From assembly GCA_965224245.1 (NCBI GenBank), contig OZ245046.1, forward strand, positions 3,712,001 through 3,776,000: 64,000 bases of DNA. Reading direction: 5' to 3'. The notes beneath the pieces are model-generated. The model made no database searches, was not told where the DNA came from, and saw nothing but the letters and a program-made list of their open reading frames with translations. Positions 1-64,000 of the stretch are shown one piece after another. The stretch comes from Candidatus Eiseniibacteriota bacterium (GTDB lineage Bacteria > Eisenbacteria > RBG-16-71-46 > CAZAMP01). Position 1 is the stretch's first letter, and the number at the start of each line of letters is the position of its first letter. Both the position numbers and the translations under genes were made by a program.

Positions 1-2
1 AC

Positions 3-1340
3 GGCTCCCGCCTGGCCCTGGCGGATGGCGCGACGCTGGCCATCTGGGATCTGATCGAGGATCGGCGGCTCGGCTCCTGGACGCTTCCGACGTCCCTGTT
101 TCAGCTCGCCTGGACCCCCGATGGCACGAGGATCGTCCTGGGAGGGGCCGACCGGGGCGTCCACGTGTGGGACGTGGCCGCGGCCGCGATCTCGAGCACG
201 CTTCGAGGCCACGACGCCGAGGTGGTCGACGTGGCCGCACCGGCGCCGGGACGCGCGGTGTCTCAGAGCTGGGACGGGACCACCCGGCTCTGGGACCTGA
301 CGCACGAGGCCCTGATCTTCGATCCGCTCCGGAACGTCGGATTCTGCGGCGCGGTCGGCGATCTCATCGCGCTTCGGCAGCCGGGAGGCGCTTATCGGCT
401 CTCGAGACTCGAGCCCTCGCCGGTGATCACGGTCGTGGAGTCGGACACCGCCTTCGTGGGACCGGCGCAGGTCGCCATGGATCCCGGCCGGAGCCTCCTG
501 GCGGTCTCCTCGCGCACCGGGGTCCGCCTCTTCGACCTCGAGACCGGCGTCGGCCGGGGCAAGCTCCCGGTGGCGGGAACGTCGGACGTCATCTTCGAGG
601 CTCCCGGACGCCGTCTGTACACGGTGTCGAGCGGTAACGTGCAGGGGTGGGAGATCGAGCGGAGTGGATCGATCGCGACCGTCACGCGGGTCGTGGGGTT
701 CCGGATCGAGCACGGCAACAGCGTCTGCACGGATCCGCAGGAGAACCTCATCGTGGCCTGCGGTCGGGGAGGTCTCGTCCAGGTCGATCGCGACACGGGC
801 GAGATCGAACGCACGTGGTCGACCCCGTTCGGAACCGAGCACGCATCGTGCTCGGCCGACGGTCGATACCTGGGGATGGGAACCTGGCAAGGCCCCGGCG
901 GGCGCGTCATCGACGCGGCCACCGGCGACCTCGTGCGCGAGTTTCCGGGGTCCAGCGTCGGCATGGGGTTCTCACCGGACTCTCGCACGTTGCTGGTCAC
1001 CGAGCGGCACCAGTCTCGCATCGTGTCCACGGACACCTGGGAGGACCGGGTCGTGATCGAGCACCCCACCGATCCGTTCCGCGCCCACTGGGCGTTCCAT
1101 CCGACCAAGCCGGTCGCGGCGCTCACCGCGTCACGCTATGCCATTCGACTCCTCGACCTCGAGACCGGCGAGACGCTCACCGAGCTCGAGAATCCCGATC
1201 ACCGGATCATCACCGAGGTCGAGTTTCACCCGGATGGCTCACGGATCTTCGCCATCACGACCGGTCGGACGATTCTCGTGTGGAACATCGAGCGGACACG
1301 GACCGAGCTGCGCGCTCTCGGGCTCGACTGGGCGGACTGA
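3..1340 (+). CDS. WD40-repeat beta-propeller protein, 5'-truncated by the window (probably the C-terminus of a Ser/Thr kinase-WD40 protein)
   Basis: The frame is open from base 3 (GSRLALADGATLAIWD...LAWTPDGTRIVLGGADRGVHVWD). It has repeated WD40 motifs (LRGH...SWDGTTRLWD, FSPDSRTL, FHPDGSRI) and ends ELRALGLDW, a tail typical of kinase-WD40 proteins. Confidence 0.75.
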   Translation, partial: GSRLALADGATLAIWDLIEDRRLGSWTLPTSLFQLAWTPDGTRIVLGGADRGVHVWDVAAAAISSTLRGHDAEVVDVAAPAPGRAVSQSWDGTTRLWDLTHEALIFDPLRNVGFCGAVGDLIALRQPGGAYRLSRLEPSPVITVVESDTAFVGPAQVAMDPGRSLLAVSSRTGVRLFDLETGVGRGKLPVAGTSDVIFEAPGRRLYTVSSGNVQGWEIERSGSIATVTRVVGFRIEHGNSVCTDPQENLIVACGRGGLVQVDRDTGEIERTWSTPFGTEHASCSADGRYLGMGTWQGPGGRVIDAATGDLVREFPGSSVGMGFSPDSRTLLVTERHQSRIVSTDTWEDRVVIEHPTDPFRAHWAFHPTKPVAALTASRYAIRLLDLETGETLTELENPDHRIITEVEFHPDGSRIFAITTGRTILVWNIERTRTELRALGLDWAD

Positions 1341-1371
1341 GCACCGCGCCCCGCACGACCCCGTCCCTCGG

Positions 1372-2826
1372 TCACCCGCCGGCGGTGGTGAACGTCACCT
1401 CGACCGGCTCGAGCGGGTACCCGTCGGCGCTGGAAAATCCGACGTATCGTCCCCCGTTGAGTCCGAACCGATAGGTCCTCCCCGGTGCGAGTGCGATACC
1501 GACCGAGAACGTGCGCCGCCCGGTGTCGTAGTGGGGCTCCCCGACCAGCGTGGGGAACGCCGGACCGCCGCCGGTCACCGACCAGCTCCCGTCGATCATG
1601 GGCCGATCGAACACGACGACGATCTCGTTCAGATCGGGGTCCACGTCACCGGCCCCGTTCGCGGGCGTCATCGAGATCACGCGGGGGAACCGGGCCACGA
1701 GCGCGTCGTAGTGCGCGACCGTGTCGTCGAAGAACGCGACCACGCGGGGCATGAACGCGTCGAAGGTCTCGTAGGTCGCTCGCGCCACGTCGTACTCGGC
1801 CACGAGCTCGCCGAGGCTCTTCACCCACTTGAATCCGCTGGCCATCTCCATCCGGGCCTGCCTCTCACCGGCCGCATCGCCGTCCATCGCTCGCATGAAG
1901 TGAACCACCACGGCTCGCACCAGGGACTCGTAGAGCACGGTCTGCCCGCTGCCATAGGCCTGACGCCGCATGACCTCGGCATTCCGCTCGAACAGGGCGT
2001 CGCCCGCCGTCGCAAGCGACGACGCGTTCGCATCGACGAGCGCGTTCGTGTAGGCGTGGCAGAACTCGTGCACGATCGTGCCCGTGATCCCAGCGCCGGC
2101 GACCGGCACGCCGTCGGCATCCCAGGTGCTGACGCCGATCACGGGCGTGATCTCCTCGCGGCCGTCCTGGTGGCGCATGCTCACGCCGTAGTTGCCCCAT
2201 CCGTTCAGCATGCCGATGACGACGAGGAAGCGCCCCTGGGGCCGAGAGCCGAAGAAGCGATCGAACCAACCCACGTAGTCGCGCGCGTTGACCACCGGGG
2301 AGAACGCCGCCGCCGCCTTTGCGTACAGCTCGCGGTGGTCCGCGACGAACCCGGCAAAGCCGGTGTCGGACACGAACACCGAGAGCGCCTCGATGAAGCG
2401 CTCCGCGTCGTCGATCGTCCAGCGTCGCTCGAGGAGCGGCGGGCGCGGATCGAGCGCCGTTCGCGGTCGGGGATGCGCGACGTCGTCGTCGAGGTGAACG
2501 GCCAGACTCATCACGGCGTCGAACGAGATGCCGCGCGCCTCCCGGAGCTCGCGCGCCATGTGCACGGTCGGATGCTCACGAAACGGGCCGAACACCTCCT
2601 CGACCGCGTCGGCGTACGGAGAGGCGGAGCTCTCCATCGCGTACTCCGGATTCCCGGCCAGGCGAAACACGATCGAGAGGAGCTCGACGCGCGGATCCAC
2701 CCGTGTCTCCAGGGACGCGGCGTCCGATGTGCCGACTCCCACGGTCACGTTCATCGTGAGCGACAGGGTCAGCGCACACCGCACCGCGTGCCTTACGCGA
2801 CGTGGCGTGAGGATCCCGATCGTCAT
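1372..2826 (-). CDS. Secreted DUF4932-like protein (possible HEXXH metallopeptidase) with C-terminal Ig-like (Big_5) domain
   Basis: ATG at 2826 follows a GGAGAGG RBS. Motifs RVDPRVELLSIVFRLAG, IVHEFCH and LYESLVRA; C-terminal PANGAGDVDPDLNEIVVVFDRPM Ig-like segment. Confidence 0.7.
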   Translation of the reverse strand: MTIGILTPRRVRHAVRCALTLSLTMNVTVGVGTSDAASLETRVDPRVELLSIVFRLAGNPEYAMESSASPYADAVEEVFGPFREHPTVHMARELREARGISFDAVMSLAVHLDDDVAHPRPRTALDPRPPLLERRWTIDDAERFIEALSVFVSDTGFAGFVADHRELYAKAAAAFSPVVNARDYVGWFDRFFGSRPQGRFLVVIGMLNGWGNYGVSMRHQDGREEITPVIGVSTWDADGVPVAGAGITGTIVHEFCHAYTNALVDANASSLATAGDALFERNAEVMRRQAYGSGQTVLYESLVRAVVVHFMRAMDGDAAGERQARMEMASGFKWVKSLGELVAEYDVARATYETFDAFMPRVVAFFDDTVAHYDALVARFPRVISMTPANGAGDVDPDLNEIVVVFDRPMIDGSWSVTGGGPAFPTLVGEPHYDTGRRTFSVGIALAPGRTYRFGLNGGRYVGFSSADGYPLEPVEVTFTTAGG

Positions 2827-2906
2827 GTCGTTCCTCTCCACGCGCCTCGGCGCCGAGCGGGAGCGATACCGCGAACGAAGCCGGTCGAGAGCCCGCGCAC
2901 CCTGCA

Positions 2907-4352
2907 TCAGCGCAGCGAGACCGCCGGGAGAACCTCGGCCCCGAGGCGGAGCGGCACGCGTCGTCCGTAGGTCAACGACCGCCACAGCCACTCGGCCGGG
3001 CCGTACCGGAAGTGCCGGAGCCAGATCGGCGTGAGGGTCAGCTGGACGATCCACCAGGCCACGACGAAGCCCATCTGCGGGAAGCGATTCACCTGGCCGA
3101 AGAGCCCGTCGAACCCCCACCCGTAGAAGATCGCGGTGAACACGATCGACGTCAGGAGATAGTTGCTGAGCGCGGTCCGCCCCACCGCGGCCAGACGCCG
3201 CTGGAGGCCGGTCAGGATCCCGTATCGGACCATCAGCACGACCACGCCCACGTGGCCCAGTGCGGCGAACAGATTGCCCACCTCGTTCACCAGGAGATTG
3301 AGTGCGAGGTAGTGCTCCATGCTGAACCCGTGCTGCGCGTGGTCCCACGCGCTCCAGACGCTCAGCGGAATCCCGATCGCGTAGCCCACTCCGATGACGG
3401 TCACGTAGAACCGGGTCGACCGCCGGCCCGCGAGCACTCCGGTCTTCATGAGCCCCATGCCGATCAGCATGATCCCACCCACCAGCCACAGCAGCGCAAT
3501 GAGCTGGTTCCCGAGCTGCTCCTGGAAAACGCTCGGTGCCCGCTTCGTCACGATCTCGATGTAGCTTCCGCTCCGGTACACGGTGACGACCGAGTCGATC
3601 TTGGCCGGGGTCGGTCGCGCGAGACTCTTCTGGGCGTCCGTCCACTTGTCGAGGGCCGCCTGCTGCTCGTCGTCGATCTCCTGGCCGGCGTCCACCAGCG
3701 CCTGAGCCTCGGTCGCCTGCTCCTGGAGAGGGGCGACGTAGAAACGCTGCGCGAGCATGGCGCTGACCGGGACGAGCAGGAAGAACGCGACGCCCCAGGT
3801 GATCAACGTGCGCGGCGCTCGCTTGCGGAAGAGGTAGATCAGGAACCCGCACAGGGCGTAGTTGACGAGGATGTCGCCCCACCAGATGAAGTACGCGTGC
3901 ACGATGCCGAAGACCAGCAGCCAGAACGTGCGGCGGTAGTAGAACCGCCGGAACGAGAATCCCTCGCGCTCGAGGCGATCCCCCATCAGGACGAGTCCCG
4001 CTCCGAACAGCATGGCGAAGATCGAGATGAACTTCCCGTAGACCGCGATGTGCGTGACGTACCACGTCCCGAGGTCCAGACCGCTCGCACCGCCGTACGC
4101 CGATGGATCGTCCAGCGCGGCCTTGGGCATCGCGAAGGCATAGACGTTGATGATCAGGATGCCGAGTAGCGCGACCCCGCGCAGCACGTCGAGGGTCCGG
4201 ATGCGATCGAGCGTCCGGACCGGAGCGGCGGGTGCATGGGGGATCGGGTCGGCTTCGGGTTCCGCGGCGGACACGTGAGGGATCGGATCAGGCGGGGCAT
4301 CGGCATCGTCCTCGGGGACGGCGTCCGGATGCGGCGAGGGATCGGTGCTCAT
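2907..4352 (-). CDS. DUF418/YeiB family membrane protein
   Basis: RIRTLDVLRGVALLGIL, GKFISIFAMLFGAG, VGRTALSNYL and FRYGPAEWLWRSLTYG motifs; many hydrophobic segments. Start MSTDP re-picked. Confidence 0.85.
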   Translation of the reverse strand: MSTDPSPHPDAVPEDDADAPPDPIPHVSAAEPEADPIPHAPAAPVRTLDRIRTLDVLRGVALLGILIINVYAFAMPKAALDDPSAYGGASGLDLGTWYVTHIAVYGKFISIFAMLFGAGLVLMGDRLEREGFSFRRFYYRRTFWLLVFGIVHAYFIWWGDILVNYALCGFLIYLFRKRAPRTLITWGVAFFLLVPVSAMLAQRFYVAPLQEQATEAQALVDAGQEIDDEQQAALDKWTDAQKSLARPTPAKIDSVVTVYRSGSYIEIVTKRAPSVFQEQLGNQLIALLWLVGGIMLIGMGLMKTGVLAGRRSTRFYVTVIGVGYAIGIPLSVWSAWDHAQHGFSMEHYLALNLLVNEVGNLFAALGHVGVVVLMVRYGILTGLQRRLAAVGRTALSNYLLTSIVFTAIFYGWGFDGLFGQVNRFPQMGFVVAWWIVQLTLTPIWLRHFRYGPAEWLWRSLTYGRRVPLRLGAEVLPAVSLR

Positions 4353-4510
4353 GCCGAGGTCCTTTCTGAGCGGAATCCGGTGGCGCCGTCGTCCCATCCA
4401 CGGGCGCGTGGCGGGCGCCGGGTCTCCGGAAGGGGGGCCTGCTGCCACGATCCTCGATCAGTAACGTAACCCTCGCCCACGTGTTGCGGAAGTCTGCGCG
4501 TGTGGCGCCC

Positions 4511-5503
4511 TCACCGGGCGCCGCCCGCCGAGCGGGGACGGGCTTCGATCTCCCGACACATCCACTCCAGAGTGGCCGGCTGCCTGACGAACCCGAGACC
4601 GTCGTTGATCGCGAGCATCGGCGCGTTGCGTGAGGAGTTGATCGCCCGGATTCTCTTGAATCCATTGGACTTCGCGAACTCGATGCCGAGGAGCTTCATG
4701 CCCCACGCGATTCCACGTCCTCGGTACTCGCGTCGCACGCCGGTGAAGCTCGTGAACAGCTCGGTCGGATCGCTCGGCTGCCGCCCGAACCAGGTTGCCG
4801 CGACGCACTCGTCGGCATCCACTGCCACGAGGAACGCATCGGTGAAGCCGGCCACGATCGTCTCGAGCAGCCGGTGCCACTCCTCGAAGCCGGGACGGGT
4901 GTATGCCTGTGGAATGGGAACGTCGCGCTCGACGCTCGTCGCCAGATCGTAGAGCTTCTCGCGCCAGTCGACGTCGCCGGCCAGGGATGCCAGCGAGCGG
5001 ACCTCGAGACCGAGCGCCTGGAAACGCGCTCGGCGCGCGTCGAACCGGCCGCCGTCGAACGCCATCAGGTCCAGCGTCGACGTGTACGACCGGCTGCATT
5101 CGGTGAACCCACGCCTGAGCAGAAACCGAACCGACTCGAGCTGATCCTCCCGACACGCCGATCGCAGGCACGTGGCTCGACAATCGGGAAGATCGGCGAC
5201 GACTCTCTCGTACAGCGCGGTCCCGACCCCTCGACGCCGCGCCTCCGGACACACGTCGACGGCGATCCAGAAGGTCTCGGGATCGAACGAGTCGAACGGG
5301 GTCGACCGCAGAGCCGCTCCCACGACGACGCCGGAGCTGCGGGCGACATAGCGCGACCGGGGAAAGCGGGCGGGAAGGCGTTCATCCCACGAACGAAGCT
5401 CGTCACCCGAGACGAGCGGCTCACCGGACAGCGCACACGCGTTCGTCACCGCCGCGATGGCATCGTAGTCGTCGACGCTGGCGAGTGCGATCCGGACATC
5501 CAT
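4511..5503 (-). CDS. Tandem-domain GNAT N-acetyltransferase
   Basis: Two acetyl-CoA binding motifs (VCPEARRRGVGTAL and TGVRREYRGRGIA) and C-terminal NAPMLAINDGLGF. Confidence 0.85.
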   Translation of the reverse strand: MDVRIALASVDDYDAIAAVTNACALSGEPLVSGDELRSWDERLPARFPRSRYVARSSGVVVGAALRSTPFDSFDPETFWIAVDVCPEARRRGVGTALYERVVADLPDCRATCLRSACREDQLESVRFLLRRGFTECSRSYTSTLDLMAFDGGRFDARRARFQALGLEVRSLASLAGDVDWREKLYDLATSVERDVPIPQAYTRPGFEEWHRLLETIVAGFTDAFLVAVDADECVAATWFGRQPSDPTELFTSFTGVRREYRGRGIAWGMKLLGIEFAKSNGFKRIRAINSSRNAPMLAINDGLGFVRQPATLEWMCREIEARPRSAGGAR

Positions 5504-5874
5504 CAGACGTCAGTCTCGGCTGGGGTCACACGTCCGTCGGCCGACCGACGACCCGGGCACGTCGAGAAGCCGAGCGAACCTGTAACGTTTCGTTTCACGC
5601 GTCGCGTCAAGGACTCCGGCGGTCGCCGATGGGACCCGTGCGCGATGCTCGATCGAAGCGTACGCCCTCGAGGACGCCCGCCACAAGCGCCGGTGCGCCG
5701 ACGGCCTCGAGCGGTTGCATGCCCGGATCGGCGCGACGCTCCGTGATACGATTCCGCGTGACGTCAGAGCGTCAGAGAGGCGGCGGCGTCACCGTAACGT
5801 CGCCGGATCCGTCTCGACCATCAGGCGTCGCGCGCGTGGCGTCGCACGCGACGTCGGCATCGGGGAGAAGGACC

Positions 5875-7455
5875 ATGCCGCATCGACGGTCTCGTGACCC
5901 GCACGCGTCGTGGCGAGCGATCGCCGCGTTCCTTCTGATCGGTCTGCCGGCCGCGGTGCACGCGACCACCTTCGTCGTCCACCCCGACGGCTCCGGTGAC
6001 TTCGCGACCATCCAGGCCGCGCTCACCGCCGCCGCCAGCGGCGACTCGATCTTGCTCGGCGACGGCGTCTTCACCGGAGCCGGCAATCGCGACCTCAACT
6101 ACCTGGCCAAGACGCTCGTCGTGCGCTCGCAGAGCGGCGACCCGGCCACGTGTACGATCGACTGCGAGAACCTCGGGCGCGGTGTGACATTCGTCTCGGT
6201 GTCGAGTCGCGACGCCACGCTGGGCGCGGTCACGATCACGAACGGGATCGGCGACGGGGGAGCGATCTACTGCGAACACTCCAGCCCCACGATCGAGGGC
6301 TGCGTCCTGACCGGCAACGGCACGACCGACCGCGGCGGCGGCGTGCACTGCCGACTGAGCTCCATGCCACTGATCACCGGATGTCTGATCACCGACAACC
6401 ACGCGCAGGCGGGGGGCGGCGTCTACTGCTACTCCGCCGGCGCCGAGATCGTCGAGACGACGATCTCGGACAACACGTCCAACGGCAACGGCGCCGGCAT
6501 CTGGATGAACGTCAGCGCGAGCGTGATCCTGACCGACTCGCACGTGACGTCGAACGTGGCCGGCGGCTGGGGCGGTGGCGTCTGGTGCAGCGGGACCTTC
6601 GCCACCCCCTCGAGTCTCGTGGTGGCCCGATCGGCCCTCGCCGGAAACGACGCCGAGCAAGGCGGCGGGATCCTGTGCATCGGCATGGCGCCGACCTTCA
6701 CGCTCACCTCCCTCACCGGCAACCGCGCCAGCGTCTCCGACGGTGGAGGCGCGCTATTCTTCGACTCGGATCCGAGCTTCGTCCGGTGCACCGTTTCCGG
6801 CAACCACACCGCCGGCAGCGGCGGCGGGTTGACGCTGAACGGATCGACGGCGGTCTTCGATCACGTCGTCTTCTGGGGCGACTGTGCGTCGGCGATGGGC
6901 GACGAGATGCACACGATGGGCACCGGCGCCGCGGCCGGCTTCTTCTGCAGCGACATCTCGCCGGGGGCGGTCAGCGGAACCGGATCGATCACGATCGACG
7001 GGAACAGCATCGACGCCGATCCGCTCTTCTGCGCGCCGGAGCTCTGCGACGCCGCCCCGATCCCCGACGGTGACTACGCGCTCCAGCCAGGGTCCCCCGC
7101 CGACGACCCCGTGTGCGGTCTGATCGGCGCGTACGACGTCGGCTGCTCGGCGATCTCGGTACCCGACGCGCGGCCGCGCGTGGTGGCGAGCGTGGCCGCC
7201 CCCAATCCCACCCGGGGTACGCTCCGGATCGACTTCACCGGATCGGCGTCCGCGATGGGAGCCGACGTCGCAGTGTTCGACACACGCGGTCGCCTCGTCC
7301 GCGAGTGGCGACGTGTTTCGCTGGCCGGCGGACGGGGACACGTAAGCTGGGACGGAGCGGACGATCGCGGTCTGGACGTTCCGGCGGGGCTCTACTTCTA
7401 CCGGGTCCGCATGGGGACCGCGGAATCGGTGGGACGGATCTCGCTCGTCGGATGA
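5875..7455 (+). CDS. Secreted right-handed beta-helix (pectin-lyase-like, GGA/GGG repeats) protein with FlgD-Ig C-terminal domain
   Basis: ATG at 5875 after GGAGAAGGA. Signal peptide ends VHA, followed by VHPDGSGDFATIQAA and repeated NxAxxGGGI units. C-terminal APNP...VFDTRGRLVR...WDGADDRG...GLYFYR. Confidence 0.8.
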   Translation: MPHRRSRDPHASWRAIAAFLLIGLPAAVHATTFVVHPDGSGDFATIQAALTAAASGDSILLGDGVFTGAGNRDLNYLAKTLVVRSQSGDPATCTIDCENLGRGVTFVSVSSRDATLGAVTITNGIGDGGAIYCEHSSPTIEGCVLTGNGTTDRGGGVHCRLSSMPLITGCLITDNHAQAGGGVYCYSAGAEIVETTISDNTSNGNGAGIWMNVSASVILTDSHVTSNVAGGWGGGVWCSGTFATPSSLVVARSALAGNDAEQGGGILCIGMAPTFTLTSLTGNRASVSDGGGALFFDSDPSFVRCTVSGNHTAGSGGGLTLNGSTAVFDHVVFWGDCASAMGDEMHTMGTGAAAGFFCSDISPGAVSGTGSITIDGNSIDADPLFCAPELCDAAPIPDGDYALQPGSPADDPVCGLIGAYDVGCSAISVPDARPRVVASVAAPNPTRGTLRIDFTGSASAMGADVAVFDTRGRLVREWRRVSLAGGRGHVSWDGADDRGLDVPAGLYFYRVRMGTAESVGRISLVG

Positions 7456-7460
7456 CACCC

Positions 7461-7489
7461 GGGGCCGCTCGCAGGCCGCGAGCGGCCCC
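7461..7489. terminator. Perfect hairpin between convergent genes; candidate bidirectional terminator
   Basis: GGGGCCGCTCGC-aggcc-GCGAGCGGCCCC is a 12-bp stem with a 5-nt loop, lying between the stops at 7455 and 7497. There is no U-tract. Confidence 0.55.
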
Positions 7490-7496
7490 CTGGCGA

Positions 7497-9902
7497 TCAT
7501 CGCTCTCGATCTCTCCACTGCACCGGCTCGTCCGACGGCCACAGGTCCCGCGCCCGGCTGATGAGCTCGGCCAGCTCGATGGTGTCCGGATCCGATCCCC
7601 GCTCACCGGCGAGGTCGTCGGCCAGAGATGCCAGCTCGCCGAGGTCGGCGTCCTTGGCCCAGTACGAGCCCCGGAGGATCTCCGCGAACTCGGCCACCAC
7701 CGCGTCGCGCCGGAACGACTGCGGCGCGCGGTCGAACGCGCGGGCCACGTCGCGGGCCCGGAGCGTCCGGGCAGTCTCTGAGATCCGGCCGGTCTCCGGA
7801 TCCTCGTACCGGATGCGTACGGTCGCGATCTCGTCGTCACGCCGCACGCGGTCGTCGAGCGCGAGCTCGAACAGCGCGGTCACCTCGTGCCCGGCGCCGA
7901 CCTCGCCCGCGTCGACGGCGTCGTTCCGGAAGTCCCGATCGGCCACGTCGCGGTTCTCGTAGCCGAGGAGGCGATACCGATCGACCGCGTCCTCGTCGAA
8001 CTCGACCTGGATCTTCGCGTCGCGCGCGATCACCTGGAGCGTGCCCATGAAGTTCTCCTTCAGGACGCGCTCGGCCTCGTCGGGTCGGTCCACGTAGTAG
8101 TAGTTGCCGTCGCCCTGGTTCGCGAGCTTCTCGAGCAGCACGTCGTTGTAGTTGCCCATGCCCACGCCGATCGCCGTCAGGTAGATGCCGCGGCCCGCCT
8201 GGCGCTTGATGTCGGTCAGGATCGACTCGGCGCCCGTGTTGCCGACGTTGGCCACACCGTCCGAACACAGCACGACCCGGTTGCTCTCGTCGGGGTCGTA
8301 CATGCGCTCGGCCAGCCGGTACCCCTCGACCAGCCCCGCGCCGGCGTTGGTGCCGCCCGACGGCACCAGGCGCCCGATCGCGTCCTCGAGCGCCCAGCGA
8401 TGACGCACCGACGTCGGCTCGGCGACCGTGCCCGCCCGGTTGTTGTAGGCCACGATCGCGACCTCGTCGTCCGGGTGCAGCTCGTACAGAAGATCGACCA
8501 GCGCGCGCTTGACCAGCCCGATCCTGTTCTCGCGGTCCATCGAGCCCGACACGTCGATCACGAACGTCAGGTTCAGCGGCTTGCGATCGGCAGTCGAGAT
8601 CTCCCGCCCCTTCAGCCCTACCCGCAAGAGCGTCAGCCCCTCGCCGAAACGCGACGGCGCGGCGTCGAGGTGAATCGCGAACTGATCCGCGTCGTCCGCG
8701 AGCTCGCTCCGGCCGAACCAGCCGGATCGGTCACCGCTGGCCACGTCGTAGCCCTCGGGGGGGTCGTAGTCGTGGCGGAACGCGTTGACGAACTCCTCGA
8801 CCCGGATCGCATCCCTCGGCGGCAGGACGCCACGGCGGAGGTAGCTCCGGGCGAGCGTGTACGATGCGGCGTCCACGTCGACCGCGAAGGTCGCGAGCGC
8901 GTCTTCCCTGGTCTCGACGAACGGATTGACGCCGTAGTGCTCGAAGTACATCGCGTCGATCTCCTCGCCGTTGACGGGATCGGTCCCCCCCACGGCGATG
9001 GGACCCGTGCCGATCGCGCCTTCGTCCGCCACGCCGCTCCCGCTGCCGTACAGCTGCTTCGTGGCGGTCCACGACCCCTCCCTGAGCTCCGGCTCGGCCG
9101 GTGGCGGGGAATGGTAGCGAGCCCCGCGCTTCGAGGCGCTCCCGGCGGCCTCCGACATCGGACCGGAGAGGGGATCGTTTCGTGAACGTTCCTGCTCCGC
9201 CACCAGGGCCGCCACCTCTTCGGGTCGACCCCCTCGAACACGGAGCGGGTCACGCACCGCGACCGTACCGGGGCTCGACGTGACCTCGCCGGCGTCGTCG
9301 GACATCCCGTCCACGCGCTGCGTCGAGAACGTGGCCTCGCCTGGATCGAGAACGAGAGTCGGCGACTCCTTCTGCGCTCGCCCCTCCCGGGCGTCGACGG
9401 ATCCGGCGACGTCGCCGTGCGACTCGACCGGTGCGGACGGCGGCGAGGCATCGGTCACATCCGAGTCGGCTTCGTCCTTCACTTCGGCGACGTCGGACCC
9501 GGCGGGAAGCTCGACCGCATCCTCCACGGCCGCGGCGTCCCCCGACATTCCCTGCTCCGAGGTCTCGCTCGCACGACGCGGGGGGACGTCCGCGTCCACA
9601 CGGCCCTCGCCGGTCTGTCCTGCCGGATCGTGGGCGCTGCCAGCCGGCGCACCCGGCACCTTCGAGAGCTCGGTGACCCTCGGAATCTCGTTCGCGACCG
9701 GGACGCTCCCGGGCGTCACGCCGCGGTCCCACATCACCACCACGAGCGCCACGACGCCCAGCGTCGAGATCGCCGTGGCCGGGATCCCGAGCCAGCGCCA
9801 GCCGCGACGCTTCTTCGCGTTCGCCGACTGGATCGCGCTCCAGACCTTCTCGTCCTCGTCACGCGTCAGCCGGGCCCGGTGGCTGTCGAATTGCTCCTTC
9901 AT
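7497..9902 (-). CDS. YfbK-like von Willebrand factor A domain protein with N-terminal membrane anchor (ECF-associated)
   Basis: TFAVDVDAASY, IRVEEFVN, MIDAS DVSGSM, SDG and YRLLGYENR...DFRNDAVDAGE (DUF3520-type). One TM near residues 40-57; the start overlaps the sigma gene stop. Confidence 0.85.
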   Translation of the reverse strand: MKEQFDSHRARLTRDEDEKVWSAIQSANAKKRRGWRWLGIPATAISTLGVVALVVVMWDRGVTPGSVPVANEIPRVTELSKVPGAPAGSAHDPAGQTGEGRVDADVPPRRASETSEQGMSGDAAAVEDAVELPAGSDVAEVKDEADSDVTDASPPSAPVESHGDVAGSVDAREGRAQKESPTLVLDPGEATFSTQRVDGMSDDAGEVTSSPGTVAVRDPLRVRGGRPEEVAALVAEQERSRNDPLSGPMSEAAGSASKRGARYHSPPPAEPELREGSWTATKQLYGSGSGVADEGAIGTGPIAVGGTDPVNGEEIDAMYFEHYGVNPFVETREDALATFAVDVDAASYTLARSYLRRGVLPPRDAIRVEEFVNAFRHDYDPPEGYDVASGDRSGWFGRSELADDADQFAIHLDAAPSRFGEGLTLLRVGLKGREISTADRKPLNLTFVIDVSGSMDRENRIGLVKRALVDLLYELHPDDEVAIVAYNNRAGTVAEPTSVRHRWALEDAIGRLVPSGGTNAGAGLVEGYRLAERMYDPDESNRVVLCSDGVANVGNTGAESILTDIKRQAGRGIYLTAIGVGMGNYNDVLLEKLANQGDGNYYYVDRPDEAERVLKENFMGTLQVIARDAKIQVEFDEDAVDRYRLLGYENRDVADRDFRNDAVDAGEVGAGHEVTALFELALDDRVRRDDEIATVRIRYEDPETGRISETARTLRARDVARAFDRAPQSFRRDAVVAEFAEILRGSYWAKDADLGELASLADDLAGERGSDPDTIELAELISRARDLWPSDEPVQWRDRER

Positions 9903-10519
9903 GACCGCTTCTCCTGAACACCCGCCCTGGCTCCGCCGCCGGAATCGATCGCACGCTCGCCGGTCGGCTCGAGAACGACCTCACCGCGAAGTCGCGCCCG
10001 GAGCGCATCGCGCCCGCGGAACGCGTGAACGCGCGCGGTCGACGCCGAGATGCCGAGCATCTCGCCCACCTCTTCGAACGAGTAGCCCATCCACTCGTGG
10101 AGCAGGACCGCCGACCGTTGCCGGTCGGGCAGCTCCCCGAGCGCGCGCCCGAGGCGCCGGGCCTCCTCGGGATCGCCGCCGGCGGCGACGTCCTCGGGGT
10201 CCGGGGCCTCCTCCATGGAGACGGTGCGCTTGAGCCGACCGAGCAGCCGCCGCTTCCAGTCCTTTGCCCGCCGAATCGCGATCCCCACGAGCCAGCTCTC
10301 GAGGCTCCCGTGCCCTCCGTAGGAGCCGATGCCTCTGAGCGCGTGCAGATAGGTGTCCTGAAGCACGTCCAGTGCCTCCTCGCGATCGCCGAGGTGATAG
10401 ACCAGGAGCCCGAAGAGACGCTCGCGGGTGGCGCGGTAGATCTCGTGCCACGCGGACTCGTCGCCCGCGGCTGCCTGCTGAGCCAAGGCCATGTCGGAAT
10501 TGAAGTTAGAAGCTTCCAT
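9899..10519 (-). CDS. ECF-type RNA polymerase sigma-70 factor
   Basis: Region 2: EALDVLQDTYL...SLESWLVGIA. Region 4: LPDRQRSAVLLHEWMGYSFEEVGEMLGISASTARVHAFRGR. Start is 10519 or 10492. Confidence 0.9.
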   Translation of the reverse strand: MEASNFNSDMALAQQAAAGDESAWHEIYRATRERLFGLLVYHLGDREEALDVLQDTYLHALRGIGSYGGHGSLESWLVGIAIRRAKDWKRRLLGRLKRTVSMEEAPDPEDVAAGGDPEEARRLGRALGELPDRQRSAVLLHEWMGYSFEEVGEMLGISASTARVHAFRGRDALRARLRGEVVLEPTGERAIDSGGGARAGVQEKRS

Positions 10520-10895
10520 CCGGTCGTCCCCAGCCCCCCGGTTGCCAGATGTCCACGCGGCGGGGCGCGCTCCCGGCGTCCCTGGCCGCGTGCATCGTTC
10601 GGACTCGACCCACCCCCGAAGGCGCCACCCGAGGGTCGGTCTCAAAGAGTCGGTCGTGATCGCGATCGGGTTCGTTTACCCGCTCGGCACGTTTTCTCAT
10701 TATCTTCGCCCCGGACCCTCGCGAACAGACGGAGGTCGCGTTCCGGGGTGCCGGGAGCGGCGCTCCGCGTCACGCCGGAGGCTCCGGCTCGTGGGATTGG
10801 ACAGCTCCACCGTCGGGGTGGGTCCGGCGGGGACGCCTCGGCGGTACGATCGGGGTGACACGGAGGTGGCGCGGCGGGGAGCCGCGCCCGGCCGC

Positions 10896-13067
10896 TCACG
10901 GGGTCAGGATGATCCGCCGGGCCGTCACCCGGCCGTCCACGCGGAGGCGTGCGTGGTAGACGCCCGCGGCGACCGGGGTCCCGTCGTCGGTCTCGCCGGT
11001 CCAGGCGACCGAGTGGGCGCCGGCGCCGGCGCGTCCGTCGATCAGTCGTCGAACCCGGCGACCGGCCGTGTCGAAGATCTCGAGGCGCACGTCCGCCGCG
11101 CGGGCGAGGACGAACCCGATCCGCGTGGCCGAGGCGAAGGGGTTCGGGCGCACCGCCATGGCCACGACCGGCCCGGGCGCGGCCTCCTCCTGCACGGACA
11201 CCGCCTCGGTCTCGGTGAAGACGTACACCCCGTCGTAGCCATCGCCCACGATCACCCGATCGCCCTCGACGGCCACGCCGCGGGCCCAGTGGCCGGTGTC
11301 GTAGAAGCCGACCTCCTCGAGCGCGGACGGATCGGTCACGTCGATCACGCGGAGACCGCCCCACTCGTCGGCCACGTAGGCACGATCGCCCTCGAGTGCG
11401 ACGTCCTGGGCCGCGTGCGGCGTATCGAAGCGCCCCACGAGGAACGGGCTCGACCGATCGGTCACGTCGATGATGCGAAGGCCCACGTTTCCGTCGGCGA
11501 CGTACGTCCGGTCGTCCCGGTAGGCGACGCGCGCCGAGGAGCCGGCGGTGGAGAGCCCGCCCACGAGCACCAGATCGGTCGGGTTCGAGACGTCGTAGAC
11601 CCGCAGGCCCTCGGCGCGCTCGGCCGTGAACACGAAGCCGGCCCCGTCCGATGTGACGCCGGTGACGGAGTTGTCGAGCCCCGCGTCGATGCGATCGAGG
11701 AAGACCGGCGACGACGGATCGGCCACGCTCACCGACGAGAAGCCCGACCCACCGTTGGCCACGTAGGCGATGGTCCCGCTCACGTGCACGTCGTAGGCCC
11801 AGTCGGGAAGGACCAGCGACCCCAGCTCGACCGGGGCCGTCGGGTCGGCGACGTCCAGGATGCGGAGTCCGCTCGCTCCGTCGGCGAGGTACGCGCGATC
11901 GGCCACCACCGACACGCCGAACGCGACATGCCCCGGTGCCGAGGCCGCGACCAGCACCGGCGCCTCGGGGATGGAGAGGTCGAGGATGCGGAGCCCGGCG
12001 ATCCAGTTGGCCACGTACGCGTGATCGCCCACCAGATCGACGTCGTACACGAAGTAGCCGCCGGGCACCGTCGTGTGCACGGCGGGCGCGGCGGGGACGC
12101 TCGCGTCGACGAGGCGGAGACCCTCGGGCCCATCGGACACGGCGAGCTGGCTTCCGGCCACGGTGACGCCGATGGCGCCGTCGGCGCCGCTTCCGGGCAG
12201 CGAGCCGATCTGCACCGGCGCGCCGGGATCGGACACGTCGATGACCCGGAGGCCGTCCTCGCTGTAGCACGCAACGAAGGCGAGACCGCGCGTCGCATCC
12301 AGCGCGACGTCCCAGAAGAGGTAGCCCCCCGAGCTCAGCGTCGAGATGGGCGTCGGCGACGTGGGATCTCCGACGTCGATCACCGTGAGCGCGAACCAGC
12401 CTGCCACGTACGCGACGTCGCCGTCGACGACGACGGCCTCGGCGAAGTCCAGCGCGGGGACGTAGGCCCCCACCTCGACCGGGGCGGAGGGATCGGACAC
12501 GTCGATCACCCGGAGGCCGTTGGTATCGTCGCACACGTACGCCAGACCGCCGGCCACGTCGACCCCCAGCGCGACGCCGGCGGTCTCGATGAAGCCCAGC
12601 GGCGCCGGATCATGCGGATCGGCGACGTCGAGAACGTGTAGCCCGTGTCCGTCCACGACGTACGCGCGATCCCCGACCACCCGGATGTCGTGTGCGATCA
12701 AGACGTCGTCGAACGCACCGACCTCGACCGGCGCTGCCGCGTCGGACACATCCACGATGCGCAGCCCGCGGCTGTCGTTTCCGACGTAGGCGAGCGTTCC
12801 GTGAATCTCGACGTCCACCACGAGCGAGGGCAGGATCGTGGACCCGAGCGTGATCGGCGCACCCGGTGTCGACGCATCGACGACGAGGAGCTCGGCGCCT
12901 CGACCCATGTAGACGAGGTCTCCGACGCGCGTGGCCGCGTTACAGGGGCCATCGGGCCACCGGCCGGTCAGCTCGATCGTCCCGGCGCGGCCGGTCGTGG
13001 GCACGGCGCTCGCGCAGAGCGCGACGAGCCACATGACGACGTCGCGGATGCGAGGACGGGGATGCAT
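10896..13067 (-). CDS. Secreted LVIVD-repeat beta-propeller protein with FlgD-Ig C-terminal domain
   Basis: ATG at 13067 after GAAGGAG, then a signal peptide and more than 12 repeats of AYVAxxxxGLRVIDVSDPxxP. C-terminal PNPF...IFDTAGRRVRRL...WTGETDDG...GVY. Confidence 0.85.
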   Translation of the reverse strand: MHPRPRIRDVVMWLVALCASAVPTTGRAGTIELTGRWPDGPCNAATRVGDLVYMGRGAELLVVDASTPGAPITLGSTILPSLVVDVEIHGTLAYVGNDSRGLRIVDVSDAAAPVEVGAFDDVLIAHDIRVVGDRAYVVDGHGLHVLDVADPHDPAPLGFIETAGVALGVDVAGGLAYVCDDTNGLRVIDVSDPSAPVEVGAYVPALDFAEAVVVDGDVAYVAGWFALTVIDVGDPTSPTPISTLSSGGYLFWDVALDATRGLAFVACYSEDGLRVIDVSDPGAPVQIGSLPGSGADGAIGVTVAGSQLAVSDGPEGLRLVDASVPAAPAVHTTVPGGYFVYDVDLVGDHAYVANWIAGLRILDLSIPEAPVLVAASAPGHVAFGVSVVADRAYLADGASGLRILDVADPTAPVELGSLVLPDWAYDVHVSGTIAYVANGGSGFSSVSVADPSSPVFLDRIDAGLDNSVTGVTSDGAGFVFTAERAEGLRVYDVSNPTDLVLVGGLSTAGSSARVAYRDDRTYVADGNVGLRIIDVTDRSSPFLVGRFDTPHAAQDVALEGDRAYVADEWGGLRVIDVTDPSALEEVGFYDTGHWARGVAVEGDRVIVGDGYDGVYVFTETEAVSVQEEAAPGPVVAMAVRPNPFASATRIGFVLARAADVRLEIFDTAGRRVRRLIDGRAGAGAHSVAWTGETDDGTPVAAGVYHARLRVDGRVTARRIILTP

Positions 13068-13346
13068 GGCGGCTCCTTCGGATCGAGGTCCCGAGGCCAT
13101 CGTCGCCCGTCGCGCTCGTCGACGCGCCGCCGAACCGAGCGCGAGGCGTCCGTCGCCGGGGTAGTCCCGGCCCGAGCTGCGCGTGATACATCGCGTACGG
13201 CGCACGCCGTCCCGCTCCGCCACCTGCGTCGCGCCAACCGATCTCACAACGCGTTGCCGAGAAGGGCGTTGGGGCGTATCCTGGGCGCGTTTCCGTCAGC
13301 GCCCACCGCGCGCCGGACGCGGCGCCACGCCCCGCCAGGAGGACCG

Positions 13347-14069
13347 ATGGCTTCGGATGCGTTCAAGATCCTGATCCTCAACGGACGCCCCGCATCGGGC
13401 AAGTCCGAGACGATCGACTTCCTGAAGAAGATGCCGGCCGCCGAGCGCCGCGCGCGCTTCCACATCGGCGAGCTGGACGAGATCGACGACTTCCCGATGC
13501 TCTGGACGTGGTTCGAGGAGGACGCGATCCGCACGAAGCTCCTCGGCGTGGAGCGCGTGCACACCGACGACGAGGGCTACTTCAAGCACCCGCACCAGTG
13601 GAACCTCCTCATCCGGCGCATGAACCTCGAGTACGAGAAGCGTCTTCGCGACCCCGGCTACCACGACCGCCATACGACGCTGATCGAGTTCTCTCGCGGC
13701 ACCGAGCACGGCGGCTACCGCGAGGCATACTCCCATCTCAGCCCCGAGGTCCTTCGCGCGGCCGGGATCGTGTACATCGACGTCTCGTTCGAGGAGTCGC
13801 TCCGGAAGAACCGCCGGCGCTACAACCCGGAGCGTCCCGATTCGATCCTCGAGCACGGTCTCCCCGACGAGAAGCTCCGCAAGATGTACACCGAGGTCGA
13901 CTGGGAGACGTTCCGCGGCTCCGATCCGGAGGTGATCGACGTCGGAGGCATCGCCGTCCCCTACGGCGTCCTGCACAACGAGCCCGAAGTGACCGATGCG
14001 TTCGAGACGTGGGCACCGGCCTTCCAGGCGATCACCGATACGCTGTGGCGGCGACGAGGCGGTGCATGA
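13347..14069 (+). CDS. Uncharacterised P-loop NTPase/kinase-like protein
   Basis: AGGAGG RBS; Walker A-like ILILNGRPASGKS, followed by TLIEFSRG and IVYIDVSFEESLRKNRRR. Confidence 0.7.
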   Translation: MASDAFKILILNGRPASGKSETIDFLKKMPAAERRARFHIGELDEIDDFPMLWTWFEEDAIRTKLLGVERVHTDDEGYFKHPHQWNLLIRRMNLEYEKRLRDPGYHDRHTTLIEFSRGTEHGGYREAYSHLSPEVLRAAGIVYIDVSFEESLRKNRRRYNPERPDSILEHGLPDEKLRKMYTEVDWETFRGSDPEVIDVGGIAVPYGVLHNEPEVTDAFETWAPAFQAITDTLWRRRGGA

Positions 14070-14512
14070 GCGACGTCCTGCCCGAGTACGAGCACACGGA
14101 GATCGGCTGGATCCCACTGGTCGTGATCGGCTTCGTGGGTCTGGTGGTCACGGCGGTGAAGCCCCCGACGCCGACGCTCGTGGTCATGGTACCCGTGCTG
14201 CCGCTCGTGCTCCTGCTCGCCGGATGGATGCGGGTGGTCGTGTCGCGCGACGACGTGCGCTGTCGACTGGGGCTCTTCGCGCGGCGACGGATCACGATCG
14301 CGCGCATCGTGTCCGCCGAGGCGGTCGGGCTCCCCTGGTACTACGGCTGGGGGATCCGCCTGACCCCCAAGGGGTGGCTCTGGCGCGTGTCGGGACTTCG
14401 CGGGGTGCGCCTGACGTACGAAGACGGCGGCCACTTCACGATCGGTACCAGCGACGACGAGGCGCTGGCGCGCGCGATCAATCGTTGCATCGCGATCGCG
14501 CGCCCCGGGTAG
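14066..14512 (+). CDS. Small membrane protein with a bacterial PH-like domain
   Basis: ATGA overlap with the upstream stop; two TM helices, then WYYGWGIRLTPKGWLWRVSG...IGTSD. Confidence 0.7.
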   Translation: MSDVLPEYEHTEIGWIPLVVIGFVGLVVTAVKPPTPTLVVMVPVLPLVLLLAGWMRVVVSRDDVRCRLGLFARRRITIARIVSAEAVGLPWYYGWGIRLTPKGWLWRVSGLRGVRLTYEDGGHFTIGTSDDEALARAINRCIAIARPG

Positions 14513-14647
14513 ACCGACGGAGTGAGCTGGGCACGGTGCGAGCGGTGCGGCGGTGTCCAATCGCGCCAGGGCGGAGCTTCATCTGACGACGTGCTACGAT
14601 GTCGTCGCCTGGGGCGGCGCAGCGTACGATCCACCGGGAGTGTCCTC

Positions 14648-15373
14648 TTGGCCCGTTCCTCGATCAGACCGCTCCTGACCGGCGGCGCACTCCTCGCGGC
14701 GACCGGCATTGCCGCAGCCGCGGCGAGCGCGGGCGGCGGCTACGGCTGTGCGTCCGGCGGCTTCATCTTCTCACCGCCATCCTACGCCGGGTGCGACGAC
14801 GCGGCGATGTACGTCGATCCGTACGACTGCGAGACGCACACGTTCGGCGGTGCCGACACCGGGATAGCCTCGTTTGCGTGGGTGGTGATCGGACATCGAT
14901 TCGCCGACACCGGGCGTGGCATCTCCGAGCTGTGGTTCGGGGTCGAACACGACCTCCTGATCCGCACCGACGGCACGGGCAATCCCGCCTGGGCGCTGTG
15001 CACGGGCGGCGATGAGATCCCCACGGCGGACTGGCCGGAGTCGGGAAGCGCCAATCACGTGACGTGGGCCGGATGCGCGGAGCCCGATCGCCTGACCGCG
15101 GTCGGGTTCCTCGTCATCGACCCCGACGCCGCGGCACGGACGGCCGAGCTGGCCGACCACCCGGCGGTGGATGACGTGATCTGGAAGGACTGTGACGGCT
15201 CGCCGTTCTTCATCTGCGGGTTCAACCGGTGGACCGCGTTCACCGATCTCGGTGGGCACACCGGTTGCGGCGATGCCATGTGCGCAGATACGTTCGAGGA
15301 CCCGCCGCCGTGCACGCTCGCGACACCGGTGATCGACCGCTCGTGGGGCTCGGTCAAGTCCCTGTTCGACTAG
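14648..15373 (+). CDS. Secreted Cys-rich hypothetical protein with C-terminal SWGSVKSLF motif
   Basis: Likely TTG start at 14648 after GGGAG (start uncertain). Ala-rich signal peptide; ends TPVIDRSWGSVKSLFD. Confidence 0.7.
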   Translation: MARSSIRPLLTGGALLAATGIAAAAASAGGGYGCASGGFIFSPPSYAGCDDAAMYVDPYDCETHTFGGADTGIASFAWVVIGHRFADTGRGISELWFGVEHDLLIRTDGTGNPAWALCTGGDEIPTADWPESGSANHVTWAGCAEPDRLTAVGFLVIDPDAAARTAELADHPAVDDVIWKDCDGSPFFICGFNRWTAFTDLGGHTGCGDAMCADTFEDPPPCTLATPVIDRSWGSVKSLFD

Positions 15374-15737
15374 GAGCCGGACCCGCACCTCGCCGCGCGA
15401 GCGCGTTCGATCGCGCCGTCCCTCGAGGGGTCGCGGCCAGCGCACCGAGGAGCGTGAACAGCGCCACGCCCCCCAGGATCACGAGCATCCGCGCGTAGGG
15501 CTCACCGAACGCGGCCCGCTCCCGGGCCAGGACGATCGCGGTTCGCATCCACTCGACCGCACCCACCACGAGTACGACCTGCACGGCTCTCCGGCTCCAC
15601 GGCCGGCGTACGGCGAGCAGCGCGAAGGCGCCCGCGAACCCCACCGCAATCGCCGGCAGCGGAATGCCGGCCCGGAGGAGATGCGCCCCCTGGAGCAACA
15701 GGCTCAGCACGACGGCGATCATGCGCAGGAGATGCAT
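15354..15737 (-). CDS. Small four-TM hypothetical membrane protein, last gene of the hem operon
   Basis: ATG at 15737 after GGGAGGG, overlapping the hemY 3' end. LLLQGAHLLRAG...GEPYARMLVILGGVALFT. Confidence 0.7.
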   Translation of the reverse strand: MHLLRMIAVVLSLLLQGAHLLRAGIPLPAIAVGFAGAFALLAVRRPWSRRAVQVVLVVGAVEWMRTAIVLARERAAFGEPYARMLVILGGVALFTLLGALAATPRGTARSNALARRGAGPAPSRTGT

Positions 15738-17182
15738 CGATCCCTCCCGGATCGCTCGCGGACGTCGTCGCAGACCCGATCGGCTACCCGGAAGGCGTCC
15801 TTCACGCAGAGATTCATCGAGATGCCGCGCAGCCAGTTGCCCGTCAGCGAGAGCGTGGGTCGGCGCGCCTCCAGCGTGTCCACGGCCCCGACGACGTCGG
15901 GATGTCCGATGTCGTACTGGGGGATTCCCATGCGATGGCGGAAGACCCGGGTGAACACCGGATCGTCGCGCTCGCCGAGAATCGATTCGACGTCGGCGCG
16001 AACGCCCGCGAGGGTCTCTGCCTCGGACAGATCCGCCACCTCCGGATCGTGGGCGCCCCCGACCAGCGCGCGCACGAGCACGTGGTTCGCCGGGGCGCGA
16101 CCGGGAAAGAGGGTCGACGTGAAGAGCACGCCGAGCGTGCGGATCCCCTCGCTGCGCGGGATCAGCAGGCCGAAGCCGTCCAGCGGGTGGGCGAGGGCGT
16201 GTCGCGGGTAGCCGAGACACACCACCGAGATCGGTGCGGCCGTGATGCGTCCGAGCGCCGACGCCGCCTCGGCCTCCCACGGTGCGAGCCAGCGCGCCTG
16301 GGCCGGTGCCGGTGAGGCCATGACCACCGCGTCGGCGGGGACGACCTCGCCGTCGACACGAACGTCGAACGCCCGGTCCCCGTGCGGCGTCACGGACTCC
16401 ACGTCGACTCCGGTCTGGACCGCATCGCCGAGCGCATCGGCGAGCGTCCGGACCAGGGTCTCCATGCCACCCTCGAGGCTGTGAAGCACGCCGCCGGGCC
16501 CGGCGGGCCCACGGGCACCGGAGCCGTTTCCGGCCGCCGTGTCCGGAGCTTCCGTCCTGGCGGCGGCCTTTCGCTGCCGCTTCAACGCGATCATCGCCCG
16601 GAACAGCCCGCCGTGATCGCGCTCGAGCTCGACCATGCGCGGGAACGCCGCGCGCAGGCTCAGGCGATCGATGTCACCGGCGAAGATGCCGGAGACCATC
16701 GGATCCAGGAACGACGCCGTGAAGCCCCGACCGAGCCGGCGCCGCCCGAAGCTCGCCACCGTCTCGTCCTCGCCATCGCGCCTGGCGGGGACCATCGGCT
16801 CGGCCAGAACACGCGCCTTCGACAGCGGGCCGAGAAGCCCGGTGCGGAGGAACCCGGCCGGGGACTCGGGGAGTGCGTGGAGCGCGCCGCCGCGATGGAT
16901 GAAGCGACGCCGCGCGAGATCGTCGCTCCGCAGGAGCCGGGAGCCGAGACCGAGCATCTCGACGAGCTCCAGCATCCGGGGCTCGTTGTCGAGGAACCCG
17001 TTGGGTCCCCACTCACATCGGAAGCCGTCGGCCGCGTCGGTCCGGACGTGTCCGCCGGCCCGGTGGGCCTTCTCCAGCACGAGGACACGGCTGTCGGCCT
17101 CGGTTTCGGCCAGCCGGCGCCGGATCAGGTACGCGCACGCGAGGCCGCTGATGCCGCCACCGATGACGACGATCGTTCTCAT
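15719..17182 (-). CDS. hemY: FAD-dependent protoporphyrinogen/coproporphyrinogen oxidase (HemY/HemG family)
   Basis: VVIGGGISGL FAD motif, EWGPNGF, PMVSGIFAGD, GFGLLIP, IPQYDIGH; hem operon context. Confidence 0.9.
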   Translation of the reverse strand: MRTIVVIGGGISGLACAYLIRRRLAETEADSRVLVLEKAHRAGGHVRTDAADGFRCEWGPNGFLDNEPRMLELVEMLGLGSRLLRSDDLARRRFIHRGGALHALPESPAGFLRTGLLGPLSKARVLAEPMVPARRDGEDETVASFGRRRLGRGFTASFLDPMVSGIFAGDIDRLSLRAAFPRMVELERDHGGLFRAMIALKRQRKAAARTEAPDTAAGNGSGARGPAGPGGVLHSLEGGMETLVRTLADALGDAVQTGVDVESVTPHGDRAFDVRVDGEVVPADAVVMASPAPAQARWLAPWEAEAASALGRITAAPISVVCLGYPRHALAHPLDGFGLLIPRSEGIRTLGVLFTSTLFPGRAPANHVLVRALVGGAHDPEVADLSEAETLAGVRADVESILGERDDPVFTRVFRHRMGIPQYDIGHPDVVGAVDTLEARRPTLSLTGNWLRGISMNLCVKDAFRVADRVCDDVRERSGRDRCISCA

Positions 17183-18243
17183 GCGCCCACTCCCGATGCC
17201 GGGACCAGCTCGTCGGCCACCAGCGTGGCCAGGGCGCGAACGAAGCTCGGTCGCACGTTGAGACCCGGTGAGCGCTCGTACTCGGTGATCCCGAGCTCGT
17301 GCGCGACCTCCCGGTACTGCACGTCGAGCTCCTCGAGCGTCTCGATGTGATCGGACACGAAGCTCACCGGAACGACCACGACGCGGTGATGACCGTCCTT
17401 CGCGAGCGCCTCCAGCGCGCTCGGCGTCGACGGCGTGAGCCAGCGGACCGGGCCGGTGCGACTCTGGAACGCGAGGCGCCACTCACCCGTCCAGGCGAGC
17501 TCGGCGACCACCGCGCGCACCGTGCGCTTCACGTGTGCGAGGTACGGATCCCCCTCTTCGATGAACCGGACCGGCAGGCTGTGCGCGCTGAACAGGAGCA
17601 CGGGCTCCTCGCCCCCGGTCGCCATCGCACGCCCGATCGACTCCCGCACCGTCTCGGCCAGTGCCGCGACGTACGGCGGAAACGCCTCCCAGGACTTGAC
17701 CACGCGGAGGTCGAGGGTCGATCCGAGGCGGCGCGTCGCGTCGTCGAGCGCGTTCAGTGACGAGCCCGTCGTCGCCTTGGAGTACTGCGGGTACAGCGGC
17801 AGCACGACCGCCCGCTCGATGCCGTCGGCCATCATCGCCTCGATCGCCTCGTCCACGAACGGCTTCCAGTACCGCATGCCCACGTAGACGCGTGTGGACA
17901 CGCCGCGCTCGGCGAGGCAGTCCTCGAGCGCCTCGGCCTGATCGAACGTGAAGGTGAGCTGGGGCGAGCAGCCCCCCATCATCCGGTACCCCGGGGCCAC
18001 CTTCGGAGCGCGCGACCTCGCGATCAGCCGCGCGAGCAACATCTGGCTCCACGCCGGCATCGGAAACCGGATGATCTGCCGATCGGAGAAGAGATTCCGG
18101 AGGAACGGCCGGATCGACTCGATGCGATCGGGCCCCCCCATGTTCAGCAGCAGCACCCCCGTCGCGGACTCGCCGGGCGGGACGCTCGTGCGCCGCCTCG
18201 GCGCCCACTCGGTGATCTCGCGGGCCGGCGCGTGCGTGCTCAT
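17179..18243 (-). CDS. hemH: Ferrochelatase
   Basis: GVLLLNMGGP, MRYWKPF, PLYPQYS, LFSAHSLP, AFQSRTGPVRWL, FVSDHIETLEELD. Confidence 0.95.
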   Translation of the reverse strand: MSTHAPAREITEWAPRRRTSVPPGESATGVLLLNMGGPDRIESIRPFLRNLFSDRQIIRFPMPAWSQMLLARLIARSRAPKVAPGYRMMGGCSPQLTFTFDQAEALEDCLAERGVSTRVYVGMRYWKPFVDEAIEAMMADGIERAVVLPLYPQYSKATTGSSLNALDDATRRLGSTLDLRVVKSWEAFPPYVAALAETVRESIGRAMATGGEEPVLLFSAHSLPVRFIEEGDPYLAHVKRTVRAVVAELAWTGEWRLAFQSRTGPVRWLTPSTPSALEALAKDGHHRVVVVPVSFVSDHIETLEELDVQYREVAHELGITEYERSPGLNVRPSFVRALATLVADELVPASGVGA

Positions 18244-19634
18244 ATCGTCCTCGAGAAAATGGGCTTGTCGTCGGGTCGCGCCGTCAGGTAGCGATCGAAG
18301 AGCATGCAGAGGTTGCGCACGAACAGCCGGCCCCGCGGCGTGACCTCGAGCCGATCCGACCCGAGGGCGAAGAAGTCGGGGTCGATCGTGTCCCCCAGCT
18401 CCTCGAGCTCCGCGTCGAAGTACTCCAGGAAGTGGACGCCATGATGCTCGCGGATCGCGTCGAAGCGAACCTCGAAGTTGCACATCAGCTCGCGGATGAC
18501 CTCGGCGCGGACGAGATCGTCGTCGTCGAGCACATACCCCCGATGAACGGGCAGCTCGTCCCGATCGAGGCTCTCGTAGTAGCGCTTGAGCACGAGACCG
18601 TTCTGGGTGAAGGCGTTCTGGACGTAGCTGATGGACGAGATGCCGAACGCCAGCATGTCCTGGGCGGGGCGCGTCGTGTAGCCCATGAAGTTCCGGTGGA
18701 GCCGCTTCTCGCGCCGGGCCACGGCCAGCTCGTCCTCGGGCAGCGCGTAGTGGTCCATGCCGATCTGCTCGTACCCGGCGTCCACGAAGTCGCGAATCGT
18801 GTCGAGGTAGATCTGGAACTTGTCGTCCACCGACGGCAACGTCGCCTCGTCGATCCGGCGCTGATGGCCCTTGATCCACGGCACGTGCGCATAGCTGTAG
18901 ACGGCCAGACGGTCGGGGCGCATCTCGCGCACGATCTCGCGCGTGTACCGGAATGCCTCGGGGCTCTGGTTGGGCAGCCCGTAGATCAGATCGAAGTTGA
19001 CGCCGGTGAAACCGGCCTCGCGACACGCATCGTAGATCTCGCGGGTCACGTCCACCGTCTGCGGCCGGTTGACCGACGAGAGGACGGTCATGTCGAAGTC
19101 CTGCACGCCGAGCGAGACCCGGTTGAATCCGAGCCCGCGGAGCGTGGCGATGTGATCGCGCGTCGTCACCGTGGGGTCGATCTCGATCGAGAGCTCCGCT
19201 CCGTCGAGCATCGTGAAGCGTTCGCGGATCACGCCGCCCAGACGTTCGAGCTGCTCGGGGCTCAGAAACGTCGGCGTTCCCCCGCCGATGTGGAGCTGGA
19301 TCACGTTCCGGCGGGTACGGAGATCCCGCTGGACGAGATCCATCTCCCGGGCGAGTGCGTCGATGTAGCGATCGGCGGCCCCCTGGTGCTTGGTCACGAC
19401 CACGTTGCAGCCGCAGAACGTGCATCGCTCCTTGCAGAACGGCACGTGCACGTAGACCGACAGCGGCGCGTCGGGTCGCTCGTCGGCCGCGGCCAGGTGG
19501 CGGCGGTGGATCGCCTCCTCGAAATCGGGCTTCCATACCGGCGCCGTCGGATAGCTCGTATAGCGCGGTCCGGGCCGGTCGTAGCTACGGAGAAGCGCCG
19601 CGTCGACACCGTCCAGCCAGCTTCCGGTGCTCAT
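18240..19634 (-). CDS. hemN: Oxygen-independent coproporphyrinogen III oxidase (radical SAM)
   Basis: GPRYTSYPTA, YVHVPFCKERCTFCGC (CxxxCxxC), GGGTP, IGMDHY, LHRNFMGYTT; ends FSRTI. Confidence 0.95.
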   Translation of the reverse strand: MSTGSWLDGVDAALLRSYDRPGPRYTSYPTAPVWKPDFEEAIHRRHLAAADERPDAPLSVYVHVPFCKERCTFCGCNVVVTKHQGAADRYIDALAREMDLVQRDLRTRRNVIQLHIGGGTPTFLSPEQLERLGGVIRERFTMLDGAELSIEIDPTVTTRDHIATLRGLGFNRVSLGVQDFDMTVLSSVNRPQTVDVTREIYDACREAGFTGVNFDLIYGLPNQSPEAFRYTREIVREMRPDRLAVYSYAHVPWIKGHQRRIDEATLPSVDDKFQIYLDTIRDFVDAGYEQIGMDHYALPEDELAVARREKRLHRNFMGYTTRPAQDMLAFGISSISYVQNAFTQNGLVLKRYYESLDRDELPVHRGYVLDDDDLVRAEVIRELMCNFEVRFDAIREHHGVHFLEYFDAELEELGDTIDPDFFALGSDRLEVTPRGRLFVRNLCMLFDRYLTARPDDKPIFSRTI

Positions 19635-20722
19635 CCCTGCCTCCCTGCCACGAGGGGTGCGTTCCCGCGCTCGTAGGCCCGGACGCACGAAACCAGAACG
19701 CCGACGTTCTCGGGTGGAACGCCGGGCAGGATCCCGTGTCCGAGGTTGAACACGTAGCCGCCGCCGGTCGCCGCCCCTGCGTCGAGCGTCGCGCGCACGC
19801 GATCGCGGATCGTGTCGGGGTGGCCGAACAGGATCGTCGGATCCAGGTTTCCCTGGAGCGCCCGGCCCGGAAGGCGGCGGTGCGCGGCCGTCAGCGGCGT
19901 TCTCCAGTCCACGCCGACGACGTCGGCATCGATCTCGGCGATCACATCCAGAAGGTGCGACCCCCCGTTCACGAACAGGATCCCCGGCGCACCCTTGGCG
20001 CGCAGGCGCGAGAAGATGTCCGCCAGGTACGGGGCCGCGAACGTGCGGTAGTCCTCGGCCGAGAGCATGCCGCCCCAGCTGTCGAAGACCTGAAAGGCGG
20101 ATGCCCCCGCGTCGAGCTGGGCGCTCAGGTGCTCGACGATCATGTCGGCAAAGCGGCGGAACAGCGCATGCGCGAGATCGGGCTCGGAGAACATGAGACC
20201 CTTCAGCCGCGCGAACTGCTTCGACGAGCCGCCCTCGACCGCATAGCTGGCCAAAGTGAACGGGGCGCCGGTGAAGACGATCAGCGGCGTGCCGTCGAGT
20301 CGCCGAACCGCCAGCTCGACCGCGTCCGTCACGTAGGCCAGGTCGCGACGCGTGTCGACGCGACGCAGACGCTCGACGTCCGCCGCGGTCCGGACGGGGT
20401 TGGCGATCCTGGGTCCGCCCTCGGGATAGGCGACCTCGAGGCCCATCGCCTCCAGGGGAACCAGGATGTCGCTGAACAGGATCGCGGCATCGAACCCGAA
20501 CCGCCGGATCGGCTGGAGCGTCACCTCCACCGCCAGCTCCGGCGTCCGGCACATCTCCAGGAACGAGGCGCGCTCGCGAACGGCCCGATACTCGGGCAGG
20601 TAGCGCCCCGCCTGACGCATGAGCCACAGGGGGATGCGCTCGGTCGGCTCGTTGCGGCACGCCCTGAGGAACAGTGCGTTCACGTCGCCGTTCGCCTGGC
20701 GGTCGCCGGGTGTCGTGCTCAT
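19631..20722 (-). CDS. hemE: Uroporphyrinogen decarboxylase
   Basis: WLMRQAGRYLPEY, AILFSDIL, GAPFTLASY, QVFDSW, LQGNLDP, FNLGHG. Confidence 0.97.
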   Translation of the reverse strand: MSTTPGDRQANGDVNALFLRACRNEPTERIPLWLMRQAGRYLPEYRAVRERASFLEMCRTPELAVEVTLQPIRRFGFDAAILFSDILVPLEAMGLEVAYPEGGPRIANPVRTAADVERLRRVDTRRDLAYVTDAVELAVRRLDGTPLIVFTGAPFTLASYAVEGGSSKQFARLKGLMFSEPDLAHALFRRFADMIVEHLSAQLDAGASAFQVFDSWGGMLSAEDYRTFAAPYLADIFSRLRAKGAPGILFVNGGSHLLDVIAEIDADVVGVDWRTPLTAAHRRLPGRALQGNLDPTILFGHPDTIRDRVRATLDAGAATGGGYVFNLGHGILPGVPPENVGVLVSCVRAYERGNAPLVAGRQG

Positions 20723-22089
20723 CGCTCACCTCCGATCGCGGCCCCCGATGGACGTCCGTGCGCGATCGCGAGGGCCTCTCCGATGGCCGTCACCGTGCGG
20801 CGCAGCGTATCCGCGTCGTGCGCGGCGGAGATGAACCCGACCTCGTAGCCCGACGGCGCGAAGTAGATGCCCCGCTCGAGGAGCGCACCGTGGAATGCCG
20901 CGTACCGATCGATGCCGTCGGTCTGGATCTCGTGGAACGAGCGCGGCGCCGGCGCGGGCTGGAACGCGAGCCAGAAGATCGAGCCGGCCCGGACGAGCGT
21001 CACGGGCACGTTCAGGGTCACGATCGCGTCTCGCACGCCTCGCTCGAACGCCGCGCTCTTCTCCTCGAGCGCCTCGAAGAACCCGTCGCGGAGCACCTCC
21101 CGCAGCGCCGCGGTTCCGGCCGCCATCGCGACCGGGTTGCCCGAGAGCGTGCCCGCCTGATAGACCGGCCCCATCGGGGCCAGGAGCGCCATCAGGTCCG
21201 CTCGGCCGCCGAAGGCCGCCATCGGCATGCCGCCGCCGATGACCTTGCCGAACGTACGGAGATCGGGCTCGATCCCGTACAAACCGGCAGCGCCGGCGGG
21301 ACCCACGCGGAAGCCACTGATCACCTCGTCGAAGATCAGGAGCGCGCCCGCGTCGCGCGTCGAGCGGGCCAGGGTCGTGAGAAACTCGGGCCGCTGAAGC
21401 AGCAGCCCCGCGTTCGCCGGAATGGGCTCCACGATGACCGCGGCCACCTCGGCGCCCCGCTCGGCGAAGAGGCGCGCGACCGCGTCCTCGTCGTCGAGAG
21501 GAAGCACGATCGTCTGCCGCGTCATGTCGGCCGGGACACCCGAGGAGGACGGGGTCCCGAACGTCGCGAGCCCCGATCCGCCCTTCACGAGCAGGTGATC
21601 CACGTGTCCGTGGTAGCAGCCCTCGAACTTCACGATCAGATCGCGGCCGGTCGCCCCGCGCGCCAGGCGCACGGCCGACATCACGGCCTCGGTGCCGCTG
21701 TTGACGAACCGCACGCGTTCGAGCCCGGGCACCGCTCCGGTGACGAGTTCGGCCAGCTCGACCTCGCGCCGCGAGGGGGCGCCGAAGCTGAGCCCCTCGG
21801 CGGCCGCGGACGTCACCGCATTCACCACGGCCTCGTGCGCGTGCCCGAGGATCAGCGGGCCCCAGGAGCAGCAGTAATCGACGAAGGTGTTGCCGTCCTC
21901 GTCGACGAACGTCGCCCCTTTCGCCTCGCGGAAGAAGATGGGTGTTCCGCCGACCGCGCCGAACGCGCGGACCGGGGAGTTCACGCCACCGGGCATCAGC
22001 GCGCGAGCCCGGTCGATCAGCTCGCGCGAACGGTCCAGGGTCGGACCGCCCCGCTGCGAGCGCGCGGTGTCGGGGGTCTTCAGAGCCAT
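20719..22089 (-). CDS. hemL: Glutamate-1-semialdehyde 2,1-aminomutase
   Basis: PGGVNSPVRAF, SWGPLILGH, NSGTEAVM, FEGCYHGH, FDEV, FGKVIGGG, YQAGTLSGNP. Confidence 0.97.
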   Translation of the reverse strand: MALKTPDTARSQRGGPTLDRSRELIDRARALMPGGVNSPVRAFGAVGGTPIFFREAKGATFVDEDGNTFVDYCCSWGPLILGHAHEAVVNAVTSAAAEGLSFGAPSRREVELAELVTGAVPGLERVRFVNSGTEAVMSAVRLARGATGRDLIVKFEGCYHGHVDHLLVKGGSGLATFGTPSSSGVPADMTRQTIVLPLDDEDAVARLFAERGAEVAAVIVEPIPANAGLLLQRPEFLTTLARSTRDAGALLIFDEVISGFRVGPAGAAGLYGIEPDLRTFGKVIGGGMPMAAFGGRADLMALLAPMGPVYQAGTLSGNPVAMAAGTAALREVLRDGFFEALEEKSAAFERGVRDAIVTLNVPVTLVRAGSIFWLAFQPAPAPRSFHEIQTDGIDRYAAFHGALLERGIYFAPSGYEVGFISAAHDADTLRRTVTAIGEALAIAHGRPSGAAIGGER

Positions 22090-23075
22090 CGGTTCTCCAG
22101 TACGTCGCGTGCGTGATACGTGATCAAGATGTCCGCCCCGGCGCGGGCGATGGCCGTCAGGTTCTCGAGCACGATCGCGCGCTCGTCCGCGAGCCCCTCG
22201 CGGGCAGCCAGCTTCACCATCGAGTACTCGCCGCTGACGTTGTAGGCGGCCAGGGGAAGCGTCGTCGCGTCGCGCACCCTCCGGATGACGTCCAGGTAGG
22301 CGAGCGCCGGCTTGACCATCAGGATGTCCGCTCCCTCCTCCTCGTCGATCAGCGCCTCATGGAGCGCCTCGCGCGCATTGCGTGCGTCCATCTGATACGA
22401 GCGGCGATCGCCGGACGCCGGTGCGGAGTCGGCGGCGTCACGGAACGGGCCGTAGTACGCGGAGGCGTACTTGACCGCGTAGGACATGATCGCCGTGTTC
22501 GTGAACCCCTCCCGATCGAGCCCGGTCCGGATGGCGGCCACGCGCCCGTCCATCATGTCCGACGGCGCGACGACGTCGGCGCCTGCCCGTGCGTGTGAGA
22601 GCGCCATGTCCGCCAGAAGGGGCAGGGACGCGTCGTTGTCGATGACGCCGCCGTCGAGCACACCGCAGTGCCCGTGGTCGGTGTAGGCACACAGACACAC
22701 GTCGGTGGCAACCGTGACGTCGTCGCCGAAGCGGCTCTTCACCGCGGCGACGGCGCGGGAGACCAGCGCGTCCTCCTTCGTGGCGGCGCTCGCGACCGCG
22801 TCCTTGTGGTCGCTGAGACCGAACAGGAGCACGCGCCGGATGCCGCGTTCGAGGTCCCGTTCGACGGTCTCGAGAAGCGTGTCGGGGGTTTCCCGGTGAA
22901 TGCCGGGCATGCTCGGGATCGGCTGGCGATCCCCACCGCGACCGGGCGCGCCGTCGCGCACGAAGTGCGGCTGCATCATCTGGTCGGGATGGAGACGGGT
23001 CTCGGCGACCAGATCCCGGATGCGGGCGCTCGCGCGAAGCCGCCGCGGCCTCGCGATCAGTCCTTCGTCAAGCAT
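22080..23075 (-). CDS. hemB: Porphobilinogen synthase (ALA dehydratase), Zn-binding type
   Basis: RPRRLR, DVCLCAYTDHGHCG, APSDMMDGR, YGPFRDA, MVKPAL, AYNVSGEY. Confidence 0.97.
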   Translation of the reverse strand: MLDEGLIARPRRLRASARIRDLVAETRLHPDQMMQPHFVRDGAPGRGGDRQPIPSMPGIHRETPDTLLETVERDLERGIRRVLLFGLSDHKDAVASAATKEDALVSRAVAAVKSRFGDDVTVATDVCLCAYTDHGHCGVLDGGVIDNDASLPLLADMALSHARAGADVVAPSDMMDGRVAAIRTGLDREGFTNTAIMSYAVKYASAYYGPFRDAADSAPASGDRRSYQMDARNAREALHEALIDEEEGADILMVKPALAYLDVIRRVRDATTLPLAAYNVSGEYSMVKLAAREGLADERAIVLENLTAIARAGADILITYHARDVLENRWL

Positions 23076-24715
23076 GCGATGAGACCTTCCATCGTGTGGC
23101 GTGTCGCCTCGGTGAACACATCCACCGAGCGCGCACGGGCCTCGGCCGAGGTGACCGGTCCGATCGTGACGACGCGGGCACCGGCGGGAACGTCCGTGAC
23201 GTCCGTGAAGTGGCGGACCGCCGACGGCGACGCGAAGAGGACGTAGTCCGCGCCGGCGAGCGCCTCCACGTCCAGCGTGGACGGGTCGGTGGCTCGCGTC
23301 CGATAGACCGGCAGCGTGACCACGTCGTGGCCCGCCGTGGCCAGTCCATCGGCCAGCACCGTGCGTCCCTCACGCGCGGACGGGATGAGCACGCGATACC
23401 GCCCGGTTCCGTTCTGCGAGAGCATCGCGTCGAGGAGCGCGTCCGAGATCGCCTGGGCCGGCACGAGGTCGGGCTCACGCCCCAGCTCCCGGAGGGCGGC
23501 CGCGGTCCCGGGACCGACGACGCCGATCCTGGCGCCCTCGGGCAGTGTCCGCCGCGCTCGTGCGAGTCGCTCACCGAGCTGCCGGACGGCGTTCGCACTC
23601 GGAAACAGGATCCAGTCGTAGGCGTCGAGCTCGGCCAGCGTGGATGCCTCGAGATCGGGATCGGAGTCGGGGACGATCTCGAGCACCGGGAAAGATACGA
23701 CGACGGCACCCTGCGCCTCGAGACCCGCGATCAGAGGATCCTCGTCGGCAGCCTCGCGCGTCACGACGACGCGCTTGCCGGCGAGGTTCCGACCGGGACC
23801 GACAGACGCGGCGCGGATGCGCTCGTGGGCATGTCGCGCGAGAGCCAAGGAGTCACGAGCGCTCGCGCGAACGCGCACCGCATGGGTGCCGTCGTCGTGG
23901 GAGTGATAAACCATGATCGTGTGGCGATCGGAGTCGTCGGGATCGGTCAGGATGTGCGCACCGAGAGGAAGCGAGCATCCGCCGCCGAACATGCCCAGGA
24001 GCGAGCGCTCCGCGTCGACGACAGCCGCCACGCCGGCATCGTGCAGCATCGCGACCGGCCCCACCACCCGGTCGTCGCCTGCCCGCACCTGAACCGCGAG
24101 CGCCCCCTGACCCGGGGCGGGAACGAACACGTCGACGTCCAGCGGCACCGCGATCAGGCCCCCGAGATCCAGCTCCAGGCGCGATACGCCGGCCTGGGCG
24201 ATCAGGATGGCGTCGTGCGCGCCCTCGCGGAGGCGACGCACGCGCGTGGGCACGTTGCCGCGGAGCGACTCCACCGCGAGATCGGGGCGGAGGTTCAGAA
24301 GCTGTGCGCGACGCCTCACCGAGCTCGTGCCGACCCGTGCGCCGGGCGCCAGCGGCAGCGGCGCCATCTTCGGATCGTGGTGCGCCTCGGCCACGAGCAG
24401 GAGGTCACGCGGGTCGGCGCGCTCCGGAACCGCGGCGATCGCGAGGTCCGGTGGCATCTCGGTCGGAAGGTCCTTCAGCGAGTGCACGGCGATGTCGATG
24501 CGCCGTTCGCGCAGCGCCTGCTCGAGCTCGGCGGTGAAGAACCCCTTCCCCTCGATCTCGATGAAGGGACGGTCGTCGATCCGGTCGCCCTGGGTGCGGA
24601 TGATGTCGATGCGCGACTCCATCGCCGCGCGCTCGCGCAGGAGCGACTGAACGTGGCGGGCCTGCCACAGGGCGAGGTCGCTCCCGCGACTTCCGATGAC
24701 GAGGGGAGTGTTCAC
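23057..24715 (-). CDS. hemC: Fused hydroxymethylbilane synthase / uroporphyrinogen-III synthase (HemC-HemD)
   Basis: N-terminal half: IGSRGSDLALWQ, VHSLKDLP, GTSSVRR, RGNVPTR, GGGCSLPLG. C-terminal half: LAGKRVVVTR, FPSANAV, VGPGTA, VYRT, FASPSAV, IGPVT. One continuous frame with a GTG start. Confidence 0.92.
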   Translation of the reverse strand: MNTPLVIGSRGSDLALWQARHVQSLLRERAAMESRIDIIRTQGDRIDDRPFIEIEGKGFFTAELEQALRERRIDIAVHSLKDLPTEMPPDLAIAAVPERADPRDLLLVAEAHHDPKMAPLPLAPGARVGTSSVRRRAQLLNLRPDLAVESLRGNVPTRVRRLREGAHDAILIAQAGVSRLELDLGGLIAVPLDVDVFVPAPGQGALAVQVRAGDDRVVGPVAMLHDAGVAAVVDAERSLLGMFGGGCSLPLGAHILTDPDDSDRHTIMVYHSHDDGTHAVRVRASARDSLALARHAHERIRAASVGPGRNLAGKRVVVTREAADEDPLIAGLEAQGAVVVSFPVLEIVPDSDPDLEASTLAELDAYDWILFPSANAVRQLGERLARARRTLPEGARIGVVGPGTAAALRELGREPDLVPAQAISDALLDAMLSQNGTGRYRVLIPSAREGRTVLADGLATAGHDVVTLPVYRTRATDPSTLDVEALAGADYVLFASPSAVRHFTDVTDVPAGARVVTIGPVTSAEARARSVDVFTEATRHTMEGLIACLTKD

Positions 24716-24737
24716 GACGTGCCACCGATTCTTCCAG

Positions 24738-25847
24738 CTAGAGCATGCCTGCCGCGACGGGGTCGACGCAGAGCACGTCGACGAGCCGGCGGCTCATGGC
24801 TGCCGGATACGTGACCACCGCCTCCGCGACCGCCCGCTCGGCGGCGTCGACGGCCACGACGGCTTTCTCGGAGTTGCTGCGCGACTCCTCGCGCAGATCG
24901 TCGATCGTGACCACGCGCACGTCCGGCAGATCGTCCAGGTCGGGGTCGGTGTCGCGCGGCGCGGCCAGGTCGACCACCAGCAACCGATCGGGGTCGCCGG
25001 CGCGCGCGGTCCCGAGCCGCGGCGCAGGACGCGGCGCATCGAGGAGCGGCGCCAGCGACGACCGATCGAGGATCGCATGCGGCGCGGAGGTAGCCGTCAC
25101 GATCACGTCCGTGGGCGGGGGATCGGCGAGGAACGCCTCGAGCGACATCACGCGAGCGCCGTGACGCTCGGCGGTCGCGCGGATCTTGGCCGGCGTGCGA
25201 TTCACGAGACGGAGGTTCGTGTAGCCGCGGCCCGAAAGGAACATCGCGATCTTCGAGCTCATCTCGCCGCTGCCGATGATCGCGATCGCCGAATCGCTCG
25301 CGCGGTGGCCGGCGGTCACGACGCCCACGGCGAGCGTCGCCATCGAGACGGAGCCGGCTCCGAGCGAGGTCTTCCGGCGCACGTCGCGCGCGCAGCGGAA
25401 GGTCTCCTCGAAGATGCACTCGAGCCACGAGCAGGCGATGCCGGCGGCATGCGACGCGTGGTAGGCCCGCTTCACCTGTCCGAGGATCTGCGCCTCGCCC
25501 ACGACCATCGAGTCGAGCGAGCAGGCCACCCGGAAGAGGTGGCGCACCGCGGCGTCCCCCCGGTGCACGTGGAACGCGCGGCGCCACGTCGGATCGGGCA
25601 GGACGCCCCGCAGCCGTGCGAAGTAGCCGAAGACGCGCCCGAGCAGCTCGCTGTCGGGCGTGTGACGGGTGTCGGCGACGACGAACTCCACCCGGTTGCA
25701 GGTCGGCACGTACACGAGCTCGTCCACACCCAGCGCGCGGTGGAGGTCCCGGAGGCTCCCCGGGTCTTCGGACGGCAGATGAAACACGTCGCGAAGCGCC
25801 CCGTCACTCTCTCTAAAGCTAGTCCCGACAACCACATACCGTTCCAT
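24738..25847 (-). CDS. hemA: Glutamyl-tRNA reductase (short form)
   Basis: TCNRVE catalytic motif, SLDSMVVGEAQILGQVK, IIGSGEM, NRT, DLAAPRD. ATG at 25847 after GGAGG. Confidence 0.92.
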   Translation of the reverse strand: MERYVVVGTSFRESDGALRDVFHLPSEDPGSLRDLHRALGVDELVYVPTCNRVEFVVADTRHTPDSELLGRVFGYFARLRGVLPDPTWRRAFHVHRGDAAVRHLFRVACSLDSMVVGEAQILGQVKRAYHASHAAGIACSWLECIFEETFRCARDVRRKTSLGAGSVSMATLAVGVVTAGHRASDSAIAIIGSGEMSSKIAMFLSGRGYTNLRLVNRTPAKIRATAERHGARVMSLEAFLADPPPTDVIVTATSAPHAILDRSSLAPLLDAPRPAPRLGTARAGDPDRLLVVDLAAPRDTDPDLDDLPDVRVVTIDDLREESRSNSEKAVVAVDAAERAVAEAVVTYPAAMSRRLVDVLCVDPVAAGML

Positions 25848-25887
25848 CACCGACCTCCGACGCTCGATGTCTCTTCCGCAGCAGGAG

Positions 25888-25931
25888 AGTCTATGAGGGC
25901 GGCGGTGTCGAGTTGTCATGCAGTTGTCATG
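25888..25931 (-). promoter_or_regulatory. Putative hem-operon promoter: -10 TAGACT plus a tandem 10-bp direct repeat with 11-bp period
   Basis: AGTTGTCATG at 25911-25920 and 25922-25931. AGTCTA at 25888-25893 reads TAGACT on the minus strand. Confidence 0.5.
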
Positions 25932-25995
25932 ACGGAGGTAGGTGGTTTCCGAGACGTCTCCGTGTGATGATCCGCGCTCGCTGGAGGGAGACACG

Positions 25996-27378
25996 ATGCG
26001 ACCGATCCGCCCCATCACGACCTGGATCTTGCCGGCCGCGATCGCGCTGGCCCCGGTGACTGACGCCATGGCCCGGGACGCCGGGGCCGCCGACCTGACC
26101 GAAGGCGGCTCGACCACCGGCGAGGCCGCGGCGTCGGCGTTCGCGTCGGCGTTCTTCCGGGGCGATCGCGTCGCGTTCGCGGACCGGCTCTCGGAGGACA
26201 TGTCCGACGCGCTCGACGATGCACAGTACCGATCGCTCCTGGCGTCGCTCGCGGACCAGCTCGGCGCGCTGGAGTCGATCGGCGCGCCCTGGCCGGAGTC
26301 CGACGTGCAGGGCTTCCAGCGCTATCGGATCCCCCTGGCCTTCGCCGCCGACACGCTGGACATGCGCCTCGTCTTCGACGGCGCCGGCGACGTGGCGGGC
26401 CTCTTCTTCGTCCCCCATCTCGCGCGGCCGAGCGGCCCCGAGCCGGAAGCACCGGTGCGCGAGGAGGACGTGATCATCGGCGGCGATCCGGAGACCGGCC
26501 TCGGCGGAACGCTGTCGTTGCCCGACGGCCCCGGTCCGTTTCCGGCCCTGGTGCTCGTGCACGGATCGGGGCCGAACGACCGGGACGAGACGATCGGGCC
26601 CAACAAACCGTTTCGGGACCTCGCCTGGGGGCTCGCCACACGCGGCGTCGCCGTCTTGCGCTACGACAAGCGATCGTACGCGAGGCCCGAGACGCTGCAG
26701 CCGCTGGGCACCTCCCTGACCGTGGCCGAGGAGGTGATCGACGACGCGCTCGACGCGGTGCGCGTCGTCAGCGCGACCCCGGGGATCGACGCGACGCGTG
26801 TGTTCCTGTGCGGACACAGCCTCGGTGGCACGCTGGCCCACCGGATCGCCGCGACGGACGGCGTGATCGCCGGCGTCATCGTGCTCGCCGGGGCCACGCT
26901 TCCCCTGCCCGAGAAGATCGTCGAACAGACCTGGTACATCGCCAACGTCGACGGCGTCGTGACCGAGCACGAGCAGCGGAGCTACGACGCAACCCGGCAG
27001 GCCGCCGAGACGATCCGCCGCGCGCTGGACGGCGAGATCCCCGAGCCCGAGGGGCCGCTCCTGGGCGCCCCGGTCGGCTACTACCGGGATCTGGGCGCAC
27101 ACGACCCGGTCGATCTCGCCTGGCGTCTCCGACTGCCGACGCTCGTGTTGCAGGGCGATCGGGACTATCAGGTGACGCTGGCCGACTTCTCGCGCTGGGA
27201 GGAGCTCCGGGGCGAGGCGTTCGCATGCCTCGTCCGGTATCCGGATCTCGACCACCTGTTCCACGCCGGCGAAGGACCGTCGCAGCCCATCGACTACGAG
27301 CGCCCCGCCCCCGTCGATGCCCGCGTGATCGACGACATGGCCGCGTGGATCGAACAGGGGACCTGCCGGTCCCGCTGA
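25996..27378 (+). CDS. Secreted alpha/beta hydrolase with N-terminal DUF3887-like domain
   Basis: GGAGGGAG RBS and signal peptide; VHGSGPNDRDET, LRYDKR, nucleophile GHSLGG, QGDRDYQV, HLF. Confidence 0.88.
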   Translation: MRPIRPITTWILPAAIALAPVTDAMARDAGAADLTEGGSTTGEAAASAFASAFFRGDRVAFADRLSEDMSDALDDAQYRSLLASLADQLGALESIGAPWPESDVQGFQRYRIPLAFAADTLDMRLVFDGAGDVAGLFFVPHLARPSGPEPEAPVREEDVIIGGDPETGLGGTLSLPDGPGPFPALVLVHGSGPNDRDETIGPNKPFRDLAWGLATRGVAVLRYDKRSYARPETLQPLGTSLTVAEEVIDDALDAVRVVSATPGIDATRVFLCGHSLGGTLAHRIAATDGVIAGVIVLAGATLPLPEKIVEQTWYIANVDGVVTEHEQRSYDATRQAAETIRRALDGEIPEPEGPLLGAPVGYYRDLGAHDPVDLAWRLRLPTLVLQGDRDYQVTLADFSRWEELRGEAFACLVRYPDLDHLFHAGEGPSQPIDYERPAPVDARVIDDMAAWIEQGTCRSR

Positions 27379-27402
27379 CGCCGGGATCGCCCATGCGTCC
27401 CC

Positions 27403-27713
27403 GCCCGCGCGATCGAGAACCAGATCTACAGCGCGCGATCGCCGGGTGCGCCGGCATGCTGCCGTTCGTCGACAATGCGGACATTCACCACTCGCAGTGC
27501 GGCATCTTCACCCCCAGCGACTTTCCGTTCGCTCGGGACGTGGTGGCCAGCGAGAGCATGCCGAACACCGAGACCGTCGTCGTGCACGACGTCGATCTCG
27601 AGCTTCTCCGGCGCAATCGCCAGGCCGGAACCGTCCGTCCCTGGACCGATCGCATCAAGGACGTGTACGCCGTCCGCTACACCGACCCCGAGCTGGGTCC
27701 GATCGAGTACTGA
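27403..27713 (+). pseudogene. Frameshifted C-terminal remnant of a carbon-nitrogen hydrolase (YhcX-like)
   Basis: ARAIENQIY reads in the frame starting at 27403, then continues in another frame from 27435 as AIAGCAGMLPFVDNADIHHSQCGIFTPSDFPFARD...PNTETVVVHDVDLELLRR. The N-terminal catalytic part is absent. Confidence 0.7.
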
Positions 27714-27728
27714 GCGGTCGCGCGGGCC

Positions 27729-28007
27729 ATGGACCTCATCCAGAGTCGTCGCGGCCGCGCGTTCCTTCTCGCGCTCCTCTACTTCGCCGAGGGCGCACCC
27801 ATCGGGTGGCTCTGGTGGGCGCTTCCCACGCGACTTCGGGCCGCGGGGGCGCCGCTGGACGAGGTCAACGGGATCGCGACCGGGCTCGGCGGCGACGTCG
27901 GTCCGGAGTCCTACGCCGGGGCGTGGCTCGTCCTGGCGGGTGTGGCGCTCCTGGGACTGATCGCGCCGCCGCGGACCCGCCCCCCGTCCGAGCCCCTACC
28001 GAGGTGA
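27729..28007 (+). pseudogene. Internally deleted AmpG-like MFS transporter remnant
   Basis: Starts like AmpG-family TM1 (LLYFAEGAPIGWLWWALPTRLRAAG) but jumps to a terminal-looking helix (SYAGAWLVLAGVALLGL). It is only 92 aa. Confidence 0.55.
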
Positions 28008-29138
28008 CGGCACCTCGCCGGGCGCGCGGGCCCCGGAGTTCCGGTGGCACCACATGCAGGCGCGCCCGAAGCCGTGGTCGGCGCCCTCGCTGTAGTGGCA
28101 CTTGACGCACAGCGCGCGCTGGTCGGGATGCGGGTACGGACTCGGAATCGGATATGACCCCGAGGCCGCGCCGTCGTCGGCGAGGAATCGCACGTTGGGA
28201 TCCCATCGGGTGGCGGCCGGCCCGCTGGAGGCGTGCGCCCGGTGGCAGGTCAGGCAGGTCAGTCGACTCGTCGACGACGCTCCGGTCGTGCCCGACACGG
28301 TGGCTCCGGGATCCTCCAGCGCGACCTCGGGGATGTAGGCGGTCGCGGCGTCTCCCCCGCCGGGATCGGTGGGGCCGGCGTAGGCGTTGTACGCGTCACG
28401 CACCGCGGAGCCCAGCAGCGCCGAGACCGGATGTTCGAACCCTCCGCCGCCTTCACGGTGAACGCTCGCATGACAGTTCCCGCACCAGTCGCTGACGCCG
28501 CGCCGGTAGGCCGTGTGGTTCGTCGGGGACTCTCGATCGGCGTACAGGTCGATGCCGATCGCATCGGGCGCCCCGGCGGTGAAGGCGAACCCCGAGGCGT
28601 CGGTGGAGCCGGCATCGCGCAGCATCCGGAACCGGGGGTTGCCGTGAGGGTCGTGACAGCTCGTGCACGTCAGGTCGGCGGACGCGTAGGTTCCTCCCGG
28701 GGCCGTCGCATGCCGGGGATCGACCGGGATCCCCCAGCTCGCGCTGGCCACGTTGTGGCCGGCATGACTTCCGTCGATCGGCGAGAGGCCGCCACCGATC
28801 CCGTCGTTCAGGTTGTCCTCGTAGAGAAACGTGAAGTTGCCCGCGCCGCGCTCCAGAGGAGGAGCGGTGGGATCGACACCGAGCACCGCACCGTTCTCGG
28901 TGGCGTGACAGGCGAGACAGACGTCCGTGCTGGTTGCGTGACGCAGCAGGAACGGGGCGCCGAAGGGGTCGTCGGGATCGACCGGAAGGCCGTCCTCGCT
29001 CCCGTGCATCGTATGACAGCCCGCACAGCTGGCTACCCCGCCGTCGTGAAACGCGGAGACGGGCCCCGACGGGAGACCCGCGAGAACGACGGCCGATAGC
29101 GCGCCCGCGAGCCGTGTCGTCATGCCACGGGATCTCAT
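27996..29138 (-). CDS. Secreted multiheme c-type cytochrome, OmcS-like, with 7 CxxCH motifs
   Basis: Signal peptide, then FHDGGVASCAGCHTMH. Motifs CAGCH, CLACH, CTSCH, CGNCH, CLTCH, CVKCH, CMWCH. Alternative start at 29123. Confidence 0.88.
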   Translation of the reverse strand: MRSRGMTTRLAGALSAVVLAGLPSGPVSAFHDGGVASCAGCHTMHGSEDGLPVDPDDPFGAPFLLRHATSTDVCLACHATENGAVLGVDPTAPPLERGAGNFTFLYEDNLNDGIGGGLSPIDGSHAGHNVASASWGIPVDPRHATAPGGTYASADLTCTSCHDPHGNPRFRMLRDAGSTDASGFAFTAGAPDAIGIDLYADRESPTNHTAYRRGVSDWCGNCHASVHREGGGGFEHPVSALLGSAVRDAYNAYAGPTDPGGGDAATAYIPEVALEDPGATVSGTTGASSTSRLTCLTCHRAHASSGPAATRWDPNVRFLADDGAASGSYPIPSPYPHPDQRALCVKCHYSEGADHGFGRACMWCHRNSGARAPGEVPSPR

Positions 29139-29169
29139 CGCGTGGGGATCCCGGCGCCCAATCCGTGCA

Positions 29170-29742
29170 TCAGCCGGTGCTCCCGGTCGACCCGGCGCGG
29201 CGAACGACCGATTCGAGGCGTCCGGCGAGCGTGTCCTCGCTCGGTCCCGACGTCAGGAGGAGCACGAGCGACACCATGGCGAACGGTACGACCACCATGA
29301 ACGCGTAGGTGATGAACACGAGCACGAGTCCGATCACGGAGACCAGCTCCTGGACGGCCCACACGATCACGAACGACTGCTGCAGCCGTGCCAGCGCGCT
29401 GACCATCGGGCGGGCGACCTCGGACACGCCGGTGAGATCCGCTCTCTTCGGCGGGCTCGACACCGCGGCAATCAGTGCCTCGTCGTCGGTGAGACGGCTC
29501 CGGAGCCGTATCGAAACCACCGCCAGCACGGCCGCGGCCGCCAGCCCGATCCCCAGCATGCTCGTCGGCGAAAGCGGAAGCCCGGCGGCGATCTCCTCGC
29601 GGCGCTCCGGCGAGACGTTCATCGTGACCAGGTAGGCCACCAGCGTGTACAGCAGCGGCGCGGACGAGAACGCCAGCCAGATCGTGCGAAGCGCCCTGAA
29701 CCGTGGTGAGAAGACGTCCCTCAGCTCTTCGGCCAGTGTCAT
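29170..29742 (-). CDS. Hypothetical membrane protein (about 4 TM)
   Basis: 190-aa ORF with four hydrophobic segments, ending 31 nt upstream of the cytochrome start on the same strand. Confidence 0.6.
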   Translation of the reverse strand: MTLAEELRDVFSPRFRALRTIWLAFSSAPLLYTLVAYLVTMNVSPERREEIAAGLPLSPTSMLGIGLAAAAVLAVVSIRLRSRLTDDEALIAAVSSPPKRADLTGVSEVARPMVSALARLQQSFVIVWAVQELVSVIGLVLVFITYAFMVVVPFAMVSLVLLLTSGPSEDTLAGRLESVVRRAGSTGSTG

Positions 29743-29929
29743 CGTGCGCCCCCCCGGCTCTCGTCCTCATATGTCGACGGTAACACCGCAATTTACCGCC
29801 GGTGGGCATCGGCTCGCAAGACGACGCGCCGGCGACGAGACCGTGGGGACGGCAGACGGTCGTGCATGCGGTACAATGCCGTCTTCGCGAGGCTTTCAGG
29901 AGGTGCACGTCCCGCGCCGGAGCCCGACC

Positions 29930-32701
29930 TTGTCGCTTGCCCCCGAAGACATTCTCGACGCCGCACTCGCCCTGCCGGCCGGTGAACGGTCCGCGTATGT
30001 GGAGTCGAGGTGCGGCGACGATTCCGAGCTGCGTCGCCGGATCGAGCGCCTGATCGGCCTGCACGCGCGCTTCCCCGAGCCACCCCGGCCTCCGGATCGG
30101 CAGGCACGGCGCGCGCCGCGCGTCACGTCCGTGGCCGGATACGTGATTCGCGGCGAGCTCGGTCGCGGCGGCATGGGCCGGGTGCTCCTGGCCGAGGATC
30201 CCGAGCTCGGCCGCGAGGTCGCGATCAAGATGCTACCCGACGCGCTGGCCCGCGATCCCGATCGCATCCGGCGGTTTCGTCGCGAGGCGAGAACGCTGGC
30301 CGGACTTCGTCATCCCGGCATCGCGATCATCCATCGTTTCGGCGTCGACGGCGAGCATCCCTACCTCGTGATGGAGTGCGTTCCCGGCAAGACGCTCGGG
30401 GAGCGAATCGCCGCCGGCCTCGAGCCCGACGAGGCCATCGCGATCGTGGCCCAGGCGGCGGATGCGCTCGCCGCGGCTCACGACGCCGGCGTCGTCCATC
30501 GCGACGTCACGCCGGCCAACGTTCTCGTGGGCCCGGACAGTTCGGTCAAGCTCGTGGACTTCGGTCTGGCGAAAGCGCCGGACGAGACGGCCACCGGAGA
30601 GAGGCCGGCCGCGTCGGCCGGCGTGATCGGAAGCCCCGGATACACGAGTCCCGAGCAGCTGCGCGGCCAGCCCATCGACGCGCGCTCGGATCTGTGGTCG
30701 CTCGGCTGCGTCCTGTTCGAGTGTCTGGCCGGCCGGCCCGCGTTTCCCGGAGACGTGGCGCTGGAGCGCCTGATGGCCGTCTGGTACGACGAGCCGGACT
30801 GGGCGGCCTTGCCCGAGGCGGCGGCCCGGTGCTGGCGCCCCCTTCTCGAACGTTGCCTGGCCAAGGCCCCCGAGGACCGACCGGCGAGCGCGGCCGAGGT
30901 CGCGCGCGAGCTTCGAGGGACCCCCGGTTCGCCCCCCGGCCCGCCTCCTCGCCACAGATCGCTCGTGCCATCACGCGTCGCAACGGCGGTGGGACTCGTC
31001 GTGATCGGGGTGGTGAGCGTGCTCGTGTGGTCGTCTCGCCGTCCGGGACCGGTCACGCCTCCGGTCGAGCGCGCGGTCGCGACGAGACAGATCACCTTCG
31101 ACGGTCTCCCGAAGCGAGCCGCGATCTCGCCCGACGGCGACCTCGTCGCCCTCAGCGCCGGCGGCACCCAGCTGATGTTCCTCGATCTCGAGACGGATGC
31201 GCGGGTGCGGTCGGCTCGATTCGGATCGATCCGGGATCTCTTCTGGACTCGCGACGGGCGGGAGCTGGTCGTCGTCGGCAACGAGGAGACCCGGGGGCGG
31301 CGGCTGGTCACGCACGTCGTCTCGCGGGGCGATTCGGTGGCCCGTCGCGTCGGGCCACCGGGCTTCGTCGCGTGCGATGCCTCACCGGACCGACGCCGAT
31401 TCATCGGCTACGACACGCGATCGGCGGATCCGGACCACATCGCGCTCCTGGATCGGGACACCGGTGTCATCACGAGCCTCGCGTATCCACCCGGCCTGCG
31501 CGGCCGACCGGACGTTCACTGGTCTCCGGCCGCCGACCTCTTGCTGGTGGGAGGCGCGGGCGCCGACAGCGTGCGGGCCGCGGCCTGGGTCGTTCCCGTC
31601 GGCAGGGGTGAGCGCCGGCGCGTCGAGACCGGCGACGGAAGCCGTGGCTGGGCGTGGTCGCGCGACGGCACCGAGATCTACTATCGATCCGGTGGGAACG
31701 CGTTGATGGCGCTCCCGGTGGATCCCCGGAGCGGGCGCACTCGGGGTCGGGCGCGCGTCCTTCTCGATCGGTGTCCCGAGTCCGTGTCGCTGTCGTCGTC
31801 GATCCCCGCGCGGGCGGTGTTCGTGCGCACGTTCTCGTCGGCCAATCTCTGGTGGGCCGAGCGCGACGACGCCGACGGATCGGCGCCGATCGGCTGGACG
31901 CGCTTGACGAGCGGCACCTGGTCCGAGCGAGGATGCCGGCTCTCCCCCGACGGCCGCCGGGCGGTGTTCGTGCGTGCGGACCGCCATCCCGACCTGTTCG
32001 AGATCGAGCTCGCGTCGGGCGCGATCACCCGGCTCACCGACGACGATGCCGACGAGCACAGCCCGGCCTGGTCACCCGACGGCGTGCGGCTGGCGTACTC
32101 CGACGGAGACGGCGTCCTCGTGTGGACGATCGACGGGGAGCGTCCGCGGCGGCTCGTCACCCTCGACGGCGGGGCCGAGTACGTGACGTGGACGCGGGAC
32201 GGACGGGTCGCCTACCAGGCCCGATCGGTTCGCGGCAGGGGTCTCGTCGCCATCGATCCTGACCGCCCCGGATCCGAGCCGGTCGCCCTCGTCGAAGGCG
32301 CGACCGGCGCGACGCTCTTCCAGCATGCCTGGTCGCCGGACGGACGTGTCCTCGCGGCGGCCGGCAACCGCTCGGCGTCGGGCGACCTTCGCGTGTGGCG
32401 CCTCGACCTGTCGGACGGCGTCGAGCATCTACTCTACGACGGATGGGCGGCTCCGGTGGCCTGGTCGAGTGACGGGCGCCGCGTGTACCTGGTGACCGAC
32501 GATCCGGCCCTCCGGTCGTCGGCGGCGTCGGTGTTCCTCAGCGTCCCCGCGGACGGCGGCGCCGGCGAGACGCTCTTCGAGCTGCCCGGCCGGGTGGCCG
32601 GCTGGTGGAACGTCTCGATGAGCGCGGATGGACGGCGCATCATCGCGGCGATCGCGAATCGCAGCGAGGACGTCTGGCTCCTGGACGGGCTCGCGCTGTG
32701 A
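29930..32701 (+). CDS. Transmembrane Ser/Thr protein kinase with TolB/PD40-type beta-propeller sensor
   Basis: GRGGMGRV, VAIK, RFRREA, HRDVTPANV, DFG, SPEQ, DLWSLG; one TM; SPDG repeats. Start uncertain (TTG 29930 after GGAG, or ATG 29876). Confidence 0.88.
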   Translation: MSLAPEDILDAALALPAGERSAYVESRCGDDSELRRRIERLIGLHARFPEPPRPPDRQARRAPRVTSVAGYVIRGELGRGGMGRVLLAEDPELGREVAIKMLPDALARDPDRIRRFRREARTLAGLRHPGIAIIHRFGVDGEHPYLVMECVPGKTLGERIAAGLEPDEAIAIVAQAADALAAAHDAGVVHRDVTPANVLVGPDSSVKLVDFGLAKAPDETATGERPAASAGVIGSPGYTSPEQLRGQPIDARSDLWSLGCVLFECLAGRPAFPGDVALERLMAVWYDEPDWAALPEAAARCWRPLLERCLAKAPEDRPASAAEVARELRGTPGSPPGPPPRHRSLVPSRVATAVGLVVIGVVSVLVWSSRRPGPVTPPVERAVATRQITFDGLPKRAAISPDGDLVALSAGGTQLMFLDLETDARVRSARFGSIRDLFWTRDGRELVVVGNEETRGRRLVTHVVSRGDSVARRVGPPGFVACDASPDRRRFIGYDTRSADPDHIALLDRDTGVITSLAYPPGLRGRPDVHWSPAADLLLVGGAGADSVRAAAWVVPVGRGERRRVETGDGSRGWAWSRDGTEIYYRSGGNALMALPVDPRSGRTRGRARVLLDRCPESVSLSSSIPARAVFVRTFSSANLWWAERDDADGSAPIGWTRLTSGTWSERGCRLSPDGRRAVFVRADRHPDLFEIELASGAITRLTDDDADEHSPAWSPDGVRLAYSDGDGVLVWTIDGERPRRLVTLDGGAEYVTWTRDGRVAYQARSVRGRGLVAIDPDRPGSEPVALVEGATGATLFQHAWSPDGRVLAAAGNRSASGDLRVWRLDLSDGVEHLLYDGWAAPVAWSSDGRRVYLVTDDPALRSSAASVFLSVPADGGAGETLFELPGRVAGWWNVSMSADGRRIIAAIANRSEDVWLLDGLAL

Positions 32702-33300
32702 GCCGCGACGACACCGGGCCCGGAGCGGCCGACCCGGGCGCGGGACCGCCGGAGGTGCCGCCCTCTCCGACGGTCGAGGATCTGGTACCGGATCTCTACC
32801 ACGAGCTCAAGCGCCTGGCGCGTTCGATGATGCGAGGCGAGCGAAACGACCACACCCTCCAGACGACCGGGCTCGTGAACGAAGCCTGTCTTCGGATGTT
32901 GCGCCTTCGCGAGGTCGCGCCGTCGGATCGCCGCGCGTTCTTCGCGATGGCCGCACGAGTCATGCGCCGCGTGCTCGTCGACTACGCGCGGCGCCGAAAC
33001 GCCGGGAAGCGGTGGCCGGCCGCCGAGCGGGTCGCGTTCGATCGCATCGAGGAGGAGGCAGGCTCGTTCTTCGGCTATCCGAACCTCCAGTTCACCGAGC
33101 TCGAGGACGCCCTGATCCGCCTGTCGGACGCGCATCCGAGGCAGGGCCACGTCGTGGAGCTGCTCTACTTCGTCGGGCTCACGCAGGCCGAGGCGAGCGC
33201 GGTGCTGGGCGTGACGACCCGCACCGTCGAACGGGACTGGCGCTTCGCCCGCCTCTGGCTAATCGACGCGATGCTGGACGCGACCGAGCGCGCACCCTGA
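32698..33300 (+). CDS. Kinase-associated ECF sigma factor (TIGR02999-like)
   Basis: GTGA overlap with the kinase stop. YHELKRLA...HTLQTTGLVNEA, FFAMAARVMRRVLVDYARRR, TVERDWRFARLWL. Confidence 0.9.
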   Translation: MSRDDTGPGAADPGAGPPEVPPSPTVEDLVPDLYHELKRLARSMMRGERNDHTLQTTGLVNEACLRMLRLREVAPSDRRAFFAMAARVMRRVLVDYARRRNAGKRWPAAERVAFDRIEEEAGSFFGYPNLQFTELEDALIRLSDAHPRQGHVVELLYFVGLTQAEASAVLGVTTRTVERDWRFARLWLIDAMLDATERAP

Positions 33301-33347
33301 ACGTGAGGACGTTCACGCCAGCAGTGCGCGCGCGTGCCGGTGCGGAC

Positions 33348-34985
33348 CTACTTCTTGCGGCGCTCCCGGCGATCCGGCGCCGTATCGGGGTAGAACGAGT
33401 CGGCGCCGTCGTGCCACGACTCCCAGCCATCGTTGGTGCCCGGGGTCTCGAACCGGTTGATGCTGGTCAGGCCGGCCCCGCTCGAGGTCACCGTGAAGTC
33501 GAACACGTGCCAGTACTCGGTCTCGGTCCCGCGGGCGGTGGCCGCGTCGAACGTCCGGGTCTGACCGCCGATCTCGGCCCGCACGATCGTGGGTGACGAC
33601 TTCATGCTGCCCTCGTCGGAGTAGCGCTGCACCCAGTACTCGTACTTCCCCGGATACGCACGGAAGCTCGAGATGATCTCGGGGCCGAACGATCCGGTGT
33701 CGTCGGTGTCGATGAGCGTGAACGGATCGTCGGCGAGATCACCCTCGTTGTAGTAGCAGACGTGATAGTAGTCGTAGTTCAGCCCATCGATCGACCAGTC
33801 GACGGGGATGAAGAGGTGGGCGTCGAGATCGTCGGGGACCTCGCCCCAGCTCAGCGTGATCGTGAAGGCCGGCTCGAGCAGCGTCAGCGTCTTCGCCAGC
33901 TCGACCGGACACTCGGTGCCGAGGATCGCCTGCGCGGGATCGCTCGCGTAGCTTCCCTTGATGGCGTACACCTCGGCCGAGGAGTTCAGCATGGCGCGTA
34001 CGTCGAAGCGGCCGGCCGCGTCGGTGTAGGCCTCGTCCAGGAAGGCCACCGAGATCCCGCGCGAGAACACCCGGGCATCCATGACGGGCGCCCCCTGTGC
34101 GCTCACGACGGTTCCCGTGATCGAGCAGATCTCCTCGATCGGCAGGTCCCAGTTCCAGATCGTGAAGTGCTCGACGTCGGCGGTGTAGCCCCCCCCGTCG
34201 AGCGTGGCGGCGCCCTCCTCGATCCAGACCCCCTCGGTCTCGTCGAAGTACCACATTGGAACGCTCTCGGGCATTCCGGCCAGGGGCCCGTCCACGACGT
34301 CCAGTCGCAGCTCCGCGGACGCACCGTCGTCGAGCGCCAGCGCCGCGCCGGTCGCCGCGTCGGTGATCGCGACCGACATGTACCCGAACGACTGGAACGG
34401 CACGACCGAGCCGTCGGTGCGGCGCCCCTCGAACCGGCCCGAGAAGCCGTCGAGGAATCCGGCCTCCTCGGGCAGCGACGCCAGCATCGAGACCTCCGCG
34501 TCGCCGTCGAACGCCGCTCCGCTCGCGGTGACCAGCGTGCCCGCGCCGAACACGACCGTGCCGACGCCGTTGCCGGTCGCGACCTCGGCGCCGGTCGCGG
34601 CATCGAACACCTCGGTCTCGATCGGCAGGAGCACGACGTGCTCGAGATGGGTCGTCTGCGCGTCCAGCACGGAGATCGACCGGTACGTGGGCGCGTATCC
34701 GTCGCTCTCGACCGACACCACCACGTCACCGGCGCCGATGTCGCCGAGCACGAAGTACCCCTCCTCGTTCGTCCGCGTGCTCTTCGTGCCGACGCGGACC
34801 TCGGCGTTCTCCAGCCCGCCGGAGGTGGTTTCCACCACGCCGCTGACCGTGCCGCGCGGCACCGCGGGCGTGTCGGGGCCCGAGGGCTTGTCGTCGTCCG
34901 AGCACGCGACGACCAGGAGCGACGCGAACGTGACGAGGGTGAAGGAACGTACCAGGCCGATGCCCGATTGCGTGACGTGGTTCAT
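33348..34985 (-). CDS. Lipoprotein with carboxypeptidase-regulatory-like domains and YfaP-like C-terminal domain
   Basis: Lipobox LVVAC; MWYFDETEGVWIEEG, HFTIWNWD; ITLSW...DLDAHL...DDTGSFGPE. Confidence 0.75.
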   Translation of the reverse strand: MNHVTQSGIGLVRSFTLVTFASLLVVACSDDDKPSGPDTPAVPRGTVSGVVETTSGGLENAEVRVGTKSTRTNEEGYFVLGDIGAGDVVVSVESDGYAPTYRSISVLDAQTTHLEHVVLLPIETEVFDAATGAEVATGNGVGTVVFGAGTLVTASGAAFDGDAEVSMLASLPEEAGFLDGFSGRFEGRRTDGSVVPFQSFGYMSVAITDAATGAALALDDGASAELRLDVVDGPLAGMPESVPMWYFDETEGVWIEEGAATLDGGGYTADVEHFTIWNWDLPIEEICSITGTVVSAQGAPVMDARVFSRGISVAFLDEAYTDAAGRFDVRAMLNSSAEVYAIKGSYASDPAQAILGTECPVELAKTLTLLEPAFTITLSWGEVPDDLDAHLFIPVDWSIDGLNYDYYHVCYYNEGDLADDPFTLIDTDDTGSFGPEIISSFRAYPGKYEYWVQRYSDEGSMKSSPTIVRAEIGGQTRTFDAATARGTETEYWHVFDFTVTSSGAGLTSINRFETPGTNDGWESWHDGADSFYPDTAPDRRERRKK

Positions 34986-35231
34986 CGAATTCCCCCGCGT
35001 TGGCCGGATACCGGTGCGATCGCACCTCGAGGATCCGGCGGTCACGTCGTCCGAGGGCGTCCCGTCGCTCGGATGACGCGGCGATGCTGCGATCAGTTCA
35101 CGCGAGCCCATGCGTCCGGTGTCGAGATGGGAACGCCGCCGGCCGTTGCTCGCACGCGGACGCATCTTACGCCAGTCGCCCGCGAGACGAGACAGAATTC
35201 GCGGCGGAGCCTCGGCGCGTCGACTCGACGA

Positions 35232-37688
35232 TCAGCGCAGGATGACGATCGACCGCCGGGACGATGCGCGCCCCACGCGGAGCTCTAGCACGTATCGGCC
35301 CGGTGCCACCGCGCGACCGGCGTGGTCCCGGCCGTCCCACGACAGCACGGACGCTCCCCCGGGCAGCGCCCGATCCACGAGCACGGCCACGCGGCGACCG
35401 GCCACGTCGTACACGGTCAGGCGTGCGGCGCCGGCGCCCTCGGGCACGGTGAAGGGTATGACGGCCCGCGCCCCGAAGGGATTGGGGGCGACCGGTCCCA
35501 GGCGCGGCACGCTCGGAGGCTCGATGGGCGCGACGTCGGGGGGATCGCCGTCGATCGGCGTGTAGTCGATCGGCACGAGGAGGTCGGCCCCCGAGAACAC
35601 CTCGACGTCGTCGATTCCGGCCTCCACGATCGACGGCGCGCCGCGATCGGCCACGACGAACCGCACCTGCATCGTGCTGGTGACGTCGGCGTAGCGCCAG
35701 AGCTCGTAGTTGATCTGCGTCCACGTCCGGTCACCCTCCGACCGCGTCTCGATCTCCGACCACGTCGCGCCCCCGTCGCTGGAGACGCTGACGATCAGCG
35801 CGTCGCCGTCGGGCGACTCTCCGGCCGCGCTCGCCTCCAGCTCCAGCCAGCGGTAGTAACGGAAGATCGGATCGACGACGCCGGAGAGATCGAGGACCGG
35901 GCTGGTCAGCGTGGTCTGGCCGCCGTCCACGTCGGCGGCGTCGAGCCAGTCGCCCTCGGTGCCGTTGCCGGTGATGAACGCGTTCACGAAGGGTCCGGGC
36001 GTGTCGTCGCGGTCGGACTGCACGTCGCCCGCACCGGACCCGACCGGTGCCGCACGCTCCCAGACGCCGGCGGTCGCGTCGTCGCCCGGCGAGCCCACGG
36101 TCCAGCCGCGATCGGATTCGAAGGAGTCGAAGAACGCCGCGCCGGGCAGCGTGACGTCGCGCCGCATGTCCTGGCCGGCCTCGACCGCGATCTCGAACTG
36201 CACCGGCGTCCACCCGAACCGATCCACCTCGACCACCCACACGCGGGCAGGCACGTCCTCGATCGCGTAGGACACGAAGGACGGCACCGAGACCCCGGTG
36301 CCCAGAAGCCGGACGTACGTTCCGTCGGGTGCCCGGGAGGCGCCCCCGATCCTCTCCCCGGCCATCGCGGGCATGGCCGGTGCGAGCGCGCCGAGCTCGA
36401 TCGATCCGTGGAACGACCCCGTCGGTCTCCGCTCGAGCGTGATGTCGAGGACCACGTCGTCCAGTGCGCTGGACTCGACGTGCCGCGATCGATGCCCGAA
36501 CGCGGCCACGTCGAACGCGAACGCGCCCGGCGAGACCGAGATCGCATACACGCCGTTCGGGTTCGTCGTGGCCATCCGCTCGCTCCCGGCGACCTGGACG
36601 AGCGCATCGGGAACCGGCTCCCCGGAATCGCTCCGGACGACGCCGCTGACGCTCACCCGGAGCGGTCCCACCTCGGCGATGCGCAGCCCCATCGCGTCCA
36701 GCAACACCACGTGACGGCCCGCCGGGGTGACGGCCGCCTCCAGCGCGACCACCGGCAGGCCATCCCGGAGCGCCACGCTCGAGACGCGCTCCGGATGGGC
36801 GGGATCGGATACGTCGAGAACCTCCACGCCGGCCGCGCCCCACGAGACGAACGCGAGCGACCCGACCACCGAGACGTCGAGGGCGGTCGCGCCGGGCGGT
36901 CCGACCCGGGCCTGGATGATCGACCAGTCCTCGGTGGAGGTCGCGTCGAGCACCATCAGCCGGGCCGGATCGGTGCCCCCGTCGACCACGAACGCGGTGC
37001 GATCGGCGTTCAGGTGCACCGCCACCGGCGCCATCGATGGGTACGTGCACCACCCGTTCAGACGCAGGCGATCGGAGCCCGTCGCGACGTCGATGACGGC
37101 GATCCCACCCGCGGCGAGACCGAGCGCCCGCGCGCCGGTCTGCACCAGCCGCGTGATCGCGGCCTCCGCGAACACCGGCGGGTCCTGCTCCACGGGATCG
37201 GAGGGATCGAACACCGCGAACGCGCGGAGCCCCTCGGGGGTGGCAGCGTAGAGGAACCCGAAGGGATCGCAGGCCAGATCGGTCGCCGACTCGAGGAGTC
37301 CGTCGGGAAGGGTGTCGACGAGCGCCGGGGTCGTGCACCCCACGAGACGATCCAGTCCGCCCCCCGTGGACGACGCGGAGAAGTAGCCGACCTCGCAGGG
37401 GATGACCACCCGGCGATCGGACGCCGGAAGCGCCACCGTCGCGCTGTCGGCCGGGGCGGCGGGGTCGGTCCAGTCGACGAACACGATTCCGTCGGCGGTG
37501 CCGACGGCGGCCGTGACGCAGTCCCCGGAGAGCACGAGCGTCTGGCCGCCGGTGATCGGAAGCTCGCCCACGATGGCCAGCGTGTCGGCGCCCGCGCTCG
37601 CCGAGGACGTCGCCGCCGATGCCGATGCCGTGATGCCGGCCGCGACCATCGCCGCGCCGAGGTGGAGCCGTGCCGCGTGCCTCGTCAT
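35232..37688 (-). CDS. Large secreted multidomain protein (LVIVD-like, carboxypeptidase-regulatory-like, beta-sandwich, FlgD-Ig)
   Basis: Signal peptide from MTRHAARL; GVEVLDVSDPAHP; DVDGGQTTLTSPVLDL; C-terminal APNPF...VYDVAGRRV...WDGRDHAG. Confidence 0.75.
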   Translation of the reverse strand: MTRHAARLHLGAAMVAAGITASASAATSSASAGADTLAIVGELPITGGQTLVLSGDCVTAAVGTADGIVFVDWTDPAAPADSATVALPASDRRVVIPCEVGYFSASSTGGGLDRLVGCTTPALVDTLPDGLLESATDLACDPFGFLYAATPEGLRAFAVFDPSDPVEQDPPVFAEAAITRLVQTGARALGLAAGGIAVIDVATGSDRLRLNGWCTYPSMAPVAVHLNADRTAFVVDGGTDPARLMVLDATSTEDWSIIQARVGPPGATALDVSVVGSLAFVSWGAAGVEVLDVSDPAHPERVSSVALRDGLPVVALEAAVTPAGRHVVLLDAMGLRIAEVGPLRVSVSGVVRSDSGEPVPDALVQVAGSERMATTNPNGVYAISVSPGAFAFDVAAFGHRSRHVESSALDDVVLDITLERRPTGSFHGSIELGALAPAMPAMAGERIGGASRAPDGTYVRLLGTGVSVPSFVSYAIEDVPARVWVVEVDRFGWTPVQFEIAVEAGQDMRRDVTLPGAAFFDSFESDRGWTVGSPGDDATAGVWERAAPVGSGAGDVQSDRDDTPGPFVNAFITGNGTEGDWLDAADVDGGQTTLTSPVLDLSGVVDPIFRYYRWLELEASAAGESPDGDALIVSVSSDGGATWSEIETRSEGDRTWTQINYELWRYADVTSTMQVRFVVADRGAPSIVEAGIDDVEVFSGADLLVPIDYTPIDGDPPDVAPIEPPSVPRLGPVAPNPFGARAVIPFTVPEGAGAARLTVYDVAGRRVAVLVDRALPGGASVLSWDGRDHAGRAVAPGRYVLELRVGRASSRRSIVILR

Positions 37689-37804
37689 GTCATCCCCCGT
37701 CGGCGGTTCCCGACGGCACCGCCGGACCCAGCGCCCGCCTCGTCGCGGACCCCGATCCGGTCGCCACCCCGATGACGACCGGGGCACGGTCGTCGTCTCG
37801 TTCG

Positions 37805-39379
37805 TCAGCCGGCCATCCCATCGCGCGCGTCCATCGTCATGCGCCCGTCGACGCGCGCATCGATCGTGCCGGCCTTCCGCACGGCGTCCTCGATCACGTC
37901 GGCCACGCGCGCGCCGAGGTTCTCCGTCCGGCGCGGCACGAAGCCGAGGTAGCGCTCCGCGTTGCCGACGGCCACGTAGTCCACGCTGGCCCCGGTGTAC
38001 ACGCGCTCGGGATCCACCGGCTCACCGCCGACCGTCACGTCCAGTAGCTCGACGTCGTCGCCGTCGACCGCGTAGCGGTAGCGAAGCCCGGCGATCTGCA
38101 GGATCCCGTGCGTCTCGAACGCCGCCGCGCGAGCGTTCTCCCGGGCGAGCAGCATCAGCTCGGCCCCGGTGCATCCGAAGGTCGTGACCACGTTGTCGAA
38201 CGGAAGGATCTCCTGCACGTCCAGCCGCGTGATCGGCCCCACGGAGAGGTCCTTGCGGATCCCGCCGGAGTTCAGCACACCAAAATCGGCCTCGGAGAAC
38301 ACGCGCACCTGCTCGGCCAGCCAGTTGCCGATGTTGGACTCGGCGTGATACTCGCGCCGCCAGGCGGTGGCCAGGCGGCCGATCACGGCGCCGAAGTCCT
38401 CGGTGATCTTCGCCTCCCAGCGCGCGACGAGCGAGCGAAGCTCGGGATCCCCTCCGTCGCGCGGCCACAGCTCGATCAGCTCACCGGTGTGCGAGATGAC
38501 CCGATCCTGTTCGACCACGAGATCGAGCCGACCCAGGTTCCGGTTGTGCGCACCGGCCTGCACGATGATCACGCCGTTCTCGACCGCCGGATCGGAGAGT
38601 CGCGTGTGGCTGTGCCCGCCGACGATCACGTCGACACCGGCCACCTCTCGCGCGAGCTGCCGGTCCCCGTCCACGCCGATGTGGGTGAGGAGCACGATCA
38701 GGTCGGTACGATCGTCGATGGCGGCCACGGCCTTCCGGGCCTCCTCGACCATCGACGTGACCTTCGTGCCCGCCAGCATCCGGGGCGCGGCCACGCCGTA
38801 GAGATCCTCGGTCATCAGCCCCACGATCCCGACCCGCACCCCACCGCGCTCGACGATGGTGTACGGGGCCCCGGCCGTGAGCCCGCCCCGCGGTCGATAC
38901 ACGTTGGCACACAGGAACGGCGCCTCGATCCGACCCGCGAGCTCCTCCAGCGCTTCCAGGCCGTGATCGAACTCGTGGTTGCCCAGGCAGATCGCGTCGT
39001 AGTCGAGCGCGTTCATCATGTCCACGAGCGCGCCGCCCTCGACCCCGCCGACCTCGTAGTCGCAGATGGGGTTGCCGGTCATGAAGTCGCCGGCGTCCAC
39101 GAGGATGGACGGTCCCTTGGCGCGCTCCTCGACCACGTACGCCGACAGGTTCGCCATGCCCCCGATGGGCGGGTTGCCGTCGCGCCAGGTGGCCGGCGTC
39201 GTGGTGAACTTCCCGTGAATGTCGTTGGTGTGGAGGATCGTGAGCGATCGGGGACCCGAGTAGCGGGGCTGGGAGCTGCAGCCGACGAGGGCGGCCACGG
39301 CGGTCGTGACGAGCGCGATGCACAGTACTCGAACCGGGTGTGAACGACGGATCATCGAGAGTCCTAGGGTCGGGTTCAT
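37805..39379 (-). CDS. Bifunctional metallophosphatase / 5'-nucleotidase lipoprotein
   Basis: ILHTNDIHG, VDAGD, GNHEFD, LLTH, GGHSH, ESNIGN, NSGGIR, ILPFDN; lipobox LVGC. Confidence 0.92.
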   Translation of the reverse strand: MNPTLGLSMIRRSHPVRVLCIALVTTAVAALVGCSSQPRYSGPRSLTILHTNDIHGKFTTTPATWRDGNPPIGGMANLSAYVVEERAKGPSILVDAGDFMTGNPICDYEVGGVEGGALVDMMNALDYDAICLGNHEFDHGLEALEELAGRIEAPFLCANVYRPRGGLTAGAPYTIVERGGVRVGIVGLMTEDLYGVAAPRMLAGTKVTSMVEEARKAVAAIDDRTDLIVLLTHIGVDGDRQLAREVAGVDVIVGGHSHTRLSDPAVENGVIIVQAGAHNRNLGRLDLVVEQDRVISHTGELIELWPRDGGDPELRSLVARWEAKITEDFGAVIGRLATAWRREYHAESNIGNWLAEQVRVFSEADFGVLNSGGIRKDLSVGPITRLDVQEILPFDNVVTTFGCTGAELMLLARENARAAAFETHGILQIAGLRYRYAVDGDDVELLDVTVGGEPVDPERVYTGASVDYVAVGNAERYLGFVPRRTENLGARVADVIEDAVRKAGTIDARVDGRMTMDARDGMAG

Positions 39380-39637
39380 GGGGGCCGCGACGGGCGCGGC
39401 GTGTGGAGAATGATCGCCGAGGAGAATACAGATCCTCGCGCGAGGTGGTCAACGAACCCGGGGGCCGATCCGTGGTCCGGGCCGCGCTCGAACCCCGGGT
39501 CGAGATGCCGCTTCTCGACGCCCTGACGGCAGACGATGGACGCCGCGCGACGCGTCCTCGGCACTCAGCGCGCCGGCAGTGGCCTATATCATTCTACTGC
39601 AATCACTTGGACCGATCGACGAGTGTCCGTCTCGCAC

Positions 39638-41080
39638 TCAGAACAGCACGAGCTTGACGCTCGCCTCGCGGCCGGCCAGACGCGCCTGGAAAAAATAGAC
39701 GCCGCTCGCCAGGTCCGCCAGGTCGAACCCGAGCCGGTTGACTCCCCGGTCCACCGACAACTCCCGCTGGAGCAGGATGCGCCCGGTCGGGGCCACGATC
39801 CGCCCCACGGCCGTCGTCCGGATCGGACTCTCGAGCCGGAAGGTCACCACCCTCGACCGCGTCGGGTTGCCGATGGTGGACAGCCCGAGCTCGACAGGGG
39901 GCAGCTCCACGAGCGCGGGGCGCCGGCAGATGCGAGCGTCCAGCCCGGTCCACGTCCGTTGCCAGCCGACGACGATGCCGCCGTCGCGGGCCAGCGCGAT
40001 GCTCGTGTGCGTGTTCGGGTCCCGCAGGAAGTGTTGCGAGAGTCCGCAGGTGAGGGTGTCCGGAGCCGACCATGTCATCCCGGCATCCTCGGTCGTGAGT
40101 CGAATGAGCTTCGCCCGACCGATGATCGACCCCCCACCGTCCCGAAGATCCGTGTTGCCGAGGACGTGCCAGTGACGCTCCGACTCCATTGCGATCTCCG
40201 GGTAAATCCAGACGTCCGTGTGCGGAGGACTGACGTCCAGTCGCCTCCAGTGGTCGCCATGGTCCGCGGAGTACTGGAGAGCCACGTCGTCATATGGCGA
40301 CGCGGCGAGCAGCACCGCCTTGCGGTAGGTCGCGATGCGGGTCTCGGAATATCCGAGCTCGCTGAACTCGAAGCTCCGGACCTCCGTCCAGCTGCGACCC
40401 TCGTCGGAGGATCGGAACAGGAACACGTTCGACGTCGAGCCCTCCGGGACCCCACGGAAGAGGCAGTAGAGGATCTCGTCCGCAGAGGCGAGCCGCGGCC
40501 GGGTGGCCCCGCTGTCGCCCCAGGGCACCGTCCCGATGCGTCCGATGTCGACCCAGGACGAGGCGTCCTCCGAGACCTCGAAGACGTGCACGGTGTGATC
40601 CGGCACGAGTGGGGCGACGGCCACCAGACCGGCCGGCGTCATCGCGATGTCCGAGATGATCGCGGCGTCCAGCACACGAGGCGTGTACTGCACGTGTCCC
40701 GTGCGGGGGTCCACGGCGGCGGCGTCGATCCAGTTGTCGTACCCCCCCACGTCGTTCCAGGCGACCACGAGGTGATCATCGGTCGCCGTCACTCTTGGCG
40801 CGATGAGCGCGCGATTCCATACGCGCTCGTGCAGTGCGATTGGCGCGGCCGCCACCGAATCCTCATCCAGCTCGACGACGACCACCTGTGAGGTCAGCCC
40901 ACTGAAAGCAACGTACGCAACGAACTCGCCGAGCGACGACACAGATATGATCGGGTCGCGACCTGCGCGTCGGTCAAAGGGTCCTGCGGTGAAGCTGCAC
41001 TGCGCGGCTTCGGCGGCCGCAGAGGCCGCGCAGGCGGTAGTCGCAACGACGAACGCCGCGCTAACGCAGTACGACCGCAC
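39638..41080 (-). CDS. Secreted BNR/Asp-box (sialidase-like fold) protein with T9SS-like C-terminal domain
   Basis: GTG start and Ala-rich signal peptide. Asp-boxes SSDEGRSW, SADHGDHW, TEDAGMTW; ends LASGVYFFQARL...VKLVLF. Confidence 0.65.
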   Translation of the reverse strand: MRSYCVSAAFVVATTACAASAAAEAAQCSFTAGPFDRRAGRDPIISVSSLGEFVAYVAFSGLTSQVVVVELDEDSVAAAPIALHERVWNRALIAPRVTATDDHLVVAWNDVGGYDNWIDAAAVDPRTGHVQYTPRVLDAAIISDIAMTPAGLVAVAPLVPDHTVHVFEVSEDASSWVDIGRIGTVPWGDSGATRPRLASADEILYCLFRGVPEGSTSNVFLFRSSDEGRSWTEVRSFEFSELGYSETRIATYRKAVLLAASPYDDVALQYSADHGDHWRRLDVSPPHTDVWIYPEIAMESERHWHVLGNTDLRDGGGSIIGRAKLIRLTTEDAGMTWSAPDTLTCGLSQHFLRDPNTHTSIALARDGGIVVGWQRTWTGLDARICRRPALVELPPVELGLSTIGNPTRSRVVTFRLESPIRTTAVGRIVAPTGRILLQRELSVDRGVNRLGFDLADLASGVYFFQARLAGREASVKLVLF

Positions 41081-43019
41081 GTTCGACCTCCCCGGGAAGA
41101 TCCGGAATCCGTAGAAACACGACGCCGGATCCCGTCAGCCCGCCGTATGTGTGGCTCCGGACACCTGCCGGGACGAGCCACCGGGCCCGCACCCGCCCCG
41201 TCACGTCATAGGCCTCGACGCGTACGGGCCGCTCGAGTGTGCTGGCGAAGGTCACACGGACCTCTCGCCCACCGATTGCCCACCACGTGTGCCGCGGTTG
41301 CGACCCAGCATCGTCGCTCACCGAAAGAACCTCGTTACCGAGGGGATAGCGACAGAAGATCGGGTAGCCCTGGCTTCCGAACTCCTGGCTGGCTGCATCG
41401 GCACTGACGAGCACGCCCTCCGCGCCGGCGAGGATCGACCGGCCCGCCCCCTGACCGTTGTATGGACCCCACTCGTTCGTCTCGAGGACGTCGAACCACC
41501 GGAAGTCACCGCTCGAGTAGTCGAGCGCGGTGGTCAGCATCAGCTGGAGCCCACCATCGTCGTAGTTTCCGGTGGCGTAGACGAAACTGTCGTGCACCGT
41601 GACTGCCTGGTAGCCCGAGCCCGTCTGGTTCGACCGAGGAGCATCCTCGTAGACGGCGCACCAGACGATCGGCTCCTCGGTGCCGGCGTCGATGTCGCCG
41701 CGGTATCTCAGAACGCCGGGCTTCCTGCCGATCTGCCCCGCCACGATCACGTCGCATCCGACGGTCTCGACGTCGTGTGGCACGAATCGATGGTCCGGAT
41801 CGTAGACGTTCACCAGCCACTCGCTGTGGCCGGTCGCGGCCGAATGGCGCGCCGTGGTCAGCACGTACTCCGTACCGGTCGTGTGCTGGACGTAGCCGAC
41901 CGAGACGGCGATCCCGAAGTCGGACGTGACCCCGATGGAGCCCGCCACCTGATCGACGTCACCGCCGAGCCGCGTGATCAGCTCGGTCCACTCCACCCGA
42001 TCGGTCGACGTGTCGTACGACCAGAGGGTCAGAAAGTCGTCGTCGGTGCTCAGCGAGAGAACGACGATGCCGCTCGTGACCGGGTTCACGGCAGCGGTCA
42101 CGACGACCTGGTAGGACAGAGACGGCAAGCCAGGCACGTCCCAGTCCGAGCTCGCCAGCGACGCGGGAGGAAACGTGAGGAAGAACGGGAGCGCGTCGGT
42201 GGCGTCGAAGAGATCCCGGTAGTACCCGACCACGTGATTGCCCGATGGCGTCCGGAGGACGGCACCGACCCAGGTCTCGTGCTCGAGGACCGTGATTGCC
42301 CCGATGTTGAACGACCCCTGCGCCAGGATGCCACCGTGATCGAGGAGCCCGACGAAGCCATCGGTCATCGAGCCGTCGGACCGTCGTCGAGAGCCCCCGA
42401 CGAGGATCTCGGCGTCCGCCGTGCATGCGAAGTCGTCGGTGTTCAGTACGAACGTGCGCTGGTCCTGGACCGCGTCCGTGTAGAGATCGTACACCGCCTC
42501 GAGCGAATCCACGTCGGGCGCCGTGAACGAGACCGTGTGCTTGGTCGAGCCGAAGGCACCGAACGAGGGATGCGAATACGTCGCCACGCTGCCCGACAGC
42601 ACACGGTTCGCGTAGACAGCGGGCAGCGCCGATCGCCACGATCGAACCTGGATCACGCCCTCCGGGTCGATCTCGGTCACGACGCGCTCGGACCTGGGCA
42701 CCGAGGCCAGATCCACGTCGTGGGTGGCGGACTGCGTGCGGGATACGCCACACATCGAGAACCCACCACCGCCACCGTCCACGCTCGCGATGGCGAGCGT
42801 GCCGCTCGGGAACTCCTCCACGACACCCGCGCTCGAGAACGACGCCCGGAGGGAGTCTCTCGGGTCTCCGGTCAGGCGTATCCTCCCCGTGGCCTGGGGC
42901 GGAATCACGAAGTAGCCGACCGTGACGAGGCTGTCGGTCGACGTCGGGGACTGTGTCGTGGACCAGGTCGTGGCGAAGCCGGTACCCGAGGCCGGCGCAA
43001 GTGACCGCTCATCCGTCAT
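41061..43019 (-). CDS. Hypothetical beta-propeller-like protein with degenerate C-terminal sorting domain; probably 5'-truncated
   Basis: 652-aa ORF ending YDVTGRVRA...SGVVFLR...RAVVLR. It has no signal peptide, and an in-frame stop lies shortly upstream of the ATG. Confidence 0.6.
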   Translation of the reverse strand: MTDERSLAPASGTGFATTWSTTQSPTSTDSLVTVGYFVIPPQATGRIRLTGDPRDSLRASFSSAGVVEEFPSGTLAIASVDGGGGGFSMCGVSRTQSATHDVDLASVPRSERVVTEIDPEGVIQVRSWRSALPAVYANRVLSGSVATYSHPSFGAFGSTKHTVSFTAPDVDSLEAVYDLYTDAVQDQRTFVLNTDDFACTADAEILVGGSRRRSDGSMTDGFVGLLDHGGILAQGSFNIGAITVLEHETWVGAVLRTPSGNHVVGYYRDLFDATDALPFFLTFPPASLASSDWDVPGLPSLSYQVVVTAAVNPVTSGIVVLSLSTDDDFLTLWSYDTSTDRVEWTELITRLGGDVDQVAGSIGVTSDFGIAVSVGYVQHTTGTEYVLTTARHSAATGHSEWLVNVYDPDHRFVPHDVETVGCDVIVAGQIGRKPGVLRYRGDIDAGTEEPIVWCAVYEDAPRSNQTGSGYQAVTVHDSFVYATGNYDDGGLQLMLTTALDYSSGDFRWFDVLETNEWGPYNGQGAGRSILAGAEGVLVSADAASQEFGSQGYPIFCRYPLGNEVLSVSDDAGSQPRHTWWAIGGREVRVTFASTLERPVRVEAYDVTGRVRARWLVPAGVRSHTYGGLTGSGVVFLRIPDLPGEVERAVVLR

Positions 43020-43138
43020 TCCTCCGATCCGGTCATGGGGATCGACCGGGGTCCCGTGACGCCGTCGTCACATCGACCCGGCATTGCCGAACGTCATTGG
43101 AGGGGTGTGGAGACGACCTCGATAGGGTGGGCGGCGAA

Positions 43139-43182
43139 TTGAGCCCATTCATTATCGACTAGTATAATACCTATTATCGACT
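43139..43182 (+). promoter_or_regulatory. Sigma70-like promoter flanked by direct repeats
   Basis: TTGAGC (43139-44), 18-nt spacer, TATAAT (43163-68). ATTATCGACT occurs at 43151-60 and 43173-82. Confidence 0.55.
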
Positions 43183-43353
43183 CGAACGACAAGCGCGGAG
43201 TCAGGCTTCGGATCGGGGGGCGTGCGGCGAGTCGACGTCGAACGACACCCGGGTCACGCCGACGGGTCGACTGCCCTCCGAGCAGCGGCAGGTGGAAGTC
43301 GCTCGGATGAGGGCACTTCGCCGGTCCCGATCACCTTTGCTAGACTCCGGCGC

Positions 43354-44676
43354 ATGACATCCGAATCCCCTCGACTGACCGTGGTCGGCATCTATCCCTG
43401 GTGGACGTTCTGGGCGCTCGGCGAGGGCCGCGGCAGCCCGTCCTTCTACCTGTCCCCCAAGGGATTCGTGAACGCCGGGCACCGCATGATCATCGTCCAG
43501 CCCCGGCGGGACAATCCGCCGGGACGGGCCGAGTACCGCGGGATCGAGCTGGTCCGCTACCGGGGCGGGCCGTACACGATCATCGAGGACACCACCCAGA
43601 GCAAGCTCCGCCGCGTGGTGTCGCGCAACTGGATCTACTGGCAGTATCAGGTGGCCGCGTTCGTGGCCGGCGTGCGCGTGTGCCGGCGCGAGAAGCCCGA
43701 CGCGCTGATCGCCTACGGGGATCACTCAACGCCGGTCACCTGGCTCCTCGGGAAGCTCTTCGGAACCCCGACGGTGAACCGCCTGTTCGGGACGTTCCTG
43801 AACCGCTACCTCGAGGGCGGACCCTTCACCCGGCTGAAGCTCCTCTACCACTACATCCAGGTGCTGGGGCTCAAGGTGCCCGCCTCGTACACCGTCCTCT
43901 GCGACGACGGCTCCGAGGGCGACCGGGTGGCCGCCGCGCTCGGCGTGGACCCCGAGCGGTTCCGGTTCTGGCGAAACGGCTCCGATCACTCCCGGTACGA
44001 CCCGGACGTGGACGTGCGCGCGCTTCGCGAGCGCCTCGGGCTGCCGCAGCGGGGGACGCTTCTCTTCAACATCTCGCGCCTCCATCGTGAGAAGCGAAAC
44101 GACCGCATCATCGCCGCGCTGCCGATGGTGCTAGAACGCCATCCGGATACGCGACTCGTCTTGATCGGAAGCGGCGAGGACCGCGACCGACTCGAGACCG
44201 AGGCCCATCGTCTGGGCGTGGATCACGCGATCATCTGGACGGGATCGATCGATCAAGAAAACCTCGGCGACTACATCAACGCGTGCGACGTCTTCGTCGC
44301 GATGTCCGACCGCACGAACGCGGCCAACCCGCTGTTCGAGGCGTGTCTGTCCGGAAAGCCGCCCGTGGTGCTGAACACCGGCGGCACCGGTCGCGCGATC
44401 ACGCACGGGGTCAACGGCTGGCTCGTTCCCGAGGCCAACCCCGAGGCGCTGGGGCCGATGCTGCTCGAGATCCTCGCCGATCCCGACCGCGTGGCGGAGG
44501 TGGGACGGGCGGCGCTCGAGTGGGCGCGCGCGAACGTGCCCACGATCGAGGGGCGCCAGCGCATGGAGGTCGACATCGTCGAGCAGGCCGTGCGCGAGCA
44601 CCGCGCGCGAAAGGGCCTCGGGGATCGGGACCTCACGGTGTCCAAGTCGCCGTTGCCGCCGTCGTCGAAAGCCTGA
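43354..44676 (+). CDS. Glycosyltransferase family 4 (GT-B)
   Basis: ISRLHREKR, LVLIGSG, NPLFEACLSGKPPV, GVNGWLV. TGcTAGACT lies 7 nt before the ATG, suggesting a leaderless mRNA. Confidence 0.88.
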   Translation: MTSESPRLTVVGIYPWWTFWALGEGRGSPSFYLSPKGFVNAGHRMIIVQPRRDNPPGRAEYRGIELVRYRGGPYTIIEDTTQSKLRRVVSRNWIYWQYQVAAFVAGVRVCRREKPDALIAYGDHSTPVTWLLGKLFGTPTVNRLFGTFLNRYLEGGPFTRLKLLYHYIQVLGLKVPASYTVLCDDGSEGDRVAAALGVDPERFRFWRNGSDHSRYDPDVDVRALRERLGLPQRGTLLFNISRLHREKRNDRIIAALPMVLERHPDTRLVLIGSGEDRDRLETEAHRLGVDHAIIWTGSIDQENLGDYINACDVFVAMSDRTNAANPLFEACLSGKPPVVLNTGGTGRAITHGVNGWLVPEANPEALGPMLLEILADPDRVAEVGRAALEWARANVPTIEGRQRMEVDIVEQAVREHRARKGLGDRDLTVSKSPLPPSSKA

Positions 44677-44785
44677 TACGGTCGCGAGCGGCGCTGGCGG
44701 CGGCGTCGCCGGTCGCGCCGTCGGGCCCGCCCGGCGCCGACGATGCCGTTCTCGACCACCCTTCGCCGAGGATCAGCGCGCGCTC

Positions 44786-45619
44786 ATGCCCTTCACTCGC
44801 ACCTCCGACGGCGTTCGACTCTTCTACGAGGTCACCGGCAGCGGCGAGACCGTCCTGTTCGCACACGCCTATCTCGGTCGGGCCGACGTGTGGGCCGGAC
44901 AGCGCATCGCGCTGGCCTCGCGCCTGCGGATCGCCGCGTTCGACGCGCGCGGACACGGCCGCTCCGACGCGCCCGACGACCCCGCGGCGTACAGCCTCAC
45001 GCGCTTCGTCGACGACCTGATCGACGTGCTGGACGCCCTCGAGGTCGAGTCCGCTCACCTGTGCGGGCTCAGCATGGGCGCGGAGACGGTCCTTCACGCG
45101 ATCCTGAGTCATCCGTCCCGCGTGAAGAGCGCCGTGCTGGCCGACGTCGGCACCGGCTCGGAGAACCCCGCGGGCATGCGGGCATGGGCCGACGAGATCG
45201 CCGAGTCGTTCCTGACGGTGGGGTCGGCGGGCACCTATCAGGCCATCCTGGCCGACACCGATCTCCTCGCGGGGCTCGGCATGACGCGCCGGAAGGCCGT
45301 GGAGGGAATGCGGCTCCTGGTCGAGAGCCAGTCCCCGCACGGCATGGCGTACACGATCCGGGGCGTGCTGGCCGACCGCGCGCCCATCTACGAGCTGGGC
45401 GACCGCCTCGCGACGGTGACCCAGCCCGTGCTCGTCATTCGCGGCGCGCTCGACACGCCGGTGGCCCGGCCGTCGCAGTTCCTCGTCGCGCATCTTCCGA
45501 ACGCGCGGGAGGTGGTGATCCCGGGCGTCTCACACGTCACGAACATCCAGGCCCCCGCCGACTTCAACCGCGCGCTGTCGGCGTTCCTCCGCGAGGTCAC
45601 GACCGCGCGACACGAATAG
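44786..45619 (+). CDS. Alpha/beta fold hydrolase
   Basis: FDARGHGRS, GLSMG nucleophile elbow, LVIRGALD, IPGVSH. Confidence 0.9.
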   Translation: MPFTRTSDGVRLFYEVTGSGETVLFAHAYLGRADVWAGQRIALASRLRIAAFDARGHGRSDAPDDPAAYSLTRFVDDLIDVLDALEVESAHLCGLSMGAETVLHAILSHPSRVKSAVLADVGTGSENPAGMRAWADEIAESFLTVGSAGTYQAILADTDLLAGLGMTRRKAVEGMRLLVESQSPHGMAYTIRGVLADRAPIYELGDRLATVTQPVLVIRGALDTPVARPSQFLVAHLPNAREVVIPGVSHVTNIQAPADFNRALSAFLREVTTARHE

Positions 45620-45648
45620 GACTCCCGCATGCTCGTCCGGCGCATCTC

Positions 45649-46842
45649 GTGATCGGCGCACCCATCACCGACGGCGTCGGTCGGATCACCCGCTACCACG
45701 GCGTGATCAAGTGGCCCGGCGGCAAGCACCGGGAGCTACCCGTGCTCCGCCCATACATCGGCGAGCTGGAAGGCCGCTGGGTCGAGCCGTTCGTGGGTGG
45801 GGGATCGGTCTTCCTGGCGCTGGGAACCGATCGCGAGGCGCTGGTCAACGACGCCGACCCGGATCTGATCGCGTTCTACCGGGCGATCGCGTCGCGCGAC
45901 CCCGAGCTCGTGGAGGCGCTCGGCGCGCTCGTCTCCGACTGGGCGCACCTGGGCGAGCTGGCACACGCGCTGGGTAGCTCCCTCGGAGAGCGCCTCTCGA
46001 CGTTTCGACGCGAGCCACTGACCGCGGACGAGGTCGCACGGCACGCTCCGGCCCGGGACCTCGGCTCGTTCCACGCGCGCGATCCCGTCGGCGCGCTTCA
46101 TGCCCGGATCGTCGCCTCGGTCACCGACAAGTTCGCACGGCTGACGCGCCTCGAGCACAAGCACCGCGTGACGTTCTCACCCGATCAGCTCGCCGTGCAC
46201 CTCGAGACCGCCGTCCGCGCCGGGTACTACTATCACCTTCGCGACGGCGAGCCGGCCGGCACGCCGGGCGCCCGGAGCGCCGAGTTCTTCTTCGTGCGTG
46301 AGTTCTGCTACGGATCGATGTTCCGCTACAACGCCGAGGGGAAGTTCAACATCCCGTACGGCGGGCGCGCCTACAACCGGAAGGGCTTCGCCGCCAAGGT
46401 CGCGTTCGTCACGTCGGACGCACTGGCGGGGGCTCTGGGGTCGGCAGCCGTCCACCTGGGCGACTTCGACGCGTTCTTCGACGCGGTTCGCGATCGTCTC
46501 GCGCCCACCGACTTCGTGTTCCTCGACCCGCCATACGATTCGGACTTCTCGGCCTACTCGAACCGCGCGTTCGACGTGGCCGATCACGAGCGCCTGGCCG
46601 CGAGCATCGGGGGCCTGCCGTGCCGGTGGCTGCTGGTGATCAAGAAGACGCCCGAGGTGGTGCAGACGTACGGTCACCTGGCCGGGCGGCCGGACGTGCG
46701 GTCCGCCACGTTCGCCAAGACGTACACCTACAACGTCCGCGGACGAAACGAGCGGCGGACCGAGCACTGGGTGCTGGCCCGCTCGGAATCGACGCGGAAG
46801 ACGTCCCGCCGAGCGCCTCGCCACCGCGAGCGATCCCGGTAA
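45649..46842 (+). CDS. DNA adenine methyltransferase, Dam/D12 class (orphan)
   Basis: IKWPGGK, EPFVGGGSVF, VND, FRYNAEGKFNIPYG, FLDPPY. Start is GTG at 45649 or 45703. Confidence 0.88.
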   Translation: MIGAPITDGVGRITRYHGVIKWPGGKHRELPVLRPYIGELEGRWVEPFVGGGSVFLALGTDREALVNDADPDLIAFYRAIASRDPELVEALGALVSDWAHLGELAHALGSSLGERLSTFRREPLTADEVARHAPARDLGSFHARDPVGALHARIVASVTDKFARLTRLEHKHRVTFSPDQLAVHLETAVRAGYYYHLRDGEPAGTPGARSAEFFFVREFCYGSMFRYNAEGKFNIPYGGRAYNRKGFAAKVAFVTSDALAGALGSAAVHLGDFDAFFDAVRDRLAPTDFVFLDPPYDSDFSAYSNRAFDVADHERLAASIGGLPCRWLLVIKKTPEVVQTYGHLAGRPDVRSATFAKTYTYNVRGRNERRTEHWVLARSESTRKTSRRAPRHRERSR

Positions 46843-46877
46843 ACGACGCGGAAACCCACCGAGCGCACGCTCGCAGA

Positions 46878-49520
46878 CTAGACGCGAATGACGGTGGGAG
46901 GCTCCCGCGAGAAGCACGTCGCGTCGAGCAGGCTCTCGTGGCACGTGAAGTACAGGATCTGATGGGTCGCCGCGACGTCCGAGATCACCTCCAGCGCCCG
47001 CTCCAGGCGCGCGGGATCGAAGTTCACCAGCACGTCGTCCATCACCACCGGAAGCGCCGGGCGCGTGGCCACCGACTCGCGGATGACCGCGAGGCGAAGC
47101 GCCAGGTACAGCTGCTCGCGCGTGCCGCGACTCAGCGCCTCCGGCGCGAGCCGATCCCCGTTCGCGCGCTCGCAGATGAAGCGGGTGGCGCCGGGCTCGA
47201 CCGGCCGGAGCACACGGTCGAACGCCCCCTCGGTCAGCCGGCGGAAGTACGTGCTCGCCGTGCGCATCACGGCCGGCTGGTGCCGCTCCTGGAACCGCTC
47301 GGCCGCCTCGTCGAGCAGCACGGCGGCCGCCCTGTGGATGGCCCAGTCGGCCGCCACACGATCGACCTCGGCCACGAGCTGTGCATCGCGCTGGCGGAGC
47401 TCGGACGCGCGATCGCTCTCGCGCACCGCAGCGATGCGGCCGGCCAGCTCGCCCAGGGTCACGCGGGCCGCATCGAGGGCCGCGGTCAGCTCCAGGGTCT
47501 CGGACGTCAGCGCCGCGACCCGCTCCCGTGCGGCGGCGAAGTCGATCTCGGCCAGCTCGGTGACCGCACGAACGGCGACACGACCGCCGGCGGGGTCCGC
47601 GTCGTCGGGCGCATCGACGACGGTGTCGCCGAGGCGACGCGCGAGCGCGAGCCGCTCGGTCCGGCTGGCCCGCTCGTCCCGAGCAGCGGCGAGGCAGCGC
47701 TGGAACGCCTCGTCGGAGTCGCATCCGAACGACGCCCACAGCTCCCCGAGCTCGCCATCGGCGTGGTCGAGCCGCCGGCGGACCGTCTCGAGATCCTGTG
47801 CTCGCGCCGACACCCTTCGCTCCGCCTCGTCGCGGGCGGCCTCGGCCGCGCCCGCGTCGCGCATCGCGTCCACGATCGCATCGACGGTCGCGACGACGTC
47901 GATCTCGTCGCTGCCGGCATGCGCGACCCGGCATCCGACCGCGTCGTGGTCCCGGCACCACGTCCCGACACGCTCGGCGGCGTGGGCCAGCGAACGCTCC
48001 AGGCGTGCGCGCTCGTCCACGCGCTCACTCATCGCCTCCGCCGCGGACTCGATGGCGAGGATCTCGCGCAGCACCTCGCCCGCCTCGCCGGGCGTGAGCG
48101 ATTCGGCCAGACCGAACGTCGCGAGCGCCGCCCGCCAGTCGGTGTCCCCGCGCCTCGATCGCCACCAGTCGGCGATCCACGAGCCCGCGCCCACGGCGAG
48201 GATCAATGCGAGCACGACGCTGAGCACGGTGGCCACGTGACCGACCAGAGCCGCCACGATCGCCCCTCCGAGCATCGCCACCGCGATCCCGATCAGTGCC
48301 GCACGCGTCCGGCGGCGACGGCGTCCGAGACGCCCCATGTCGGTGGCGGCCGCGCGCGCGTTGAGGCTCCGGCAGGCCTCGCGCGCCCGCTCGCTCGTCA
48401 GCACCGCATCCCGGTCGCCGAGCACGGGAGCCAGCGCCCGTCGTCGCGCCTCGAGAGCCGACGTGGCCTGGCGGATCTCGTCCTCGACCGCGAGCGCGCG
48501 CGTGCGGTCGCGCACGACGGCGTCGCGAAGCCCGGTGAGCCGGGCTCGGTCCGCCCGTGCAGCGAGCAGCGGCGTCCGCACGACGATCGCGTCACGCTCG
48601 GCGGTGGCCCGCGCGAGCTCGGCCTCGGCCGCCGCCAGTCGTGAGCGCGCCTCGGCACGAGCCTCCACGAGCGCCGCCGCCACGCGCTCGACCTCGGGGT
48701 CGGGTAGCTCGGCGTCGCCGGCGGACGCATGCCGCGCGCGAGCGGCATCGAGCTCGCGGTATCGCCGCCAGTCGGGCTCGATCGACACCAGCTGCCGGCA
48801 GGACTCGAGCTCGGCACGGCGCGATTCGAGCTGCGCGTCGATCTCGCCGATGCGACCGCGCGTGGCGAGGTGCTCCTCCTCCCAGGCCGACACGCTGGCC
48901 GCCTGCGCGTCCAGCCGACGGCGCTCGGCGCGCACTCGATGGAGCTCGTCCACGAGGTCGTTCAACCGCCCGCCCGATCGCGGGCGAAAGAGTGCCTTCA
49001 CTCGCGACTCCAGCGTCTTGCGCACGCGATCCAGCCGGCGGGGATCCATGCCGGCCGAGGCACCGAACAGATAGTCCTCGAGCTCGCGTCCCGTGAGCGC
49101 CTTCGCATCGCTCAGCTCGCGGAGACCGAACGCGTGCACGTGCTCGACGTACGCGGGTGTGACGTCGCCGACGACCGCGTCCAGCCACTCGGGCGACACC
49201 GGATGTCCGGCCTCGGTCTCGACGTGGCGCTCGCCGCGGCGGGTGCGTCCCTCGGTCAGCGTGAGCCGCACCCGGGTGCCGTCGTCGTCCTCGATCGTCG
49301 CCCATCCGCCGTGGCAGCCCCCGGCGAGCGGCTCGCGACGCTGATGGTGGTCGCGGCGGCGCGTCTCGAACCCCACGAAGAGGGCACGGATGAAGTCGCG
49401 CAGCGTGGACTTCCCCGCCTCGTTGGGTCCCACCAGGACGTTCAGCCCCGGCGCGAACGGCCCGACCCGGCGGTCGTGGTGGATTCCGAACCCGTCGACG
49501 TGGATCTCGTGCAGTCTCAC
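46878..49520 (-). CDS. YhaN-family SMC/SbcC-like ATPase with central TM hairpin
   Basis: GTG start; Walker A GPNEAGKST; coiled coils; signature LSRGTREQLYLALRLA; Walker B/D-loop VVMDDVLVNFD; H-loop FTCH. Confidence 0.9.
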   Translation of the reverse strand: MRLHEIHVDGFGIHHDRRVGPFAPGLNVLVGPNEAGKSTLRDFIRALFVGFETRRRDHHQRREPLAGGCHGGWATIEDDDGTRVRLTLTEGRTRRGERHVETEAGHPVSPEWLDAVVGDVTPAYVEHVHAFGLRELSDAKALTGRELEDYLFGASAGMDPRRLDRVRKTLESRVKALFRPRSGGRLNDLVDELHRVRAERRRLDAQAASVSAWEEEHLATRGRIGEIDAQLESRRAELESCRQLVSIEPDWRRYRELDAARARHASAGDAELPDPEVERVAAALVEARAEARSRLAAAEAELARATAERDAIVVRTPLLAARADRARLTGLRDAVVRDRTRALAVEDEIRQATSALEARRRALAPVLGDRDAVLTSERAREACRSLNARAAATDMGRLGRRRRRTRAALIGIAVAMLGGAIVAALVGHVATVLSVVLALILAVGAGSWIADWWRSRRGDTDWRAALATFGLAESLTPGEAGEVLREILAIESAAEAMSERVDERARLERSLAHAAERVGTWCRDHDAVGCRVAHAGSDEIDVVATVDAIVDAMRDAGAAEAARDEAERRVSARAQDLETVRRRLDHADGELGELWASFGCDSDEAFQRCLAAARDERASRTERLALARRLGDTVVDAPDDADPAGGRVAVRAVTELAEIDFAAARERVAALTSETLELTAALDAARVTLGELAGRIAAVRESDRASELRQRDAQLVAEVDRVAADWAIHRAAAVLLDEAAERFQERHQPAVMRTASTYFRRLTEGAFDRVLRPVEPGATRFICERANGDRLAPEALSRGTREQLYLALRLAVIRESVATRPALPVVMDDVLVNFDPARLERALEVISDVAATHQILYFTCHESLLDATCFSREPPTVIRV

Positions 49521-50770
49521 TCGTCGGACTCCAGAAGCTCGACGGCCAGGTCGGCCGCCTTGGACACCACGACCTCGAGCTCGGCCCCGGTGGGGGCGTA
49601 GCGGCGCCGCACGTCGGCCAGGGGGCGTTCCACGTCGCGGATGGCCTCGGACACGCGATCGGCGACACCGTCGCCGGCGAGGATCTCGCCCGCGATCTCC
49701 CGGACCTCGCCGGCGATCGTGGGCGTCCGGGACGCTCGCGCCGCCACCGGCGGGCGGGTCGCGACGGTCACGCTCTCGACGACGACGAACCCGCCCTCGT
49801 CGGTGAGGTCGCGCTCGACGTCGCGCAGCACGTCGTCCAGACATCCCGGGACCGCCAGTGCCCGGTGCACCGGCCCCTCGCCGGAGATCCGGAGGCACGC
49901 GACCAGCGAGCGGCCGGCCGCGTGGCGGCGCGCGCGCAGCTCGTCGGTGATGCGCCCGACGAGGAACGTCGCGTCGTCCAGCCCCTCGATCGTGACCTCG
50001 ACCGCCTCCCAGCGGACGACGTCCAGCGGCACGAACTCGGGCTCGGGTACGCCGCCTCGGACGCGCACGACGAGGCACCCGCGGGGACCCCGCTCCTTGC
50101 GATGCCGGCCCTGCGGCGTACCCGCGTACACGACGAGGGGATCGGCCCGGCGCAGGACGCTCGGCGCGTGCACGTGTCCGAGCGCCCAGTAGTCGAACCC
50201 CGAGGTCGTCAGGTCCGAGAGCGTGCACGGCGCGTACGGACGGTGATCGGTATCGCCGTCCACGTTGGTGTGCAGGAGCCCGATCGCGAACGGCTCGGTC
50301 CCACGGCGAAAGCGCAGCGCCAGGTTGTCGACGACCTCGCGCCGCGTGAACGAGATCCCGTGGATCCGCGCGACCTCGAGCCCGCCCCGGCGGAGCGGCA
50401 CCGACGAGACCCGGCCGCCGAACACGTGAACCCCGGCGCCCCATCCCCGGGTGGAGCCCGGCGAGAGCGGATCGTGGTTGCCGTGCACGACGAACGACGG
50501 GATGCCGCGCGCCGCCAGCGCACTCAGTCGTTCCCGGAATCGGTGCTCGGCCCGGAGGCTCCGGTCGTCGGCGTCGAACACGTCGCCGGCGATCAGGAGC
50601 GCATCGGCGCCGACGCGCTCGCAGAGGGCCACGACGGCGTCGAACGCGGCGAACGTCGCGTCGACGAGCGCGGCCTGCACGTGAGGGTTCGACTGCCGCC
50701 CCAGCCCCACGAACGGGCTGTCCAGGTGCAGATCCGCGGCGTGGACGAACGTGAAGTCGGTCGCGCTCAC
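49517..50770 (-). CDS. YhaO-family Mre11/SbcD-like metallophosphoesterase nuclease
   Basis: HAADLHLDSPF, IAGDVFD, HGNHD, LLH, YWALGHVH, GTPQGRH. GTGA overlap with the ATPase gene. Confidence 0.92.
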   Translation of the reverse strand: MSATDFTFVHAADLHLDSPFVGLGRQSNPHVQAALVDATFAAFDAVVALCERVGADALLIAGDVFDADDRSLRAEHRFRERLSALAARGIPSFVVHGNHDPLSPGSTRGWGAGVHVFGGRVSSVPLRRGGLEVARIHGISFTRREVVDNLALRFRRGTEPFAIGLLHTNVDGDTDHRPYAPCTLSDLTTSGFDYWALGHVHAPSVLRRADPLVVYAGTPQGRHRKERGPRGCLVVRVRGGVPEPEFVPLDVVRWEAVEVTIEGLDDATFLVGRITDELRARRHAAGRSLVACLRISGEGPVHRALAVPGCLDDVLRDVERDLTDEGGFVVVESVTVATRPPVAARASRTPTIAGEVREIAGEILAGDGVADRVSEAIRDVERPLADVRRRYAPTGAELEVVVSKAADLAVELLESDE

Positions 50771-51501
50771 AGGTCGATCCGGTGCAGCATCTCGCGCGAA
50801 CGGTCCTTGCCCCAGTACTCCTCTTCGGGCGAGGACGAGCGCGAGACGAAGAGCGCCACGCCGATCAGGTACGCGTAGAGCGCGCACACGAAGGACAGCG
50901 AGACCCACCACGGCAGCTGGCCCAGCCACATCGCGTCCAGCAATGCGCTGGGCGAACCGTGCGTGGGCACGTGGTGCATGGTCAGCTTCAGGATCCAGCA
51001 GACGGCTAGGAGGACGAACAGCGGGACGTAGTTCCGCATCAGCCGCGCCCGGAGCGCCTCGTGGTAGGTGATCTTGAAGGCCGGATGGAGGAGATCCTCG
51101 GCCACGAGCGCGCCCCATGCGGAGATCGGGCTCTCGAGATCCCGCCTGAGGATGGGTCCCATGAAGTTCTCCTCCAGCATCCGCGTGCGGGCACGCCAGA
51201 CGTCGAAGAAGCGGAATCGCCGGGCCTCGATCGACAGGTACGTCATCACCAGCGCCATCCCGGCCAGGATGCCCGCATGCGAGTGCGTGGGGTCGGAGAG
51301 GCTGAACGTGACGAGACCCATGACCGAGATGATCGACCAGTTCGTCGTCGTGTCCAGCCGGATGCGCCAGAGCGTGGCGCGGTGAAGCTCTCCGCGATAG
51401 AAGTGCACGAGCGCCGAGATGTACTCCGCTCGCGAGAGCGGCGTCTTCTCGAAGTCGGGTACCGAGATGTCCTTGTCTTCGCCGGGATACCGATCCACCA
51501 T
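50767..51501 (-). CDS. DUF2270 family membrane protein
   Basis: HFYRGELHRATLWRIRLDTTTNWS, IEARRFRFFDVWRAR, EALRARLMRNY. Confidence 0.85.
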   Translation of the reverse strand: MVDRYPGEDKDISVPDFEKTPLSRAEYISALVHFYRGELHRATLWRIRLDTTTNWSIISVMGLVTFSLSDPTHSHAGILAGMALVMTYLSIEARRFRFFDVWRARTRMLEENFMGPILRRDLESPISAWGALVAEDLLHPAFKITYHEALRARLMRNYVPLFVLLAVCWILKLTMHHVPTHGSPSALLDAMWLGQLPWWVSLSFVCALYAYLIGVALFVSRSSSPEEEYWGKDRSREMLHRIDL

Positions 51502-51535
51502 GCCGTACGCGTCTCTCTTCCGTCTGCTCGCGGCG

Positions 51536-52201
51536 CTAGGGCAGCGAGATCCCGACCCGGATGGGGATCATCCGCATGGAGCCACCGTCGGCGTTGATCA
51601 CGACGAACATCAGCTCGCCCCACAGCCCCGCGTTCTCGCCAAGTGGAAACCGGGCGCCCGCCCCCAGATGCACGCCGATCCCGCTGTCGTCGGGGATCAC
51701 GAGATCGGCCGGATCGACCTGGTCGGCGATCCCGGTGTCGCCGGGATCGGTGATGACGATGGCGTCGACGACCCAGTCGTAGTAACCGAGACCGCCTTTG
51801 AGGTACCCGACCGTCGAGCGATCGATCGGGTAGTCCCAGATCGCGCTGACCGTGAAGCCGAGCGTCTCGATCTGGCCGCCTCGGAGGAACCGATCCGGAT
51901 CGCTGGGGATGATCTCGCGGGACGCGAAGAAGTCGCGCGCGTCGACGTCGTTGGCGGCGTACTCCACCGAGCCCTCGATGCTGAGCCGCTCGCCGATGCG
52001 ATAGCGGAGCCCGCCGTACACGTCGAGCCCGGCGCGCCGGGACGTGGCCTGCGGGGCGTCGCCGGTCAGCGTCAGGTAGCCGACGCCGCCGACCCCGTGC
52101 AGCTTCCCCCCGGCCGCGGCGGCCTCGCGCCCCCCACCGGCGAGAATGGCCGACACGAAGAGACCGATCCCGATGCTCGATCGAATGGCGCGTGTGGTCA
52201 T
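51536..52201 (-). CDS. Outer-membrane beta-barrel protein (small OmpA/OmpW-like barrel)
   Basis: Signal peptide from MTTRAIRS; alternating beta strands (YLKGGLGYY, GVHLGAGARF, IPIRVGISL). Confidence 0.7.
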   Translation of the reverse strand: MTTRAIRSSIGIGLFVSAILAGGGREAAAAGGKLHGVGGVGYLTLTGDAPQATSRRAGLDVYGGLRYRIGERLSIEGSVEYAANDVDARDFFASREIIPSDPDRFLRGGQIETLGFTVSAIWDYPIDRSTVGYLKGGLGYYDWVVDAIVITDPGDTGIADQVDPADLVIPDDSGIGVHLGAGARFPLGENAGLWGELMFVVINADGGSMRMIPIRVGISLP

Positions 52202-52447
52202 CGCCCCTCTCCCAAGGTCCTTCCCCCGGCGGCCGGCGTCGTGGCGCGGGCGCGCACCGACGGGCCGTAGCATACGTGGCACAGGCCCGTGGTGCCAGCG
52301 GTCACGCCGGGTTCCGACCGGTGGTCCGCACGCGCGCTGGGCCCGCGGACCGAACGGCCGCTCGTGCCCCAGGGCGCGTGATCCCGTAGAATGCGGCACC
52401 GTTTCGGCGGAGGCGCGGCCGCGACGCGCCCCGTCTGGAGGTGCGCC

Positions 52448-53725
52448 GTGCGGATCGCCATGCTCGTCTACAACGACTTCGTCGCGGACATCCGCGTCCA
52501 CAAGGAAGCGCGCGACCTGACGGCCGCGGGCCACGAGGTCCTCGTGGTGGCGACGCGCTCGCGGGCGAGCCTCCCCGAGCACGAGGTCACCTCCGCAGGC
52601 TACGAGGTCCGCCGCGTGCCGATCTCGGCGCGCTGGCGCACCGAGCTCCGGGGTCCCCTCGATCGCGTGGCCGACCGCCCGACGTCCTGGTTGGGCCGGG
52701 CCGTGGACGCCGTGAGGCAGAATCCCGTGCGGCGCCGAATCGTCGCCGATCGCAACCGGAAGCGATTCGGGAACGGCGCCCGTGAGGTCGTGGCAGCGTG
52801 GCGACCGGACGCCGTGCACGCACACGATCTCGACACGCTGGAAGCCGGCGTCGATCTCGGACGCCGGCTCCCGACCCCCGTCGTCTACGACTCGCACGAG
52901 CTCTGGCGGGCCAACAACTTCATCCAGAAGCTGCCCGGGAGGTACCGGCGGCGCTGGCAGCGCCTCGAGACCGAGCTCGTGGGGCGGGTCGACGCGATCA
53001 TCCTGACCACCGAGGGACGGGCCGAGCAGTTCCGGCAGTGGTATCCCGGCACCGATCCCATCGTGGTCATGAACTGCCAGGACGGCGCCCCGACGCCGCG
53101 GACGCGCTGGCTCTGCGAGCGCCTGCCGATCGGCGACGACGCGCGAGTGCTGATCTACCAGGGTCTCGTGCACCGGGATCGCGGTGTGTTCGTCGCGCTG
53201 GACGCGCTGGAGCGGCTGGGGCCGCCGTACGTTTACGTGGCGATCGGCCCCGGCGGCGACGTGGCCGAGCTCCGGCGCGAGATCGAGCGTCGCGGCCTCT
53301 CCGATCGCGCATTCGTCCTGGACCCGGTCTCGCACGACGACCTGGCCGACGTGACCGCCTCGGCCGACATCGGCCTCAGCCTGGTCCAGAACACGAGCCT
53401 CAGCTACTACCTGTCGGCACCCAACAAGCTGTTCGAGTTCATGCGGGCCGGGCTTCCCATCGTGGCCAGCGACTTCCCCGAGGTGCGGCGCGTGTTCGAG
53501 GGAGGCGACCTGGGCGAGCTCGTGGATCCGGCGAGCGCCGACGCGGTCGTGGAGGCCGTCCGGCGCATCGACGCGGATCCGGACCGGGCCTCGCGCATCG
53601 AGCGCGACGCTCACCGGCTCCTCTCCGAGCGGTACAGCTGGCGAGCCCAGATGCACAGCGTGCTCGTGATCTACGAGTGGCTCGCCTCCCGCTCGGGCGC
53701 GCGCGCCGCGCGGACCGATGGCTGA
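52448..53725 (+). CDS. Glycosyltransferase family 4
   Basis: GTG after GGAGG; DIRVHKEA, HAHDL, VYDSHE, YQG, PNKLFEFMRAGLPIVASD. Confidence 0.9.
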   Translation: MRIAMLVYNDFVADIRVHKEARDLTAAGHEVLVVATRSRASLPEHEVTSAGYEVRRVPISARWRTELRGPLDRVADRPTSWLGRAVDAVRQNPVRRRIVADRNRKRFGNGAREVVAAWRPDAVHAHDLDTLEAGVDLGRRLPTPVVYDSHELWRANNFIQKLPGRYRRRWQRLETELVGRVDAIILTTEGRAEQFRQWYPGTDPIVVMNCQDGAPTPRTRWLCERLPIGDDARVLIYQGLVHRDRGVFVALDALERLGPPYVYVAIGPGGDVAELRREIERRGLSDRAFVLDPVSHDDLADVTASADIGLSLVQNTSLSYYLSAPNKLFEFMRAGLPIVASDFPEVRRVFEGGDLGELVDPASADAVVEAVRRIDADPDRASRIERDAHRLLSERYSWRAQMHSVLVIYEWLASRSGARAARTDG

Positions 53726-54507
53726 TGGTCCGGCGCTACCAGCACTCGATCTTCGCGCGCCAGTACGACCTCAGCGAGGGCGACGCGTCCCACCTCGGCG
53801 ATCGGGAGTGGTACGCGTCGCATCTCGCCGGGATCGGCGGACCTCTGCTCGAGATCGGCGCCGGCACCGGGCGCGTCACGCGAACGCTCGTGGCCGCCGG
53901 GGCGTCGGTGATCGCGCTCGACCTGGGCGTGCCGATGCTCCGGATCCTCGGGGAGCACCTGTCCGCGCGGGGGCTGGCGTGTGTCCGCGTCGCGGGCGAC
54001 TGCCGGCGCCTGCCGTTTCGCGGCGGGTCCGCGGCGTCGGCCGAGCCGATGTCGGGCGCGTTCTCGGCGTACAACTCGCTCGGGTGTCTTCTGGATCGAG
54101 CCTCGCTGGCGGCCGCGTTCACCGAGATCCGGCGCGTGCTGCGGCCGGGTGCCCCGCTGCTGTTCGACGTGGCCGATCATCGCCCGGGCGATCTCTCCAC
54201 CGAGCCCAGGACGTTCGACTGGGAGACCTGGACCCACGAGGACGGCACGTGCATCCGGCGCCGCACGACGCTGCGCCACGACGAGCGGGCCGAGTGCATC
54301 CGGCTGCGCTACGACTTCCGCTGGCTGGACGCCGGAGGGAACTCCGGCGACGAGAAGGTTGCGTTCGCGCTCAACACCTGGTCGCCGAGCGTGTACGTGG
54401 ATTCGCTGCGTGCGGCCGGGTTCGCGGTGCTCGGCGTCGAGGATCGGACGCTCGAGGGTCGACAGGGTCGTGAGCGCATGTGGGCGTTCGTCCGGGCGAG
54501 CGCGTAG
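53725..54507 (+). CDS. Class I SAM-dependent methyltransferase
   Basis: TGATG coupling to the upstream gene; LLEIGAGTGRV, IALDL, GDCRRLPF, VLRPGAPLLFD. Confidence 0.85.
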   Translation: MVRRYQHSIFARQYDLSEGDASHLGDREWYASHLAGIGGPLLEIGAGTGRVTRTLVAAGASVIALDLGVPMLRILGEHLSARGLACVRVAGDCRRLPFRGGSAASAEPMSGAFSAYNSLGCLLDRASLAAAFTEIRRVLRPGAPLLFDVADHRPGDLSTEPRTFDWETWTHEDGTCIRRRTTLRHDERAECIRLRYDFRWLDAGGNSGDEKVAFALNTWSPSVYVDSLRAAGFAVLGVEDRTLEGRQGRERMWAFVRASA

Positions 54508-54520
54508 GGCCGTCGCGAGG

Positions 54521-55906
54521 TTAGCCGTCGAGCGGTGGAATGAGTGGCGAGGGCGCATCGCGAGGCGGCGTGGTCCATCCGTCCAGCCGGCGAGACATCC
54601 ACCAGCCCACCGGTCCCTCGCCGAGATAGAGCACGGCGAGAGGTAGGAGCTTCAGCAGCCCGCGTTTCGCGGTGTTGTCGATGCTCGCCGCCGGCACCAC
54701 CGTCGCCATGGCCCACATTCCCGCGAGCACCACCAGCACCCAGAGGAGATAGGTGATCGCGCGTGCGCTTCGGAACACGACGACGCCAATGGCCACGCCC
54801 ACTCCCAGAAGGATCGGGACCGAGCCGTAGAGCTCGGAGGCACCCACCAGCCGGAGAAGCCGAGCGCCTGTCGGCAGCCAGTCGGCAGGCAGCCAGGTCC
54901 AGTCGAGGGTCGTCGTCCCCGGCTGGTCGAGAACGAGGGGAATGTAGAGGCCGTGCCAGACGGCCACCGCGATCGCCGGTCCCACGAGCAGCCCGCCAAA
55001 CGCACGGAGACGCGGGGACTTGCCTTGGACACGGGGCGCGAGAGACACGCTCGCGGCCGCCCCGACGACGACCAGGGCGATCGTCTCGGAGCGTGTCCAC
55101 GTCGCCAGTCCGAAGAACAGCGACGCGAGGACCAGCCGCCGATCGGGCGTCGCACCTCCCTCGGCCCAGTCGTGGACGAAGCCGACACCCATCGCCAGGA
55201 AGACGGCGTTCGCCAGATCCGTCGACACGAGCCACGAGCTCGAGAACCAGAGGGGCGCCGACACGAGAACGGACACCAGAACCGCTGCCACCGCGGGATG
55301 ACTCCGGTCTCTCAATCGTCCCCAGCCCCAGAGCGCCGCGGCGGCGAAGAGCAGCCCCGGCCACAGCTTCCCTTCCGGCAGCCCGGCGAGCCGGAACGCG
55401 ACCTGCATGAGGGCGCTGAACGGGGCGTAGAACGGCTGGTTCGACCGGTAACCGTCCAGGGCCGGCCCGAACACCTGTGAGTCGAGGGTCCCGTCCGCCA
55501 GAGCTTGCTTGGCCACGAGATCCATCCCCAGGATCGCGTCCTGGAAGATCACCGGCGTGGCGAGGTTCTGATGGAGACTGAGAACGATCATCGGGACGAC
55601 CACGAGCATGGCGACTGCATCCGCCGGGTGCGGTGACCGAGATCGTCGATCGGGGCACGACGGAATCCCGCGTGCGACGAGCAACAGGGCGAGACCGCTC
55701 ATGAGAAGCAACGCGCCCAGGACCTGATCCGGTCGTCCGAGCGAGAGCCCGATGAGATCCAGACCGAGAATCCCGATCGAGACGCCACCCATGCCCAGTG
55801 CTCCGGACAGACCCAGTCGTTCGAGCCGGGAAGCGGAGGGGCACAGCCGGCGAACCGCCGCCGCCCCACAGACCCCGATGGCGAGCAGCAGCATGACGAG
55901 GCTCAC
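54521..55906 (-). CDS. Polytopic membrane protein, possibly GT-C-type glycosyltransferase
   Basis: More than 10 hydrophobic segments; loop PVIFQDA...YAPF; STDL and ATWTRSE motifs. Confidence 0.6.
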   Translation of the reverse strand: MSLVMLLLAIGVCGAAAVRRLCPSASRLERLGLSGALGMGGVSIGILGLDLIGLSLGRPDQVLGALLLMSGLALLLVARGIPSCPDRRSRSPHPADAVAMLVVVPMIVLSLHQNLATPVIFQDAILGMDLVAKQALADGTLDSQVFGPALDGYRSNQPFYAPFSALMQVAFRLAGLPEGKLWPGLLFAAAALWGWGRLRDRSHPAVAAVLVSVLVSAPLWFSSSWLVSTDLANAVFLAMGVGFVHDWAEGGATPDRRLVLASLFFGLATWTRSETIALVVVGAAASVSLAPRVQGKSPRLRAFGGLLVGPAIAVAVWHGLYIPLVLDQPGTTTLDWTWLPADWLPTGARLLRLVGASELYGSVPILLGVGVAIGVVVFRSARAITYLLWVLVVLAGMWAMATVVPAASIDNTAKRGLLKLLPLAVLYLGEGPVGWWMSRRLDGWTTPPRDAPSPLIPPLDG

Positions 55907-56556
55907 GGTCTCGCCGCCTCGCCGGCGTACTCGTGCCGGACGGCGGCCCGGTCGTCGGCGTCACTCAGCTCGGCAATGGCCAGGGATGGACGACCGTCGC
56001 CCGCCACCACGACGACGGCGGCTGTGGCGGTATCGGTGCGAGGACCTCGGAGAAGAACGCAGCGCACGGGTCCCGCCACGTAGAAGACCCACCGCGGGGT
56101 GGCCCACAGCACGTCCGAGGACGGAAACCACCGCCGCAGGTACGGAGTCGGCGGGAGCAGCAGCGTCTCGGACGAGTCGATCTGCGTGCCCACGAAGCGG
56201 GCGGCTCTCTCGTTGAACCCCAGGTATCGCTCGCGCCACGCGATCGGATCGCGCCACTGATCGGCGATCGACGTGACCGAGAGATCTCGACATTGCGCGG
56301 TCAAGCGGTGCCGAATGACCTGCTGGTCGGGCAGCAGCGCGTAGATGGAGACACAGGCCGCAGCCACCGCGGCGGAAGACCACCGAGAGCGCCGGGCGCG
56401 GACGAGCACGTTCCGGATGTCTGGCGCCCGCTTCCGCGACGATCTCGTGATGGTGCCCTCTCCTCGGTGCCGTTCGACCCGCAAGGTCGGGCATCGTCGC
56501 ACCGTGAGCCTGATCGGTCGGTACACGCCGCGGTCCGAAGTGCTCGCTGCGCGCAC
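55903..56556 (-). CDS. Hypothetical membrane-anchored protein (start uncertain)
   Basis: The stop overlaps the downstream GTG; one hydrophobic segment (AAVAAACVSIYALL). No recognised family. Confidence 0.4.
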   Translation of the reverse strand: MRAASTSDRGVYRPIRLTVRRCPTLRVERHRGEGTITRSSRKRAPDIRNVLVRARRSRWSSAAVAAACVSIYALLPDQQVIRHRLTAQCRDLSVTSIADQWRDPIAWRERYLGFNERAARFVGTQIDSSETLLLPPTPYLRRWFPSSDVLWATPRWVFYVAGPVRCVLLRGPRTDTATAAVVVVAGDGRPSLAIAELSDADDRAAVRHEYAGEAARP

Positions 56557-56665
56557 GGATTCTCACACGAATGCACCGTGAGGAGAAGACCGGTGTATCT
56601 CTCTCCAACGTACTGGCGGCCCCCGCCGGCAGGGCAATGCTCGTTGGTGCCCCCCACGCCGACCC

Positions 56666-56674
56666 TGCTATCAT
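56666..56674 (+). promoter_or_regulatory. Extended -10 promoter element upstream of mfd
   Basis: TGcTATCAT ends 26 nt upstream of the mfd ATG. Confidence 0.4.
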
Positions 56675-56700
56675 TCGGTCCGCTCCAACCGAGGCCCTCG

Positions 56701-59700
56701 ATGACGCAATCGACGCGCGATCACATCCTGGCCCGCGCCGCCGACGATCCCGGCTTTCGCCGGCTCCGGAAGCTCGTGCGCGCTTCCGGGGAGTCCATTC
56801 TTCTCGCCGGCGCCCGCGGCGGCTCGCGCTCGATCGGCGTGGCCCTCTCCATTCGCGAGACCGAGCGCCCGCACCTCGTGATCACGCAGGACCTGCCCCG
56901 CGCCCAGTCGCTCCGGCAGGACCTGACCTATCTCCTCGACGACGTCCCGGTCGAGCTCTTCCCGGAGATCGACATCGGCGTCTACACGCACGGCATCGCC
57001 GGCATGGGCGTTCGCGCCGCGCGGCTGGAGGCGCTCTCCGCACTGGCGAAGGGATCTCTCCGCGTGCTCGTGGCCCCGCTCGAGGCGGTGCTCCTGCGCG
57101 TGCCGCGGCCCGCGCACGTCGAGCGGCACCAGCTCACGCTGGCCGTGGGAACCGAGACCCCGCTCGACGACATCCTCGTCGCGCTGGACGACCTCGGCTA
57201 CCAGCACCGGCCGATGGTCGAGGAGCACGGCGACTACAGCCGCCGCGGCGGGATCGTCGACTTCTACAGCTTCGGACAGGACAACCCGATCCGGATCGAG
57301 CTGGACGGCGACGAGGTGGCCAGTATCCGCGCGTTCGACGTGGGCACGCAGCGCTCGGTGGCCACGATGGATGCGATCACGGTCCTGCCCACCGACGAGA
57401 TCCGGCTCACGGTGGCCGAGCTCGAGGAGGCGCGCGAGCGGCTGGAGGGTCTGCACCCCGAGGGAGCCGAGGGTGCCGACCGGCTGATCGACGACCTCGC
57501 GTCGCGCCGCGACGTGGAGGGCGCGAACTGGCTGGGCGGACTCTTCCCCGATCACCTGGGCACGCTCTTCGACTACTTCCCCGACGACACCCTCGTCGTG
57601 GTGGACGGACCGAAGACGCTTCTCGACACGATCGACGGGCACGAGTCGGACTACCGGCAGTCCTACGACGACGAGGTCAACCGCGGGCGGTTCTTCGCCG
57701 CCCCCGAGGCGAACTTCCTCTTCCGCCAGGACTTCACGACGCGGCTGATCCGCTTCGATCAGCTGATCCTGCCCGGTCCGACCGACGAGAAGGACCGGGG
57801 CGTGGGCAAGGCGGGACTCACCGGCGTCGCCGTGAACTCGCTTCCGTCGGAGGGCTTCGGGCGCAACATGAACCTCCTCCGCGAGTCCGTCGACGCGCAT
57901 CGGAAGGCCTCGCGCGACGTCTACATCCTCTGCGAGTCCGACGCGCACCGCGAGCGGCTCGACGAGCTCCTCGAAGACAACCCCGCTCACGTCGACGTGG
58001 GCAGCCTCGGCGAGGGGTTCACGCTCCCCGACGTCGGCTTCGCGGTGATCGTCGACCACGAGATCTGGGGCCGGCAGCGCCGATCCCGCCAGCGCTCGCG
58101 CCGGTTCAAGCGCGGGCTGCTCCCGCAGGAGCTCCAGTCGCTGAAGCCCGGCGACTACGTCGTCCACATCGAGCACGGCATCGGCACCTATCGCGGCGTC
58201 GAGCACCTCGACCTCGGCGGCCACGTGACCGACTGTCTCCTGATCGAGTACGCGCGCGGCGACAAGCTCTACGTCCCCGCCGACCAGCTGGACCTGATTC
58301 AGCGCTACTCGGCGGGCGAGGGCGCCAAGCCCACCGTGAACACGATCGGCGGCACCGGCTGGCAGAAGCTCAAGAGCCGGGTCAAGAAGCGCATCAAGAT
58401 CATGGCCGAGGAGCTGATCCAGACCTACGCGAAGCGCCGCGCGCATCCGGGCCACGCGTTCGCGCCGGACACCGGCTGGCAGTACGAGATGGAGGCGGCG
58501 TTTCCGTACGACGAGACGCCCGATCAGCTCTCGGCCATCGCCGACGTCAAGAAGGACATGGAGTCGTCGCGTCCGATGGATCGTCTGGTCTGCGGCGACG
58601 TCGGCTTCGGGAAGACCGAGGTGGCCATCCGCGCCGCGTTCAAGGCGGTCATGGACGGCAAGCAGGTGGCCATCCTGGTCCCGACGACGCTCCTGGCCGA
58701 GCAGCACCTCGAGACGTTCCAGGAGCGCATGAAGAGCTTCCCGATCAAGATCGACATGATGAGCCGCTTCCGCACCACCAGGCAGCTCGCCGCCACCGCC
58801 GAGCTGGTGGCCACCGGCAAGGTCGACGTTCTCATCGGCACGCACCGCATCCTGTCCAAGGACGTCAACTTCAAGGACCTCGGCCTCCTCGTGATCGACG
58901 AGGAGCAGCGCTTCGGCGTCCGGCACAAGGAGGTGCTGAAGAAGCTCCGCTCCCAGGTCGACGTGCTGACCCTGACCGCCACGCCGATCCCGCGCACGCT
59001 CCACATGTCGCTGATGGGTGCGCGGGACATGTCCACCATCAACACGCCACCCCGCGACCGGTTGCCGGTGCACACCGAGATCGTGAACTTCGGCGAGGAC
59101 GTGATCGTGGAGTCGCTCCTCGGCGAGGCCGACCGCGGCGGCCAGGCGTTCTTCGTGCACAACCGCGTGCAGACGATCCAGGAGATGGGCATCTATCTGT
59201 CGAAGCTCGTGCCGGAGCTCCGGATCGGGATCGCGCACGGACAGATGCCCGAGCGTCAGATCGAGCGCATCATGCTCGACTTCCACGCCCGCAAGTACGA
59301 CGTCCTCCTGACCACGATGATCATCGAGAGCGGGCTCGATATCCCGTCGGTGAACACGATCCTGATCAACCGCGCCGATGCGTTCGGGCTCGGACAGCTC
59401 TACCAGCTCCGCGGCCGCGTGGGGCGCTCGGCCCGGAAGGCGCACGCGTTTCTGCTCGTCCCGCGCGACCAGGCGCTGACCGAGACCGCGCAGAAGCGCC
59501 TCCGCGTGATCGACGAGCTGGAGGAGCTGGGCTCGGGCTTCCAGCTCGCGATGCGCGACCTCGAGATCCGCGGCGCGGGCAACATGCTCGGCGGGGAGCA
59601 GAGCGGCTTCATCGTGAACGTCGGGTTCGACATGTACTGCCGTCTCCTCGACGAGGCGGTCCGCGAGCTCAAGGGACTGCCGCTGGAGGACGGTCAGAAG

Positions 59701-60180
59701 ACGCCGATCACCACCGACGTCGAGGCGTACCTGTCCGACGACTACGTGCCCGACCGGGCGCTGAAGGTGCGTCTCTACAAGGCGCTGGCCGACACCTCGG
59801 AACTGAGCGAGATCGACGAGATCGAGGCGGAGCTGCGCGACCGGTTCGGTCCGTTGCCCGAGGCCGGGCAGTGGCTCGTGGACCTCCGGCGCGTGCGCCT
59901 CGTGGGCACGGCGCTCGGCGCGTCGGCGATCGTCTTGCGGAAGGGTCTCTTCGAGGTCACGTTCGAGCGGGAGATGACGCGCGAGGAGGTGCGCGCGCTC
60001 CTGTCGGCGACGAACGTGCCCGTGGAGTTCAGCGCGACGGGGAGCCACGGGTTCCGGATCAGCCGGTTCCGGGAGGGATCACCGGCGGAGGCGCTACGGC
60101 TGTTGCGGGCGGTGGCCGCGGTCGCGACGGCCGCCGGCGAGGGCTCGTCGGCGGCGACGGTCGGCGCGGACCACCCGTGA
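56701..60180 (+). CDS. mfd: Transcription-repair coupling factor
   Basis: RRGGIVD, GDYVVHIEHGIG, FPYDETPDQ, CGDVGFGKTEVA, DEEQRFGV, TATPIPRT, QLRGRVGRS, DLEIRGAGNMLG. Confidence 0.98.
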   Translation: MTQSTRDHILARAADDPGFRRLRKLVRASGESILLAGARGGSRSIGVALSIRETERPHLVITQDLPRAQSLRQDLTYLLDDVPVELFPEIDIGVYTHGIAGMGVRAARLEALSALAKGSLRVLVAPLEAVLLRVPRPAHVERHQLTLAVGTETPLDDILVALDDLGYQHRPMVEEHGDYSRRGGIVDFYSFGQDNPIRIELDGDEVASIRAFDVGTQRSVATMDAITVLPTDEIRLTVAELEEARERLEGLHPEGAEGADRLIDDLASRRDVEGANWLGGLFPDHLGTLFDYFPDDTLVVVDGPKTLLDTIDGHESDYRQSYDDEVNRGRFFAAPEANFLFRQDFTTRLIRFDQLILPGPTDEKDRGVGKAGLTGVAVNSLPSEGFGRNMNLLRESVDAHRKASRDVYILCESDAHRERLDELLEDNPAHVDVGSLGEGFTLPDVGFAVIVDHEIWGRQRRSRQRSRRFKRGLLPQELQSLKPGDYVVHIEHGIGTYRGVEHLDLGGHVTDCLLIEYARGDKLYVPADQLDLIQRYSAGEGAKPTVNTIGGTGWQKLKSRVKKRIKIMAEELIQTYAKRRAHPGHAFAPDTGWQYEMEAAFPYDETPDQLSAIADVKKDMESSRPMDRLVCGDVGFGKTEVAIRAAFKAVMDGKQVAILVPTTLLAEQHLETFQERMKSFPIKIDMMSRFRTTRQLAATAELVATGKVDVLIGTHRILSKDVNFKDLGLLVIDEEQRFGVRHKEVLKKLRSQVDVLTLTATPIPRTLHMSLMGARDMSTINTPPRDRLPVHTEIVNFGEDVIVESLLGEADRGGQAFFVHNRVQTIQEMGIYLSKLVPELRIGIAHGQMPERQIERIMLDFHARKYDVLLTTMIIESGLDIPSVNTILINRADAFGLGQLYQLRGRVGRSARKAHAFLLVPRDQALTETAQKRLRVIDELEELGSGFQLAMRDLEIRGAGNMLGGEQSGFIVNVGFDMYCRLLDEAVRELKGLPLEDGQKTPITTDVEAYLSDDYVPDRALKVRLYKALADTSELSEIDEIEAELRDRFGPLPEAGQWLVDLRRVRLVGTALGASAIVLRKGLFEVTFEREMTREEVRALLSATNVPVEFSATGSHGFRISRFREGSPAEALRLLRAVAAVATAAGEGSSAATVGADHP

Positions 60181-60242
60181 TCGCACCGGAGTGCGGGCGG
60201 CTGCACGCGTAGGATCCGCATTGCTTCGGAGACGGTGGCGCC

Positions 60243-61403
60243 TCACACGAGCTGATCGATCGAAGTCCACGGGATCGCTTGCACGCCCGGCGCCAGCCCC
60301 CCGCCGGGGACGGCGGACGTCACGGGTCGATGAACGACGGCAGCCGATACGTCGTACCGCTCCACCACCCTCGACAGCGTGGCGATCGGCTTCGCCATGC
60401 TCGGTGTCGGCGTCCGAGTCGCCTTCGCCTCGACAAGCGACAGCCCCGTCGCACCATGCGGGATCACGAAATCGACCTCGAGTCCCTGCCGGTCGCGAAA
60501 GTGGTAGATCGCCCGTGCCCGACCCGAGTGAATCTGCGATTTCACGATCTCCGACGCGACCAACCCCTCGAAGAGCGGCCCCAGGAACGGTGAGCGCTCG
60601 AGTATTTCATCCGAATCGATCCCGAGCAGGTGCGCGGCGAGGCCCGAGTCGGCGAAGTAGAGCTTGGGTGCTTTCGTGATTCGCTTGCCGAAGTTCTCGA
60701 AGAACGGCGGCACGACGATGATCTGCGCGGTGATCTCCAGCACGCCGATCCACTCGGAGATCGTCGGCACCGACACCCCGAGCGGACCGGCGAGTGCGGT
60801 CTTGTTCAACAGCTGCCCCATGCGGGTCGCGAGGAGCGCCAGGAACCGGCGAAACGTCGCCAGGTCCTTCACGGCGAGCACCGATCGGACGTCGCGCTCG
60901 AGGTAGGTCTGTACATAGGAGCGAAACCACAGATCGCGGGTGGACGGCCGTGCGATCACCTCCGGGTAGCCGCCCCCGAGGAGTGACACCCGCGGCTGTT
61001 CCGAATGTGAGAACGGCAAGAGCTGAAAGATCGCCGCCCTGCCGGCCATGGACTCCGAGACTCCCCTCATGAGGGCCGCCTCCTGCGACCCGGTGAGAAT
61101 CCACTCCCCGGTCGTCCCGGGCGATGCGTCGATCTCGCTCCGGATGTAGTTCAGAAGCTCGGGGGTGTTCTGGATCTCGTCCAGAATCACGGGACGGGAG
61201 AGCGCGTCGAGAAAGCTCCTCGGGTCACTCCGAACCCGGTCGACGACGTCGGGATCTTCGAGCAGCACGTAGTGAGCGCTCGGCAGGCAGTGCCGGAGGA
61301 GGGTCGTCTTTCCGGATCGCCGCGGACCCGTGACGATGAGCGCGGGGAAGCCGCCAAGTGCCCTTTGCAGCTCGAGTTCGAGGCGACGACGAATGTACTT
61401 CAT
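60243..61403 (-). CDS. AAA_14 family ATP-binding protein with DUF4143 domain
   Basis: TGPRRSGKTT, ILDEIQ, LTGS, SMAGR, GGYPE, YLERD, KAPKLYFADSG, EVDFV...VEAK. Confidence 0.9.
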   Translation of the reverse strand: MKYIRRRLELELQRALGGFPALIVTGPRRSGKTTLLRHCLPSAHYVLLEDPDVVDRVRSDPRSFLDALSRPVILDEIQNTPELLNYIRSEIDASPGTTGEWILTGSQEAALMRGVSESMAGRAAIFQLLPFSHSEQPRVSLLGGGYPEVIARPSTRDLWFRSYVQTYLERDVRSVLAVKDLATFRRFLALLATRMGQLLNKTALAGPLGVSVPTISEWIGVLEITAQIIVVPPFFENFGKRITKAPKLYFADSGLAAHLLGIDSDEILERSPFLGPLFEGLVASEIVKSQIHSGRARAIYHFRDRQGLEVDFVIPHGATGLSLVEAKATRTPTPSMAKPIATLSRVVERYDVSAAVVHRPVTSAVPGGGLAPGVQAIPWTSIDQLV

Positions 61404-61404
61404 G

Positions 61405-61438
61405 TGACATTTCTAAGGTGTTACTTAAGATTTGTCAA
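61405..61438 (-). promoter_or_regulatory. Sigma70 promoter (likely leaderless) overlapped by an imperfect inverted repeat
   Basis: On the minus strand: TTGACA, 17 nt, TAGAAA, then 6 nt to the ATG. Arms TGACATTTCTAAG and CTTAAGATTTGTCA. Confidence 0.6.
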
Positions 61439-62023
61439 TACTGAACGCCGACGACTAGACGACCGGACAGGCTACGGGGCTCGTCATCTCCATGACACGG
61501 GCATCCCACGCGGGATGTGATGGTGACGGGCTGGACCCTCTGCACCGGCGGACCCGAGCAGCTCATCGAAAGCTGGCCGGCATCGGGTCCGGCATCCGGG
61601 TCGCGTGGCCCGGCGGGGAGAAACCCCCGACATGGGAGTTCGTGAAGCTCGGCTACCCTCGATTGCACCGTGCGTCGGGTTCCTCGACCAGACGCCCTCT
61701 CCGGGACAGGCATTCGCGAGGATGTTCGGCGATGGCGGTGGGGTGTACGAGATCCTGCCAGAGGGACTCGCAAGGCCGACCTGAGCGGTATCTTCGGCTT
61801 CGACGTCGGTGAGGGGGAAGGCCTGCGCGTCGTGGACCCCGGTGGAGACGGGGATCGGGGGGCGAGGCGGAGCCCCGACTCGATCGAACCGTCGTCCGCA
61901 TCCATCGCGCGCGCCACTGATGCCGGATCTCAGCGACTCGGACATGGAAACGGCCCGCTCCCCGCGTCGCAAACGGGCCGTCGAACGGGCTCGATGGAAG
62001 GGCGAGAACGCGAAGGACCGCGC

Positions 62024-62176
62024 CTACAGCTTGGCTTCCTTGAACAGCACGTGCTTGCGCGCCCGGGGATCGTACTTCTTGATCTCGATCTTGTCCGGGT
62101 GCTTCCGCTTGTCCTTCTTCGCGATGTAGAAGTAGCCGGTGCCGGCCGTCGAGACGAGCTTGATCTTCTCACGCAT
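62024..62176 (-). CDS. rpmG: 50S ribosomal protein L33 (Cys-free type); absent from the ORF track
   Basis: [50 protein letters not shown] (50 aa). Confidence 0.97.
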
Positions 62177-62185
62177 GATCGCCCC

Positions 62186-62422
62186 CTACACCTTCTCGCC
62201 GCGCGCGCGCATGTCGGAGAGCACGCGCTCGATCCCGACCTTGTCGATGATCTTGATGCCCCGCGCGCTCACGCGCAGCCGAACCCAGCGACGCTCGTTC
62301 GCGACCCAGAAGCGGCGCGACTGCAGGTTCGGCAGAAAGCGACGCTTGGTCTTGTTGTGCGCGTGCGAGACGTTGTTGCCCACACTCGGGCGCTTCCCGG
62401 TTACCTGACAGACTCTCGACAT
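62186..62422 (-). CDS. rpmB: 50S ribosomal protein L28
   Basis: [34 protein letters not shown]...RARGEKV (78 aa); GGAGGAA RBS. Confidence 0.97.
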
Positions 62423-62688
62423 GGCTTCCTCCGCGGTCGAGTCGATCCGCTTTCGGCCGCGTGGCTCGATGGTTGGCGTGCGCTGGGCACGGACGACCTG
62501 AATCAGGGCGAGGAGTGTACACCGATCCCGCGGACGGTGTCCACGGCTGGACGCCGATCCGGCCGGGAGCCCCGCCGTTCCGCGTAAGATATTGTCATAT
62601 TGCTGTTTAGAGAGACACCCGGATACCCACACGGGCGATCCGAGCGCCGGGGTGCCCACCGGGGGCGGTGCCCGGCCAGCACCCGGCC

Positions 62689-62730
62689 GCCGCCCGGCAG
62701 CCGCCCGATCGCCGCCCGATCGCCGTCCGA
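62689..62730. repeat. Short degenerate 11-bp tandem repeat
   Basis: gccgcccggca gccgcccgatc gccgcccgatc gccgtccga. Confidence 0.45.
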
Positions 62731-62884
62731 AGACCGTTGGGGCCCCCACCGGCAACGCCTCGGCGGCCCGCGCTGGACCCACGACGCCCCGGAACCGGTG
62801 GCCGCGCGCGGAGGTTGCAAACGGATCGGACAACACGCAGAGTCGACTCGGACGGCGTCACCCCATCGGTCGAGAGGGACCTCG

Positions 62885-64000
62885 ATGAAACGGAAGCGGC
62901 GTGTTCTGACCATCCTCCTGGCGATCCCGGCAGTGCTGGTGCTGCTCATGGTCGCCGGCGTCCTCCTGATCCCCCGTGACCGCCTCGTGGAGCTGGCGCT
63001 CGATCGCGTCCGCGCGTCCACGGGACGCGAGATCGAGGTCGGGACGAAGAACGTGCGGCTCTTTCCGAACGTCGCGGTCACGCTCGGGGACGTGAGCTTC
63101 GGAGAGCGCGCCGAGCCCAACAAGCCGCGCCTGGCCGCCGACGAGATCTCGTTCGGGCTTCCCCTGAGGCCCCTCCTCCAGCGGAACGTCGTGCTCGACG
63201 GCGTCCGCATCGTGAACCCGGTGGTCGACATCGTCCTGTCCGAGACCACCGATGGAGCGGTGCCGACGCCGACCGCCCCCGAGGCCGAGGGAGCCGCCGA
63301 CGTCGCGATCCGTCAGTTCGACATCGTCGGCGGCGCGGTGCGGGTCCGCCGCGCGGACGGGACGCTCCTGGCGTCGCTCGGCGGGCTGTCCGAGCAGCTC
63401 TCGGCCACCGCGTCGCGCGCGGGCATGATCAGCCTCACCGGCACCACCACGCTGGACACGCTCCTGGTGTACCTGCCGGCCGGACGGCTGGGCGACGGGC
63501 TCTCGCTCACGCTCCAGAAGACGCTGAGCTACGACGTGGCGACCGACGTCCTCGAGCTCGACGAGGTCACGCTGAGCCTGGCCGGCGTCCCCATCGGCGT
63601 CCGGGGCCGGGTCACCGAGGTCCGCGAGAACCCGACGGCCGACCTCCGGCTCGAGGGCGGCCCGGCGGAGGTGGCGAGCCTCCTCGGCCTCGTCCCGAGT
63701 CAGCTCTTCCCGGAGATCGCCGGGGTCGAGTCTTCGGGACGCTTGGAGGTCACGGGGTTCCTGGCCGGACCGCTGCAGACGCCGGGCGGGCCGGCGTTCG
63801 ACCTCACGCTCACCCTGGACGACGGCGAGCTGCGATACCCGGGTATCGCCGACCCGATCCGGTCGATCGCGCTCGAGGCCCACGCGACGCCCACCGACAT
63901 CGCCATCCAGTCGTTCCGGGCCGAGGTGGCCACGAGCCGCATCGCCGGCCACGCCAGCATCCACGACTACCGGAACGACCCCGCGTACACGCTCGCCATC
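62885..64000 (+). CDS. AsmA-family protein, 3'-truncated by the window; absent from the ORF track
   Basis: MKRKRRVLTILLAIPAVLVLLMVAGVLLIP, then RASTGREIEVG...LFPNVAVTL...LRPLLQRNVVLDGVRIVNP. The frame appears open to the window end. Confidence 0.8.
   Translation, partial: MKRKRRVLTILLAIPAVLVLLMVAGVLLIPRDRLVELALDRVRASTGREIEVGTKNVRLFPNVAVTLGDVSFGERAEPNKPRLAADEISFGLPLRPLLQRNVVLDGVRIVNPVVDIVLSETTDGAVPTPTAPEAEGAADVAIRQFDIVGGAVRVRRADGTLLASLGGLSEQLSATASRAGMISLTGTTTLDTLLVYLPAGRLGDGLSLTLQKTLSYDVATDVLELDEVTLSLAGVPIGVRGRVTEVRENPTADLRLEGGPAEVASLLGLVPSQLFPEIAGVESSGRLEVTGFLAGPLQTPGGPAFDLTLTLDDGELRYPGIADPIRSIALEAHATPTDIAIQSFRAEVATSRIAGHASIHDYRNDPAYTLAI

What the first reader, a model, noticed from the sequence alone, without database searches (positions are those of the whole stretch)
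27996..29138. OmcS-type nanowire cytochrome homolog in an apparently non-Geobacter organism
Seen: after a signal peptide the mature protein starts FHDGGVASCAGCHTMH and continues GHNV...TAPGGTY...LTCTSCHDPHG...SDWCGNCH...EHP...CLTCHRAHAS...QRALCVKCH. Knowledge, from my recollection of Geobacter sulfurreducens OmcS: it starts FHSGGVAECEGCHTMH and has GHNI...TAPGGTY...CSSCHDPHG...SEWCANCH...RHP...CLSCHRAHAS...QRALCNKCH, and its His16 coordinates a heme of the neighbouring subunit in the filament. All six heme motifs, the candidate distal histidines and His16 are present here in the same order. Inference: this organism, which looks like an FCB-related candidate-phylum bacterium, may make a polymerising conductive cytochrome filament for extracellular electron transfer.
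Basis: partly seen in the sequence, partly recalled or inferred. Interest (0 to 1): 0.88.

Follow-up and report, generated by a model that had tools for sequence, protein, structure and literature searches.

The report
Seven-heme OmcS-like cytochrome in Eisenbacteria
This gene encodes a secreted cytochrome clearly related to the Geobacter "nanowire" protein OmcS, but it carries a seventh heme site at its tail and sits apart from the genes that usually accompany such wires, so whether it forms a conductive filament is still open.

Summary
It is a true OmcS homologue. OmcS (6EF8) is the only significant solved-structure match by sequence (E 1.6e-32; family profile 7.5e-55, aligned end to end). 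It is also the only fold match (TM 0.68/0.64; model pLDDT 88.5).

The host is Candidatus Eisenbacteria, so it is not Geobacter.

Three points change the reading:
- The protein has seven CxxCH motifs, not six. A 32-residue tail with a conserved His-Gly and a seventh CxxCH follows exactly where OmcS ends.
- OmcS-family genes are already reported in many phyla, including FCB-type candidate phyla.
- The His16 equivalent is kept in 145 of 148 family members, so it does not single out wire formers.

Most six-heme relatives, in both the Geobacter-type and the FCB/Acidobacteriota-type clade, lie beside a conserved block (NHL propeller, CsgG-like lipoprotein, SurA-like isomerase, 26-heme and 16-heme cytochromes). 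A paper links this block to nanowire maturation. The seven-heme variants, including this one, do not. The 64-kb window holds no other cytochrome c.

Verdict: a new heptaheme variant of a known family. It is an electron-transfer protein, and polymerisation is plausible but not shown.

The parts
27996..29138 (-). Gene for a 380-aa heptaheme OmcS-family c-type cytochrome (stop codon included). A second in-frame ATG lies at 29123.
   Evidence: sequence; OmcS the only significant PDB match; model pLDDT 88.5; TM 0.68/0.64 to 6ef8_A
29052..29138 (-). Residues 1-29: Sec-type signal peptide (basic N-terminus, hydrophobic core, ...VSA before Phe30). There is no lipobox Cys.
   Evidence: Read from the sequence. 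Phe30 aligns with residue 1 of the mature OmcS chain. The cleavage site is inferred, not predicted by a tool.
29004..29051 (-). Residues 30-45, FHDGGVASCAGCHTMH: the mature N-terminal arm with heme-1 motif (C38-H42), His31 and His45 (the equivalents of OmcS His2 and His16).
   Evidence: Conservation: His45 is His in 60/60 seven-heme, 46/46 six-heme clade-A and 39/42 clade-B sequences.
28905..28919 (-). Heme motif 2, CLACH (residues 74-78)
   Evidence: invariant in 148 sequences
28653..28667 (-). Heme motif 3, CTSCH (residues 158-162), followed by the invariant DPHG His165
28470..28484 (-). Heme motif 4, CGNCH (residues 219-223), followed by conserved His227 and His236
28242..28256 (-). Heme motif 5, CLTCH (residues 295-299), followed by invariant His302. 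In OmcS the corresponding heme takes one axial His from the neighbouring subunit.
   Evidence: PMC6584659 (passage read)
28095..28109 (-). Heme motif 6, CVKCH (residues 344-348). OmcS ends three residues after the equivalent His.
   Evidence: OmcS 394-407 aligned to the end of the 407-residue chain
27999..28094 (-). Residues 349-380: C-terminal extension absent from OmcS. It holds the conserved His355-Gly356 and heme motif 7, CMWCH (residues 361-365; nt 28044-28058), then a low-confidence tail.
   Evidence: Consensus C-x-K-C-H-[YW]-x-[ED]-A-x-D-H-G-x-G-x-[PA]-C-[ML]-x-C-H-R in 60 seven-heme sequences. pLDDT 93 for residues 351-360, 75 for 361-370, 43 for 371-380.
29170..29742 (-). 190-aa ORF that reads as a membrane protein, 31 nt upstream on the same strand. 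It may be co-transcribed. No family was found, and it is not conserved next to homologues.
   Evidence: GC3 0.89; no Pfam hit; no blastp hit among ORFs of the 80 loci; only unnamed clusters in the atlas
15719..26201 (-). Context, not part of the protein: heme biosynthesis operon on the same strand, 1.8 kb downstream (hemA, hemC/D fusion, hemB, hemL, hemE, hemN-like, hemY-like).
   Evidence: A similar neighbourhood in L002: hemA-hemB-hemL-HK-RR-heptaheme-ccsA-resB.

Best explanation
The gene encodes a Sec-exported c-type cytochrome with the OmcS fold that binds seven hemes, all probably bis-histidine ligated. It therefore acts only as an electron-transfer wire, not as an enzyme.

It belongs to a coherent heptaheme subclade of the FCB/Acidobacteriota branch of the OmcS family. 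In this subclade a short module (helix, His-Gly, CxxCH) has been added directly after heme 6, at the point where OmcS ends. In the OmcS filament that point lies at the junction between subunits.

My preferred mechanism is as follows. The protein still associates head to tail like OmcS, with His45 of one subunit completing the coordination of heme 5 of the next. It would then be a candidate subunit of a heptaheme filament or short oligomer, with heme 7 either in line at the junction or branching from it.

Unlike most six-heme relatives, it is encoded alone, next to heme biosynthesis genes, and away from the block linked to nanowire maturation and secretion.

Shown: homology, fold, seven motifs, the conserved histidines, the clade, the gene context and the host phylum. 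Inferred: heme occupancy, the axial ligands, self-association, the location outside the cytoplasm and the physiological role.
For: Homology and fold:
- OmcS is the only significant PDB match by sequence (E 1.6e-32, profile E 7.5e-55, aligned from OmcS residue 1 to 407).
- OmcS is the only fold match (6ef8_A E 7.2e-19, TM 0.68/0.64; the next hit has E 3.8). The model has pLDDT 88.5 and pTM 0.85.

Hemes and ligands:
- There are seven CxxCH motifs.
- Non-motif histidines are conserved across 148 sequences: His128, 165, 236 and 302 are invariant, and His31 and His45 are at least 90% conserved. His208 is conserved in clade A (104/106), and His355 in 54/60 seven-heme sequences. That gives enough candidates for seven distal ligands.

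Geometric argument for trans coordination (inference):
- In OmcS the hemes stack along the fibre in motif order, the subunit repeat is about 4.8 nm, and one ligand of heme 5 comes from the neighbouring molecule (PMC6584659, passages read).
- His45 lies three residues after the heme-1 proximal His, so it cannot reach heme 5 of its own chain.
- Its retention in 60/60 seven-heme sequences therefore argues that the contact in trans is still in use.
- The mature N-terminal arm has lower model confidence (pLDDT 69-80 for residues 31-60) than the core (above 89) in the monomer model. This fits a segment that packs on a partner.

Clade:
- In the FastTree of 224 sequences the window lies in a 65-leaf clade (support 99) holding 52 seven-motif and 2 eight-motif proteins.
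- In the IQ-TREE of 81 rows, built without the tail columns, 28 of 31 seven-heme rows form one clade (SH-aLRT 94) and the trait needs 2 changes.
Against: - No self-association has been demonstrated.
- The block of NHL propeller, CsgG-like lipoprotein, SurA-like isomerase, 26-heme and 16-heme cytochromes is absent from all five other loci whose OmcS-like gene has seven CxxCH motifs (L002, L011, L012, L029, L030; L029 carries its extra motif elsewhere and falls in the other clade). It gives no tblastn hit (E <= 1e-3) in the 64-kb window. It accompanies 10 of 12 six-heme clade-A loci that have at least 7 kb on both sides, against 0 of 3 seven-heme loci so flanked (window, L002, L011).
- The window holds no other CxxCH ORF and no Ccs/Ccm gene. 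The porin-cytochrome conduit check rests on this absence of a second cytochrome; a beta-barrel domain hit (OMP_b-brl) lies at 51539-53656 with no cytochrome beside it.
- The extra heme module sits where the next subunit docks in OmcS, so it could block elongation.
- Only OmcS among the four G. sulfurreducens paralogues is known to form a wire (PMC12977616, section 6).
- His45 is conserved across the whole family, so it cannot by itself distinguish wire formers.
- That the trans ligand in OmcS is His16 is recalled (Wang et al. 2019, not held in the library). It was not seen in any paper I read.
Confidence: 0.45

Rival explanations
1. A non-polymerising paralogue: a soluble periplasmic or cell-surface heptaheme electron carrier. 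It shares the OmcS fold but works as a monomer or small oligomer, shuttling electrons between respiratory complexes and other acceptors. The added heme 7 would serve as its docking or exit site.
For: - The gene stands alone. None of the block genes is in the window or in the other seven-heme loci, and there is no second cytochrome in 64 kb.
- Its neighbours are housekeeping-type heme biosynthesis or cytochrome maturation genes: the window, L002 with ccsA/resB, and L030 with a Redoxin ORF directly downstream.
- The signal peptide has no lipobox or sorting domain.
- The C-terminal module lies at the OmcS subunit junction.
Against: - His45 is retained in 60/60 seven-heme sequences, although by OmcS geometry it cannot ligate a heme of its own chain other than near heme 1. 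That retention is unexplained for a monomer.
- The OmcS fold has no known non-filament example among solved structures.
- The gene context rests on few loci: the window plus five.
Confidence: 0.4
2. An accessory subunit of a filament built mainly from a six-heme paralogue encoded elsewhere in the 6.45-Mb genome. It would add head to tail through its N-terminal arm, but its C-terminal heme-7 module would end the chain or form the electron entry or exit port (a cap or adaptor).
For: - The N-terminal arm and His45 are conserved, while the C-terminal junction face is altered.
- Six-heme clade-A genes occur in Eisenbacteria (L016).
- Many genomes hold several family paralogues.
Against: - No six-heme paralogue of this genome was seen. 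Only 64 kb of it is available.
- There is no precedent for cytochrome filament caps in the papers read.
- None of the seven-heme genes in the loci seen lies next to a six-heme gene.
Confidence: 0.08
3. A catalytic multiheme enzyme (for example a reductase of nitrogen or sulfur oxyanions), or a pseudogene.
For: There are weak sub-threshold matches to NrfB/NrfH/DmsE-type models.
Against: - All those matches are far below the curated cut-offs and cover only CxxCH stretches.
- There is no CxxCK or other open-site motif, and enough conserved histidines exist for bis-His ligation of all hemes.
- The frame is intact with GC3 0.83, and close full-length relatives are numerous.
Confidence: 0.04

Closest known systems
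OmcS of Geobacter sulfurreducens (PDB 6EF8/6NEF), the hexaheme nanowire subunit
   Same: - Same fold (TM 0.68/0.64).
- Alignable from mature residue 1 to the last residue.
- Six CxxCH motifs in the same order.
- Same mature N-terminus, F-H-x-G-G-V-A-x-C-x-G-C-H-T-M-H, including the His2 and His16 equivalents.
- Conserved GHN, DPHG, HP and RAHA histidines.
   Different: - About 27% identity in the structural alignment, and a different major clade (split support 100).
- A seventh heme module on a 32-residue C-terminal extension; OmcS ends 3 residues after heme 6's His.
- His208 is conserved here but is Arg in OmcS.
- It is not encoded beside the block of accessory genes.
- The host is Eisenbacteria.
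- Filament formation is not shown.
GSU2501-type OmcS-like hexahemes with the downstream eight-gene block GSU2500-GSU2493 (PMC12977616, section 6)
   Same: - Same family.
- The FCB/Acidobacteriota six-heme relatives nearest to this protein sit directly upstream of an equivalent block: 699-aa protein, CsgG-like, 379-aa protein, SurA-like PPIase, 26-heme and 16-heme.
   Different: - The window's gene has seven hemes and no block nearby.
- That the loci blocks equal GSU2500-2493 is inferred from the 26-heme protein (named as GSU2495 in that paper) and the gene order. It was not tested against G. sulfurreducens sequence, which was not among the 80 loci.
OmcS homologues called by FeGenie in MAGs of Krumholzibacteria, Zixibacteria, Eisenbacteria and others (10.1101/2020.09.22.307553; PMC8478452)
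   Same: - Same kind of organisms and the same family-level annotation.
- The window's relatives come from exactly these phyla.
   Different: The passages I read in those reports do not give heme number, clade or gene context. They infer iron reduction from the HMM hit alone.
OmcZ of G. sulfurreducens (octaheme nanowire with a branching, solvent-exposed heme)
   Same: This is a functional analogy only: if heme 7 branches from the main chain at each junction, the wire would be 'leaky' in the sense used for OmcZ (PMC13712944, introduction passages).
   Different: There is no sequence or fold relation (no OmcZ hit). In OmcZ all hemes are ligated within the subunit (PMC9473688, passage).

Membership tests
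OmcS family of multiheme c-type cytochromes (OmcS/OmcT/OmcJ/GSU2501-like) | Significant sequence similarity to OmcS over the full length, not only at the CxxCH motifs | tested here: met
   E 1.6e-32; query 30-325 against OmcS 1-358; profile E 7.5e-55; OmcS 1-407 covered in three stretches
OmcS family of multiheme c-type cytochromes (OmcS/OmcT/OmcJ/GSU2501-like) | OmcS fold | tested here: met
   pLDDT 88.5; 6ef8_A TM 0.68/0.64, E 7.2e-19; no other hit below E 1
OmcS family of multiheme c-type cytochromes (OmcS/OmcT/OmcJ/GSU2501-like) | Six CxxCH motifs in conserved order and spacing, with conserved distal histidines | tested here: met
   The six motifs plus His128, 165, 236 and 302 are invariant in 148 sequences. 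Axial ligation itself is inferred.
OmcS family of multiheme c-type cytochromes (OmcS/OmcT/OmcJ/GSU2501-like) | Exactly six hemes (hexaheme) | tested here: not met
   Seven CxxCH motifs. The seventh is shared by 60 of 148 aligned sequences.
OmcS-type cytochrome nanowire (polymerising filament subunit) | A histidine on the N-terminal arm that can ligate heme 5 of the next subunit (His16 in OmcS; the number is recalled) | tested here: met
   His45 aligns with OmcS His16. It is not discriminating: it is His in 145/148 family members.
OmcS-type cytochrome nanowire (polymerising filament subunit) | Head-to-tail homopolymer with a continuous heme chain | not testable with these tools
   This needs a structure of the assembled holo-protein. 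No coordinates of models are available here.
OmcS-type cytochrome nanowire (polymerising filament subunit) | C-terminus ends at heme 6, leaving the junction face free for heme 1 of the next subunit | tested here: not met
   32 further residues with a heme-7 module
OmcS-type cytochrome nanowire (polymerising filament subunit) | Linked accessory block (GSU2500-2493 type) connected with nanowire maturation and secretion | tested here: not met
   No tblastn hit of any block protein in the 64-kb window and no other CxxCH ORF. The rest of the genome was not available, so absence from the genome is not shown.
OmcS-type cytochrome nanowire (polymerising filament subunit) | Extracellular location and conductivity | not testable with these tools
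   Only a Sec-type signal peptide can be read from the sequence.

The most novel reading that the evidence does not exclude
The heptaheme clade forms a new type of cytochrome nanowire. It would be an OmcS-fold filament in which each subunit junction carries an extra heme, either lengthening the repeat to seven in-line hemes or exposing a side heme every ~5 nm as a lateral electron port. It would assemble without the Geobacter-type accessory block, in soil and sediment bacteria of the FCB-related candidate phyla (Eisenbacteria, Krumholzibacteria and relatives).
Probability: 0.25. Interest if true: 0.8.

Novelty: new variant of a known kind. Interest (0 to 1): 0.5.

Why it matters
Cytochrome nanowires have been solved for only a few proteins, and the field lacks criteria for telling which homologues in metagenomes make wires.

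This finding does not add a new family. It does mark a well-populated heptaheme branch of the OmcS family in poorly known soil and sediment phyla. That branch keeps the N-terminal arm and its histidine, changes the subunit-junction end, and has left the conserved accessory block.

This makes it a natural test case for two open questions. Is the arm histidine enough for polymerisation? Is the accessory block needed?

It is also a caution. HMM-based calls of 'OmcS, iron reduction' in such genomes lump together at least three things: block-associated hexahemes, orphan hexahemes and orphan heptahemes.

Tried and rejected
- Homodimer prediction. The tool gave 'no answer' (ipSAE 0.00 in both runs; mark 0.42; controls not folded). 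It is no evidence either way.
- The listing of cluster members, for names of seven-heme relatives: the database was switched off and the query was not made.
- Pfam and NCBIfam give only the generic doubled-CXXCH domain above cut-off. Neither library returned an OmcS-specific family.
- The upstream 190-aa ORF has no Pfam hit, no homologue beside relatives and only unnamed atlas clusters. I dropped it as a partner.
- A blastp hit between the PD40 part of the neighbouring kinase and the S9 peptidases next to the L011/L012 genes (E about 5e-6) is a generic beta-propeller match. I rejected it as conserved synteny.
- The two short ORFs between 27378 and 27996 have no Pfam hit at E <= 1. My impression that they are gene remnants is unsupported.
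- No promoter-like or terminator-like site was found in 27300-30300.
- Literature:
  - No paper holds OmcS with 'His16' and 'filament'.
  - None of the listings for 'His 16/H16/histidine 16' concerned this residue.
  - The search for OmcS with heptaheme/seven heme/7-heme found 12 papers, 9 listed. I judged them by title and abstract start, plus passages of PMC7399161, and none concerns a seven-heme OmcS relative.
  - Wang et al. 2019 could not be read.
- I considered using the last protein search to look for block genes on the window's own contig. I did not run it, because the chance of catching one genome among the best 120 rows is small.
Full report
**1. What is there**

The ORF at 27996..29138 on the minus strand encodes 380 residues. 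Its codon usage is that of a real gene in this 70% G+C window (GC3 0.83; composition). The N-terminus looks like a Sec signal peptide ending in ...GPVSA, and Phe30 aligns with residue 1 of the mature OmcS chain.

The seventh, CMWCH at residues 361-365, lies in a 32-residue C-terminal extension.

**2. Is it an OmcS homologue?**

Yes, over the whole length.
- With the single sequence, OmcS (6EF8/6NEF) is the only PDB sequence matched up to E 10, at E 1.6e-32.
- With a profile of 30 relatives the E-value is 7.5e-55. The alignment runs from OmcS residue 1 to its last residue, 407.
- An AlphaFold2 model built on a 148-sequence alignment has mean pLDDT 88.5 and pTM 0.85.
- Foldseek against the PDB finds 6ef8_A at E 7.2e-19 with TM 0.68/0.64, and nothing else below E 1.
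- Pfam and NCBIfam return only the generic doubled-CXXCH domain above cut-off.

**3. Host**

The window's Mfd has 120 listed relatives. 15 of them carry an organism name, and 14 of those are Candidatus Eisenbacteria/Eiseniibacteriota at 60-65% identity. Unnamed relatives reach 81%. The window's own Mfd is recorded on a contig of 6,451,234 bp.

Several window proteins end in FlgD_ig/T9SS-type sorting domains. The named nearest relatives of the cytochrome are from Eisenbacteria (3), Calditrichaeota (1) and an unclassified bacterium (1). The host is not Geobacterales.

**4. The family and the place of this protein in it**

The family is large.
- 1,980 proteins reach E <= 1e-5 among the 8,000 candidates scored. 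The best 120 are 48-65% identical.
- 694 clusters at 50% identity reach E <= 1e-3, 304 reach 1e-10 and 54 reach 1e-30.
- In species-representative genomes, 180 stretches encode a relative and the best 80 were fetched. L001-L030 (38-58% identical) come from Zixibacteria, Krumholzibacteriota, Eisenbacteria, Acidobacteriota/Thermoanaerobaculia, Ignavibacteria, Fibrobacterota, Gemmatimonas and unclassified MAGs. L031-L080 (28-37%) come from Desulfuromonadales, Geobacter/Geomonas, Nitrospirota, Anaeromyxobacteraceae and others. The atlas look-alikes name the same phyla.

Trees separate two major clades.
- One is a Geobacter/Desulfuromonadales/Nitrospirota type. The other is an FCB/Acidobacteriota type.
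- FastTree on 224 rows gives support 100 for the split. IQ-TREE quick on 81 rows gives SH-aLRT 100.
- The window's protein lies in the second clade, inside a 65-leaf group (support 99). That group holds 52 seven-motif, 2 eight-motif, 10 six-motif and 1 five-motif proteins. I suspect truncation for several of the six-motif ones, because six-motif proteins of 306-326 aa are among the hits.

The seventh motif is a clade trait.
- Of P0001 and its 120 nearest clusters, 57 have seven or more motifs. In 55 of those the last two motifs start 13-19 residues apart, and in 44 the spacing is exactly 17.
- In the IQ-TREE, built on residues 30-350 only so that the tail could not drive the result, 28 of 31 seven-heme rows form one clade (SH-aLRT 94). 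Three more (P0113, L011, L012) form a second clade (92). The trait needs two changes.
- At 50% clustering this branch collapses to very few representatives: 1 of 98 full-length representatives shows the tail motif.

**5. The tail**

OmcS ends ...QRALCNKCHAKD, three residues after the heme-6 histidine. Here 32 more residues follow.

In 60 seven-heme sequences the consensus is C-x-K-C-H-[YW]-x-[ED]-A-x-D-H-G-x-G-x-[PA]-C-[ML]-x-C-H-R. His355 is present in 54/60 and Gly356 in 52/60.

The model places two short helices there, at residues 345-355 and 361-365. The pLDDT is 93 for residues 351-360 and 75 for 361-370, and the last ten residues are disordered.

With only 12 residues between the heme-6 histidine and the next Cys, heme 7 must sit next to heme 6. 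This is an inference; weak c3/c7-type Pfam matches cover exactly this pair.

In the OmcS fibre, heme 6 lies at the narrow inter-subunit interface and is solvent-exposed edge-on (PMC6584659, passages read). The new heme is therefore at or beside the subunit junction.

**6. Histidines**

Across 148 sequences, the six motifs and His128, 165, 236 and 302 are invariant. His31 and His45 are at least 90% conserved.

| Residue | Seven-heme | Six-heme clade A | Clade B |
|---|---|---|---|
| His45 | 60/60 | 46/46 | 39/42 |
| His208 | 58/60 | 46/46 | Arg in 26/42 (OmcS has Arg here) |
| His227 | 56/60 | 43/46 | 26/42 (the alignment is uncertain there) |

With His355 there are nine conserved non-motif histidines for seven distal positions, so bis-His ligation of all seven hemes is feasible. 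There is no sign of an open catalytic site.

In OmcS all twelve axial ligands are histidines, eleven from the same subunit and one, on heme 5, from the neighbour (PMC6584659). That this one is His16 is recalled from Wang et al. 2019, which I could not read. My searches for the residue found nothing relevant.

**7. Gene context**

In many loci of both clades the six-heme gene lies in a conserved block. In L007 this runs NHL propeller, OmcS-like gene, a 699-aa protein, a CsgG-like lipoprotein, a 379-aa protein, a SurA-like PPIase, a 26-heme cytochrome and a 16-heme cytochrome (L007 8721-19929).

Blastp finds these proteins in the following numbers of the 80 loci:

| Block protein | Loci with a hit (of 80) |
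|---|---|
| NHL propeller | 42 |
| 699-aa protein | 21 |
| CsgG-like lipoprotein | 42 |
| 379-aa protein | 29 |
| SurA-like PPIase | 22 |
| 26-heme cytochrome | 34 |
| 16-heme cytochrome | 33 |

A 2026 paper describes an eight-gene block GSU2500-GSU2493 downstream of the OmcS-like GSU2501. [quoted passage not shown] I infer that the blocks are the same. G. sulfurreducens itself was not among the loci, and I did not identify the cited primary source.

None of these proteins has a tblastn hit (E <= 1e-3) in the 64-kb window. The window holds no other ORF with a CxxCH motif. None of the five other seven-motif loci (L002, L011, L012, L029, L030) appears in any of the block lists. Of these five, L029 carries its extra motif elsewhere and falls in the other clade.

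Counts for clade-A loci:
- With at least 7 kb on both sides, the block is present in 10 of 12 six-heme loci (absent from L003 and L016). It is present in 0 of 3 seven-heme loci (window, L002, L011). Fisher p = 0.022.
- Adding shorter loci gives 15 of 17 against 0 of 5, p = 0.0008. These are L004, L005, L010, L021 and L022 counted as present, and L012 and L030 counted as absent.
- I left out L009, L014 and L020, and the basal group L023-L027 and L029. The count is rough and the loci are not independent.

What the seven-heme genes do sit next to varies.
- In the window, a complete heme biosynthesis operon lies on the same strand 1.8 kb downstream.
- In L002 the order is hemA-hemB-hemL, a two-component pair, the heptaheme gene, then ccsA and resB.
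- In L030 a Redoxin-family ORF follows directly.
- In L011 and L012 the neighbours are an S9 peptidase and, in L012, a pseudopilin-like ORF.

Three of three members of the main seven-heme clade with known context thus lie beside heme or cytochrome c biogenesis-type genes. Three is too few to build on.

**8. How it most likely works**

Shown: an exported protein of OmcS fold with seven heme-attachment sites and conserved histidines.

Inferred: it binds seven low-spin hemes forming one closely packed chain, and it only transfers electrons.

The open question is quaternary structure. I lean slightly towards retained head-to-tail association, for a geometric reason.
- In OmcS the hemes are stacked along the fibre in motif order, over a 4.8-nm subunit (PMC6584659).
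- A histidine three residues after the heme-1 ligand therefore cannot reach heme 5 of its own chain.
- Yet this histidine is kept in 60 of 60 seven-heme proteins and in 145 of 148 family members.
- The N-terminal arm is also the least confident part of the mature monomer model.

Against this stand four points: the loss of the accessory block, the altered junction end, the lack of any other extracellular electron transfer gene in 64 kb, and the fact that paralogues of OmcS are not known to form wires.

| Reading | Probability |
|---|---|
| Self-associating, candidate heptaheme filament | about 0.45 |
| Non-polymerising carrier | about 0.40 |
| Cap or adaptor on a six-heme filament | about 0.08 |

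**9. What is known and what is new**

OmcS homologues outside Geobacter are in print.
- Homologues in Geoalkalibacter and Anaeromyxobacter (PMC10954620, passages). That paper searched RefSeq only, and its Fig. 9 and supplements, which may list more taxa, were not visible to me.
- Homologues 'in diverse species' (PMC12954529, passage).
- OmcS genes called by FeGenie in Krumholzibacteria (10.1101/2020.09.22.307553, passages), and in a study listing Eisenbacteria among iron-cycling taxa (PMC8478452, passages).
- A Coriobacteriales homologue (PMC7399161, passages).

I found no paper describing a seven-heme OmcS relative. The search found 12 papers, of which 9 were listed. I judged them by title and abstract start, plus passages of PMC7399161. 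I also found no paper on the split between block-associated and orphan family members outside Geobacter. These searches cover only the held open-access library.

**10. Verdict**

This is a new heptaheme variant of a known family, worth a structural test but not evidence of a nanowire.

Noticed in passing
L007 8721-19929; also L001, L006, L008, L010, L013, L015, L017-L019, L028 and many clade-B loci: A conserved block accompanies six-heme OmcS-like genes across phyla, from Zixibacteria, Krumholzibacteriota and Acidobacteriota to Geobacter/Geomonas and Nitrospirota. Its order is NHL propeller, hexaheme, 699-aa protein, CsgG-like lipoprotein, 379-aa protein, SurA-like PPIase, 26-heme and 16-heme cytochromes. 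This wide phyletic spread of the whole block may itself deserve a study.
   Followed up: partly
L002 4439-14374: A seven-heme OmcS-like gene lies between heme biosynthesis genes (hemA, hemB, hemL), a histidine kinase/response regulator pair, and the System II cytochrome c maturation genes ccsA and resB. All are on one strand.
   Followed up: partly
window 15719-26201 (-): A complete heme biosynthesis operon: hemA, a hemC/hemD fusion (552 aa), hemB, hemL, hemE, a radical-SAM HemN-like gene (18243-19628) and a HemY-like amine oxidase.
   Followed up: partly
L052 6796-16521: A Nitrospirota MAG carries five OmcS-like hexaheme genes of about 430-445 aa on one strand (four nearly contiguous, the fifth about 2.2 kb further on). 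A 10-heme gene lies upstream (4070-5272).
   Followed up: no
L025 5358-8483: An ORF of 1041 aa with 42 CxxCH motifs lies upstream of two OmcS-like genes.
   Followed up: no
window 29645-32701 (+) and 32605-33300 (+): A Ser/Thr protein kinase fused to a PD40/TolB-like beta-propeller is followed by an ECF sigma factor. Both are divergent from the cytochrome gene. A regulatory link to the cytochrome was not examined.
   Followed up: no
window 27378-27996: About 600 bp between the alpha/beta hydrolase gene and the cytochrome gene have no convincing gene. Two short ORFs (27441-27710 and 27729-28007, the latter overlapping the cytochrome's stop) have no Pfam hit.
   Followed up: partly
window 5485-7455, 10896-13247, 35232-37787: Large secreted proteins (beta-helix, LVIVD repeats, CarboxypepD_reg) end in a FlgD_ig-type C-terminal domain. 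This fits a T9SS-like sorting signal typical of FCB-related phyla.
   Followed up: no
window 55933-60180 (+): The maximal Mfd ORF is 1415 aa, but the database copy of the same protein is 1159 aa. The real start is probably about 256 codons downstream. That copy is recorded on a contig of 6,451,234 bp.
   Followed up: no
L030 11108-11608; L012 3393-4157: Directly downstream of the seven-heme gene, L030 has a Redoxin/AhpC-TSA family ORF (possibly a ResA/TlpA-like thiol-disulfide oxidoreductase). L012 has an ORF with an N-terminal methylation motif and a T2SS-G-like domain (a pseudopilin).
   Followed up: no
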